A DNA stretch of 64,000 nt from Mayamaea pseudoterrestris. Taxonomy: Eukaryota. This document shows positions 1-64,000 of the stretch, piece by piece (the stretch's first letter is position 1; each line of letters begins with the position of its first letter). A program made the position numbers and the translations under genes. The notes beneath the pieces are model-generated. The model searched no databases, had not been told where the DNA came from, and saw only the letters and a program-made list of their open reading frames with translations. The stretch spans positions 930,001 through 994,000 of the forward strand of contig BROI01000010.1 in the NCBI GenBank assembly GCA_027923505.1, given 5' to 3'.

Positions 1-674
1 ACCATTGTTTGTAATATGTACTAGTCAAATTATATTAACAAGCTATATATAAAAACAATTTACAATACCTAAAAAACTTGGCTGAAAAGGAAAAGCGAAT
101 AGAATCTCATACCGACGAATGATGTCGCAGCGGCTTGTTACTTTTTGAAACTGCCGCGCCAGCCTCACAGTTTCGTGCACCTTTTGCAATTGCCATCGGT
201 GAATAGCCGACCTTCTTTGCATTGACCATGCTGAGGCTAGAAGGATAAGTCTTGGTCTGTGGCAGCGTCAAAGCAAAGGAGGGTTCGATTTGGTGACTAT
301 TGGTGACAGGTGAGTGACAGGTGACAGGGTGAGACATCAATTGATTCCTCCGTTCTCCGTTCGTCCCCAAAGAACAAATTGCATGATTGCTCTTCATCAT
401 GAGACTCTTGCCCAGACACTTTGGTATATGAAGGAAGAAATTGTCAATCACAGATACCGGCGTTTTGCTGGTCTGTACCGACAGCCTTCGACTCGCTTTC
501 CTTAAGGCTGACGTTTCATGACGACTCGTCGGAACGCAAATCGTTTGCTTCCATCGTTGAACGTTGATCGAGTCATGATTGCGATACAATTCTTGCTTGC
601 TCACTAATTTAGTCAGTATGTGTTCAGGTTCAGGGATAACTAACATTCGCAGCTGCGCTGCGCAATGGCATACA

Positions 675-3199
675 ATGCCTTCATCTGGCGGCCGTTCTCG
701 CCTCGTAGCGGCGGCTCAGTGTATACTTCTCTTAATTCTGCTAAACCTTTTCAGTATAACAACCTTGCGTCAATGGTCACCACTGCAAACTTACGAAAAA
801 AATGCTGATGCATTACCACGAGAGATCATACTGCAAGAATTCCTCATAGACAACCCCAACTGCCAATATAAGACTATGTTGCTGCGTCAATATCAAGCAA
901 TTGGCATCAATTTGACGAGAGAGCTTTGCGACGCGCTGCCGAAATGGTCCAAGGTTGTAAGACGACTCGGTGATCGACCATACATCTTGGGGCAAGAAAC
1001 CTGTGCGCGATATTGCCAACGCACTGTGGAGCGAGGAGGGTTGCCGACTATTCGAATCGCCGGCTTACCAAACGCGGCAATGGACATGATGATTGAACTG
1101 CTGCACTGGACTAGCCAAGCTAGCTCTGACCTCAATAGCTCGAACGACCTGCTCGTTCCATGGGGAGTGCATACGCCACTTTCGGCAGCCAGACGCTCCC
1201 GACAATTCGATGACTCCATCTTTACTTTGGTTCTCGTTCAAGATCCACTCCAATTTATGAATTCGCTTTGCAAAAACCCAGACACCTTGCAGTGGAACCG
1301 CGGAAAACATGGACGGTGTCCAAACCTTGTGCCGACGCTAGAGGAGCGCCAATCAAAGCGGGAAACAAACTTTGGCGTCAAGTTACCCATGACGCTTGAC
1401 AACAATCGAACTGCCTGGCGGCACTACCAAAGTATTGCCGATTATTGGGCTTCTTGGATTGAAGAATGGGTAACGGCAGACGTTCCTCGGTTGATTGTGA
1501 GGAGCGAAGATTTGTATATCTTTCCCGAGCAGGTAGCGCAAATTCTTACCGACTGCATTTGCACGAACAGCTCGTTGCGCCAAACACCTGCAAGAGTTGT
1601 CGAATCGTTGCTTAACATACAAAAGCTTAAGCAATTTACTTTGGCGAAACTCGACAACTCAGCGTTGAACTCAGCTGAGCTAATTCACCTTCAAACCACG
1701 TTAAAGTCTTCCATCATGAATGTCTTGCACTACGATGGTGTCGCCGACGGATCTTTCTTGTTGAAATACAAGAGTACGTCGCAGCGCTCGAGTTTGCATT
1801 CTCGCCGTTATTCGCGATGGGAAGCAAAATCGCAACAGGTGGACGGAAATCATTTAATTGAAGATGAGTTTATTTCAAAGTGCGAAAATGTTACTGTTTT
1901 TTTGTCGCAAAACTTACGCTGCGACAATAAGGTTTCCATGATCCAAGAGCTCGCATCAGCAGGAGTGTGCCCGGTGCCCGAATTTTGTGAAGTGCTTCCC
2001 TCTCGGCAGCAAGTAGTGAGCTTGTATGGCGACAAGCCCGTCGTTCTTGGTCTTGAAACTTGCCATGCCTACCGAAGGTTAATCGGGAATGAGCCACCCA
2101 TGCCAAAGTTGACGGCGCTTTGGAACTCGGGATCTACGGCATTATCAACATTGTTTCTTAACAATATGCTGCTTTACGACAAGAAATGGAAAGTTGATCG
2201 AGCCACCGTGCCTTGGGGTAAAGTGAGTGTAGAGATAGCAGCAGTTAACGAAATTATTGTTTACACTAGCAACCGCTGACCTAATCTTGCTTTCATGCAG
2301 CATACGCCTCTTTACTTGAAGCATCGAAACACATTCCCTGCGAAAAATCCAGACAACAGAGACAAAATCTTGCCTGTAGTGCTAGTTCGTGATCCCATGC
2401 GCTGGATGGCATCTATGGTACGTTTAGGGGCTGAATGATACTTTGTTACAGCGCTTCGAGAATCTAACTTGCAACTAAAATTGCACAACGATGCTGCAGT
2501 GTCGCAGCAGCTACGGAGCAAAGTGGCGGATGGTAGGACAACGATGCCCCAATTTGATTCCAACTGACGCTGAACGTCAAGTATTGGGTTGGTCGGACGA
2601 TGTGCGAACATTCGCCGTTGATCATTCCAACCTTCAAGCTCGATTCCGTTATCATACGCCGTATGATTCGCTTGCCGATATGTGGTCCACGTGGTATGGC
2701 GATTACTTGGAGGCAAAGTTCCCCAGGTAAGCGCAAGTAGGAGTGTAACTGACAGACGCTGTTGAATGACCTCCTCAACTTGTCCACACCCTTCTCGTAA
2801 CAGACTCTTTGTTCGCATGGAAGATATGATCTTCTTTCCTAAACAAGTTATGAAAATGTACGCTACAAACAAATGTTGCATTATTACCATGGATTTTGCT
2901 GTGAGTCTCAAGCTCACATTGTCCTTTGATCACTTCTTATCAGCATCGGCGATTGCTCGGGCATGCCGATCCGCGAAAGGTTCCATTACGTAAAGGAACA
3001 AGGCAAGGATAAATCAAGTACCGACTTGGTGACTGCCATGATCAAGTATGGAACGAAGGATGGCCGCATTCCTACCAACCTGACGCGCGAGGAGCGAGAG
3101 TACTTGCGAACAGCGCTGGATCCGAAACTGATGCAACTATTGCATTATCCACAAATTCCGGTTGGCCCCAACGACGATAAAGTTTCCTTACTACCGTAG
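675..3199 (+). CDS. Membrane-anchored protein with two tandem sulfotransferase-like domains; 5 exons (675-2222, 2301-2417, 2500-2726, 2804-2857, 2944-3199)
   Basis: Four GT..AG introns (2223-2300, 2418-2499, 2727-2803, 2858-2943) join the ORF pieces in frame. N-terminal hydrophobic segment ILLLILLNLFSI. Motifs occur twice: LGQETC/LGLETC, VPWGVHTP/VPWGKHTP, VLVQDPLQFMNSLC/VLVRDPMRWMASMC, RCPNLVPT/RCPNLIPT, PRLIVRSED/PRLFVRMED. An alternative in-frame ATG lies at 618. Confidence 0.75.
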
Positions 3200-3235
3200 T
3201 TAACATTTATAGCTAGCGAATCATTTAGCGTTACG

Positions 3236-4228
3236 TTACTGCTTCATTTCGCTAACGTCAATGGCATTCTGTCGTCGGTCCTTGGCGCGCACCTTGAGAC
3301 TGCTCTTGGGTGCCGCCGTGACTTGAAAGGAGTCAACAATTTTGCGAGCGATAGCTTCTGATCCTCCCTTCGTCCATCGATTAGCATTGGCGCTGACAAC
3401 TAAACAGACAGCTCTGTTTGTTCCAGGCACAATGGTAGCAGCAAGAGTTGCTCGTCGAGGGATTTCAGCGTTGGTTGACTGCGACAAATTGCTAAACGCT
3501 AGATCAATAAAGCGATAGTTGCTCTTGCTGCTTTTAGTGTTCTTGATTTTGATGTCGGTAGGAGGTCCGTAGAAAGAGAATCGCCCTGTTGGATCGAACA
3601 AGCGTTCCGTGAAGAATGTTGCTGGCAATTCTTCGAGTGCTTTGGTTTTCGTTGATTTGGTGACGATGAGAAAGGCTGTATCACCCGATTTTGGATCACG
3701 ACACTCGACGTCAAAGACGGTTCCCTTTGCGAGTGGCCATGGAGCCGCAAAACTCGCCAAGACAGCAGTTGGATCTTCAGTCGAACCAACCAAAAGCTCC
3801 GCCAAAACCCCGCCTTGAGCATCTTGGCTGAGGTCCGTGCCATCGCGGAAAATGACTCCAGTTTCTGGCCGACTCTTTCCTGCTTGACCAGAGACGCCCA
3901 TGACCCCATTTGGATCAATGCCAGAACGAAGGAAACTATCGACGTCAAGTCTTCCTTCGGGCAAAGGTGCAGCGTTTACAGCAGAGGTCAAAGGAAACGA
4001 TAATGTGCTTGCTGTTACGGCTGCGGAAACATCAAACAGCAATCGCCTGCGAGATAAATAATCAGAAGAAGCCTTGCTTGAGTATATTCTGGTATCAGTA
4101 TTCATAGTAAACTGAGATAATGATGCTGTGGAAACGCCAGAAGTAAAGAATGCCGCAGTGCATGTTGAAGAACAAGCGAGCAGGATGCATGCGGCTACGG
4201 TGCTGGCGAGAAGAGGGAAATTACTCAT
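3236..4228 (-). CDS. Plastid-targeted, probably thylakoid-lumen protein (PsbP-like fold possible)
   Basis: 330-aa ORF: signal peptide, then an AAF cleavage-like motif (TAAFF), an S/T-rich transit peptide, a twin-arginine SRRRLL plus hydrophobic stretch and an AxA-type site (VNA-A). The fold assignment is inference. Confidence 0.65.
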   Translation of the reverse strand: MSNFPLLASTVAACILLACSSTCTAAFFTSGVSTASLSQFTMNTDTRIYSSKASSDYLSRRRLLFDVSAAVTASTLSFPLTSAVNAAPLPEGRLDVDSFLRSGIDPNGVMGVSGQAGKSRPETGVIFRDGTDLSQDAQGGVLAELLVGSTEDPTAVLASFAAPWPLAKGTVFDVECRDPKSGDTAFLIVTKSTKTKALEELPATFFTERLFDPTGRFSFYGPPTDIKIKNTKSSKSNYRFIDLAFSNLSQSTNAEIPRRATLAATIVPGTNRAVCLVVSANANRWTKGGSEAIARKIVDSFQVTAAPKSSLKVRAKDRRQNAIDVSEMKQ

Positions 4229-4586
4229 GCTTTTACGAGTCTCGGGCAGTCGCTATCAATTTATCTATGTATAGGTTTGTGAAACAAGACAGACTTGCAT
4301 TTGACAACTCTGTCAAGAGACAAGGATCGTGCGGCTAATAACTTACTGTAACTATTGGCCATTGTCGTCACAACATTCGCACGCATCCATCACGAGTACC
4401 GCTTCGACAAAGTGCTAAACCGATGCGATATTGCCAGCGATCTTGGCGCGCCACGACTATCGCTGGAAACGTTTCTTCGATTCTCGTGGCCCAAGCAGAC
4501 CAACTTGTTGCGCGATTCTGCAAGTACCAGTAGCCCAAATCCTCACAACGTATTGCCTGCATCGAGCCTTAGCCTCAATTGACGTA

Positions 4587-5180
4587 ATGCCTCGGAATAC
4601 GCGATCCGAAAAGGCAGACGCGGCTGCTCAGCGTCGTCTCAACTTTGAATTATCAAACTCAACGCACGATGCTTCGCCTCTTGTTTCCACAACGACTCCA
4701 GCGACTCGTCCCAAACGAAGTACCACTAATGATTCTAATACAACAAATGTAAGCTCTCCTTTGAAGAAGAAGCAAAAGAATTCAGCAGTCGCTGTCACTC
4801 CAGAGGAACAAGAGGCAGCAGTCAAGAAGCGAGAGCAAGAAGCAACAGCAATTAGCAAGTACGTTCCAAAATACATTCACGCAAATGTCTCGTACAAGAC
4901 CAAGGGAACGAGCAAGCTGGATCTAAACACAATCAAAGTCTATGAGTGGATTGAAGATCACTACGAGATTCCAGTCGATTTGGAGCAGCGTCGATCCTGC
5001 GGACCGCTCAGTGGGTCCTCCTACGAGGAGCGAGTCATTCAGCAGTATGAGCTGGGCAAACTGAAAATTAAAGATATTAAAGAAGAAATCGATTATGCCA
5101 AAGAGGAGCAGCATGCTGTCATCTGCACCTGCTGTGCCGAGACCGGGCATAAGCGAAACGATTGTCCGTCGTTAATTTGA
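4587..5180 (+). CDS. Small predicted nuclear protein with a C-terminal CCHC zinc knuckle
   Basis: ATG at 4587 (MPRNTRS), basic NLS-like PLKKKQK, and C-terminal CTCCAETGHKRNDC matching CX2CX4HX4C. Confidence 0.65.
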   Translation: MPRNTRSEKADAAAQRRLNFELSNSTHDASPLVSTTTPATRPKRSTTNDSNTTNVSSPLKKKQKNSAVAVTPEEQEAAVKKREQEATAISKYVPKYIHANVSYKTKGTSKLDLNTIKVYEWIEDHYEIPVDLEQRRSCGPLSGSSYEERVIQQYELGKLKIKDIKEEIDYAKEEQHAVICTCCAETGHKRNDCPSLI

Positions 5181-6264
5181 GCGGATACACAATCGAATCG
5201 GAAAATAGTACCTCGTATTTACTAATGATCATAGTAATGGCATTTAAATCTTCAACTACTAGTAAGATGTTTCTGTTACTTTATACTATGCTACTGCAAG
5301 AATCAAGCAGACCGCCTCATTCTAAGAAGCAGATACGGTCAACAAAAGCCTGCAGCCTGTTGCTTCACGCATAAGACCTCGCGCAAACAAAACTGCTTCC
5401 AAATAGATAATCAGGGTTATTGACATCAATTTCAAGGTGACCGAAAATGTTTCTTGGCGCTAATATCGTTAATCAATGCTTACATAATAGAATGTTGATT
5501 GGCTGCTCGTTGCCGTGTTGCTGGTGCTGGTCCCTTCCAAATCGGCCATGAGCAGCGCTGGCACAATCAACCACAATTCTGTTCTCATCAACATGCTTAC
5601 ATCTCAAGAAAATGATGGTCAGACGAGTAAAAGGCAAAGCAGTAGCGATGACGGATGACGAATGACGAAAACTGGCCTGGGCGAGCAAAAGTTGACTCGT
5701 CGCTGCTTCAAAAAGCAGTTGGTCAGCAATGTCCAATGCACGTCGTCGCGATGTCGTCATTCCTTTGTCTCGGCGACTCGCTAGACGCGAACAACCTTGC
5801 GTGCTGAAAAGCTGGAGCTAGTCGCGACGAGCATCAACCGGCACATCATCATCGGCCTCGAACCGAACCTGAATACTCCAGCCGAGCACGTAAAGAATGG
5901 ACTCTACTGTTGAGCTGGTTTGACACCTCGATATGTAAACATTGGATCGACCACCGAGAAGGGAAGTGACGGTTGTTGCTCCGTGCTCCTTCACGAGTCT
6001 GCTGTTTGTTGAGAAATGATGAGATTACTTGGAAGTCGAGCTGTTTGCTTGATGTCTTGTTGTTTCTGTTGCCATTCGATCGCTCCAGACTCTATGAGAC
6101 TTTCATCTGTATGTGTAGCAGCACCAGCTGACGGACTTCCTCGCAAAACAATCATTCATCATCTCCTCATCTCCTTTTAGCTTAAAGCTGCGTGATACTC
6201 GGTAAGTAAGGAGAGGACCAATGGTGGCGCGCCGTACCAGCCTGTATCGTGGCTTCAAGCAAAC

Positions 6265-6540
6265 ATTACGTCACCAGGCAATAGCACGAAACGAGTGCCA
6301 GTGTCAATTACGTCATCAGGCAATAGCACGAAACGAGTGCCAGTGTCAATTACGTCATCAGGCAATAGCACGAAACGAGTGCCAATGTCAATTACGTCAT
6401 CAGGCAATAGCACGAAACGAGTGCCCGTGTCAATTACGTCACTAGGCAATAGCACAAAACGAGTGCCAGTGAGAACAGCGCCACCAGGCTATAGTACGAA
6501 ACGAGTGCCAGTGTCAATCACGTCACAAGGCGGTAGTACG
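6265..6540. repeat. 42-bp minisatellite, ~6.5 copies
   Basis: Unit ATTACGTCATCAGGCAATAGCACGAAACGAGTGCCAGTGTCA starts at 6265, 6307, 6349, 6391 and 6433; the last copies are diverged. Confidence 0.95.
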
Positions 6541-6978
6541 ATTGTGTGGCATCGGCATTCCCCATCACCATCACCATCCTCCATATTCATACGACGGCAA
6601 CACTAATGCATGTGCAGTAAACTTAGCAAGCAGTATACATACCGGTAATCATGTCATTGATAGTACTGTCAATGGTCAGGTGCGCCGTGTCTCAAGGGCG
6701 TTTCTTCGACAAGCCTCTTGGCGCACCTGTATGCTTGTCGCTTGCTGACGGATGCACGCTTCGTACGCGCATCAACCGCTCGGAAAGCATGTTGGATCAT
6801 GCGTTGCAGACGACCGCAACATACCGTGACTCTCACGATTACGATGATCATTTCCTCACTCGCAAATGAGTGGTTTGTTTCATACATACAAACAAACAGG
6901 CGTAACGCGTAACACTGATGCTCCGCTTGCATCAAACCTCGACCGACGCTCCTGCACCTGCGATATACTACTACAAAC

Positions 6979-7818
6979 ATGCTTGCCTTGTCGAACATCC
7001 AACGACGAAAAATTCGATTCGCCGACGAAGTCGGTAATGATGGATTCCCATGGGATCCCCTTTGGGAGTTTGTCCTTGCCGATTATTGCGATGGAGAGGA
7101 TCGATCGGTTGCTACTTATCACAACGACTACCAGCCTTGGAGTGGAGGAGTCTATCAACGCAGTCCCTTTGCATTAAACATGATTGAAAGCAACATTAGT
7201 GAAGCTTCATTGTTTCAACCTCCATACAAACTAGCCATGCGACAAAACAATGGATTCTACAACACCTCCATGCAGCATCAACACCATCAGCAAGAACAAG
7301 AGGTTGCATCAACATCATCTTCGCAAGACGAGACTGACGATTTTGAATCAGTCGACAATGAAGACAAGCCCAGTCGGTCGTTTTCGCAACTCAACTGTTT
7401 CCGTGATCATCTTCGCAAAGGCGATGACGATGACGATGATTTAATTGTGGCAAGTCCTTCAATGTTACTCATGTTGGCAGAGGACGAACGTGACGACGGC
7501 AACTGGATGTTGTTAGGAAAGTCTAGACGTTTGCGTGTGCCAGAGCTTCCTCCTGTCGATTCTACTTACCAACCAAGTAGTTACTTTGACTACTACAAGG
7601 CCTCGGCGAACGAACAATATCAGACGCGCGACGATGATTCGGCTGAGCAAAAGAGTATATTGGCGAAGCTCAATTGCAAGTCGCGAAAGGCCGACATGGA
7701 TCAGCGACAAGCACAAGACCTTTATAGCTCCTTTATTTCACCATGGTTGGAACCTCCAGCTTTGCAAAAGACTCGATCTTTGCTGCAGCGAGTGCGAGGC
7801 AAGACGAATGGAGTGTAA
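6979..7818 (+). CDS. Hypothetical low-complexity protein
   Basis: 279-aa ORF with ATG, acidic and Q/H-rich tracts and an RVxF-like KIRF motif; no recognisable domain. The 5' end is uncertain. Confidence 0.5.
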   Translation: MLALSNIQRRKIRFADEVGNDGFPWDPLWEFVLADYCDGEDRSVATYHNDYQPWSGGVYQRSPFALNMIESNISEASLFQPPYKLAMRQNNGFYNTSMQHQHHQQEQEVASTSSSQDETDDFESVDNEDKPSRSFSQLNCFRDHLRKGDDDDDDLIVASPSMLLMLAEDERDDGNWMLLGKSRRLRVPELPPVDSTYQPSSYFDYYKASANEQYQTRDDDSAEQKSILAKLNCKSRKADMDQRQAQDLYSSFISPWLEPPALQKTRSLLQRVRGKTNGV

Positions 7819-8303
7819 TCGCGTATTGCAAACGTGTCACGAAGATGCCTATTATGACATCACAATGATTATTACACCGGCTTCTGCCAGTCGCACTCTT
7901 CTGCGTGCAATGCGAATGGAGGTGTTACGATAACGAGGAGCTCTCACCACACGAACGAAGATTGAACAGCATCAGTGTCAGTAGCTACCGGTAGTTTAAG
8001 TATAGGCAGCTAACATATCTTTGGTGGAGCACTACTCATAGTATATTATAAATAACTATGAACCGTACGTAGCCTGGCGCATCTCGTACGTACTGTCAGT
8101 GCTTGTGCGACACACGGCGGATACTCCTCACGATCTTTTTTGCGCAACCATGACAACGCTCACATTTTCTCTGACGCGGCCAACACTTCGACTTGTGCGA
8201 GCCTTTGGTCAGAACAATTAGTTGGATGCCTGCAGGGAGACAAGACAAATAGAAAAGAATACGAAAGAAAGAGCATTCGAATAGTGTCCATTTTGTTCCA
8301 TTA

Positions 8304-10046
8304 ATGAGAGTCAACGTGCTGAGTCTCGTTCCATCCATTCTCGCTCTTTCGCGACGTACATTTGTTGCCTTTCTCGCTCCAACAGCGTCCATTCTTGCCC
8401 CAAGACAAAAGCCCTCTAAGATCTTATCTGCAATGACCTTATCAGATAGTTCTGCTCCTGCTTCAGAACCTTGGACTCCCGGAAATCCCAAGCATGAGCA
8501 AGAGGCACGTTCTATTCTACATACATGGCCCCTGGACTCATACAATGCGGAAACACTCAATGAAGTTCATCCTCGCGACTACAAGTCCCCAAGTAGTACA
8601 TATGAAGAATATGATTTGATTGCTATTGGTGCAGGCGCTGGAGGATTGGTTTCTGCGCGACAAGCGGCCCGACGAGGAGGAAAAACGGCCATGATTTCGG
8701 AACAGTTGGCTGGCGGCGATTGCCTCAACGTTGGATGTGTTCCGTCAAAGGCATTGCTCCGAGCTGCGAAAGCTATTGCCGAAGTTGAACGTGCTTCGGA
8801 ATTTGGTGTTGTTTTACCTCCAGGACCAGTCAAGATTGACTTTGCAAAGGTCATGGAACGGCTGCGCGCCAAGCGAGCTCTCATTTCCCATGTTGATGGA
8901 CATGCGACTTCGGAACAAGCCGGAACGCACGTTTTTCAAGGAAAAGGTCGATTCATCAGTCCAACGTCCATCCAAGTGGGCGAGACTGTACTTCACTTCA
9001 AAAAGGCTGTTGTCGCAACCGGTGGACGACCACATATTCCAAACATTCCTGGACTACGCGAAGCGCCCTACTTGACGAATGAAATCTTGTTTAATCTGGA
9101 GGCACTTCCACCTCGAATGGTGATACTTGGAGCTGGAGCTGTTGGCTTGGAAATGGCGCAGAGCTTTGCTCGGTTTGGTTCCAAAGTGACTGTCATTACT
9201 TCCACCGACCAACTGTTTCATTCGAAATTTGGCGATGGGGAAGCGGCTAATATTTTGAAGCAAGAGCTTAAATCGAGCGGTGTCGACTTTATAGCTGGCC
9301 AAGTTACGATTGTCAAGACCATTTCAAAACAACCCGAGAAGGCAGCCAAGGAATTTCCCTTGATGCAAGTGACAATTGAAACGCCCAAAGGCTCCAACGT
9401 TTCGATAGACTGCGACGCCTTGCTCATTGCCGCTGGCCGCGATGCTAATGTAGAAGACGTTGGTTTGGATGCCGGAAATGTGGAGTTTGAGGTTGGCAAG
9501 GGCGTCAAAATCAACGACTTGGCCCAGTCAGTGAGCAATCCAAACATTTACGCTGTAGGAGACTGTGTAGCTGGCGTGCCGCGATTGACCCATATGAGCG
9601 GTGAAATGGCCAAGCTTGTTGTGCAGAATGCTTTGTTCCAGGACAAATGGAAGCTCAGTAGTTTGGTGGTTCCAGCGACCATGTATACCGAGCCCGAGTA
9701 TGCGACTGTTGGTATTTACTCTGCTGAACTCGCCGAGCAACGGAGCATGAAAGTGGATACGTATCGGACTGGCCTCGAACAAAATGACCGGGCCATTCTC
9801 GAGGGAAGTAACGTTGGCTTTTGCAAAATCATATGCGAGAAGGGAACCGATAAGATTGTCGGTGCAACGATAGTGGCGGAGCGTGCTGGGGAAATGATTA
9901 ATGAGGTAACCTTGGCCATGAAGAATGACATTGGCTTGTACCAAATTGGCCGTAACATTCACTGCTACCCTACAACTGGCGAAGCTGTTGGCTTTTGCGG
10001 GGTTCAATACATTAACTCCAAGTGGCAGCGATTGGATGGCAGGTAA
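8304..10046 (+). CDS. Class-I pyridine nucleotide-disulfide oxidoreductase (mercuric reductase-like / dihydrolipoamide dehydrogenase family)
   Basis: FAD motif IGAGAGG, redox disulfide GGDCLNVGCVPSK, ATGGRP, NAD(P) motif LGAGAVGLE, IYAVGD and C-terminal HCYPT; intronless; N-terminal targeting-like extension. Confidence 0.9.
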   Translation: MRVNVLSLVPSILALSRRTFVAFLAPTASILAPRQKPSKILSAMTLSDSSAPASEPWTPGNPKHEQEARSILHTWPLDSYNAETLNEVHPRDYKSPSSTYEEYDLIAIGAGAGGLVSARQAARRGGKTAMISEQLAGGDCLNVGCVPSKALLRAAKAIAEVERASEFGVVLPPGPVKIDFAKVMERLRAKRALISHVDGHATSEQAGTHVFQGKGRFISPTSIQVGETVLHFKKAVVATGGRPHIPNIPGLREAPYLTNEILFNLEALPPRMVILGAGAVGLEMAQSFARFGSKVTVITSTDQLFHSKFGDGEAANILKQELKSSGVDFIAGQVTIVKTISKQPEKAAKEFPLMQVTIETPKGSNVSIDCDALLIAAGRDANVEDVGLDAGNVEFEVGKGVKINDLAQSVSNPNIYAVGDCVAGVPRLTHMSGEMAKLVVQNALFQDKWKLSSLVVPATMYTEPEYATVGIYSAELAEQRSMKVDTYRTGLEQNDRAILEGSNVGFCKIICEKGTDKIVGATIVAERAGEMINEVTLAMKNDIGLYQIGRNIHCYPTTGEAVGFCGVQYINSKWQRLDGR

Positions 10047-10503
10047 GTGCATCGCAAGTTGCACGTACGAGCATGTCTACGATACTTGGATAGATCCATA
10101 GAGTTTTGGATTATGACTACCGGTATCTTACGGTACGTAGTACCCAGTTCTTTATTGCTTCATTGTAACGATGAAAGCGTCGAGAGGATGTACGTCTTAG
10201 GCCAAGCTGCGGCTCTTTCCTATGGCAACCTGGTCAATCGCGCCAAGTTGTCGCTGCGGCAAGCACAATTTGGTGATCGCATCCCATCTCCATCCACTTT
10301 TTTGCACTGGTGGCAGAAGCAAAGTGCTTGCTATAGTCTTACGAGTACTTGTGTCCAATGCCGCAGATGAGTACCGCTGTGATGTGATGTTAGTGGCGCG
10401 CGTCCAATCCGTGACAATTTTTTCGGCCATGGCCACGAACCCACAAACCCATCATTTTTTGTTCAAATTCAGCGCGGATAAAGTAACGAAAGAGAGCCAC
10501 AGC

Positions 10504-12147
10504 ATGTCTCGTCGTCCATTGAATAACAAACTTGAATGTTCTGACAATGAGATGAGCGATAGAAGAATCAATGACTCGAGTAGTAGTGACGAGAGTGACA
10601 GTGGCTCATCGTCATCATCGTCGTTTTCGTCTTCGGCATCATCGGATGACAATCAAAGCAATCAACATTCTTCAAAATCTCCAGCAAGCAGCAATCAGCA
10701 GTCTATTCCTTTTCTACGCAGACGGAATACGTCTACATCGTCGTTAACCAGTTTAGTGAGAGTTGAAAGTGAAGACCAACGCAAACGCCAACAAGGACCT
10801 TGTTTGCGCAAATGGATTTTGCTGCGACGAAGAGTGAGATCAGCCTCGACAATCGACTCGCATACGCATGAAAACATTCTCAGTGCATGCGGAACTTTGT
10901 TTCTTGGAACATCCTTTACTGTATGGTTGATTTTGATGCTTTTTCCTGGAGATTCCGTCTCGTATCATTCCAGAACGAGAGGACGTCGCCACAATCATTA
11001 TTCTCGCGCTCAAAGCAACAACAACCAACCTGAGTCACCATTCACGATGAAACGATTCATTAGAGGAGTCGCTGGAAGCATTGTACATCGAATGGACCAC
11101 CGTGCCAAGCAGGATCGAGCCGAACGCTCCGACCAGAAACGACGCAACGCTGAGGCGCTTCAACTCGGCTGCGTGAGACCCGATTGGCAGACTCGCTCCT
11201 ACACGACGCTTGATATCCATGAAATTGATCTTACGTCTATCCTTTTTGGCAAGCATTTAGTACATTCATCTCCTTCGCCTGAACCAGGCTACTTATCGGC
11301 TGGACTATGGCGAAGCGTTTGGGTTGTCTATCCGCGCGACGCCAAGACACCAACAGTCTTGAAAATGATGAAGCCGGAACATCCAGTCGATGATCGAAAC
11401 ATGGATCGACATCGACGCGATGCTATTGTTATGGAGCGATTGACATCCAATCATTTTGTTGCCAGTATCTACGCGCATGTTGGGTACTCCGTCTTGACGG
11501 AATATGTTAGAACAACACTTGACACTGTCTTGTTTCATTCGCATATGCAAGAAGAAGGGTCAATTTCATATGCAGCAACTGCAACACGAGAAACGCCAAT
11601 GGGTCGACTCAAACTGGCATTGGGTGTGGCCAACGGCATTCGAGCGCTCCATTCTGTCACTGATGGTCCAATTGTGCACGCCGACGTGCAAGCCAAGCAA
11701 TTTTTGGTGACCCCAGAGGGAATTGTCAAAGTCAACGATTTCAACCGCTGTCGATTCATGGCGCATCACAATGAATCACATGCGTCGTGCTCATTCAAGA
11801 TTCCATCTGCGCCTGGTAAGCACCGAGCACCTGAAGAATACTCCTACACCCAGCTCGATCAACAATTGGATATATACTCAATGGCTCATGTTTTGTATGG
11901 TATTTTATCGGGTGATGACCCGTGGCGGGGCTGGTCGTCGTCGGAAGTGAAACGCGTTGTCATGGACGGATACAAGCCAGTCGTTCCAGAGCAGTTTCGT
12001 GTAAGTAACACGACGGATGAACGTCTACATCAATTGATGCTGCGGACCTATACTTTAAATCCAACTGAGCGCATTACAGCCGCTGAGTTGGTGCACGAAA
12101 TAGAGGCTTTGCTGCAGCAACATGCAAACGATTGGATATTACATTGA
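10504..12147 (+). CDS. Single-pass membrane protein kinase-like protein (PKDCC/VLK-like catalytic motifs)
   Basis: Ser-rich N-terminus, TM segment (LFLGTSFTVWLILMLF), then a kinase fold: YLSAGLWRSVW, VLKMM, HADVQAKQF, VNDFNR, HRAPEE, DIYSMAHVL. The ORF is open from ATG 10222, so the true start is uncertain. Confidence 0.85.
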   Translation: MSRRPLNNKLECSDNEMSDRRINDSSSSDESDSGSSSSSSFSSSASSDDNQSNQHSSKSPASSNQQSIPFLRRRNTSTSSLTSLVRVESEDQRKRQQGPCLRKWILLRRRVRSASTIDSHTHENILSACGTLFLGTSFTVWLILMLFPGDSVSYHSRTRGRRHNHYSRAQSNNNQPESPFTMKRFIRGVAGSIVHRMDHRAKQDRAERSDQKRRNAEALQLGCVRPDWQTRSYTTLDIHEIDLTSILFGKHLVHSSPSPEPGYLSAGLWRSVWVVYPRDAKTPTVLKMMKPEHPVDDRNMDRHRRDAIVMERLTSNHFVASIYAHVGYSVLTEYVRTTLDTVLFHSHMQEEGSISYAATATRETPMGRLKLALGVANGIRALHSVTDGPIVHADVQAKQFLVTPEGIVKVNDFNRCRFMAHHNESHASCSFKIPSAPGKHRAPEEYSYTQLDQQLDIYSMAHVLYGILSGDDPWRGWSSSEVKRVVMDGYKPVVPEQFRVSNTTDERLHQLMLRTYTLNPTERITAAELVHEIEALLQQHANDWILH

Positions 12148-13406
12148 AGGATGAGAACTGCTTCAAGCGTGTTATCCAAGCGTTGATCGTATATGCATTT
12201 GGAGTAGCAATTTTTGGTATCGGAGAATAGTTGCAAATGTCATTGTGCGTATCCTGGTTGCAGCTTCTGCCAAGTTGGCGAAAACCATTTCGTTTAGAGC
12301 GATGAACGCATGCATACGACTGTACAAGATAAGCGAACATTGATGAGACGATGTTACTCGCAAGCAAGTAATGCACATTGCCGTCGAAGTTGACGGGTAA
12401 AGAAGGAGCTCATCTGACTGCCGAAACCAAATAAAAACAGGGAACAGGCATTGGCAGCAAGTGCTTTGACAGACGAGCTCGTGGCTGCACCGTTGTCGTT
12501 CGTCCTTGTCGAACCCTTGCATGAATCCTACTGACGGCATTAGAGCCAGTGGCTTTATTATATGCAATTGTCGCTTGCACTAGCAGCAGCAGAAGCGCAA
12601 CCACCCCTGGATCAGCTTTGTCTGTTTTAAAGCGCCACTATCATGGAATTCTAGACGGCAATCAAGGATATTTCAGGAACAAACTCCCGTTGGCAACGGC
12701 GCACGCCGTCGCGAATTTGTCGTTCCGGCCACTCCTTACCATGCCCCCTAGATACGATCCATAGCATTGCAATTCTTGCAGTTTGTTGTTCTTGAGCGAG
12801 CCGTACAAATTTGGCTACCGTAGCTTGGCGTCTCCGATAACGTTCGCTTTGATCGTGGAAAGTAAAGGTGCAATGCGACTGTCGGATGCACAAACTCGAC
12901 GGCTCTTTGATTCGCATCATACCTGATGTCTAGCTGATATTAGCAATGGGTTTTGCAATTTGATTTGCTTATTCAAATTCAGTATTGTTCGATCATTTAT
13001 TTGCTTCGGCGTGTTTTCAAATTGTTCCAGCCAATTGGAAAAAGTCCCACTCGTCCAATGTAGGAAGGGGCCTCGCAAGCATCAAGCGTGGATAGGGTGA
13101 CGTTGGATGTTGTATGTTGTCAAACAAAGTAAACAAATGAGTTAGCTAAAATTGATGGCATCGCCGTAAGTTGCATGGTCGCTGGATCCATATTCGAAAA
13201 GTCCGTCGGCTAAATTCGACCTGGTCCACATTGGCTAGCGTTAGATGTTAAAAAATGGTGCTTGACGAAAATGGCCAAGTCGGAGAACGACATTGCACAT
13301 TCCAGTCAGCTTCTTTCTAGCTAGGGAAGGGTCTGCACAAAAAGATGAAAAATTGTTTGTTTACAGTCATTATATATCTAATATTCGTTCGAGGCAGTAC
13401 TGAGCG

Positions 13407-13507
13407 CTCGCGATAGCTCAGATGGTAGAGCGGTGGACTGTAGCGGAAACAGGGTAGCTCCTGTAACTGAAATCCATCGGTCGAGTGTTCGATTCACTCT
13501 CGCGAGA
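13407..13507 (+). tRNA. trnY: tRNA-Tyr(GUA) with a 28-nt intron (13444-13471)
   Basis: Acceptor stem CTCGCGA/TCGCGAG plus discriminator A, D-arm TAGCTCAGATGGTAGAGC, anticodon stem GTGGA/TCCAT with GTA at 13440-13442, intron at canonical 37/38, T-arm GAGTG-TTCGATT-CACTC, and a downstream T-rich tract. Confidence 0.95.
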
Positions 13508-14399
13508 TTCTTTTGTTTACTCGCAAAATGAATTTTTGCCGCCAGCTCCAAATGTGGTTGGGCAACCATTTGCGATCGTTTGCTTCAAAAGCGTGAGACA
13601 GAAATGTAGCATAGTTGTACGTTAGCATGCATTGTGCAGCCTTTCAAGTATTCTGCGTAGTGTACCCGAGATCCCGCGTGCGGTTATTGCATGGTGCCTG
13701 CATTCACAGCTACGATAAAGATGATAAAATCCTTACTTGCTTATCTTTGTGGTACGTCAACGAGCGCTAACGCCGACACGCTTGCCGCTCCTTTTACTTG
13801 GCATTACTGAGGCACATCCAATTTACTAGCGGGAATGCAACAGGGCACGATTCGTCGTACATTGCCGAACATGGATCTAATCGTTCCTCTCAAAACGTCT
13901 TCTCAGTCCATCAAGTACGGGTAGTCACACTTTCAGTAGCGCAGGAGTCGGCATGTGAAATGGTGAGTTTCACGGACGAACACGGCCATTCATCTCCATG
14001 GCAGCAATTTCCAAACCAATGGCGCAAAATTTTGTCGGGGAACGATTGAGCAGATGCACCATAAATATCTCTCTTTATCTAGCTAGCGATGGGCCACGAC
14101 CCTCGTGCTTGTCGCTAGACTGAGCATGGCGTAGTTCAATGGTTCCGACACACATATTGCGAAATTTTTTATATGGACCACTCGATACTCAATAGACTAA
14201 TGCCCAAAGGCAATCGTTTCCTCATGAGAGTTTCAGACCCATGGCCAATCCAAGCTATTAGCCTTCCCATGCTTGCGCAGGCCGCGAAATGCGGGGCACA
14301 GTCTCGAACCAAGCAAAATCGAGTTCTTCAAACCGACGCTCACGTATCGCTTAACGATTTCACGGTGATCCGCTTCAAAATGGAGCTACGCTAGCCGAG

Positions 14400-14490
14400 G
14401 CGTTGGTTTCCGAAGACATGACAGTAGGTGGCAACGTGTTCGCGTAGCGTTGGTTTCCGAAGACATGACGGTAGGTAGCAACGTGTTCGG
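14400..14490. repeat. Tandem duplication, 47-bp period, 2 copies
   Basis: GCGTTGGTTTCCGAAGACATGACRGTAGGTRGCAACGTGTTCG at 14400 and 14447. Confidence 0.85.
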
Positions 14491-15325
14491 AATTAGACAG
14501 GATTTGCGAGGCGTCGCGACCTGCAGATTAAGGGGATTGCTCGTCTCTAGTATTTGTAAAAAAGGCAACGTTCCGATTGCAGAGAAACATTCCGGCAACA
14601 ATATACTGTCAACAATAAAATGTCCAGTCGGACGTTCATGCTCTGTTTTGGCGTTTTGGGCAGGTAAATCGCCACAGAATTGCACATGGCCATCGCGCAC
14701 AATTCAGGTCATTCTCCAGCTTCTTGTCGACTGCTGCATCACCGTTGTTTGTCGACCGGCTGTTGCCTCTCCGTTGACAGTGAACAGTGAACGTTGTTGT
14801 CTACGTCTCGTCGACCTGGACTGGTGGTAACCCAAGTCGGCGTCAACCAGTTCCAGCAAAAGCTTGCATAAAAAGCAGGCATGAATCTATCGTCGAAGAA
14901 GAGTATTCGAACAAGTCATGCGCGAAGCGTCAAGCCAATGTGCGATGTGCGATGTGTCGCTTGTCGTCGATGTGACAAATCAAGCGACCTTCACCTTCCA
15001 GTTTTTGCCATGTGGATCTTTCGTCGTGCATTAATGATATAGACAGTACCAGCCAGCATCTAGATTTGTAGCATGTCGACTGCTCGTCAGTGAATCCTTC
15101 GGTTCGTATCATCACAGCTCACTATTTATTTCTCGTTAGTTGTGCGAGGTTTGGAAGAATTGAAGAAATCGACTCTCGGGCGAAAAGCGAAAAGCAAATC
15201 GAAACTGTCACGCGTCGCATCGGTTTACAAAAGTTGCGCTGCGACATTTAGGTCACCGCCACGAATGAGACGATGAGACTGTGCACGCTGCACGCGCATT
15301 ACAGAATCCGCTTTGCTTGATCAGT

Positions 15326-17101
15326 ATGACGGCGACGAACAAAGACGACCTTATTCCCGGGCAGCAAAGGAGCGAATCATCACCAGACTGTCCATACTTG
15401 GATACAATCAATCGATCGCTTCTCGATTTCGACTTGGAACGAGCCTGCAGCGTCACACTCACCAAGGGCAACGTTTACGCATGCTTGGTTTGCGGCAAGT
15501 ACTTGAGGGGACGGGGACCACAGACTCCCGCATGCATTCACGCCGTAGAAGACTCGCACTATGTCTTTGTTCACTTGGAGAAAGGGACCTTCCATTGCTT
15601 GCCGGATGACTACGTCATTCATGACTCGTCGTTGAATGACATTCGAGCGGCCCTCCACCCAAGCTTTTCCACGGAGCAAGTAAAACACATTGATTCTACG
15701 GAATCAAGTCAGGACTTGTTTGGACGTCAGTACTTGCCGGGTTTCATCGGAATCAGTAATTTGAACAAGACTGATGGAATCAACTGCGTCGTGCAGACGC
15801 TCGCTCATGTTCCTCCCTTGCGAGACTACTTTTTACTCTCCCAATCGCCTTCGTCGTCGAGTAGCAACAAACTAGCGAACCAAGTCACGGAAGCTTTTGC
15901 ACAACTTGTCCGGAAACTATGGAGTCGAGGTCGCTTCAAGTCCACTGTTGATCCGCATGATTTAATACACGCTATATCCGTGGCGTCCCACAAAAAGTAT
16001 GGCGTTGGAGCACAATGCGAGGCTGGAGAATTGATGACATGGATGCTTCACCAGCTGCACGTTGGAACAGGAGGGACCCACAAACCAAAGAGCAGTATCA
16101 TTTACAAAACGTTTCAGGGCAAACTTCGAGTTACAACCAAGGAAAAGAAGCGAAAAGTCGTGCATGAGCTACATCAGCAAGATGTTGCAGACTTCGAAAA
16201 TACTTGGGACGACAATGACGACGATGCAACAATCGATGACATGACGTCTCCAGCTATACCAGAATCATCCTTGCCCGAGTATATCATTCAGGAAAGTGTC
16301 ACAAACACGCACTTTCTACAGCTTACGCTTGACTTGCCCGACAAGCCGTTGTTTCGCGACGGAGACGGCGGACTGGTCATTCCACAGGAGCCGCTTGCCG
16401 CTGTTTTGAAGAAGTTTGACGGTCTTACTTTTTCCGACGCTATCACTAGGAGCGGAGTCAGCCAGCGCAAACAGTATCGCTTGCTGCAGCTTCCAAACTA
16501 CCTGATCCTTTGCTTGGCGCGATTCAAGAAGAATAGTTACACGCGCGTGAAGAATCCAACCATTGTCGCCTTTCCTGTCAAAAATTTGGACCTTGGCGAG
16601 TATGTCAAGCCGGACAAGGAGCGAGAAACGGCTCCAGCCAAGGAGCAAGTGGAGCAAATGAGTGTACGTACTCTCGCGCCGAGTTGTTTCCATTTTATTT
16701 CGTTTCTCACTCATTGTCGTGCATGTACTGATCGCCAATAGATGAAGCAAATAAAGGAACTATTGATTCGTCACGACCGCAAGGACATTGCAGATGCTGC
16801 CGTGGAGAAAAAGGACTTGCTGCAAGCGACTGTGGATTTTTGCACGACCAGCTTACCAACGCTTTTGGCCGACAAGTATGACTTGCTGGCGAATATAACG
16901 CATGTGAGCCCGGCTGACGTTGGGCGGGAAGGAACGCGGGACGCTTTGGAGGAAGGATACTACAAATGTCACGTACATGACCGTGGCAGCAAGCAATGGT
17001 TTGAGATCCATGACGATGTTGTGACGGAAATAATGCCGCAGCAGATTGGTTTGAGCGAGAGTTACTTGCTAATCTTTGAGCGAAAATCAGCGCAGAAGTG
17101 A
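15326..17101 (+). CDS. USP39: U4/U6.U5 tri-snRNP-associated protein 2 (USP39/Sad1), inactive USP; exons 15326-16663 and 16742-17101
   Basis: CPYLDTINRSLLDFD, ZnF-UBP (CSVTL..NVYACLVCGKY), YLPGFIG.SN, catalytic Cys position replaced by Asp (NKTD), KNPTIVAFP, YDLLANITH, MPQQIGLSESY; intron GTACGT..AATAG at 16664-16741. Start codon approximate. Confidence 0.93.
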
Positions 17102-17145
17102 ATAACACTGTTTATAAATGTTCATTACCGGTAGTCCATGACTTG

Positions 17146-17985
17146 CTATAATTCGCACTTTTTCGCCGCGTCCCCAGTGTCGTTTTCATTCTTGTCGTTC
17201 ATCGGCGGCAGAAACCAACGAAACAAGTCGGCGTTATCTCGGACAAACTGTCGATCCAATTGCTGCGAGTCGCACCATGTTTGTATTGCTTGCTCTCGAC
17301 GGGACGTCTCGTCGTCTGATTGTTCGGTGTAAACGTGAGTGTTGGCAGTGTTTGATGCAACCAATGTCTTGACCGGTGGAGATGCCGTCGGTAAGCCTGG
17401 TAATTGGGCATTGCTATTGGCACAGCTGCTATTTCCCTCTCGCATCAACATGGATATTGCTTCCTCCGGAGGTAATGTCCAGTCTTCAAATGCCGGTAGA
17501 TTCGATTCTTGTTCCTTTCGTCGACAGCGTTCGACATGAAGTGTTGCCAGTGGTAGCAAGCTGGCTGTCATCATGTCTTCCAGCACGACACCGACGGCTT
17601 CTATGGCGGAAGCGTCAAAACTTTCCCAAGGCAGCGGCTTGTGATGCAGGGGTACTCGAATAGCTTCTGGTAGTTGCTGGTGCCGTAACTCTTGTTCTCG
17701 TCTTGTCACTTCCTGTTGCTGAAGAATCTCGCAGGCTGCTTGGTTGATATACGCGTGGACGGATGGAGGTAGCGGATCGTTCGATAGTCCAATCAATGGA
17801 TTGTGACTCGGCAGAGGCATGGGACTCTGCTGATGCGTCGCCCAGCCGATTAAATGAGCAATCTCAAGCTGGGACATGTGATTTGGAAACAACGCTTCGC
17901 CCCAGTAGCTTTGAGCAAATTCGTGTTCGTTCCAGTCAATTCCATCGTCGTCAAGGTGATTGCAGTCATCATTTGCCTCATCCAT
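17146..17985 (-). CDS. Hypothetical protein
   Basis: Long ORF with protein-like composition (FDASAIEAVGVVLEDMMTASLLPLA, WTLPPEEAI); first ATG at 17985; possible upstream exon unresolved. Confidence 0.55.
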   Translation of the reverse strand: MDEANDDCNHLDDDGIDWNEHEFAQSYWGEALFPNHMSQLEIAHLIGWATHQQSPMPLPSHNPLIGLSNDPLPPSVHAYINQAACEILQQQEVTRREQELRHQQLPEAIRVPLHHKPLPWESFDASAIEAVGVVLEDMMTASLLPLATLHVERCRRKEQESNLPAFEDWTLPPEEAISMLMREGNSSCANSNAQLPGLPTASPPVKTLVASNTANTHVYTEQSDDETSRREQAIQTWCDSQQLDRQFVRDNADLFRWFLPPMNDKNENDTGDAAKKCEL

Positions 17986-18250
17986 GCCGTCGCCGAGCGT
18001 AGAGACGAGTCTGCCGCTGGTATACAAACACAATACTATATGCAAGGCAGTTCTTCGTGTTGTTCGTCGAAAAAAAAAAAATTGGATGGTTCGGGTGTTA
18101 GTGCCGGTACGTTTCACGACACATTCGGATTGTCATGAAGGGTTAAGTAACAATAATGAAAACTTGTCAGGAAGGGTTAAGTAAGAAACATCTTGCCGTG
18201 AAAACTCCCGGGTGAGAAAACATCCTTCGACCACACAGTTTCACGCCACC

Positions 18251-19288
18251 ATGGGTTTGCTTTCAGGCGCCGCCTTTCGCATGTTGCACGCTCCCAGAAG
18301 GGGACTGGGTCTTGCAACTTGTATGGAAGCATTTCAAAATGCAAGAATCACCATTTTGGCTCCTCAATTGCGCAATCTCGCAGCTGCAGCAGCTGCTGCT
18401 TCAAAATCCAAATCGTCACTCAAGGTCGCAGCAGCCGCGCCAGCCCTCAACTACTTTGAAAGCAAAATGGCCGCCAAGGAGCGTCGACGAGAACTATATG
18501 AAGCTCGCCAGGAGCGCATTGCGCGCCTTCCATATCGCCGTGCCGGTCGTCCGCGCGATCAGTTGCGCCGCGACTTTCGCAATTGGTTCATTCGTCGCAA
18601 AGTGAATGACGAGTATTTGGAGCGCAAGGCTCGACAAGCTGGAATGGGATGGAAGCATCAAGTCGCAGTCATTTTGGAGCGTCTTCCTGTTGTTCTTCCA
18701 GACATTGAACCATGGGAACAAGATTATCTTGACCTTGAGGCGCACATGGCGCAGTACGGAAAGATGTATCCCAAGGAATTCATGGAACAGGTGGACGACT
18801 CTACGACTATACCCACGACGATGGAAGATTTGATGCAGTTTTTGCCAAAGGGATATATTCCAGCGCCGCGAGAGACAGAGGCAGACGCGACTGGAGACCT
18901 TCGAACTACAAATCGTAAGTTAAAGACGAGCATTTACTTGGCTGTACAGGAAGCAGATGGATTCTGGCAATTGCCGACGGTTGCACTGCGCGACGATGAA
19001 ACTTTAATCGAAGCAACTAAGCGAGCAATGCAAACCAAGATTGGAAGTCAAGTAGAGTTTTGGTGCCCATCAAACGCTCCCTTTGCGGTGGAGTTGAAGA
19101 AGGCAAGCGACGCTGGCTTTTTTGGTACCAAGACATTTTTCGTCAAGATTCAATACGATGAAGGCAGTGTTATCGCGTCGGACTTGGCTGCGGATGACTT
19201 TGCATGGTTGGAGGGACAGGAATTGGCCAACAGAGTGAAGCAGGAGCAAGGCGACGATGCTGCCAAATTTTACAAGTACTTGCTGTAG
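18251..19288 (+). CDS. MRPL46: Mitochondrial ribosomal protein mL46
   Basis: Mitochondrial-type R/A/L-rich presequence; ILERLPVV..DIEPWE, PAPRETEADATGDLRTTNRKL..SIYL, NUDIX-like WQLP..ETL..A, GTKTFF and DFAWL motifs. Confidence 0.85.
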   Translation: MGLLSGAAFRMLHAPRRGLGLATCMEAFQNARITILAPQLRNLAAAAAAASKSKSSLKVAAAAPALNYFESKMAAKERRRELYEARQERIARLPYRRAGRPRDQLRRDFRNWFIRRKVNDEYLERKARQAGMGWKHQVAVILERLPVVLPDIEPWEQDYLDLEAHMAQYGKMYPKEFMEQVDDSTTIPTTMEDLMQFLPKGYIPAPRETEADATGDLRTTNRKLKTSIYLAVQEADGFWQLPTVALRDDETLIEATKRAMQTKIGSQVEFWCPSNAPFAVELKKASDAGFFGTKTFFVKIQYDEGSVIASDLAADDFAWLEGQELANRVKQEQGDDAAKFYKYLL

Positions 19289-19339
19289 TTTCTAATGATT
19301 AATCTTCCGCGTACAGTACGACACCTCATCTCTATTATG

Positions 19340-20455
19340 TTACTTGCGACGTTTACCGCGTTTAGGCTTGACTGTTGCCGTTCCCGGTAAAGTTCTTTCC
19401 AAAGTATGATTTGCCTTTTGTAAAAGCGATCCAAGTTCCTTGGCGTCTCGACCAATGATACTCATCGTCTGCTGTTCAAGGTTACTGTAGGTTATTGACA
19501 TGTATCGAGAGTAGTTAGCTGTGCAAACGGAGCAGCAAATTAAGCCACCAGGTCCATCAACGGGACACGCTTGTGCGTACACACTTGGATCGTCCGTATC
19601 GAACGGATGAGGGTCCCAGCTGTAGTCGCCCATTCTTGAAACAGAACTGGTATCTTGCTGCTGCTGCTGCTGCTGCTGCTGCATATCAAAATTATCTTGT
19701 CGACTGTCGGCGCCGTCATGTTCGATTGCCGATTCATCGGGAGCCGTGGCATCAAATTCTTGCTCATGAATTTCGTCTTGCTTCTCGCCAGCATCATTAT
19801 CATTGTCGCTGCTCTCACACGCACTGTCGGGTTCAAACTTTACAGTCTTTTGCTCACTATCAGTTTTTAGTTGGCTGTTTGCAACTTTGGTTCGCCGTAG
19901 CCGCTCTCGCACCGTCTTTGTTTTTCTGCGAAGCGCCAAGTATTCGTGCTCTGTCATGTTCCAATCCTTCAACTGCTGCAAGAGTATGGATCGATTTCTC
20001 GCTTTGACTCCTGCGCTAATCTTGGCCTTGTCTGTTCCAGACCTTTCCTTGTTCTTGTTCCATGGAGTCTTGCCGCGGTTCGCCTTGGAAATCTTCATTT
20101 TGCTTTCAATGTCGTGCGCGTAGCCTCCTCGCTCCGTCAAGCGATTGCCATTCTTGTCATATAGTGGACGAGATGCAGTGTAGGTTGCCTTTGAACGCTT
20201 CATACTGGTAGCTGGCTTATACTTCTTTCGAGCCGTTGGTTTCATAGCTTCGTCTGCAAGGTCATTATCTGCAGCATCGTCCTCGGCCGCATCGTCAATC
20301 ACGTCGTCGTCGTCGTCGTCATCAGCCTGCAGCGATACATCCGACTCGACCTCATATTCACTTTCTTCGTCCTCGCTGTCGTCGGATGACGACTTGTGCT
20401 TTCTTTTCTTCTCGTTCTTTTTCTTTGGCATGAGACGGGTAGTTGTGGAGGTCAT
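19340..20455 (-). CDS. Predicted nuclear protein with NUMOD3-like DNA-binding motifs
   Basis: GGYAHDIESKMKISKANRGKTPWNK..DKAKISAG matches the H..E.K.KIS...G..PWNK pattern; basic and acidic N-terminus, polyQ from a CAG tract, and a Cys cluster CPVDGPGGLICCSVC. Confidence 0.7.
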   Translation of the reverse strand: MTSTTTRLMPKKKNEKKRKHKSSSDDSEDEESEYEVESDVSLQADDDDDDDVIDDAAEDDAADNDLADEAMKPTARKKYKPATSMKRSKATYTASRPLYDKNGNRLTERGGYAHDIESKMKISKANRGKTPWNKNKERSGTDKAKISAGVKARNRSILLQQLKDWNMTEHEYLALRRKTKTVRERLRRTKVANSQLKTDSEQKTVKFEPDSACESSDNDNDAGEKQDEIHEQEFDATAPDESAIEHDGADSRQDNFDMQQQQQQQQQDTSSVSRMGDYSWDPHPFDTDDPSVYAQACPVDGPGGLICCSVCTANYSRYMSITYSNLEQQTMSIIGRDAKELGSLLQKANHTLERTLPGTATVKPKRGKRRK

Positions 20456-20866
20456 TGACAGTGAGGCAGGGCAGCAGCATCCATTCGTTTTGTTCCGTCA
20501 AAATCACTCCGCCGCGCCATTCATGTTGAAACTGACAAGCTTTCACGCCAGGCAATGGTATGAAAAGAATGAAACACCTGTTTAACATATTGAAAACGAC
20601 AAAACGGCTATAGTACGAAACAAGAAGAATATCAACCATCTGCCAATGAAAACGATACACGTGGCGATCAACAAGGCAAGAGGCTCGCTGCCATCACGAT
20701 TCGGAAGGCATTCGAGCGTCGTTGAGTTGGAGCTGGTAAGTTGTTCAAGTATTAAATGTTATTACTGTATGCAGGAGCTCACTTTCATATTAACTGACTG
20801 GACAGTTTTTTACATAGCAAACCATTACAGAGACAAGGAACGTCAGACATTAAAATTACTCGAGAA

Positions 20867-21361
20867 ATGGGCCACACAAACACTCGACAAAAGCAAGCCA
20901 AGGAGGAGCTCGATAACAAGCTTCGACTTTCGACCCCGACGCGCGAACTCTTGGAGGAACTCGCCATTGAATGCAGCAAGAATACCAATGATCAAGCGGC
21001 CAGTTTTCAGTACGCGTTTGCCTTGTCGAAGTCCAGTGTTCCGTCGGAGCTTCGCTACGCTGTCACTATATTGGATGGACTCGTCAATAATGGCTACGAT
21101 TTTCAAGTGGACGCCATGTATGGAGCTGCGACGGCCTTGTACCTGTTGGGAGACTTTCAGGAGGTTCGTGATCGATGCGAAGCGATTCTTCGGAGTCATC
21201 CGGACAGTCGCGTCGCCAAGGAATTACATTTAGCGGCGATTGAATCGGACGAGCAGCAGCAGATTGAACAAGCCAAGAAGATGGCGCGGAATGGAATGAT
21301 TGCGGCCACAGCTGTGGGTATCGGGGCTGCCGCTTTGTCACTTTTGTTGAAGAAGCATTAG
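20867..21361 (+). CDS. FIS1: Mitochondrial fission protein Fis1
   Basis: FQYAFALSKS, TPR-like DAMYGAATALYLLGDF..ILRSHPDS..A.EL, C-terminal TM tail ending in KKH. Confidence 0.85.
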   Translation: MGHTNTRQKQAKEELDNKLRLSTPTRELLEELAIECSKNTNDQAASFQYAFALSKSSVPSELRYAVTILDGLVNNGYDFQVDAMYGAATALYLLGDFQEVRDRCEAILRSHPDSRVAKELHLAAIESDEQQQIEQAKKMARNGMIAATAVGIGAAALSLLLKKH

Positions 21362-21491
21362 TTGGATATTGCAATGATTGACAGCATTGAAGAGCGACGA
21401 ATCATGTATCGTCGGAAACGGTGAATGGCAAATGGTGATAATAGTTTATATGCATTTAAATTAAAGCAGTATTGGAAGTAGTAGTAGTGCT

Positions 21492-22689
21492 CTACACGCT
21501 TCCTGCAATCAGTGACTGCATGTAAAGCATTCCTCCGAGCGAAAGTAGCGACGTGACGCACGTTACCAGTACACTCGTCTCTTCAATGGCTTCCATGAGC
21601 AGCTCAAAAAATGCCACAAACGCCATGGCACCACCCGCAAAGCCCAGTCCAACGGGAAGTATTGGAATAAAATGATTCACAAACAAGTAGGCTGGAACAG
21701 CCATGAGTGGCTGGGGAAGACTAGTGGAAATGGCCCAGAGCGCCGCCGTCAGTACGGTTGCCCCTCGAGGCAGCATGACGACGGCAATGGCCAAGCCTTC
21801 CGGTACATTGTGCACGGCCAAGCTTGCCGAAATGAATACTCCAAGTTCGTTTCCACGGACGCCTCCAAAACTCACGCCAACGCCGACTCCTTCCGAAAAG
21901 GAGTGCAGTGTCATGACAAAGAAAATGAGCAAAGCTTTTCGAGCATCCGTCCCCCCAAGTCCACCAACTTTGAGGTCTTCGTATCGATCCAAGAATCGCT
22001 TCGTGACCAAGATGAATATTAATCCCAAGAATGCTCCTATTATTGTGCGAATATGCGCTCCAATCATGGCGGAACTGTCCGTGTCCGGATCAATGTACGT
22101 GCAACCTTCCGAGAAGAGCGAGTAGCTAGCTGCAATCATCATGCCAGCGGCAATGGCTGTATCCATGAGCGAAGAGAAAGAATAGCATGAGAATAAAGTA
22201 AATGACTTGCAGCCGCAGCAGTCGTAAAATCATTGAATGCTGCGTCTGCCAGGTTGATTCCTTTCAATTCGCACCCGAAGACGTACCATTCGAAATTCCA
22301 ACCCAGTAATCGGCAACATCCGGCAATAGAGCGAACGGCAAGACTCCTAAACCAGTGCTGAGAGCCGTAAGCCATCCGTAGAAGAATACGTGACGCACGC
22401 TCGTATGTGTTTGTTTTGCATGAGTACTGCTCAATGGATGCCAATGTCCCGGCCATGCGAGTATCGTCACGAGACAAAAGGACAAGAGAGTCGCCTTGAC
22501 CCAAGTAGGAGTCGTTCCCTTTGGCGCCGGAACATCTGCGGCTGCCTCTGGAATTGGATTATGGTGATGAAGATTGTGATTGTTGATACTGATGACACTA
22601 GACGACGGAGAGGTTCCGCTTGGAAGACTGCTGCTTCCGTTGAATTTCTGCCCGGAAGTCGACGGATTCTGACGTCGTGTGACTCCCAT
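21492..22689 (-). CDS. ZIP-family (GufA/ZupT/ZIP11-like) metal transporter; exons 22689-22287 and 22156-21492
   Basis: [53 protein letters not shown]; intron GTACGT..TACAG at 22286-22157 restores SN-AIAAG. Confidence 0.92.
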
Positions 22690-22967
22690 TATGGTGAATG
22701 AGTGGTTCAATTAATAAGCAAGACTCTGCAGGGAGTTAAAGAGGTCTGATTCGAATGGGTAGAACGACGCAGACGCGGGTGAAGTCGTCATGGCCGTCCA
22801 ACTCGTCGCGGCGAGGCGCGGCAGAATATGAGTCACTCCGGTACTCAGGGTGAGTGACTGACGTTTCCAGAATCGCGTGTGTGACTTGACAACCCATCCA
22901 TCACTCGAGTCGACCACAGTCATGCTACTTGTACACTACACACTACCTTAACCTTGCGCATCTAATC

Positions 22968-23557
22968 ATGAGTCGACTACTAGCAGCAGCTCCTATCGCA
23001 ATCCTTTGTTGCGCGCTCATCGTCATTTCGACGGTTGAAGCCTTTGCAATCACTACATCGCAGCGTCATGCAGCTTTTTCACACTCCTCCACTCGCTTAA
23101 ACATGGGCTGGATGGATGCCTTCAAGAATGATGACTCTCTTGGAAAGCCACAAAACGCTGGACTAACAAATGGGCCAACCTATAATGAGAATGTTTCGGT
23201 CAATGGCAAGACCGTTAATGGAGCAGTCGTTGGACAAAAGGTGCGCGACGTGACGCAACTTGGAATCAGTGACTCGTTTCGTTTTCCAAATTTCTCACTG
23301 GTACCTTCAATAGCTGACAGTCATTGCCGGCAAGGCAAGAGTCAAAATACCCGTCAATTGTCAGAAGGGAGATTGCGGAACGTGCGTTGTCAATTTGAAT
23401 GGAAGAAAAGTCAAAGGTGCGGACAGCAGTACACTAACTTATTCCGGAGTGGCCGTCTTCATTTTCACTCACGTCTGCATGATTCACATCCTTCCTCGTT
23501 ACTGCAGCTTGTCAGACGCCACTGCCAGCGGGAAAGGCTGCTATTCAAACGCTTTAA
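22968..23557 (+). CDS. Plastid-targeted small 2Fe-2S ferredoxin-like protein; exons 22968-23240, 23314-23416, 23508-23557
   Basis: Signal peptide plus EAF motif. The spliced product contains IPVNCQKGDCGTC..NGRKVKACQ (CX4CX2C..C). Two GT..AG introns; the Cys motif is not in the ORF track frame. Confidence 0.85.
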
Positions 23558-23686
23558 TAACAATCTGTAAATATCAACAACTAGAGTAGCTACAGGTATT
23601 GTTGAACGCACACCGACATCGTAAACTTTGCGTCATGCAGCGCAAGCACACCAAACAAACTATTGACAAAGCATCCAACGACAAGT

Positions 23687-26142
23687 TCATGCTAATTTGA
23701 CAATACAAAACTGATTGGCACCGCCAAAATCAAAAGTCACCTTTGTCGAGTTTTGGCAGTTTGAACTGATGATCGATTTGAGCTTGGCCAGATAGATTGC
23801 ATTCCCGACGCAAACCTTCTGTAGCCAACGCAGTTCACACTCGTCAAAGGGCAGCGGATCTAATGACTGGGTCATGCTTGAAAGATCGGTCAGTAATTGA
23901 TCGCAAGTTCTTTTGCAACTTTGAAAGCACTCGGTAGTCGTTCGCAACAGATCAGGTGCCGATATATTGGAAAAGTCGGATCCGGAAAGGAAATCGTCAT
24001 AGTCGAGAAACGGCGGTTGCTGGACGGAGCGGAACAATTCAAATCGCTCTTCAAACAATCTTCGCGGAGTTGTAAACTCGTAATGCACAGGTTGTAGGAT
24101 GCCGTTCTGCTGAAGCAAGGCGACGAATCGTTTCATGCCGCGACATAGGTCACGCTTGAGCGTCAAAAATAAAATTTCGCAGTCATTGACGCGCTCACCA
24201 GGTGCAGGCGTACAGTCTTTTGTCGTGGTAGCTGTCATTGCATTGTCAGTTGCTCCTTTCACCTTTACCTTGTGCTTCTTGCCGTTAACCTTGCCACTAG
24301 GTGACTTGAGTGCCTGCTGCAATTGCTTCCCTTCGTGCTGCATCAGGACTTGCGATTTGCTTCGTCGCATCGACAGTAGATTGTTAAGTAAGGCTGATAA
24401 AAGATAGTCGCGATACCAAAACGCAAATGCAACGTCCTGGTACCCCCAAAACAAGCCAATTTCAAGCCCAGACGATAAATGACGATCCATGAGGCGAAGC
24501 ACTATCGTCAAGACAAAGTGGCTAAAGTGCGGCGCCTCGACAGCATTGCTGTTGGAATAAGCCATTCCAGAATCCCGTCGGTAGTACATGTCTACCATGT
24601 GTGCGTCTGCTTGTAAGCCAAGCCAGTCTGGTATCGAAACTGCTTCAATGAACGCTCGCTGACGGCATCTATTCAGTAATTTTAACTTGAGCACATCATA
24701 GAATGGTTTCGCCAGCCGACCAAGAAAAAGTTTGCAGTGCTCGTGGTCAAAATACGTCTCTGGAATGAGCGTCCACTCTTGCATATAGTCAACCATTAGC
24801 ACTTTCAAGTCATGCTGCCCAAGCAACTTTTCACCAAAGAATAGGTTCGTGACAATGAGCGAGCGAACGTAAATGTTCACGCTGGATTGTTGTACTCGAT
24901 CCAGAGTGCGTTGTACCTTCGCCAACGAGTTTCCCTGACTCATGAGGTTGCACAATGCCCAATCTAGGTCTAGTATGATGGTCCGTAACCGACGCGATGC
25001 TTCCGACGGTGACCTAAAGTTTGGTTTCCGCACTGGCGCATTTCCAATTAACGGCCGATTAACAAAAGAGTCAAACGTTCGCAAAGCCAATATCTGCATG
25101 TCCTTGTGTCCCTCGTTCGTGTCGAATGGCTTGACGAGCGATTCCAACTGATTTAGTCGTTCCACTGTCGTTTGTAGCAGCGTTTGAATCCTGTTCAAAT
25201 CTGTCGCATGGTCCTCCTGCAACAATGATAGAATAGGCATGTAAGCGTGTCGCTACCAGTACAAACAATAGACGCGTTGAAGAAACATAATGAGCCCCAT
25301 ACCAGTGACTGGGCCGTAGATACAAAGGCCAAATAAACATTTAGCACCAAGTGTATGATTTTGCCGTGCTCCTTGTCGCCATCCAGCTCGTGTGAGTCTG
25401 CCAGCTGCAAGGCTGCCTTCAATAAATCTACGAGTGACTGCGTATCATTTGCCTTAAAGAATGAAAGATCGTAACTGTGTATTGAAAAATCTTCCTCCTC
25501 GTAAATGTCAGCATTGACAATGATTGTTCTGGTATCTTCCGTGACTTGTAGGAGGGCGCGAGCAAGCGTATAGACCATGAATTTGTGAATGGAGTTTGCC
25601 GTTGATTTCAGCGAGTGCTCGTCAAGTATCCGCTCTACCGGGAAATCATCATAACGGTACTCGTTCGTTGAATTCGGAAATAGCTCTCGTCGCATTTCGG
25701 CCAAGACAGGTTGATGCGCATACAAGCAAGTCGCCGAGCTTTCTCCGACGGAACTTCCCGCCAAAAACGCTTGGAAACGAATGAGAGTGTGAATAGCAAT
25801 ATAAGCGACGTCTTTAGTCGTCAAATCGTCCCATGGCAGCTTGTGAAACGAATCCGCCAAGCCCGTGGGTGCAGGTCGAGGAAAGATCGTCCTTTCATCT
25901 TCGCTTCCATTGGCAGGCAGCAAAGACGTCTCGCTATAATTTGTAAGTGGAATTTCACAGCAATCCATTTTTCTATCTGTCAATTGCAAGGCTGCCATGG
26001 CATCATGCAAGCTGAATAAATTCTTGTTGCATAGAAATGGCTCGGCCGATGTGAGCGAGGAGGCGCATTCTTTAAAAGCAATTGTAATGTCCTCCGATTC
26101 GTCGGCAACGGGACTCAGTCCATTTACGCCTGGTGAAGTCAT
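23687..26142 (-). CDS. NAA35: NatC auxiliary subunit NAA35/Mak10; exons 26142-25303 and 25216-23687
   Basis: DIT..F..C, FSLHDAMAALQLTDRKMD, IYEEEDF, NRCRQR, RFELFRSVQQPPFLDYDDF; phase-0 intron GTATGG..TGCAG at 25302-25217. Confidence 0.85.
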
Positions 26143-26461
26143 GGTTTAGTATTTATAAGTCTCTTACTCCTTTACAGCTACCGGTAGCTGCAGCATAGGA
26201 GTAGCAAGTAAGGTACTGCACTACTTCTTGTCCGACTCGTCGTGAACGAGACGAAGCTGTGGCGAGCGATGGACGTTTTACTGTCTGACCGGTACTACTG
26301 CGACACATCTTGTCCTTCGCACGCACCCGCACGTTTCGTGCAAAACATTCGAGCCGCAACCGTACATCATATTATCATACACGCTGTTCACCGCAACATT
26401 GATCATCATTTGCCGTCCATTCCTTGCAGCAGTTAAATATACTCCTTCTTTGAATAGATTC

Positions 26462-28780
26462 ATGCCAGAAAAAGTGATTGAATTGTCCGTGGAAGAAACC
26501 AATCGACTCCGCCTTTCGCTTGGACTACCGCCCCTCCGTTCCAACGACAGCAGCAGTAGCAGGAACAGCATACTCAGCAGCAGCAGTTGTAGTAATAATT
26601 ATAATCAAGCAACAGCTACAGCAGCAGTAACAGGAGCAGCATCCGTCAGCGGCGAAGCCGTTTTGTCGTTATCCGTTTCGGAAACGAACGCGCTCCGTGA
26701 AGCGATTGGTCTCAAACCTTTGAACGAAAGCGGGAATAGCAGCAGCAATAACATCGGTACAAAGACAGCATCTGAAATACATTCGCAAGCAATCGATAAG
26801 GAAGCGGAGGAACGTATTGATAAGGCAAAAACAGCCCGTCTCGTTAATCAAGGGATTGCCGACTTTGCCAAGAATTATTCCCAAAACGACGTTGCAGCGC
26901 ATGGCAAGGACGATGTACTTTCTTGGGCCAAGTCCATGCAAAGTAAGCCAATACAACATCAAGCAGACAATATAAAGGTATCGTCATCAAAAGGCAAGTC
27001 GAACAATACTGCTACTGCGTATCCTGAACATGATATAGCAGGGATGCGCGTGGCTCATGCTCCCAGCGAATTGGAGGAGGGTTCCACCACTGTCATGACT
27101 CTTGCGGATGCTTTCATTCTGCAAACAGACGACGTAAGCAACAAGATACTTGGCATAAACCAAGATGATCAAGCATTGGAAAACACTGACTTGGTGGATC
27201 AACGCAAACTTTGCGATGGATTAAAGGCAAAACGAAAGTTGGAGCTAGGCATGGGACGGGCTGGAGGATACGCGGGCTTCGACGATGATGAATTCCAAGA
27301 GCTTGGAGGAGCGCAGGCTCCGGCCAGGCATGCTCGTGATAATTATGGTGACGCAGCAATTGGCAAGACGAACAAACCTGGGGGGTTCCAGATTGGTGCC
27401 ATGCTTGTGGCAGCGCAGGAGGAGAATGAACGAAACGCGTCTGCGCGCCATCACGCGCCCACGTCGCTCGACACTCAAACCGACATGATAGCTTCTGACT
27501 TTATGACAGTCGAGGAGGAGGAACTGGAGCGAGCGTCGAGGAAGAGCACGAAACTACAAAAGTTTAAGAAGCACAAGGAACGGCACACCAAGAAGAACAA
27601 AAAGCGAAGCAACAAACGTCGCGATGACAGTGATGACGAAGGCGACAATCCGCTTCCTAACATATCGTCCAGCAAGTCATTGCTAGATGCATTGGAGGAG
27701 ACTTCTGCTGATTTATTGCCTGAAAGTAAAAGAAGACGACTGTCTGAGGGAGAAGAGCTTCCCGAGGCGTCGAGCCGTAATGTTAACTTTTCCGTCAATG
27801 GCAGGGCACGCTTCGATACAATCATGGCCAAGGCGAACGATCGCACCAAGACAGCATTTGCTCGTAAACCACAGCAATTACTTGCCGATGGATCGAACGA
27901 GGAACCGGATGACGAATTTCTGAATGCTGCCTTGGCAAAAGCACGACGACTGAATCGACTAAAAGAAATGACAGGACACACTCGCGGAGCAGATGCTGTC
28001 GTGGCTAGTTTACAAGCTAGCAACTCTGTTGCGAATGCGACTAATCCATCTGAGGTGATGTCGTCTGGTGCCATTTCTTTTTCGATTGACGAAACTCGCG
28101 AGTTTTCCAGGGCTCTGCAGGCGCGAGCGGAGCAGACGAATCGCCATCAATCCAGGAGTTTGATCGCCGATGGCGGCAACATATCTGCACCACTTACCGA
28201 AAATGACGACGCAGCGGCATTAACCCATTCTTTACAAGACGACGATGTTGATATGGCGGAACTTGCAAAGGAAATGGGTGATGACGTTTGCGATGACGCA
28301 GGTGACATTGGCTTGGACGGTGGAACCGTATCCTTTGGACGTGGGCTAGGCGGTGTCCTAGACTTGCTAAAACAGACTGGTGATTTGACGCGGCCTAACG
28401 CTAATCGTGAAGAATTGAGGGGAAGAGCAAAGGACAAAAAGACGTACGAGGACTACGAATCACTTGATTTGTCGCAAGTTGTCCGGATCGGCGACAATGC
28501 TACCAAGAGAGACCGCGAACTTGCTAAACGCGAAATCAAGCTTGAGTATCGTGACAAGAATGGACGATTATTGACGCGAAAGGAGGCGTTTCGAGAGCTT
28601 TGCTATCAGTTTCATGGGCATGGCAGCGGCAAGCGCAAGGAAGAGAAACGTAATGCCCAGATTGCTCGTGAGCAGGCTGAAGCGCGCGTCGCGTCTAATC
28701 ATTCGTCGAATGGTGTTTTTGGTGCGTTGAAGGCGGCCCAGAAGGCAACGGGCAAGGCCTTTGTAATTCACAAAACGTAA
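26462..28780 (+). CDS. SART1: U4/U6.U5 tri-snRNP-associated protein 1 (SART1/Snu66)
   Basis: HIND motif LSVEETNRLRLSLGLPPL, GMRVAH, VMTLAD..IL, ETREF, IKLEYRDKNGRLLTRKEAFRELCYQFHGHGSGKRKEEKR. Confidence 0.93.
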   Translation: MPEKVIELSVEETNRLRLSLGLPPLRSNDSSSSRNSILSSSSCSNNYNQATATAAVTGAASVSGEAVLSLSVSETNALREAIGLKPLNESGNSSSNNIGTKTASEIHSQAIDKEAEERIDKAKTARLVNQGIADFAKNYSQNDVAAHGKDDVLSWAKSMQSKPIQHQADNIKVSSSKGKSNNTATAYPEHDIAGMRVAHAPSELEEGSTTVMTLADAFILQTDDVSNKILGINQDDQALENTDLVDQRKLCDGLKAKRKLELGMGRAGGYAGFDDDEFQELGGAQAPARHARDNYGDAAIGKTNKPGGFQIGAMLVAAQEENERNASARHHAPTSLDTQTDMIASDFMTVEEEELERASRKSTKLQKFKKHKERHTKKNKKRSNKRRDDSDDEGDNPLPNISSSKSLLDALEETSADLLPESKRRRLSEGEELPEASSRNVNFSVNGRARFDTIMAKANDRTKTAFARKPQQLLADGSNEEPDDEFLNAALAKARRLNRLKEMTGHTRGADAVVASLQASNSVANATNPSEVMSSGAISFSIDETREFSRALQARAEQTNRHQSRSLIADGGNISAPLTENDDAAALTHSLQDDDVDMAELAKEMGDDVCDDAGDIGLDGGTVSFGRGLGGVLDLLKQTGDLTRPNANREELRGRAKDKKTYEDYESLDLSQVVRIGDNATKRDRELAKREIKLEYRDKNGRLLTRKEAFRELCYQFHGHGSGKRKEEKRNAQIAREQAEARVASNHSSNGVFGALKAAQKATGKAFVIHKT

Positions 28781-28959
28781 CTACCCCTACTAGTTTCGCA
28801 CATTAGCGCACCATGAGCCCTAGCTGTATAGTGTAAAGGTTTTGTGGCAAATATACAATTGCTGAAAATGGTGTAGAAAGTGATACAGGCAGTCGTGAAT
28901 ACAAAAAGATTCGTATATATAAATGGTGATAAAAACATGTAAATCCTACTTGTGTGCGT

Positions 28960-31527
28960 CTAACCCTGAAATCGCGACTGTCGCTCAAAAAGCATCGCTA
29001 CAATCCGCTTGATCTGACTCATCTCATTCGCAATCTCCATTTTTCGTTCAGCAAGATGCGACTTGAGGTGGACGAGCTGGGTGCGGTCGTGGGCGATTTC
29101 CTGTAAAAGGTCATCGCTCAACAAGCGCACTTCCTCTTGCAGCTGTTTGATTTGAGTCCGACGCATCTCATTGTCACGTTCGAGGTCCGACGAGTGCTTA
29201 AAGACTGCGCTCGTAAAGATGGCTTCTCGAACCTGGGGTGGCCACAACCAGCCAGCCGTTACAACACCTAGTAGCAACCATAAAGGAATGACGACAAAAG
29301 CGAGCACGCGTAAAACCATGTACAGCAAAAAATCGAGTGATGCCACATTGTCTTCTAATTCATCCACGAAGAGGTCCATCAGAATTTTCCACTGCTCCTT
29401 GCCAAACTGACAACGATCCACATAGTACTCATCTGCATCGTCAGCGCAAACATGTATGTTGGTAAGTCCCAACGACTTGCGCAGGCGCCCCTTCCACGGA
29501 CCGTTGGCAATGGCGTCCATTTCTGCAATGAAATCCAATCGATTTGTCCAAAATACAATGGCAGCGCGCTGGTCCTGGATCACCTTATACGAGTCGGCGA
29601 CAATCGCAATCAGCACATTGGCCAGGAGAATAACGACGAGGAACATGAAGATAACAAAAAAAGTGGTCGCAGTGCCGCTGGTCTTGAAGGTAACATCGGA
29701 TACTTCACCCAGCAGCATCGTGTAAACGTTCAAAAACGCATCCCAGAAATGGCAGTAGGAATGAATCTGGTTGACGTCGCAACGTTTGTCTTCAAGCATT
29801 ACATCCTCCGGCAGACTGTCATTCGGCTGGTCAATGCAATATTCCGTCTGCTGAAAGGCCGTGAAAAACATTTGCGCAAAGGCAATGAGTATTACACTCA
29901 ATGCCGTCAAGAATGCCGCAAGTCTCCGAAAAATCTCTGTTAATCCTCCGACAAACACAGCAAAATCAATCAGCATGTTTCGTAGGTAGGCCAAAAACTT
30001 AATCCATATGATGGTGACGCTGCATGTCGCCCCGATACGAAAGGGCTGCGCTTCCAAACCTCCTGTATTCATTTGCACGCTCCAAAACAGCATGAGCACC
30101 ACAAACACGACGTTGACGTAGTTGCTTGGATCGTACAGCCAGATGTGGAAACTTTTTAAAGATAAAAGCGACACAATTTGAACAACTTCGCGCAGAGCAA
30201 AATACCCCGCCACCAAATACAGCGGTACCAACCGAGACGTCGCAATAGCGTCATCGCTCGGGTCATTGTTGGACCGCTTGGAAATCGATTCGACAACATT
30301 TAGCGAATACGAGACAATCGCAATGGTGAGAATGTAAAAGTCCATCATGAGTACCGCCGTCGGGAAACGCTGGGAAATCTTTTCGTTGAGCAAGTGCTGG
30401 ACCACTGGCAAGACGACAGCCTTCTCCTGAAGCCATTCCGGCAAGGACTGGAGCGATGTCAAAAAGTCTGCCGTTGGTTCCGGATTGGCGTTGAGCAAAT
30501 GTTCCAAGCAGCGACGGACCGAGTCGCGCTTTTCCTCGCGATCCGCCTGTTCCGTCTTGATCGTGACAGCATACTCTAACAAGACGCGCAAAGGCAACGG
30601 TCCCTTATCAATAGAATTGACAATGCGTGGGTTTAAACCAAGCAGGAGGCGAACCGCCGACGGAACCGTCTTTCGACCTGCGTTGGAGAGTGCAAAGTGC
30701 AGAGGGGTCCTGTCGCGCTTGTCCTTCGATTCAATGGCTTCTGGAAACGCATCCGTCAACACATACAAGACTTCCTCCGATGCTCCAAACGCGCAAGCAT
30801 AATGCAGTGGAAGCATTCCGATCTCATCCGCGATTCGAGCAGCTCCTGTTGCGGAAAGGAGAAAGACAACGTCTGGTGTTGCCGGCTTGTCTCCCAAAGC
30901 GAAATGCAGCGGCGTTCGTCCACGTCGGTCAACTGCAACCTTGCTTTCCGGATACGCATCTACCAGCGCCTTGATGACTTCGGCGTCCGATCCCGACGCG
31001 CAAGCATAGTGAATGGGAAGCCATCCAAAGGTGTCGGTCAATCGAGCCGTATCCGCGGCAATTGACAAGAAGACATCAATTACATCCAACGGAGGAACGT
31101 TTCTGGCAGCAAAGTGAATAGCTGTCAGTCCCGATTCTCCACGCTGCTCGCATGCTGCGCGGACTTGACCGGCATCGTGGCATGACAGCCATTCGCGGAC
31201 GGGTTGCCATGAGAGTGCAGCTTCCTCTCGCGCTTCCTTGGTGTCACTCTTTGGTGCCTTGGCACGCGAGCAATAGAGATTGAGCAGCATGATGTCAGGA
31301 GTGTCATCGACACTTGTAGTCGCATCAAATTCGTTTCCAGCACTGGTGTTATTAGTTTCGGAGTATCGTACTCCTCCATGAAGGTCATCGAATGACTCGA
31401 GGGCGGATGCACTCATTTCAAAAATGTCGGAATGTCGACGCATCATGTCTCCTCTTGCTTCGTGCTGAACGACGGGATCGTTTTCTTGAGAAGGAGGAGG
31501 AGGAGAAGTTGCCTGGACGAATCGCAT
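28960..31527 (-). CDS. Ankyrin-repeat TRP-like cation channel
   Basis: About five ankyrin repeats (GLTAIHFA, GWLPIHYA, GRTPLHFA, GMLPLHYA, DRTPLHFA), six hydrophobic segments, pore YTMLLGE, S6 VVILLANVLIAIVADSY, C-terminal coiled coil. Confidence 0.85.
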   Translation of the reverse strand: MRFVQATSPPPPSQENDPVVQHEARGDMMRRHSDIFEMSASALESFDDLHGGVRYSETNNTSAGNEFDATTSVDDTPDIMLLNLYCSRAKAPKSDTKEAREEAALSWQPVREWLSCHDAGQVRAACEQRGESGLTAIHFAARNVPPLDVIDVFLSIAADTARLTDTFGWLPIHYACASGSDAEVIKALVDAYPESKVAVDRRGRTPLHFALGDKPATPDVVFLLSATGAARIADEIGMLPLHYACAFGASEEVLYVLTDAFPEAIESKDKRDRTPLHFALSNAGRKTVPSAVRLLLGLNPRIVNSIDKGPLPLRVLLEYAVTIKTEQADREEKRDSVRRCLEHLLNANPEPTADFLTSLQSLPEWLQEKAVVLPVVQHLLNEKISQRFPTAVLMMDFYILTIAIVSYSLNVVESISKRSNNDPSDDAIATSRLVPLYLVAGYFALREVVQIVSLLSLKSFHIWLYDPSNYVNVVFVVLMLFWSVQMNTGGLEAQPFRIGATCSVTIIWIKFLAYLRNMLIDFAVFVGGLTEIFRRLAAFLTALSVILIAFAQMFFTAFQQTEYCIDQPNDSLPEDVMLEDKRCDVNQIHSYCHFWDAFLNVYTMLLGEVSDVTFKTSGTATTFFVIFMFLVVILLANVLIAIVADSYKVIQDQRAAIVFWTNRLDFIAEMDAIANGPWKGRLRKSLGLTNIHVCADDADEYYVDRCQFGKEQWKILMDLFVDELEDNVASLDFLLYMVLRVLAFVVIPLWLLLGVVTAGWLWPPQVREAIFTSAVFKHSSDLERDNEMRRTQIKQLQEEVRLLSDDLLQEIAHDRTQLVHLKSHLAERKMEIANEMSQIKRIVAMLFERQSRFQG

Positions 31528-32773
31528 CGTTCGATCGACTATCGCAGGAGTGAGGGATCAATGGCTCAATGAAATGGAAGGTCATCATGGTCACCGTCTT
31601 GTTGCCTCGCATGATGACCCATCGAATCTTGAATGACCAACCACAATTTATTGAAAATGAAAACTACGTCATAAGGCAATAGTAAGAAACGTTTTGCAAT
31701 GAAAACTGCTTCTTGAGGCATAACTAAATACGATGCCAGAGAAAGTGGCACGACCCAAATGTCATCACGCCGCTAAAAAAATCGTCGACCTCTACGTATA
31801 TACAGTAAATACAAAAAATCGACTGCGAATTCGTTCAAAGTTATATACTGAGTCGTCGCCTCTCACTTGTGTGTAGTGTTGAACGATGCATGATGCATGA
31901 TGCATGACAAGCTGCGAATGAAAACTGAAATTGCGCGAGAGAAGAGCATCACAATCACCGCTCGCTCGCCCGCCCGACCAAAACAAACCGACCGATCAAC
32001 CGAGCGACCGACCAAGCAGCATGGGCAATCGACTTTGTATGGAATCGATAAATGAGCCAGCAAGAGGTCTCCAATTTAATGCCAGACAATATGAGATGAC
32101 GCAGCAGCCAACGAGCAAGATTGCGACAGCGACTCAAAGTGGACGACTATGAGCATAAACAAGCTGCACAATTCGCTGCGCTCGTCAACAGTTCATCACT
32201 GTTACGGCGTTGAACGATTTACTGCTCTTTCGAAAGAGGACTCACTAATTCCAGATGGCGCAAGTCGACTTCAATGCAACCAGTTAGCGATGTACGATGT
32301 ACCATCATCGTCAGCTTTGTTCGACGAGCGGTGGCCTGCTTGATTGATTGCTACTCTTGCGAGTTGGCTGTTGTGTCCTTGCCGAAACAATAAGGGAAGA
32401 CTACTGGTAGGTCAAGCAGTGGTTTGAGAGCACGCGGCCGTTGATTGATTCTTCGCTCTGACATTCACTTTGTGTTCAGCTGTAATGGCTAAAGCTGGTG
32501 ATGATGGATACGGTGTTCGGCAAAGTCGCAAAAAGCCTTGCTGCATGGCTCTACATGACATTTTCCCGCTTTGGCGGTTTAATTGAGCAATTTTGCACGA
32601 TCGAAGGCCACGGAATTACACATGCTCTGCGATAGTGGGATACTAGCACGAGGCAGAAACTTTGTGATTGAGCAACATAATATAAAGCTTGAATACAGAT
32701 GCAGTTGTGTTGCTAGTTCTCTCGCATGAGCTCGCCAATCCATCAAGTCTCTATTTCTAATTTACTGTAATCG

Positions 32774-34420
32774 TCAGAGTACAACATACTCGTCTTCGTC
32801 ACTAGCCACGGACACGTCGTCGTCGAGCAAAGATCCATTCATATTTTGAAACAGCATGTCGTTTATAACCGAAGAAACATTTGACGAGTAGTCTGGTTCC
32901 GTCTCGCAGACGGAGAAGAGCTCGGGCACGTCGGTATTTTCTTTTTTCCATTGATCGAAACTAAAAAGCAAATCGTGGAAATCGCTTCGGTCCTTACAGT
33001 AAAAGCCAAGTGCAACACTTGGATCCATTTTTGCCAAAGGAAAAGCTTCAGGAAAGTTTGTGTGGACGGATCGGAGGTAATCGTCAGATAGTTCCACCAC
33101 TTGCGACAGCGCACCATTAATAACCGCCGTTCGTTTCCGCGGAGCCGATTGCACCGTGTGCGGATCCAGCCCAAAAATTTTGGATCCATTCGCAACGGCG
33201 CCATAGAACCATCGCGCTCCTCGCGGCCTTCCTCCCAACACACCGATCGACTGGGGCAAGGAAAAAATATGTGCCAACGCCTGCTCGTATGCTTGATTAA
33301 ATGTTTTCAATCCGAGACGAAGCGGAATAAGTAGTACAAGCGATGTATCCCAAGTCACTCTGCTCTCTAACTCGATGAGTTCACACTCCCAGGCATTGTC
33401 AAGTGGATGTAGGGGACTGCTGGCGGCTCGCAAACGAGAGCGCTCCTTTTGAACAAACATTTTGCTGTCACGCGTCATGAGGTCTTCGACGGAACTCTTG
33501 TACAAGGAAGCATCAGCGGCAATATGTAGTCGAAATATTTTGCAATCGTTCTTGTTCAGTTGGGCAGGCTGGGTTTGCATACGCTCATGCATTTCGACAA
33601 GGTCCCTCATGACATAGCAGGCAGTTCCAGGACCATACCATTCGCCAGGCAGTACCTGCCGATCCAGTCCCGCCGCCACCATGTTATGCAAAGAATATAT
33701 ATTGGACTCTGAAGAAGGAAAGTCAGCAAACCAAGTAAGCATGCTTCTGACAAATGGATCTTGCTTTCGCCTTTGTAGTTGCGTCGGCGGTTTCCAATTT
33801 CTACCCTTGTAATGCATTCTCATGGCCTGCGCTAACAACATCATAGCGCTGCGCAACATACACCCCCAACCAGCATCGCTGGTAATTGCATAGGGTGCGA
33901 TTTCAGGGAAGTCGCAGCGATAGGTGAACCAGTAGAGACTATTTTCGTCGTCCCTTTTGACGTCAAAATCGCGAATGGGATGATAGGTTTTCCCAAGCAA
34001 ATGCATGAGCAATTTGTCATTCATGAACTTCGCATGGACAATCGGTTGCTGATTCTGGAAGGAGTAATGCTCTTGTTCATCGCCTGAATAGCTGTACTCT
34101 CTGCAAATGTCAAAGTCGCCCACGAAAGACTTGGCGTTTGGCGACTGTAGAATCGGAACGCAACCTTCCATGTTCTTCATTTCCTCTTCCACCAATTCGT
34201 CCTTGCTTGCTGAGCCACGGAAACTAGACTCTAGGAGTCTCATTAAAGGATTTTTACTGCTGCTGCTGTTTGATGCATTCATGGAGCTCCCGTCCGTTGA
34301 TTCAGTGCGTTCGGGTTCGACGTGAACCAGGACGGTTCCGTCCTTCTTGTCTGTCGAGGACGGCGATGACACGAGAATTGCTGCATCCGAAGATCGAAAT
34401 ATTGATGCCTTGGAAGTCAT
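32774..34420 (-). CDS. ATG4: Autophagy cysteine protease ATG4 (peptidase C54)
   Basis: WFTYR.DF..I, TSDAGWGCMLRS (catalytic Cys), GEWYGP, LIPLRLG, LDPHTVQ, MDPSVALGFYC, C-terminal LIR-like EDEYVVL. Confidence 0.95.
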   Translation of the reverse strand: MTSKASIFRSSDAAILVSSPSSTDKKDGTVLVHVEPERTESTDGSSMNASNSSSSKNPLMRLLESSFRGSASKDELVEEEMKNMEGCVPILQSPNAKSFVGDFDICREYSYSGDEQEHYSFQNQQPIVHAKFMNDKLLMHLLGKTYHPIRDFDVKRDDENSLYWFTYRCDFPEIAPYAITSDAGWGCMLRSAMMLLAQAMRMHYKGRNWKPPTQLQRRKQDPFVRSMLTWFADFPSSESNIYSLHNMVAAGLDRQVLPGEWYGPGTACYVMRDLVEMHERMQTQPAQLNKNDCKIFRLHIAADASLYKSSVEDLMTRDSKMFVQKERSRLRAASSPLHPLDNAWECELIELESRVTWDTSLVLLIPLRLGLKTFNQAYEQALAHIFSLPQSIGVLGGRPRGARWFYGAVANGSKIFGLDPHTVQSAPRKRTAVINGALSQVVELSDDYLRSVHTNFPEAFPLAKMDPSVALGFYCKDRSDFHDLLFSFDQWKKENTDVPELFSVCETEPDYSSNVSSVINDMLFQNMNGSLLDDDVSVASDEDEYVVL

Positions 34421-34870
34421 TCTGCATAGGCTCGACGGTGGTCCGATGGATCAGGCGAGTCGAGCTTTTGCTGCATGTAATGGTCTCTGCATTTCGCTCA
34501 TGATACGCAAGCCAAATTCTCGGAGCGCTTCCAAAATAAGGTCTTATCGTTACTCACAAGTACCGTGGAGTACCGTGCGACGTCACAAAACCACGAAAGG
34601 GGCAATAATACAAACGACGCACAACCTTGGGACTTCTAAACAGGGCAATATAAATGAATGTTCGCAGCGATCATCAGTCTTTAAGCGTAACCCTATGCAT
34701 CCATGCAGTCATTTGAGGAGCGACCACAGTCAAAACTATAATGAATGTGCGACGCTGCGGATTTGAGCCGAGCAAGCAAAACAATGGACACCAAGTCCAG
34801 CGCTGCAAGGAACAAGATTTGCATCGAAAACATTGACAGTGAGTGCTAACGCTCGAGTATCTTCTGCAAG

Positions 34871-35394
34871 CAAACGCCCCATGCCCTGCCACCCAAATAG
34901 CCAATGAGTCAGGCAAAACCTGTCCAGGGTATGCCATTGACAGGTGCAGAGTCTCAAATGGTGCAAAAGGACGGCCTGGAGGCTGACACCATGGGTACGG
35001 CCTCCACTGTGGGTATGGCCAACACCACAAGTTGTAGATTCTTACCTGTCAAACGCCCCATGCCCTGGCCACCCAAATACCCAATGAGTCAGGCAAAACA
35101 TGTTCAGGGTATGCAATTGACAGGTGCAGAGTCTCAAATGGTGCAAAAAGGACTGCCTGGAGGCTGACACCATGGGTACGGCCTCCACTGTGGGTATGGC
35201 CAACACCACAAGTTGTAGATTCTTACCTGTCAAACGCCCCGTGCCCTGGCCACCCAACAACCCAATGAGTCAGGCAAAACATGTCCAGTGTGTGCCATTG
35301 ACATGAGGATGGTCTGACATGGTGCAAAACGGACTGCCTGGAGGCCTACACCATGGAATGGTCTGCAGGATGGGGTGGCCAACACCCTAAATTA
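34871..35394. repeat. Satellite A (~181-bp monomer), ~3 copies; the last is of the A-variant type
   Basis: CAAACGCCCCATGCCCTGGCCACCCAAATACCCAATGAGTCAGGC.. repeated; the third copy carries GACATGAGGATGG and AAATTATG variants also seen after 62.3 kb. Confidence 0.9.
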
Positions 35395-35532
35395 TGAGAC
35401 TGGTGACAAGTTGTCACCAAATACATTGCCATCCCCTGAGACACCATCCAAGCCTACCATGTTGTAGCACAGCCTGAATAAGGATGTTGGCACCATTCTG
35501 GTTCTTTTTGGGCACCTACAGGTCTTGCTGTA

Positions 35533-37517
35533 TGACACAATATTATTGAGTTGAGTTGACCTGCGTCTTATGACAAGACGGTTAGCTACCTGTGTTTTTG
35601 TATGCATTTAATCCTGTGCAGGGTTGAGTCACACTTGTGACCGAATCCTCACATACATGAGTGAAATCGCTGACGATCGAGGCGTGAACCTCGACCGTGA
35701 ACCCAGTGAGAACGAGAAAGAAGCGCACGAGTAGAGTAGCGAGTAACATGCACTATTCTAGCAATTGAGTTTGTTTGTTTGCTTTACGCTGGACGAAGAG
35801 GTTGATCGCTCCGAGTCCATTGTAGTCGCTGGAATAAAGGTTCGTCTGATATTATCGTGTCAGATTAACAGTCTTGCTAGCTTGTCTTGACCTGAGAGAG
35901 CTGTGCGAAAGAGAGAGAGTAATCGACAGAAATCTAGGAGAAAGAGCAGATTCCTTGCGGCGTCGTCAATCCGAATACTTGGCACGAGCCGCAGAACAGG
36001 TATCGTATAAAGCTCACTGCATTGCAGAGCTTGTTCGTGAAGAAGGACTTGGCAAGCGAGGTATACACATCATGGTTGGCCATTACTGCGGAAGCTTTGC
36101 GGCATCTCTGCACGAGGACGAGACATCCAAGAAGCGTTCTTGTTTTGGAATGTACCACCACTACGCCAGACTGTTGACAATTGTCACCAAATACATTGCC
36201 ATCCCCTGAGACACCAACCAAGCCTACCATCTTGTAGCGCTGCCTGATTAATGATGTTGGCACCATTCTGGTGTATTTTGGGCCCCTACAGGGCTTGCTG
36301 TAGGGGCGTTTGAATGTCACGGCATCTGCGGGCTGAGACTGGTGACAAGTTGTCACCAAATACATCGCCATCCCCTGAGACACCATCCAAGCCTACCATG
36401 TTGTAGCACAGCCTGAATAAGGATGTTGGTACCATTCTAGTGTATGTTGGGCACCTACAGGGCTTGCTGTAGTGGCGTTTGAATGTCACGGCGGCGGGCT
36501 GGATCGGCGAACTGAGACTGGTGACAAGTTGTCACCAAATACTGCCATCCCCAGACAAGGCCTGCCATTTTGTAGCGCAGCCTGAATAAGATGTGGGCAC
36601 CATTCTGGTGTATTTTGGGCACCTACAGGGCTTGCTGAGGGCGTTTTTGAATGTCACGGCATCCGTGGGCTGCATGGCTGACAAGTTGTCACCAAACATT
36701 GCATCCCCTGAGACACCAGCCAAGCCTACCATCTTGTCGCGCAGCCTGATTAAGGATGTTGGCACCATTCTGTATTTTAGGCACCTACAGGGCTTGCTGT
36801 AGGGGTGTCACGGATCTGCGGGCTAAAACTGGTGAAGTTGTCACCAAAACCCCCTGAGACACCAGCCAAGCCTACCATCTTGTAGCGCAGCTTATGATTA
36901 ATGTAATGGCACCATTTGTGTGTATTTTGGGCGCGGGCTTGCTGTAGGGGCATTTGAATGTCATGGCTCGCTTTGCGGGCTGAGTGACACAATATTGCTG
37001 AGTTGAGCTGACCTGGTCTTATGACAAGACGGTTAGCTACCTGTGTTTTGTATGCATTTAATCCTGTGCAGGGTTGAGTCACACTTATGACGACGCATGC
37101 TGCGTTCCGACCCCTGATCATTCCGATTCTTTTCTGGAAGGGTGATACGGCAAACCGATCGTTGTCACAAGCCTAGATCAAGGGGGATGACACAATATTA
37201 TTGAGTTGAGTTGACCTGCGTCTTATGACAAGACGGTTAGCTACCTGTGTTTTTGTATGCATTTAATCCTGTGCAGGGTTGAGTCACACTTGTGACCGAA
37301 TCCTCACATACATGAGTGAAATCGCTGACGATCGAGGCGTGAACCTCGACCGTGAACCCAGTGAGAACGAGAAAGAAGCGCACGAGTAGAGTAGCGAGTA
37401 ACATGCACTATTCTAGCAATTGAGTTTGTTTGTTTGCTTTACGCTGGACGAAGAGGTTGATCGCTCCGAGTCCATTGTAGTCGCTGGAATAAAGGTTCGT
37501 CTGATATTATCGTGTCA
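35533..37517 (+). mobile_element. Ty1/copia LTR retrotransposon insertion 1: 5' LTR 35533-35862, PBS 35863-35876, PPT 37180-37187, 3' LTR 37188-37517; most of gag-pol absent in this sequence
   Basis: 330-bp direct repeats TGACAC..GTGTCA, TSD CTGTA at 35528-35532 and 37518-37522, AAGGGGGA immediately before the 3' LTR, pol tail FRPLIIPILFWKGDT..stop before the PPT, AATAAA inside the LTR. Confidence 0.9.
36985..37088 (+). mobile_element. Partial LTR copy (5' ~100 bp) with the same satellite junction as insertion 2
   Basis: GCGGGCTGAG|TGACACAATATT junction matches that at 38743; probably an assembly duplicate. Confidence 0.6.
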
Positions 37518-38742
37518 CTGTAGGGGCGTTTGAATGTCATGGCATCTGCGACTGAGACTGGTGACAAGTTGTCACCAAATATATTGCCATCCCCTGAGAC
37601 ACCAGCCAAGCCTACCATCTTGTAGCGCAGCCTGAATAATGATGTTGGCACCATTCTGGTGTATTTTGGGCACCTACAGGTCTTGCTGTAGGGGCGTTTG
37701 AATGTCACGGCATCTGCGGGCTGAGACTGGTGACAAGTTGTCACCAAATACATTGCCATCCCCTGAGACACCAGCCAAGAATGCCATCTTGTAGCGCAGC
37801 CTGAATAAGGATGTTGGCACCATTTGGGTGTATTTTGGGCACCTACAGGGCTTGCTGTAGGGGCGTTTGAATGTCACGGCATCTGCGGGCTGAGACTGGT
37901 GACAAGTTGTCACCAAATACATTGCCATCCCCTGAGACACCAACCAAGCCTACCATCTTGTAGCGCTGCCTGATTAATGATGTTGGCACCATTCTGGTGT
38001 ATTTTGGGCACCTACAGGGCTTGCTGTAGGGGCGTTTGAATGTCACGGCATCTGCGGGCTGAGACTGGTGACAAGTTGTCACCAAATACATCGCCATCCC
38101 CTGAGACACCATCCAAGCCTACCATGTTGTAGCACAGCCTGAATAAGGATGTTGGTACCATTCTGGTGTATGTTGGGCACCTACAGGGCTTGCTGTAGTG
38201 GCGTTTGAATGTCACGGCATCGGCGGGCTGAGACTGGTGACAAGTTGTCACCAAATACATTGCCATCCCCTGAGACACCAGCCAAGCCTGCCATTTTGTA
38301 GCGCAGCCTGAATAAGGATGTGGGCACCATTCTGGTGTATTTTGGGCACCTACAGGGCTTGCTGTAGGGGCGTTTGAATGTCACGGCATCCGTGGGCTGA
38401 GACTGGTGACAAGTTGTCACCAAATACATTGCCATCCCCTGAGACACCAGCCAAGCCTACCATCTTGTCGCGCAGCCTGATTAAGGATGTTGGCACCATT
38501 CTGGTGTATTTTAGGCACCTACAGGGCTTGCTGTAGGGGCGCTTGAATGTCACGGCATCTGCGGGCTAAAACTGGTGACAAGTTGTCACCAAATACATTG
38601 CCATCCCCTGAGACACCAGCCAAGCCTACCATCTTGTAGCGCAGCTTGATTAATGATATTGGCACCATTTGTGTGTATTTTGGGCACCTACAGGGCTTGC
38701 TGTAGGGGCATTTGAATGTCATGGCAGCATCTGCGGGCTGAG

Positions 38743-40028
38743 TGACACAATATTATTGAGTTGAGTTGACCTGCGTCTTATGACAAGACGGTTAGCTACC
38801 TGTGTTTTGTATGCATTTAATCCTGTGCAGGGTTGAGTCACACTTGTGACCGAATCCTCACATACATGAGTGAAATCACTGACGATCGAGGCGTGAACCT
38901 CGACCGTGAACCCAGTGAGAACGAGAAAGAAGCGCACGAGTAGAGTAGCGAGTAACATGCACTATTCTAGCAATTGAGTTTGTTTGTTTGCTTTACGCTG
39001 GACGAAGAGGTTGATCGCTCCTAGTCCATTGTAGTCGCTGGAATAAAGGTTCGTCTGATATTATCGTGTCAGATTAACAGTCTTGCTAGCTTGTCTTGAC
39101 CTGAGAGAGCTGTGAGAGTGACAAGTTGTCATTAAATACATTGCCATCCCTGAGACACCAGCCACGCCTACTCATCTTAGCGCAGTCGAATAAGGATATT
39201 GGCACCTTTCTGGTGTATTTTTTGGCACCTAAGGCTTGCTGTAGGGGCGCGAATGTACGGCAGTGGCTGAGACTGGTGACAAGTTGTCACCAATGCATTA
39301 AGCACCTGAGAACCATCCAAGCCTACCATCTTGTAGCGCAGCCTGAATAATGATGTTGGTACCATTCTGGTGGGGAGTGTTGGGCACCTACAGGGTTGCT
39401 GTAGGGGGCGTTTGAACGTCGGCATCTGCGGGCTGAGACTGGAGGACAAGTTGTACCAATACATGAATCCCTTTCTTCTAGAGAGCACCAGCCAAGACTG
39501 CCATCTTGTAGCGCAGCTCTGAATTAAGGATGTTGGCACCATTCGCAGTGTATTTTGGGCACCTACAGGGGGCCAAGCAGAACGTTGCCGACGTTCTTAC
39601 CAAGTTCTTGCCGCATGCCACGTTCCGACCCCTGATCATTCCGATTCTTTTCTGGAAGGGTGATACGGCAAACCGATCGTTGTCACAAGCCTAGATCAAG
39701 GGGGATGACACAATATTATTGAGTTGAGTTGACCTGCGTCTTATGACAAGACGGTTAGCTACCTGTGTTTTGTATGCATTTAATCCTGTGCAGGGTTGAG
39801 TCACACTTGTGACCGAATCCTCACATACATGAGTGAAATCGCTGACGATCGAGGCGTGAACCTCGACCGTGAACCCAGTGAGAACGAGAGGAAAGCACCG
39901 CGAGAGTGCGAGTAACATGCACTATTCTAGCAATTGAGTTTTGTTTGTTTGCTTTACGCGACAAGGTTGATCGCTCCTAGTCCATTGTAGTCTACTGGAA
40001 TAAAGGTTCGTCTGATATTATCGTGTCA
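38743..40028 (+). mobile_element. Ty1/copia LTR retrotransposon insertion 2: 5' LTR 38743-39071, PBS from 39072, RNase H tail 39575-39694, PPT 39698-39705, 3' LTR 39706-40028
   Basis: Same LTR family. 39575-39694 reads KQNVADVLTKFLPHATFRPLIIPILFWKGDTANRSLSQA*, containing the copia RNase H ADxLTK motif. TSD CTGAG on the left and C-GAG (1-nt deletion) on the right. Confidence 0.88.
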
Positions 40029-42162
40029 CGAGACTGGTGACAGTGTCATTAAATAAATTGCCATCGCCTGAGACACCAGACACGCCTAGCATCTTGTAGC
40101 GCAGCCGGAATAAGGATATTGGCACCTTTCTGGTGTATTTTTGGCACCTACAGGGCTTGCTGTAGGGGCGTTTGAATGTCACGGCATCTGCGGGCTGAGA
40201 CTGGTGACAAGTTGTCACCAAATGCATTGCCATCCCCTGAGACACCATCCAAGCCTACCATCTTGTAGCGCATCCTGAATAATGATGTTGGTACCATTCT
40301 GGTGTATGTTGGGCACCTACAGGGCTTGCTGTAGGGGCGTTTGAATGTCACGGCATCTGCGGGCTGAGACTGGTGACAAGTTGTCACCAAATACATTGCC
40401 ATCCCCTGAGACACCAGCCAAGACTGCCATCTTGTAGCGCAGCCTGAATAAGGATGTTGGCAGAGACTGGTGACAGTGTCATTAAATAAATTGCCATCGC
40501 CTGAGACACCAGACACGCCTACCATCTTGTAGCGCAGCCGGAATAAGGATATTGGCACCTTTCTGGTGTATTTTTGGCACCTACAGGGCTTGCTGTAGGG
40601 GCGTTTGAATGTCACGGCATCTGCGGGCTGAGACTGGTGACAAGTTGTCACCAAATGCATTGCCATCCCCTGAGACACCATCCAAGCCTACCATCTTGTA
40701 GCGCATCCTGAATAATGATGTTGGTACCATTCTGGTGTATGTTGGGCACCTACAGGGCTTGCTGTAGGGGCGTTTGAATGTCACGGCATCTGCGGGCTGA
40801 GACTGGTGACAAGTTGTCACCAAATACATTGCCATCCCCTGAGACACCAGCCAAGACTGCCATCTTGTAGCGCAGCCTGAATAAGGATGTTGGCACCAGT
40901 GTTTGGGCACCTACAGGGCTTGCTGTAGGGGTGTTTGAATGTCACGGCATCTGCGGGCTGAGACTGGTGACAACTTGTCACCAAATACATTGCCATCCCC
41001 TGAGACACCAGTCAAGCCAACAAACTTTTAGCGCAACCTGCATAATGATGTTGGCTCCATGTTGGTGTATTTTGGGCATCTACCAGGCCTGCTGTAGGTC
41101 TGTTAGAATATCACGGCATCTGCGGGCTGAGACTGGTGTTAAGTTGTCACCAAATACATTGCCACCCACTGAGACACCAGCCAAGCCTACCATCTTGTAG
41201 CGCAACCAGATTAATGATGTTGGCACCATTTGGGTGTATTTAGGGCACCTACAGGGCTTGCTGTAGTGGCGTTTGAATGTCACGGCATCTGCTGGCTGAG
41301 ACTGGTGACAAGTTGACACCAAATACATTGCCATCCCCTGAGACACCAGCCAAACCTACCATCTTGTAGCGCAGCCTGAATAAGGATGTTGGCACCATTC
41401 TGGAGTATTTTGGGCACCTACAGGGCTTGCTGTAGGGGCATTTTATTGTCACGGCATCTGCGGGCTGAGACTGGTGACAAGTTGTCACCAAATACATTGC
41501 CATCCCCTGAGACACCAGCCAAGCCTACGATGTTGTAGCGCAGCCTGAATAAGGATGTTGGCACCATTCGTGTGTATTTTGGGCACCTACAGGGCTTGCT
41601 GTAGGGGCGTTTGAATGTCACGGCATCTGCGGGCAGAGACTGGTGACAAATTGTCACCAAAAGCATTGCCATCCCCTGAGACACCAGCCAAGCCTACCAT
41701 CTTGTAGCGCAGCCTGAATAATGATGTTGGCACCTTTCTGGTGCTTTTTGGGCACCTACAGGGCTTGCTGGAGGGGCGTTTGAATGTCACGGCATCTGCG
41801 GGCTGAGACTGGTGGCAAGTTGTCACCAAATACATTGCCATCCCCTGAGACACCAGCCAAGCCTACCATCTTGTAGCGCAGCCTGATCATTGATGGTGGC
41901 ACCATTCTGGTGCTTTTTTGGCACCTACAGGGCTTGCTGTAGGGGCGTTTGAATGTCACGGCATCTGCGGGCTGAGACTGGTGACAAGTTGTCACCAAAT
42001 ACATTGCCATACCCTGAGACACCAGCCAAGCTACCATCTTGTAGCGCAGCCTGAATAATGATGTTAGCACCATTCTGGTGTATTTTGAGCACCTACAGGG
42101 CTTGCTGAAGGGGCGTTTGAATGTCACGGCATCTGCTGGCTGAGACTGGTGACAAGTTGTCA

Positions 42163-43906
42163 TTGACCTGTCAAACGCCCCATGCCCTGGCCACCCAAAT
42201 ACCCAATGAGTTAGGCAAAACATTCCACGGTATGCCATGGATAGGTGCAGAGTCTCAAATGGTGCAAAAAAGGACTGCCTGGAGGCTGACGCCATGGGTA
42301 CGGCCTCCACTGTGGGTATGGCCAACACCACAAGTTGTAGAATCTGACCTGTCAAACGCCCCATGCCCTGGCCACCCAAATACCCAATGCGTCAGGCAAA
42401 ACCTGTCCAGGGTATGCCATTGACAGGTGCAGAGTCTCATAATGGTGCAAAAAGGACTGCCTGGAGGCTGACACCATGGGTACGGCCTACACTGTGGGTA
42501 TGGCCAACACCACAAGTTATAGATTCTGACCTGTCAAACGCCCCATGCCCTGGTCACCCAAATACCCAATGAGTCATGCAAAACATGTCCAGGGTATGCC
42601 ATTGACAGGTGCAGAGTCTCAAATGGTGCAAACAGGACTGCCTGGAGGCTGACACCGTGGGTACGGCCTCCACGTGGGTTTGGCCAACACCACAAGTTGT
42701 AGATTCTGACCTGTCAAATGCCCCATGCCCTGGCCACCCAAACTCCCAATGAGTCAGGCAAAACATGTCTAAATTATGCCATTGACAGGTGCAGAGTCTC
42801 AAATGGTGCAAAAAGGACTGCCTGGAGGCTGACACCGTGAGTACTTCCGCCTCCACTGTGGGTATGGCCAACACCACAAGTTGTAGATTCTGACCTGTCA
42901 AACGCCCCATGCCCTGGCCACCCAAATACCCAAAAAGTCGGGCAGAAAAATGTCCAGGGTATGCCATTGACAGGTGCAGAGTCTCAAATGGTGCCATAAG
43001 GACTGCCTGGAGGCTGACACCATGGGTACGGCCTCCACTGTGGGTGTGGCCAACACCACAAGTTTTAGAATTCTGACCTGTCAAACGCCGCATGCCCTGG
43101 CCACCCAAATACCCAATGAGCCATACAAAACATGTCCAGGGTATGCCATTGACAGGTGCAGAGTCTCAAATGGTGCAAAAAGGACTGCCTGGAGGCTGAC
43201 ACCATGGGTACGGCCTCCACTGTGGGTATGGCCAACACCACATGTTGCAGATTCTTCCCTGCCAAACGCCCCATGCCCTGGCCACCCAAATACCCAATGA
43301 GTCAGGCAAAACATGTCCAAAGTATGCCATTGACAGGTGCAGAGTCTCAAATGGTGCAAAAAGGACTGCCTGGAGGCTGACACCATGGGTACGGCCTCCA
43401 TGGTAAGTATGGCCAACACCACAAGTTTTAGAATTCTGACCTGTCAAACGCCCCATGCCCAGGCCACCCAAATACCCAATGAGTCAGGCAAACCATGTCC
43501 AGGGTATGTCATTGACAGGTGCAGAGTCTCAAATGGTGCAAAAAGGACTGCATGAAGGCTGACACCATGGGTATGGCCTCCACTGTGGGTATGGCCAACA
43601 CCACAAGTTTTCAATTCTTACCTGTCAAACGCCCCATGCCCTGGCCACCCAAATACCCAATGAGTCAGGCAAAACATGTCCAGGGTATGCCATTGACAGG
43701 TGCAGAGTCTCAAATGGTGCAAAAAGGACTGCCTGGAGGCTGACACCATGGGTACGACCTCCACTGTGGGAATGGCCAACACCACAAGTTGCAGATTCTT
43801 CCCTGTCAAACGCCCCATGCCCTGGCCACCCAAATACCCAATGAGTCAGGCAAAACATGTCCAGGGTATGCCATAGACAGGTGCAGAGTCTCAAATGGTG
43901 CAAAAA
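42163..43906. repeat. Satellite A (181-bp monomer), ~9.5 moderately diverged copies
   Basis: Tandem TGACCTGTCAAACGCCCCATGCCCTGG.. units at ~181-bp spacing. Confidence 0.95.
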
Positions 43907-43981
43907 ATGGCTGTCCTGCCATGGTACTGGAAGGGTGCCATGGATTGGTATAGTCTGAATTTCATTGTTTTATGAACCATA

Positions 43982-46900
43982 ACAAGTGAATGCACTATGC
44001 ACTATAAATTTGTGACCTTGGATCATGCCCCAAGCCAGTTGACAAAGAGGTTGTGGGGATCTGATGTTTGCCGCTGCTAGGATAGGCAGTCACATAGTAC
44101 CTGCTAATTGAAGCTGCTGACCTGAAGGCAAAAGGCAAGCAGGAGGCTGATGCGCAAAACAAGTTCACCAAGGAGGTATGTCTTGTGCCCTCGGATCATG
44201 CACAGTGGCTGTGCGCATAGAGTGTGTGGGCATTTCATGTTTGCCACTGCTAGGTTGGTGTTCGGCAGTTGGGTAGTACATACCAGCAACTTCTGCGGAT
44301 CTGGAGGCAGGCAACTTGCAGGAGGCAAATGCACAAAGTGAATGCACTATACAATATCTATTTGTGACCTTGGATCATGTCCCAAGCCAATTGACAAAGA
44401 GGTTGTGGGGTTCTGATGTTTGCCGCTGCTAGGATAGGCAGTCACATAGTACCTGCCAACAGAAGCTGCTGACTTGAAGGCCAAGGCAAGCAGGAGGCTG
44501 ATGCGCAAACCAAATTCACCAAGAAGGTATGTCTTGTGCCCTTGGATCTTGCACAGTGGCTGTACGCATAGGGTGTGTGGGCACTTCATGTTTGCCACTG
44601 CTAGGTTGGTGTTCGGCAGTTGGGTAGCAGGTACCAGCAACTTCTGTGGATCTGGAGGCAGGCAACAAGCAGGAGGCAGATGCACGAAGTGAATGCACTA
44701 TACAATATTCATTTGTGACCTTGGATCATGCCCAAAGCCAGTTTACAAAGAGATTGTGAGGATCTGATGTTTGCCACTGCTAGGGTAGGCAGTCACATAG
44801 TATCTGCTAACTGAAGCTGCTGACCTGAAGGCAAAAGGCAAGCAGGAGGCTGATGCGCAAAACAAAATCACCAAGGAGGTATGTCTTGTGCCCTCGGATT
44901 ATGCACAGTGGCTGTACGCATAGAGTGTGTGGGCACTTCATGTTTGCCACTGCTAGGTTGGTGTTCGGCAGTTGGGTAGTACATACCAGCAACTTCTGCG
45001 GATCTGGAAGCAGGGACAAGCAAGAGGCAAATGCACATAGTGAATGAACTATACAATATCCATTTGTGACCTTGGATCATGCCCCAAGCCAGTTTACAAA
45101 TAGGTTGTGGGGATCTGAGGATAGGCAGTCACATAGTACCTGCCAGCTGAAGCTGCCGACCTAAAGGCCAAGGCAAGCAGGAGGCTGATGCGCAAACCAA
45201 TTTCACCAAGGAAGTATGTCTTGTGCCCTTGGATCATGCACAGTGGCTGTACGCATAGAGCATGTGGGCACTTCATGTTTGCCACTGCTAGGTTGGTGTT
45301 TGGCAGCTGGGTATACATACCAGCAACTCCTGTGGATCTGGAAGCAGGCAATAAGCAGGAGGCAAATGCACATAGTGAATGCACTCTACACTATCCATTT
45401 GTGACCTTGGATCATGCCCCAAGCCAGTTTACAAAGAGGTTGTGGGGATCTGATGTTTGTCACTGCTAGGGTAGGCAGTCACATAGTACCTGCCAACTGA
45501 AGCTGCTGACCTGAAGGCAAAAGGCAAGCAGGAGGCTGATGCGCAAACCAAATTCACCAAGGAGGTATGTCTTGTGCCCTTGGATCGGCGCAATTGTGTG
45601 GGCACTTCATGTTGCTAGGTACCAGCAACTCCTGCGGATCAATAAGCAGGAGGCAAATGCACAAAGTGAATGCACTATACAATATCCATTTGTGACCTTG
45701 GATCATGCCCCAAGCCAGTTTACAAAGAGATTGTGGGGATCTGATGTTTGCCACTGCTAGGGTAGGCAGTCACATAGTACCTGCTAACTGAAGCTGCTGA
45801 CCTGAAGGCAAAAGGCAAGCAGGAGGCTGATGCGCAAAACAAATTCACCAAGGAGGTATGTCTTGTGCCCTCGGATCATGCACAGTGGCTATAGAGTGTG
45901 GGCACATGTTTGCCACTGCTAGGTTGTTGCAGTTGGGTAGTACATACCAGCAACTTCTGCGGATCTGGAAGAAGCAGGAAAACAAGCAGGAGGCAAATGC
46001 ACAAAGTGAATGCACTATATCCAATATGACCGGCATGCCCATGCCATTTACAAGAGTGGGATATGTTTGCCACTGCTAGGAGTAGTACTGCTAACTGGAA
46101 GTGCTGACCCTGAGGCAAAGGCAAACAGAGGCGCAAAACTAATTCACCAAGGAGGTATGTCTTGTGCCCTCGGATCATGCACAGTGGCTGTACGCATAGA
46201 GTGTGTGGGCACTTCATGTTTGTCACTGCTAGGTTGGTGTTCAGCAGTTGGGTAGTACATACCAGCAACTCCTGCGGATCTGGAGGCAGGCAACAAGCAG
46301 GAGGCAAATGCACATAGTGAATGCGCTATACACTATCCATTTGTGACCTTGGATCATGCTCCAAGCCAGTTTACAAAGAAGTTGTGGGGATCTGATGTTT
46401 GCCACTTGTAGGGTAGGCAGTCACATAGTACCTGCTAACTGAAGCTGCTGACCTGAAGGCATAAGGCAAGCAGGAGGCTGATGTGCAAACCAAATTCACC
46501 AAGGAGGTATGTCTTGTGCCCTCGGATCATGCACAGTGGCTGTACGCATAGAGTGTGTGGGCACTTCATGTTTGCCACTGCTAGGTTGGTGTTCGGCAGT
46601 TGGGTAGTACATACCAGCAACTTCTGCGGATCTGGAAGCAGGCAACATGCAGGAGGCAAATGCACAAAGTGAATGCACTATACAATATCCATTTGTGACC
46701 TTGGATCATGCTCCAAGCCAGTTTACAAAGAAGTTGTGGGGATCTGATGTTTGCCACTGGTAGGGTAGGCAGTCACATAGTACCTGCCAACAGAAGCTGC
46801 TGACTTGAAGGCAAAAGGCAAGCAGTGCGCAAACCAAATTCTTCAAGGAGGTATGTCTTGTGCCCTTGGATCATGCACAGTGGCTGTACGCATAGAGTGT

Positions 46901-49900
46901 GTGGGCACTTCATGTTTGCCACTGCTAGGTTGGTGTTTGGCAGTTGGGTAGCAGGTACCAGCAACTCCTGCGGATCTGGAGGCAGGCAACAAGCAGGAGG
47001 CAAATGCACAAAGTGAATGCACTATACAATATCCATTTGTGACCTTGGATCATGCCCCAAGCCAGTTTACAAAGAGTTTATGGGGATCTGATGTTTGCCA
47101 CTGCTAGGGTAGGCAGTCACATAGTACCTGCTAACTGAAGCTGCTGACCTGAAGGCAAAAGGCAAGCAGGAGGCTGATGCGCAAAACAAATTCACCAAGG
47201 AGGTATGTCTTGTGCCCTTGGATCATGCACAGTGGCTGTACGCATAGAGTGTGTGGGCACTTCATGTTTGCCACTGCTAGGTTGGTGTTTGGCAGTTGGG
47301 TAGTACATACCAGGGAGACATGCGGGGAGGCAAATGCACAAAGTGAATGCACTACACAATATCCATTTGTGACCTTGCCCATGCCCGTTTACAAAGAGAT
47401 TGTGGATCTGATGTTTGCCACTGTATGCGTAGGCAGTCACATAGTACCTGCTAACTGAAGCTGCTGACCTGAAGGCAAAAGGCAAGCAGGAGGCTGATGC
47501 GCAAAACAAATTCACCAAGGAGGTATGTCTTGTGCCCTCGGATCATGCACAGTGGCTGTACGCATAGAGTGTGTGGGCACTTCATGTTTGCCACTGCTAG
47601 GTTGGTGTTCGGCAGTTGGGTAGTACATACCAGCAACTTCTGCGGATCTGGAAGTAGGCAACATGCAGGAGGCAAATGCACAAAGTGAATGCACTATACA
47701 ATATCCATTTGTGACCTTGGATTATGCCCCAAGCCAGTTTACAAAGAGATTGTGGGGATCTGATGTTTGCCACTGCTAGGGTAGGCAGTCACATAGTACC
47801 TGCTAACTGAAGCTGCTGACCTGAAGGCAAAAGGCAAGCAGGAGGCTGATGCGCAAAACAAAGTCACCAAGGAGGTATGTCTTGTGCCCTCGGATCATGC
47901 ACAGTGGCTGTACGCATAGAGTGTGTGGGCACTTCATGTTTGCCACTGCTAGGTTGGTGTTCGGCAGTTGGGTAGTACATACCAGCAACTTCTGCGGATC
48001 TGGAAGCAGGCAACATGCAGGAGGCAAATGCACAAAGTGAATGCACTATACAATATCCATTTGTGACCTTGGATCATGCCCCAAGCCAGTTTACAAAGAG
48101 ATTGTGGGGATCTGATGTTTGCCACTGCTAGGGTAGGCAGTCACATAGTACCTGCTAACTGAAGCTGCTGACCTGAAGGCAAAAGGCAAGCAGGAGGCTG
48201 ATGCGCCAAAACACAAATATCCAGGGGTTGTGTCGGTCACGCTCCAGGTGCACTTCTCCTTTTCGTGTAGTACATACCAGCAACTTTGCGGATCTGGAAG
48301 CAGGCAACATGCAGGGAGGCAATGCACAAAGTGAATGCACTATACAATATTCATTTGTGACCTTGGATCATGCCCAAAAGCCAGTTTTACAAAAGATTGT
48401 GAGGATCTGATGTTTGCCACTGCTAGGCGGCAGTCACATAGTACCTGCTAACTGAAGCAGTGACTGAAGGCAAAAGGCAAGCAGGAGGCTGATGCGCAAA
48501 ACAAAAACCAAGGAGGTATGTCTTGTGCCCTCGGATCATGCACAGTGGTTGCACATAGAGTTGGGTATCATGTTTGTTTATCTAGGTTGGTGTCGGCAGT
48601 TGGGTAGTACATACCAGCAACTTTTGCGGATCTGGAAGCAGGCAACATGCAGGAGGCAAATGCACAAAGTGAATGCACTATACAATATTCATTTGTGACC
48701 TTGGATCATGCCCAAAGCCAGTTTACAAAGAGATTGTGAGGATCTGATGTTTGCCACTGCTAGGGTAGGCAGTCACATAGTATCTGCTAACTGAAGCTGC
48801 TGACCTGAAGGCAAAAGGCAAGCAGGAGGCTGATGCGCAAAACAAAATCACCAAGGAGGTATGTCTTGTGCCCTCGGATCATGCACAGTGGCTGTACGCA
48901 TAGAGTGTGTGGGCACTTCATGTTTGCCACTACTAGGTTGGTGTTCGGCAGTTGGGTAGTACATACCAACAATTTCTGCGGATCTGGAAGCAGGCAACAT
49001 GCAGGAGGCAAATGCACAAAGTGAATGCACTATACAATATCCATTTGTGACCTTGGATCATGCCCCAACCAGTTTACAAAGAGATTGTGGGGATCTGATG
49101 TTTGCTTACTGTTAGGTAGGCAGTCAATAGTACCTGCTAACTGAAGCTGCTGACCTGAAGGCAAAAGGCGCGCAGAGTGATGCGCAAAATAAAACCAAGG
49201 AGGTGTTTGTGCTCGATCTCACATGGTGCTGCATAGAGTGTGTGGGCAATAGTTGAGGTTGGTGTTCGGAGTTGGGTGTACATACCAGCAACCTTGGATC
49301 TGGAAGAGGCAACATGCAGGAGGCAAATGCACAAAGTGAATGCACTATAAATATCCATTTGTGACCTTGGATCATGCCCCCAAGCCAGTTTACAAAGAGA
49401 TTGTGGGGATCTGATGTTTGCTACTGTTAGGTAGGCAGTCACAGCGTTAACTGAAGTTGTGACGAAGGCAAAAGGCAAGCAGGAGTGCTGATGCGCAAAA
49501 ATCAACAAAGGAGGTTGTTTGTGCCCTGGATCAGGAAGTACAGAGTGTGTGGGTATCATGTTTGCATGGTTGGTGTTCGTGCAGTTGGGTAGTACATTAC
49601 CAGCAATTCGATCTGCAGCAGCACATGAGGAGGCAAAGACAAAGTGAATGCAATACATATCCATTTTGACGATCATGCCCCAAGCCAGTTTACAACGAGA
49701 TTGTGGGGATCTGATGTTTACACTGCTAGGGTAGGCAGTCACATCGCATCAGCTAACTGGAAGCTGACCTGAAGGCAAAAGGCAAGAGAGGTGATGCGCA
49801 AAACAAAGTTCACCAAGAGGTATGTCTTGTGCCTCGGATCATTGGACAGTGGCTGTACGTGATAGAGGTGGGCATCATGTTTGGCACTGCAGAAATTATG

Positions 49901-52745
49901 TTCGCAAGGGCAGTACATACCAACAATTTCGGATCTGGAAGCAGGCAACAAGGAGGAAATGCACAAAGTGAATGCACATAAATATCCATTTGTACTTGGA
50001 TCATGCCCACCTTACAAAGAGATTGTGGGGATCCGATGTTTGCCACTGTTAGGGTGGGCAGTCACATTGTACCTGCTAACTGAAGCTGTTGAGGAGCAAG
50101 GCAAGCAGGAGGCTGATGCAAACAAATTCACTAAGGAGGTATGTCTGGTGCTCGGATCATGCACAGTGGCTGTACGCATAGAGTGTGGGATTGTTTGCTA
50201 CTGCTAGGTCGGTGTTCACAGTTGGGTAGTACATACCAGCAACTTCGGTGTGGAAGCAGGCAACATGAGGAGGAATGCACAAAGTGAATGCACTATACAA
50301 TATCCATTTGTGACCTTGGACTGTCCTGCAGTTTACAAAGAGATTGTGGGGATCTGATGTTTAAGCCACTGTTGGGTAGGCAGTCACATAGTACCTGCTA
50401 ACTGAAGCTGCTGACCTGAAGGCAAAAGGGCAAGCAGAGGCTGATAAAACAAAACAGAGGGGCGTGTCTTGTGCCTCGGATCAACAACAGTTGCAGAGTG
50501 TGTGGGCACATGTTAGCCACTGCTAGGTTGGGAGTTGGTACATACCAGCAACTTCTGGAAGCAGGCAACATGCAGAGGAAATGCACAAAGTGCATGCACA
50601 TGACAAACCATTGATCTGGATGGCCAAGTTACAAAGAGATGGGGATCTGATGTTTGCCATCGTAAGTAGGCAGTCGATATAGTATCAAGTAACTGAAGTG
50701 CTGACCTGAAGAAGGGAGGGATGCAAAAATTCACCAAGGGAGGTATATCTTGTGCCTCGATCATGCACAGTGGATGGGATCATGTACACCAGGTTGAGTG
50801 GGTAGTACATACCAGCAACTTTCTGATCTGGAAGCAGGCAACAACATGCAGGGAGGCAAATGCACAAAGTGAATGCACCATACAATATCCATTTTAACTG
50901 ATCATATGCCCCAAGCCAGTTTACAAAGAGATTAGATCTGATGTGCATTGCTAGGTAGGCAGTCACATAGTACTTGCTAACTGAAGCTGCTGACCTGAAG
51001 GCAAAAGGCAAGCAGGAGGCTGATGCGCAAAACAAATTGGAGGTCTGAAATCTGACCAGTGGTCAGGTATGCATAGATGCAGCACTGTGTGTTGGTGTGT
51101 TGAGTGTACATACCAGCAATTGGTGATTCTAAAGGCAACATGCAGGAGGCAAATGCACAAAGTGAATGCACTATACAATATCCATTTCAGACCTTGGATG
51201 TTTCCCGCCAGGCTTGCAAAGAGATTGTGGGGATCTGATGTAACACTGCTAGGTAGGCAGTCGTACCTGGTTAACTGTAGTTGCTACCTGAAGGCAAAAG
51301 GCAAGCAGGAGGCTGATGCGCAAAACAAATTCACCAAGGAGGTATGTCTAGCGGATTGGGCACAGTGGCTGTACGCATAGAGTGTATGGGACTTCATGTT
51401 TGCCACTGCTAGGTTGGTGTTCGGCAGTTGGGCAGTACATACCAGCAACTTCTGAGATCTGGAAGCAGGCAACATGCAGGAGAATGCAAAGTGATGCACA
51501 TATACAACATTCATTTGTGACCTTGGACTGGCTGCCCCAGAAGCCAGTTTACAAAGAGATGTCAGGGGATCTGATGTTTTGCCACTCGCTAGGTTAGGCA
51601 GTCACATAGTACCGTGACTGAAGCTGCTGACCTGAAGGCAAAAGGCAAGCAGGAGGCTGATGCACGCAAATACACAATTCACCAAAGAGGTATGTCTTTG
51701 TCCCCTCGGATCATGCACAGTGGCTCGCATAGAGTGTGTGGGCACTTCATGTTTCTGCCACTGCAGGTTGGTGTTCCCGGCAGTTGGGTGAGTACATACC
51801 AGCAACGCCAAGTCTGGAAGCAGGCAACATGCAGGAGGCAAATGCACAAAGTGAATGTAATTATACAATATCCACAAAATTGGATGCTCCAAGCAGTTTA
51901 CACAAAGAGATTTGTGGGATCTAGCTTTTTTCTGCCATCGGTAGGTAGCCTACACACTACACTGGAAGTGCTGACCTGAAGGCAAAAGGCAAAGCAGGAG
52001 GCTGGATGCAAAACAAATCTTCACCAAGGAGTGTCTTGTGCCTCGGATCATGCACAGTGGCTGTACACATAGAGTGTGTGGGGCAATTTCATGTTTGCCA
52101 CTGCTAGGCTGGTGTTCGGCAGTTGGGCAGTACATACCAGTAACTTCTATGGATCTGGAAGTAGGCAACATGGGCAGAGGCAAATACAATGTGCTAGAAT
52201 TATACAATATTCTTTTGTGCCTTGGATCATGCCCCAAGCCAGTTGTACAAAGAGATTGTGGGGATCTGATGTTTGCCACTGCTAAGGGTTGGCAGTCACA
52301 CTTGTCGTACCTGTAACTGAAGCTGCTGACCTGAAGGCAAAAGGCAAGCAGGAGGCTGATGCGCAAAACAAATTCATCCAGGAGGTATGTCTTGTGCCCT
52401 GGATCATGCACAGTGGCTGTACGCATAGAGTGTGTGTGGGCACTCCATGTTTGCCACTCTAGGTTGGTGTTCGCAGTTGGGTAGTACATACCAGCAACTT
52501 CGCGGATCTGGAAGCAGGCAACATGCAGGATGTAAAATGCACAAAGTGAATGCACTATAATAATATCCATTTGTGAGCTTGGATCATCCCAAGCCAGTTT
52601 ACAAAGAGATAGGGATCTGATGTTTGGCATCAATGCCGCTGACCTGAAGGCAAAAGGTGCTGGTGAGGCTGATGCGCAAAACAAATACACCAAGGAGGTA
52701 GTAAATTGTCGTATGCCACCACAGTGGCAGTACAAAGTGAAAGAA
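43982..52745. repeat. Satellite C (352-bp unit, a diverged 173+179-bp dimer), roughly 25 units
   Basis: ORF-track repeat spacing 47451 to 47803 = 352; paired half-motifs TTGTGACCTTGGATCATGC/TTGTGCCCTCGGATCATGC, and ATGTTTGCCACTGCTAGG twice per unit. Confidence 0.95.
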
Positions 52746-52757
52746 TTGGTGGGTGGC

Positions 52758-55700
52758 ACATGCAGATTCTTCCGTCAAAGCCCCATGCCTGGCCACCCAA
52801 ATACCCAATGAGTCCTCAATGACAGAAGTAAAAATATGTCCAGGGTAGGCCATTGACAGGTGCAGTTGAAAAAGGATGCCTGGAGGTGACAATGGGAGGA
52901 TTGGGTATGGCCAACACCACAAGTTGCAGATTCTCCCTGTCAAACGCATGCCCTGGCCACCCAAATACCCAATGAGTCAGGCAAACATGTGTGTCCAGGG
53001 GATATTGACAGGTGCAGAGTCTCAAATGGCAAAAAGGACTGAGGAAAACATGGTACGGATTGGGTGGTATGGCCAACACCACAAGTTGAGATCCTGTCAA
53101 ACGCCCCATGCCCTGGCCACCCAAATACCCAATGAGTCAGGCAAACATGTCCAGGGATGCCAGCTGACAGTGCAGAGTCAATGGAGTAAAAGGACTGCCT
53201 GGAGGCTGACACTGGGTACGTCTCCACTTGGGTATGGCCAACACCACAAGAAAGATTCTCAAAAGTCCATGCCCTGGCCACCCAAAACAATGAGTCAGGC
53301 AATACATGTCCAGAGTAGCTGGACAGGCGTCATGGTGCAAAAGGACTGCCTGGGAGGCTGAACCATGGGCACGGCTCAGTGGGTATTGGCCAACACCACA
53401 AGTTCGATTCTCCTGTCAAACGCCCATGCGGGTGCCTCAAATACCAATGAGTCAGGAAAACATGTCCAGGGGATGCCATTGACAGGGTTCTCTTGCCTTT
53501 TGGCACCCAAATACCGATGAGTCAGGGCAAAAAATGTCCAGTGCTTGACAGGTGCAATAGTTCATGGTGCAAAAAAGGACTGCCTAGGAGGGCTCCATGG
53601 GTATGGTCAACACCACAAGTTGTCAGATTCACCCCGTCAAACGCCCATGTCCGTGGCCACCCAAATACCAATGAGTCAGGCAAAATTCAGGGGGATTGAA
53701 GGTGCAGAGAGTCTCAAATGGTGCAAAAGGGACTGTGGGTGACACCATGGGCACGGCCTCCATGTGGGTTGGCCAACACCACAAGTTGTAGATTCTTCGT
53801 CAAACGCCCATGCTGGCACACAAATACCAATGAGTCAGGCCAAACATGTCCAGGGGATGACATTGACAGGTGCAGAGTCTCAAATGGTGCAAAAAGGACT
53901 GCCTGGAGGCTGACACCATGGGTACGCCTCATGTGGCCAACACACAAGTTGTCGATTTCTTCAACGCCCTGCCTGGCCACCCAAATACCCAACAGTCAGG
54001 CAAAACATGTCCAGGTTGCCATAGTGAAGTTCTGGTGCAAAAGGACTGCTGGAGGCTGACACGGGTTAGGGAGGCCAAACCACAAGTTGCCGACCTGTCA
54101 AACCCATGCCTGGGCCCACCCAAATACCCAATGAGTCAGGCAAAACATGTCCAGGGTATGCCATTGACAGGTGCAGAGTCCAAATGGTGCAAAAGGACTG
54201 CCTGGGAGGCTGACACCATGGGTACGGCCCCACGGTGGGTATGGCCAACACCACAAGTTGCAGATTCTCCTGTCAAACGCCCCATGCCCCACAAAACAAT
54301 GAGTCAGGCAAAACATGTCCAGGGTATGCCATTGACAGCTGCATAGTCTCCAAATGGTGCAAAGGACTGCTGAGGCTGAAGGTCTCCAGTGGATGGCCAA
54401 CACCACAAGTTGCAGATCTGCCCTGTCAAACGCCCCATGCCCTGCCACCCAAATACCCAATGAGTCAGGCAAAAATGTCCGGACAAGACTGTGAGGGACA
54501 AGGGCATGCCATGTGGGTATGGCCAACACCACAAGTTGGATCTTCGTCAAACCGCGGCAAAAACCAAAGTCAGGATGTCCGGATGCTGACAGGTAGTCAA
54601 ATGGTGCAAAACTGCCGAGGCTGACAACCAGGGTAGGCCTCCACTGTGGAGTATGGCCAACACACAAGTTGTCAGATTTTCCTGTCAAACGCCCCATGCC
54701 CGGCCACCCAAATACCCAATGAGTCAGGCCAAACATGTCCAGGGTATGCATTGACAGGTGCATAGTCTCAAATGGTGCAAAAAAGGACCGCCTGAGGGAC
54801 ACCATGGGCACGGCCCCACGTGGGTATGGCCAACACCACAAGTTGCGACCCCTGTCAAACCCCCATGCCGGCCACCAAATACCCAATGAGTCAGGCAAAA
54901 CATTTCCAGGGGATGCATTGACAGGTGCATAGTCTCAAATGGTGCAGAAAGGACTGCCTGAGGGAACCAGGGTAGTCCATGTGGGTATGGCCAACACCAC
55001 AAGTTGCAGATCTCCCTGTCAAAGCCTGGCCACCAAAACCCAAGAGTCAGGCAAAACATGTCCAGGGTATGCATTGACAGGTGATAGTCTCAAATGGTGC
55101 AAAAAGTGACTGCGAGGCTGACAAAGGGTAGGGCTCCAGTGGGTATGGCCAACACCACCAGTTGCAGATCATCCGTCAAACGCCCCATGCCTGGGCCACC
55201 CAAATACCAAGTCAGGCAAATGTCCAGGGGATGCATTGACAGGTGCAGAGTCTCAAATGGTGCAAAAAGGACTGCCTGAGGCTGACAACATGGGTAAGGC
55301 CTCCACTGTGGGTATGGCCAACACCACAAGTTGCAGATTTCCCTGTCAAACGCCCATGCTGGCCACCCAAATACCCAATGAGTCAGGCAAAACATGTCCA
55401 GGGTATGCCATGGACAGGTGCATAGTCTCAAATGGTGCAAAAAGGACTGCCTGGAGGCTGACACCACTGTGGGTATGGCCAACACCACAAGTTGCAGATT
55501 CTTCCCTGTCAAACGCCCCATGCCCTGGCCACCCAAATACCCAATGAGTCAGGCAAAACATGTCCAAGGATTGGATTTACAGATGCAATATCTCAAATGG
55601 TGCAAAAAGGACTGTGAGGTGACAACATGGGTACGGCCTCCACGGTGGGTATGGCCAACACCACAAGTTGTCGATTCTGACCTGTCAAACGCCCCATGCC

Positions 55701-58700
55701 CTGGCCACCCAAATACCCAATGAGTCAGGCAAAACATGTCCAGGGTATGCCATTGACAGGTGCAGAGTCTCAAATGGTGCAAAAAGGACTGCCTGGAGGC
55801 TGACACCATGGGTACGGCCTCCACGGTGGGTATGGCCAACACCACAAGTTGTCGATTCTGACCTGTCAAACGCCCCATGCCCTGGCCACCCAAATACCCA
55901 ATGAGTCAGGCCAAACATGTCCAGGGTATGCCATTGACAGGTGCAGAGTCTCAAATGGTGCAAAAAGGACTGCCTGGAGGCTGACACCATGGGTACGGCC
56001 TCCAGGGTGGGTATGGCCAACACCACAAGTTGTCGATTCTGACCTGTCAAACGCCCCATGCCCTGGCCACCCAAATACCCAATGAGTCAGGCCAAACATG
56101 TCCAGGGTATGCCATTGACAGGTGCATAGTCTCAAATGGTGCAAAAAGGACTGCCTGGAGGCTGACAACATGGGTACGGCCTCCACGGTGGGTATGGCCA
56201 ACACCACAAGTTGTCGATTCTGACCTGTCAAACGCCCCATGCCCTGGCCACCCAAATACCCAATGAGTCAGGCCAAACATGTCCAGGGTATGCCATTGAC
56301 AGGTGCATAGTCTCAAATGGTGCAAAAAGGACTGCCTGGAGGCTGACACCATGGGTACGGCCTCCACGGTGGGTATGGCCAACACCACAAGTTGCAGATT
56401 CTGACCTGTCAAACGCTCTTATGCCCTGGCCACCCAAATACCCAATGAGTCAGGCCAAACATGTCCAGGGTATGCCATTGACAGGTGCATAGTCTCAAAT
56501 GGTGCAAAAAGGACTGCCTGGAGGCTGACACCATGGGTACGGCCTCCACGGTGGGTATGGCCAACACCACAAGTTGTCGATTCTGACCTGTCAAACGCCC
56601 CATGCCCTGGCCACCCAAATACCCAATGAGTCAGGCCAAACATGTCCAGGGTATGCCATTGACAGGTGCATAGTCTCAAATGGTGCAAAAGGACTGCCTG
56701 GAGGCTGACACCATGGGTACGGCCTCCACGGTGGGTACGGCCAACACCACAAGTTGTCGATTCTGACCTGTCAAACGCCCCATGCCCTGGCCACCCAAAT
56801 ACCCAATGAGTCAGGCCAAACATGTCCAGGGTATGCCATTGACAGGTGCATAGTCTCAAATGGTGCAAAAAGGACTGCCTGGAGGCTGACACCATGGGTA
56901 CGGCCTCCACGGTGGGTATGGCCAACACCACAAGTTGTCGATTCTGACCTGTCAAACGCCCCATGCCCTGGCCACCCAAATACCCAATGAGTCAGGCCAA
57001 ACATGTCCAGGGTATGCCATTGACAGGTGCAGAGTCTCAAATGGTGCAAAAGGACTGCCTGGAGGCTGACACCATGGGTACGGCCTCCACGGTGGGTATG
57101 GCCAACACCACAAGTTGTCGATTCTGACCTGTCAAACGCCCCATGCCCTGGCCACCCAAATACCCGATGAGTCAGGCAAAACATGTCCAGGGTATGCCAT
57201 TGACAGGTGCAGAGTCTCAAATGGTGCAAAAAGGACTGCCTGGAGGCTGACACCATGGGTACGGCCTCCACGGTGGGTATGGCCAACACCACAAGTTGTC
57301 GATTCTGACCTGTCAAACGCCCCATGCCCTGGCCACCCAAATACCCAATGAGTCAGGCCAAACATGTCCAGGGTATGCCATTGACAGGTGCAGAGTCTCA
57401 AATGGTGCAAAAAGGACTGCCTGGAGGCTGACACCATGGGTACGGCCTCCACGGTGGGTATGGCCAACACCGCAAGTTGTCGATTCTTTACCTGTCAAAC
57501 GCCCCATGCCCTGGCCACCCAAATACCCAATGAGTCAGGCCAAACATGTCCAGGGTATGCCATTGACAGGTGCATAGTCTCAAATGGTGCAAAAAGGACT
57601 GCCTGGAGGCTGACACCATGGGTACGGCCTCCACGGTGGGTATGGCCAACACCACAAGTTGTCGATTCTGACCTGTCAAACGCCCCATGCCCTGGCCACC
57701 CAAATACCCAATGAGTCAGGCAAAACATGTCCAGGGTATGCCATTGACAGGTGCATAGTCTCAAATGGTGCAAAAAGGACTGCCTGGAGGCTGACACCAT
57801 GGGTACGGCCTCCACGGTGGGTATGGCCAACACCACAAGTTGTCGATTCTGACCTGTCAAACGCCCCATGCCCTGGCCACCCAAATACCCAATGAGTCAG
57901 GCCAAACATGTCCAGGGTATGCCATTGACAGGTGCAGAGTCTCAAATGGTGCAAAAAGGACTGCCTGGAGGCTGACACCATGGGTACGGCCTCCACGGTG
58001 GGTATGGCCAACACCACAAGTTGTCGATTCTTACCTGTCAAACGCCCCATGCCCTGGCCACCCAAATACCCAATGAGTCAGGCCAAACATGTCCAGGGTA
58101 TGCCATTGACAGGTGCATAGTCTCAAATGGTGCAAAAAGGACTGCCTGGAGGCTGACAACATGGGTACGGCCTCCACGGTGGGTATGGCCAACACCACAA
58201 GTTGTCGATTCTGACCTGTCAAACGCCCCATGCCCTGGCCACCCAAATACCCAATGAGTCAGGCAAAACATGTCCAGGGTATGCCATTGACAGGTGCATA
58301 GTCTCAAATGGTGCAAAAAGGACTGCCTGGAGGCTGACACCATGGGTACGGCCTCCACGGTGGGTATGGCCAACACCACAAGTTGTCGATTCTGACCTGT
58401 CAAACGCCCCATGCCCTGGCCACCCAAATACCCAATGAGTCAGGCCAAACATGTCCAGGGTATGCCATTGACAGGTGCAGAGTCTCAAATGGTGCAAAAG
58501 GACTGCCTGGAGGCTGACAACATGGGTACGGCCTCCACGGTGGGTATGGCCAACACCACAAGTTGTCGATTCTTACCTGTCAAACGCCCCATGCCCTGGC
58601 CACCCAAATACCCAATGAGTCAGGCAAAACATGTCCAGGGTATGCCATTGACAGGTGCAGAGTCTCAAATGGTGCAAAAAGGACTGCCTGGAGGCTGACA

Positions 58701-61700
58701 CCATGGGTACGGCCTCCACGGTGGGTATGGCCAACACCACAAGTTGTGATTCTGACCTGTCAAACGCCCCATGCCCTGGCCACCCAAATACCCAATGAGT
58801 CAGGCCAAACATGTCCAGGGTATGCCATTGACAGGTGCAGAGTCTCAAATGGTGCAAAAGGACTGCCTGGAGGCTGACACCATGGGTACGGCCTCCACGG
58901 TGGGTATGGCCAACACCACAAGTTGTCGATTCTGACCTGTCAAACGCCCCATGCCCTGGCCACCCAAATACCCAATGAGTCAGGCCAAACATGTCCAGGG
59001 TATGCCATTGACAGGTGCAGAGTCTCAAATGGTGCAAAAGGACTGCCTGGAGGCTGACACCATGGGTACGGCCTCCACGGTGGGTATGGCCAACACCACA
59101 AGTTGTCGATTCTTACCTGTCAAACGCCCCATGCCCTGGCCACCCAAATACCCAATGAGTCAGGCCAAACATGTCCAGGGTATGCCATTGACAGGTGCAG
59201 AGTCTCAAATGGTGCAAAAAGGACTGCCTGGAGGCTGACACCATGGGTACGGCCTCCACGGTGGGTATGGCCAACACCACAAGTTGTCGATTCTTACCTG
59301 TCAAACGCCCCATGCCCTGGCCACCCAAATACCCAATGAGTCAGGCCAAACATGTCCAGGGTATGCCATTGACAGGTGCAGAGTCTCAAATGGTGCAAAA
59401 GGACTGCCTGGAGGCTGACACCATGGGTACGGCCTCCACGGTGGGTATGGCCAACACCACAAGTTGTCGATTCTGACCTGTCAAACGCCCCATGCCCTGG
59501 CCACCAAAATACCCAATGAGTCAGGCCAAACATGTCCAGGGTATGCCATTGACAGGTGCAGAGTCTCAAATGGTGCAAAAAGGACTGCCTGGAGGCTGAC
59601 ACCATGGGTACGGCCTCCACGGTGGGTATGGCCAACACCACAAGTTGTCGATTCTGACCTGTCAAACGCCCCATGCCCTGGCCACCCAAATACCCAATGA
59701 GTCAGGCCAAACATGTCCAGGGTATGCCATTGACAGGTGCAGAGTCTCAAATGGTGCAAAAGGACTGCCTGGAGGCTGACACCATGGGTACGGCCTCCAC
59801 GGTGGGTATGGCCAACACCACAAGTTGTCGATTCTGACCTGTCAAACGCCCCATGCCCTGGCCACCCAAATACCCAATGAGTCAGGCAAAACATGTCCAG
59901 GGTATGCCATTGACAGGTGCAGAGTCTCAAATGGTGCAAAAAGGACTGCCTGGAGGCTGACACCATGGGTACGGCCTCCACGGTGGGTATGGCCAACACC
60001 ACAAGTTGTCGATTCTGACCTGTCAAACGCCCCATGCCCTGGCCACCCAAATACCCAATGAGTCAGGCAAAACATGTCCAGGGTATGCCATTGACAGGTG
60101 CAGAGTCTCAAATGGTGCAAAAGGGCTGGCCTGGAGGCTGACACCATGGGCACGGCCTCCACGGTGGGTATGGCCAACACCACAAGTTGTCGATTCTGAC
60201 CTGTCAAACGCCCCATGCCCTGGCCACCCAAATACCCAATGAGTCAGGCCAAACATGTCCAGGGTATGCCATTGACAGGTGCAGAGTCTCAAATGGTGCA
60301 AAAAGACAAGTTGTCGATTCTGACCTGTCAAACGCCCCATGCCCTGGCCACCCAAATACCCAATGAGTCAGGCAAAACATGTCCAGGGTATGCCATTGAC
60401 AGGTGCAGAGTCTCAAATGGTGCAAAAGGACTGCCTGGAGGCTGACACCATGGGTACGGCCTCCACGGTGGGTATGGCCAACACCACAAGTTGTCGATTC
60501 TGACCTGTCAAACGCCCCATGCCCTGGCCACCCAAATACCCAATGAGTCAGGCCAAACATGTCCAGGGTATGCCATTGACAGGTGCAGAGTCTCAAATGG
60601 TGCAAAAAGGACTGCCTGGAGGCTGACACCATGGGGTACGGCCTCCACGGTGGGTATGGCCAACACCACAAGTTGTCGATTCTGACCTGTCAAACGCCCC
60701 ATGCCCTGGCCACCCAAATACCCAATGAGTCAGGCCAAACATGTCCAGGGTATGCCATTGACAGGTGCAGAGTCTCAAATGGTGCAAAAAGGACTGCCTG
60801 GAGGCTGACACCATGGGTACGGCCTCCACGGTGGGTATGGCCAACACCACAAGTTGTCGATTCTGACCTGTCAAACGCCCCATGCCCTGGCCACCCAAAT
60901 ACCCAATGAGTCAGGCCAAACATGTCCAGGGTATGCCATTGACAGGTGCAGAGTCTCAAATGGTGCAAAAGGACTGCCTGGAGGCTGACACCATGGGTAC
61001 GGCCTCCACGGTGGGTATGGCCAACACCACAAGTTGTCGATTCTGACCTGTCAAACGCCCCATGCCCTGGCCACCCAAATACCCAATGAGTCAGGCCAAA
61101 CATGTCCAGGGTATGCCATTGACAGGTGCAGAGTCTCAAATGGTGCAAAAAGGACTGCCTGGAGGCTGACACCATGGGTACGGCCTCCACGGTGGGTGTG
61201 GCCAACACCACAAGTTGTCGATTCTGACCTGTCAAACGCCCCATGCCCTGGCCACCCAAATACCCAATGAGTCAGGCCAAACATGTCCAGGGTATGCCAT
61301 TGACAGGTGCAGAGTCTCAAATGGTGCAAAAAGGACTGCCTGGAGGCTGACACCATGGGTACGGCCTCCACGGTGGGTATGGCCAACACCACAAGTTGTC
61401 GATTCTGACCTGTCAAACGCCCCATGCCCTGGCCACCCAAATACCCAATGAGTCAGGCCAAAACATGTCCAGGGTATGCCATTGACAGGTGCAGAGTCTC
61501 AAATGGTGCAAAAGGACTGCCTGAGGCTGACACCATGGGTACGGCCTCCACGGTGGGTATGGCCAACACCACAAGTTGTCGATTCTGACCTGTCAAACGC
61601 CCCATGCCCTGGCCACCCAAATACCCAATGAGTCAGGCCAAACATGTCCAGGGTATGCCATTGACAGGTGCAGAGTCTCAAATGGTGCAAAAAGGACTGC

Positions 61701-62290
61701 CTGGAGGCTGACACCATGGGTACGGCCTCCACGGTGGGTATGGCCAACACCACAAGTTGTCGATTCTGACCTGTCAAACGCCCCATGCCCTGGCCACCCA
61801 AATACCCAATGAGTCAGGCAAAACATGTCCAGGGTATGCCATTGACAGGTGCAGAGTCTCAAATGGTGCAAAAAGGACTGCCTGGAGGCTGACACCATGG
61901 GTACGGCCTCCACGGTGGGTATGGCCAACACCACAAGTTGTCGATTCTGACCTGTCAAACGCCCCATGCCCTGGCCACCCAAAAACCCAATGAGTCAGGC
62001 AAAACATGTCCAGGGTATGCCATTGACAGGTGCAGAGTCTCAAATGGTGCAATAAGGACTGCCTGGAGGCTGACACCATGGGTACGGCCTCCACGGTGGG
62101 TATGGCCAACACCACAAGTTGTCGATTCTGACCTGTCAAACGCCCCATGCCCTGGCCACCCAAATACCCAATGAGTCAGGCCAAACATGTCCAGGGTGTG
62201 CCATTGACAGGTGCAGAGTCTCAAATGGTGCAAAACGGACTGCCTGGAGGCTGACACCATGGGTACGGCCTCCACGGTGGGTATGGCCAA
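52758..62290. repeat. Satellite A (181-bp monomer), main array; indel-rich to ~55.6 kb, near-identical thereafter
   Basis: ORF-track starts recur every 181 bp (55668, 55849, 56030, 56211). Confidence 0.97.
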
Positions 62291-64000
62291 CACCACAAAT
62301 TATGGAATCATACCACTACAATGCCCCATGCCCTGGCCACCCAAAAACCCAATGAGTCAGGCCAAACATGTCCAGGGTATGCCATTGACAGGTGCAGAGT
62401 CTCAATGGTGCAAAAAGGACTGCCTGGAGGCTGACACCATGGGTACGGCCTCCACGGTGGGTATGGCCAACACCACAAGTTGTCGATTCTGACCTGTCAA
62501 ATGCCCCATGCCCTGGCCACCCAAAAACCCAATGAGTCAGGCAAAACATGTCCAGGGTGTGCCATTGACATGAGGATGGGCTGAAATGGTGCAAAACGGA
62601 CTGCCTGGAGGCCTACACCATGGGCCCACAGTGGGTGTGGCCAACACCACAAATTATGGAATCATACCACTCAAATGCCCCGTCCCCTGGCCACCCAAAA
62701 ACCCAATGAGTCAGGCAAAACATGTCCAGGGTGTGCCATTGACAGTGCGGGGTCTGACATGGTACAAAACGGACTGCCTGGAGGCTGACAGCATGGGATG
62801 GTCTACAAGGTGGGTATGGCCAACACCCCAAATTGTCGAATCATACCACTACATTGCCCCATGCCCTGGCCACCCAACAACCCAATGAGTCAGGCAAAAC
62901 ATGTCCAGGGTGTGCCATTGACATGCGGTTGGGCTGAAATGGTGCAAAACGGACTGCCTGGAGGCCTACACCATCTACAAAATGGGTGTGGCCAACACCG
63001 CAAATATGGAATCAACAAAGCCCCGTCCGCAACAACCCAATGAGTCAGCAAAACATGCCAGGGTGCGCAGAGGATGGCATGGCATGGTACAAAACGGACG
63101 CCAGGCCACAGCAGGAATGGCCACAAGATGGGTGTGGCCAACACCCCAAATTATGGAATCATACCACTACAATGCCCCATGCCCTGGCCACCCAACAACC
63201 CAATGAGTCAGGCAAAACATGTCCAGGGTGTGCCATTGACATGAGGATGGGCTGAAATGGTGCAAAACGGACTGCCTGGAGGCCTACACCATCTGCAAAA
63301 TGGGTGTGGCCAACACCGCAAATTATGGAATCATACCACTACAATGCCCCGTCCCCTGATCACCCAACAACCCAATGAGTCATGCAAAACATGTCCAGGG
63401 TGTGCCATTGACATGAGGATGGTCTGACATGGTACAAAACACGGACTGCCTGGAGGCCTACAGCATGGAATGGTCTACAAGATGGGTGTGGCCAACACCC
63501 CAAATTATGGAATCATACCACTACAATGCCCCATGCCCTGGCCACCCAACAACCCAATGAGTCAGGCAAAACATGTCCAGGGTGTGCCATTGACATGAGG
63601 ATGGGCTGAAATGGTGCAAAACGGACTGCCTGGAGGCCTACACCATCTGCAAAATGGGTGTGGCCAACACCGCAAATTATGGAATCATACCACTACAATG
63701 CCCCGTCCCCTGATCACCCAACAACCCAATGAGTCATGCAAAACATGTCCAGGGTGTGCCATTGACATGAGGATGGTCTGACATGGTACAAAACGGACTG
63801 CCTGGAGGCCTACAGCATGGAATGGTCTACAAGATGGGTGTGGCCAACACCCCAAATTATGGAATCATACCACTACAATGCCCCATGCCCTGGCCACCCA
63901 ACAACCCAATGAGTCAGGCAAAACATGTCCAGGGTGTGCCATTGACATGAGGATGGGCTGAAATGGTGCAAAACGGACTGCCTGGAGGCCTACACCATCT
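62291..64000. repeat. Satellite A-variant forming an alternating 172/180-bp dimer; runs off the window end
   Basis: CCAACACC anchors at 63138, 63310, 63492, 63664 and 63844; diagnostic AAATTATGGAATCATACCACTACAATG and GACATGAGGATGG. Confidence 0.9.

Follow-up and report, generated by a model that had tools for sequence, protein, structure and literature searches.

How does an LTR retrotransposon start its cDNA when its 5′ LTR is not followed by a site for the 3′ end of a tRNA? Two elements of one diatom family raise this question in the 64-kb stretch of DNA that was analyzed here (the window). The copia lineage to which they belong probably starts its cDNA from a half tRNA-Asn. The following sections describe the anatomy of the two elements, the tRNA complement of their putative primer-binding site (PBS), the conservation of this site in related loci, and its relation to known priming systems.

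Two deleted copia elements in a satellite array

From about 34.8 kb to its end, the window consists of satellite DNA, the periods of which are 181, 169, and 352 bp. Within this array, a 330-bp repeat that begins with TGACAC and ends with GTGTCA is present in four copies (35533-35862, 37188-37517, 38743-39071, and 39706-40028). These repeats are LTRs that pair into two elements, element A (35533-37517) and element B (38743-40028), whose features all lie on the + strand. The internal order is the same in both: a 14-nt site, a leader, 169-bp satellite, a 3′ pol remnant, and the PPT AAGGGGGA adjoining the 3′ LTR. Leader length differs, with approximately 290 nt in element A versus approximately 30 nt in element B. 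No tRNA genes were found in the 64-kb window.

Element A has CTGTA on both sides (35528-35532 and 37518-37522), with satellite sequence TTGCTGTA preceding the 5′ LTR and CTGTAGGGGC following the 3′ LTR; the uninterrupted satellite monomer has one CTGTA. Its 5′ LTR (35533-35862, 330 bp) and 3′ LTR (37188-37517) are identical at 330 of 330 positions. The 14-nt site (35863-35876) is followed by a leader or 5′ internal remnant of unique sequence (35877-36167), which meets the satellite at 36168. Captured 169-bp satellite (about 4.9 units) and a fragment of an LTR start then occupy 36168-37091, a region that is 91% identical to 37893-38850. The LTR-start fragment lies at 36985-37091 and covers about 107-109 bp (LTR positions ~1-109). 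Because 37893-38850 is made up of satellite and the start of element B’s 5′ LTR, element A is a mosaic. The 3′ pol remnant together with the PPT (37180-37187) spans 37092-37187 and is homologous to 39612-39705 in element B.

The 5′ LTR of element B (38743-39071, 329 bp) is, with the leader, 98.9% identical to element A over 376 bp, and the 14-mer at 39072-39085 is the same as that of element A. A short leader (to ~39117) and 169-bp satellite fill 39086-39568. The last 41 codons of pol (GAKQNVADVLTKFLP...) and a stop follow at 39569-39694, the PPT at 39698-39705, and the 3′ LTR, which is 94% identical to the reference LTR, at 39706-40028. The two LTRs of element B are 6% apart, and its flanks, CTGAG and C-GAG, form an imperfect 5-bp duplication. 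The TG...CA ends of the LTRs, the PPT adjoining the 3′ LTR, and the 5-bp duplication (perfect in element A) constitute a copia-type anatomy, although the duplication counts for less than it normally would because the target is satellite. ORF inspection found no gag or pol ORF in element A or B beyond the 3′ pol remnant. Both are internally deleted, non-autonomous derivatives and, having lost gag and pol, could be mobile only with proteins from autonomous relatives.

Family membership is established through protein relatives. The translated pol remnant of element B (41 residues, then a stop) matches the C-terminus of P0001, a 313-aa protein of Mayamaea pseudoterrestris, with 98% identity. At E <= 1e-5, 1,881 longer proteins are related to P0001, and RVT_2 (PF07727), the reverse transcriptase (RT) domain of Ty1/copia elements, is present in 120 of 120 among the matches listed. 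A rescan detected RVT_2 in P0005 (E = 4.6e-23) and in P0018 (E = 3.9e-25). In P0018, rve (591-651) precedes RVT_2 (1096-1307), with a weak score of 20.8 bits against a cut-off of 32.6 bits. No Pfam family was found in P0001-P0004, as these cover only the RNase H tail. Judged by the RT of the relatives, the family is a Ty1/copia LTR retrotransposon, of which the window copies keep 41 pol codons. The original prediction of a copia element is thus right about the family, with the correction that neither copy is a complete element.

The putative primer-binding site and its tRNA complement

The 14-mer GATTAACAGTCTTG occurs twice as an exact match in the window, both times on the + strand (35863-35876 and 39072-39085) and directly after the LTR end GTGTCA. 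Both junctions and the 45 nt beyond them were read, and, as first described, the 5′ LTRs ending at 35862 and 39071 adjoin the 14-mer and no TGG follows within this distance. The elements are therefore without a conventional tRNA 3′-end PBS. The two copies of the site are not independent because both belong to one family. In element A, the base after the 14-mer (C 35877) pairs too if the host tRNA has G26. A third match, on the minus strand at 23207-23220, is unrelated; it has 2 mismatches, and shuffles give 0.44 matches at that stringency.

The reverse complement of the 14-mer is CAAGA-CUGUUAA-UC. Metagenome contigs were scanned for CAAGACTGTTAATCTT combined with a T-loop motif at tRNA spacing, which yielded 78 loci. 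ARAGORN identifies 72 of them, from many organisms, as tRNA-Asn(gtt), with CAAGACTGTTAATCTT running from tRNA position 27. The 14-mer is complementary at 14 of 14 positions to nt 27-40 of all 72 tRNA-Asn(GUU) genes, and the pairs A31-U39 and G30-C40 are those needed for an anticodon stem. These arms agree exactly with the original reading of the complement as a stem, a loop with GTT, and stem bases 39-40. Among 170 predicted tRNAs, exact matches are confined to Asn, and the best match of the 98 non-Asn tRNAs from the same loci is 11/14 (Ile and Lys). The anticodon complement reads GUU (Asn) and not CAU, which does not fit an initiator tRNA-Met primer.

The PBS might instead pair with the 5′ end of the element’s own transcript, which would be cut to give the primer in a Tf1-like manner. 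A candidate partner is CAAGACGGTTAGCT at LTR position 42, which forms 10 of 14 Watson-Crick pairs with the PBS and lies ~30 nt past an AT-rich, TATA-like stretch recognized by eye. However, shuffled PBSs attain 10/14 in 181 of 2000 cases, and leader 14-mers in 21 of 291. The unpaired positions are LTR-proximal, on the side where pairing of the primer 3′ end is needed, and the best self-complement in two related elements (L089 and L091) is 9/14. With no perfect complement of the transcript 5′ end and a best value at the level of shuffles, self-priming was rejected as highly improbable. Conventional tRNA 3′ ends, compared with the 40 nt after the LTR, reach at best 8/12 among 170 non-host tRNAs. 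Neither of the two places where a better match might have undercut the original prediction, a tRNA 3′ end or the transcript 5′ end, thus provides one.

Priming from a half tRNA-Asn, in the register used by copia and Ty5, was the original proposal, and it is favored here because of the arm match, the nt 27-40 register ending at nt 40, the conservation of the core in the lineage, and the lack of an alternative site. In this model, the 14 nt directly 3′ of the 5′ LTR would be the minus-strand PBS of a diatom Ty1/copia lineage. Its partner would be cytoplasmic tRNA-Asn(GUU), and not a tRNA 3′ end; pairing would take in the entire anticodon loop together with the stem strand on its 5′ side and the first two stem bases (39 and 40) on its 3′ side. 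Priming would require cleavage of the tRNA at nt 40/41, which would leave the 3′-OH of C40, as the putative physical primer, opposite the first base of the PBS, beside U5. Extension of C40 by RT into U5-R would produce minus-strand strong-stop DNA.

Conservation of the core and the host tRNA

Alignment A1 comprises 24 full-length polyproteins, in which D..D..E-like conserved columns upstream of RT are visible by eye. A profile search of a prokaryote species-genome set with this alignment returned 36 eukaryotic copia contigs that are mis-binned into bacterial MAGs. The core CA/GATTAACAGTC is present in 7 of the 36 loci (L086, L087, L089, L090, L091, L096, and L101), in all seven in the direction of pol and in none on the other strand; 0.07 would be expected by chance over 154,590 bases. 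In these loci, the core either precedes gag or follows a collapsed LTR with GGGGAG/TGACA at its start, the layout also found at the PPT of element B. An eighth confirmed motif locus, L150, came from the bins that held the related loci. Five others (L125, L127, L129, L130, and L141) carry the motif and were left out of the count because they have no Gag or Pol match. Of the approximately 10 loci with a visible junction between LTR and internal sequence, L099 carries one inserted nucleotide within the core. The core of L105 has two changes (GATTACCAGCC), and the LTR/internal junction of L082 is unclear. A search of viral contigs with P0001 gave one spurious phage-like contig (L079), which lacks an LTR and the motif, and a search of viral contigs with the copia polyprotein alignment gave no match.

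The RNase H domains of the motif loci are 50-57% identical to that of the window family. In an RNase H tree with 27 rows, the midpoint root has motif loci on either side, and LTR ends and leaders differ from locus to locus. That the 11-mer stays constant while LTRs and leaders diverge points to a conserved trans-acting RNA partner, which argues further against self-priming. Based on these sequences, the putative half-tRNA-Asn primer seems to be an ancestral trait of a large lineage of diatom copia elements. Standard LTR-annotation tools seek PBSs against tRNA 3′ ends, and an abundant diatom copia lineage would therefore be scored as lacking a PBS. The core CA/GATTAACAGTC offers a simple way to recognize the 5′ end of elements in the lineage; this proved effective on contigs mis-binned with bacteria.

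Conservation is limited to the 11-nt core, which faces tRNA nt 30-40. The three bases past it face nt 27-29 and vary (TTG, TCA, GTA, GCA, and ACA). The TTG variant occurs in the window and in L087, L090, and L096, where the PBS is the same as the window 14-mer. The expectation that the PBS would be kept across copies is thus borne out for the core, in 7/36 loci and in L150, but not for the next three bases. The variable bases could reflect different host tRNA-Asn stems, or only 11 nt could be constrained. Because the TTG and TCA variants occur together in one bin, where the TTG locus (L127) is one of those without a Gag or Pol match, co-variation with host tRNA stems is unproven. That a widespread diatom copia lineage has used a 5′ half of tRNA-Asn cut at nt 40/41 since its origin, with the distal part of the PBS tracking the host stem, is a rather doubtful proposition. 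If it were true, retrotransposition would be gated by the nuclease that makes tRNA-Asn halves, and the activity of the element would be coupled to the cleavage of tRNAs that stress or nutrients induce in diatoms.

Constancy of the site also bears on the idea that, in the two gutted copies, the PBS has decayed into a relic that no longer functions. Both elements lack gag and pol and contain satellite, and the LTRs of element B have diverged. However, element A retains identical LTRs and an intact duplication, and the PBSs of both elements are identical to each other and to those of L087, L090, and L096. The present activity of two copies, moreover, does not alter what the site is. A relic is quite unlikely on these grounds.

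The 11-mer could also be a cis element that acts in integrase end recognition, packaging, or dimerisation, in which case its likeness to tRNA-Asn would be coincidental and priming would occur elsewhere or from an unknown primer. The evidence for priming is sequence evidence, the 11-mer can form a mini-hairpin of 2 bp and 7 nt, and another semi-conserved block follows it in the relatives. The position and content of the motif make this explanation unlikely. It stands at the exact place of a PBS, is the only tRNA-like site within 45 nt, and reproduces the full anticodon loop (U33, GUU, and A37-A38) together with pairing stem bases in the nt-40 register. By hand arithmetic, the chance that an 11-mer matches any of ~45 arms in ~3 registers is on the order of 3e-5.

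If tRNA-Asn is the primer, the host tRNA should carry a suitable arm. Reads of runs X1, X2, X4, and X6 were mapped on L021:930-1090, in which a tRNA-Asn gene occupies 973-1048 and its arm 1001-1017. X1 and X2, two runs with the window’s genes, produced one 418-nt contig each, aligned to L021 980-1036 (57 nt, arm included), whereas reads of X4 and X6 produced no contig on this reference. The 418-nt contigs differ from L021 by 4 mismatches and one deleted T, whose places within the 57 nt are not given. The contig ends show the acceptor stem GCACCAT / ATGGTGC, discriminator G73, and a TTTT trailer, and the T-stem CCAAT implied by the contig end forces at least one mismatch to L021 there. Over the 57-nt stretch, the tRNA of L060, in which the arm is intact, also has exactly 4 differences from L021; thus, an intact host arm fits the data. 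We tentatively infer an intact arm in the host tRNA-Asn, for which CAAGACUGUUAAUCUUG would be the predicted sequence.

Other aspects of these data call for a more cautious reading. The host arm may differ from the complement of the PBS, and the contig could even represent a Lys(CUU)-like tRNA. By eye, L021 and its kin look phage-borne, and the likeness of the host contig to L021 would therefore be a generic tRNA likeness. L021, L055, and L064 had been considered as eukaryotic tRNA genes on account of the T-run after the gene, and were rejected in view of their tightly packed sigma-factor-like and Hsp20-like ORFs (by eye). Run X1 may perhaps be the window’s own source and so not independent support. 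In 20 contaminated bins, a search for eukaryotic tRNA-Asn found only bacterial tRNA-Asn genes and more copies of the PBS. A Lys(CUU) arm can differ from an Asn arm by one base. In Table S3 of a small-RNA paper on P. tricornutum, Asn-GTT is listed with read counts but without sequences, and no fragment pattern is flagged.

Internal priming from another host tRNA with a near-identical arm, such as tRNA-Lys(CUU) or tRNA-Ile, would require that a mismatch be tolerated. The 11/14 matches of Lys and Ile tRNAs are in the PBS register, and the contig, although tRNA-Asn-like, has its four mismatches at places not given. Additionally, the PBS of the fungal copia element FunCo1, ATTAAGAGTCT, which the excerpted source assigns to an internal region of tRNA-Lys, is one base from the window core (PMC5445492). 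However, the window copies and 8/8 confirmed relatives all have C opposite anticodon position 34, which fits G34 (Asn) and not C34 (Lys). Exact 14/14 matches are restricted to Asn as well, and a different host tRNA is very unlikely to be the primer.

Comparison with known half-tRNA priming systems

Work by Kikuchi in 1986 and by Ke in 1999 is reportedly the reference for half tRNA-iMet priming. The published systems discussed here are compared as they appear in excerpts of the papers cited. In hemiviruses, cDNA starts from the 3′-OH of tRNA nucleotide 40 (PMC1181622), in keeping with the original description of the copia and Ty5 primer as ending near nt 39/40. Half tRNA-iMet primers are described for Drosophila copia, yeast Ty5, Osser, and 1731 (PMC1181622, PMC8515867). 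Like these elements, the window family belongs to Ty1/copia and has a PBS that adjoins the 5′ LTR, pairs with an anticodon stem-loop, and would set the start at nt 40. Unlike them, its predicted primer is tRNA-Asn(GUU) and not iMet, and its host is a diatom.

No report of a half-tRNA-Asn PBS was found in the main texts, passages, and abstracts searched. By their titles and abstracts, none of the papers retrieved with literal PBS sequence fragments concerns retroelements, and the excerpts of PMC7773854 bring up tRNA-Asn solely in connection with cancer. Neither PBSs nor tRNAs are discussed in the main text of the paper on diatom CoDi elements (PMC2806351). Half-tRNA priming itself is thus known, and Asn as the putative primer species is undescribed in the literature searched. 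The novelty originally claimed holds for an Asn half but is reduced by the other non-iMet half or internal primers already published (Ile, Lys, and Arg). Diatom copia elements are reported, in the part of the CoDi paper considered, to be stress-responsive (PMC2806351), and a link of transposon activity to the production of tRNA halves in diatoms would be testable.

Lineage-wide use of half tRNAs has a close parallel in plants. In the portion of the REXdb survey considered, PBS type is characteristic of the lineage, with half tRNA-Ile in Bianca and half tRNA-Met in Osser, Bryco, and Gymco-II (PMC6317226). The window family resembles these lineages in having a putative lineage-wide half-tRNA PBS within Ty1/copia. 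However, the half-tRNA types in that portion are only Met or Ile, and tRNA-Asn appears only as a 3′-end PBS in 2% of elements (PMC6317226), whereas the window PBS fits half tRNA-Asn. The comparison with FunCo1 is by PBS alone: ATTAAGAGTCT and the window sequence ATTAACAGTCT are a single base apart, and this base faces anticodon position 34 (PMC5445492). The FunCo1 complement accordingly reads CUU (Lys) in fungal hosts, and that of the window family reads GUU (Asn) in a diatom.

Candida families have PBSs that are homologous, in the excerpted text, to internal regions of tRNA-Arg and iMet (PMC4139406). The window family likewise uses an internal tRNA region, and not a 3′ end, as its putative site, but with another tRNA and in another host kingdom. 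Elements of the Tf1/Sushi and TAR types also have no tRNA 3′-end PBS; unlike in those systems, the window PBS has no significant complement in its own LTR. If the proposed mechanism is correct, tRNA-Asn would join Met, Ile, Arg, and Lys on the short list of tRNAs used for half or internal priming, and this mode of priming would extend to stramenopile algae.

Variation at and beyond the primer-binding site

At the position of the primer-binding site (PBS), a stretch that directly follows the 5' LTR and is proposed to pair with nucleotides 27-40 of tRNA-Asn(GUU), two related copia loci carry variant sequences. Locus L105 (3752-3766) reads CA followed by GATTACCAGCCGCA, with two changes, and the complement of this site would give the anticodon GGU. 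Locus L099 (4228-4243) reads CA followed by GATTAACTAGTC, with a 1-nt insertion. These variants may be decayed sites or may reflect a primer switch.

Just 3' of the 14-nt site, L086, L087, L096, L101, and L105 share a partly conserved block similar to G[TC]TA(A)CGCT, and the window elements have CTAGCTTG in its place. The block could serve as an additional point of contact with the primer or as a leader structure. Elsewhere in the window, a minus-strand sequence at 23207-23220, CATTAACGGTCTTG, matches the PBS at 12 of 14 positions and has no LTR context around it. Because shuffles yield 0.44 matches as good as this one, it is treated as a chance occurrence.

Satellite arrays and the interior of element A

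Large tandem arrays with three periods lie within positions 34871-64000 of the window. The 181-bp array lies at 34871-35356, 42164-43906, and 55464-64000, the array of about 352 bp at 43984-50483, and the 169-bp array in blocks between 36168 and 42162; the last of these is the insertion site of the copia derivatives. The interior of element A, one of these internally deleted derivatives (35533-37517), is at 36168-37091 a 91% copy of 37893-38850, which comprises satellite and the first 108 nt of the 5' LTR of element B (38743-40028). Despite this copied segment, the two LTRs of element A are identical and its flanks match. Either element A was mobilised as a non-autonomous mosaic, or it arose by recombination between insertions at equivalent satellite positions.

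Polyprotein conservation and source contigs

An alignment of 24 full-length polyproteins of the lineage contains a common block, YKGSSYNVLV.WEDGSET..EPL, between the integrase-like and RT regions, and a Pfam scan of two relatives (P0005 and P0018) named no family for it.

Three metagenome loci with a tRNA-Asn carrying the exact anticodon arm (L021, L055, and L064) are probably phage genomes, as judged by eye. Their tRNA genes neighbour densely packed ORFs whose translations, also by eye, resemble a sigma factor and Hsp20.

The related copia loci (L080-L115) are 36 eukaryotic, apparently diatom-type contigs spread over at least 20 bacterial MAGs used as species representatives, with a single bin accounting for 14 of them. 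Their presence within bacterial MAGs is bin contamination.
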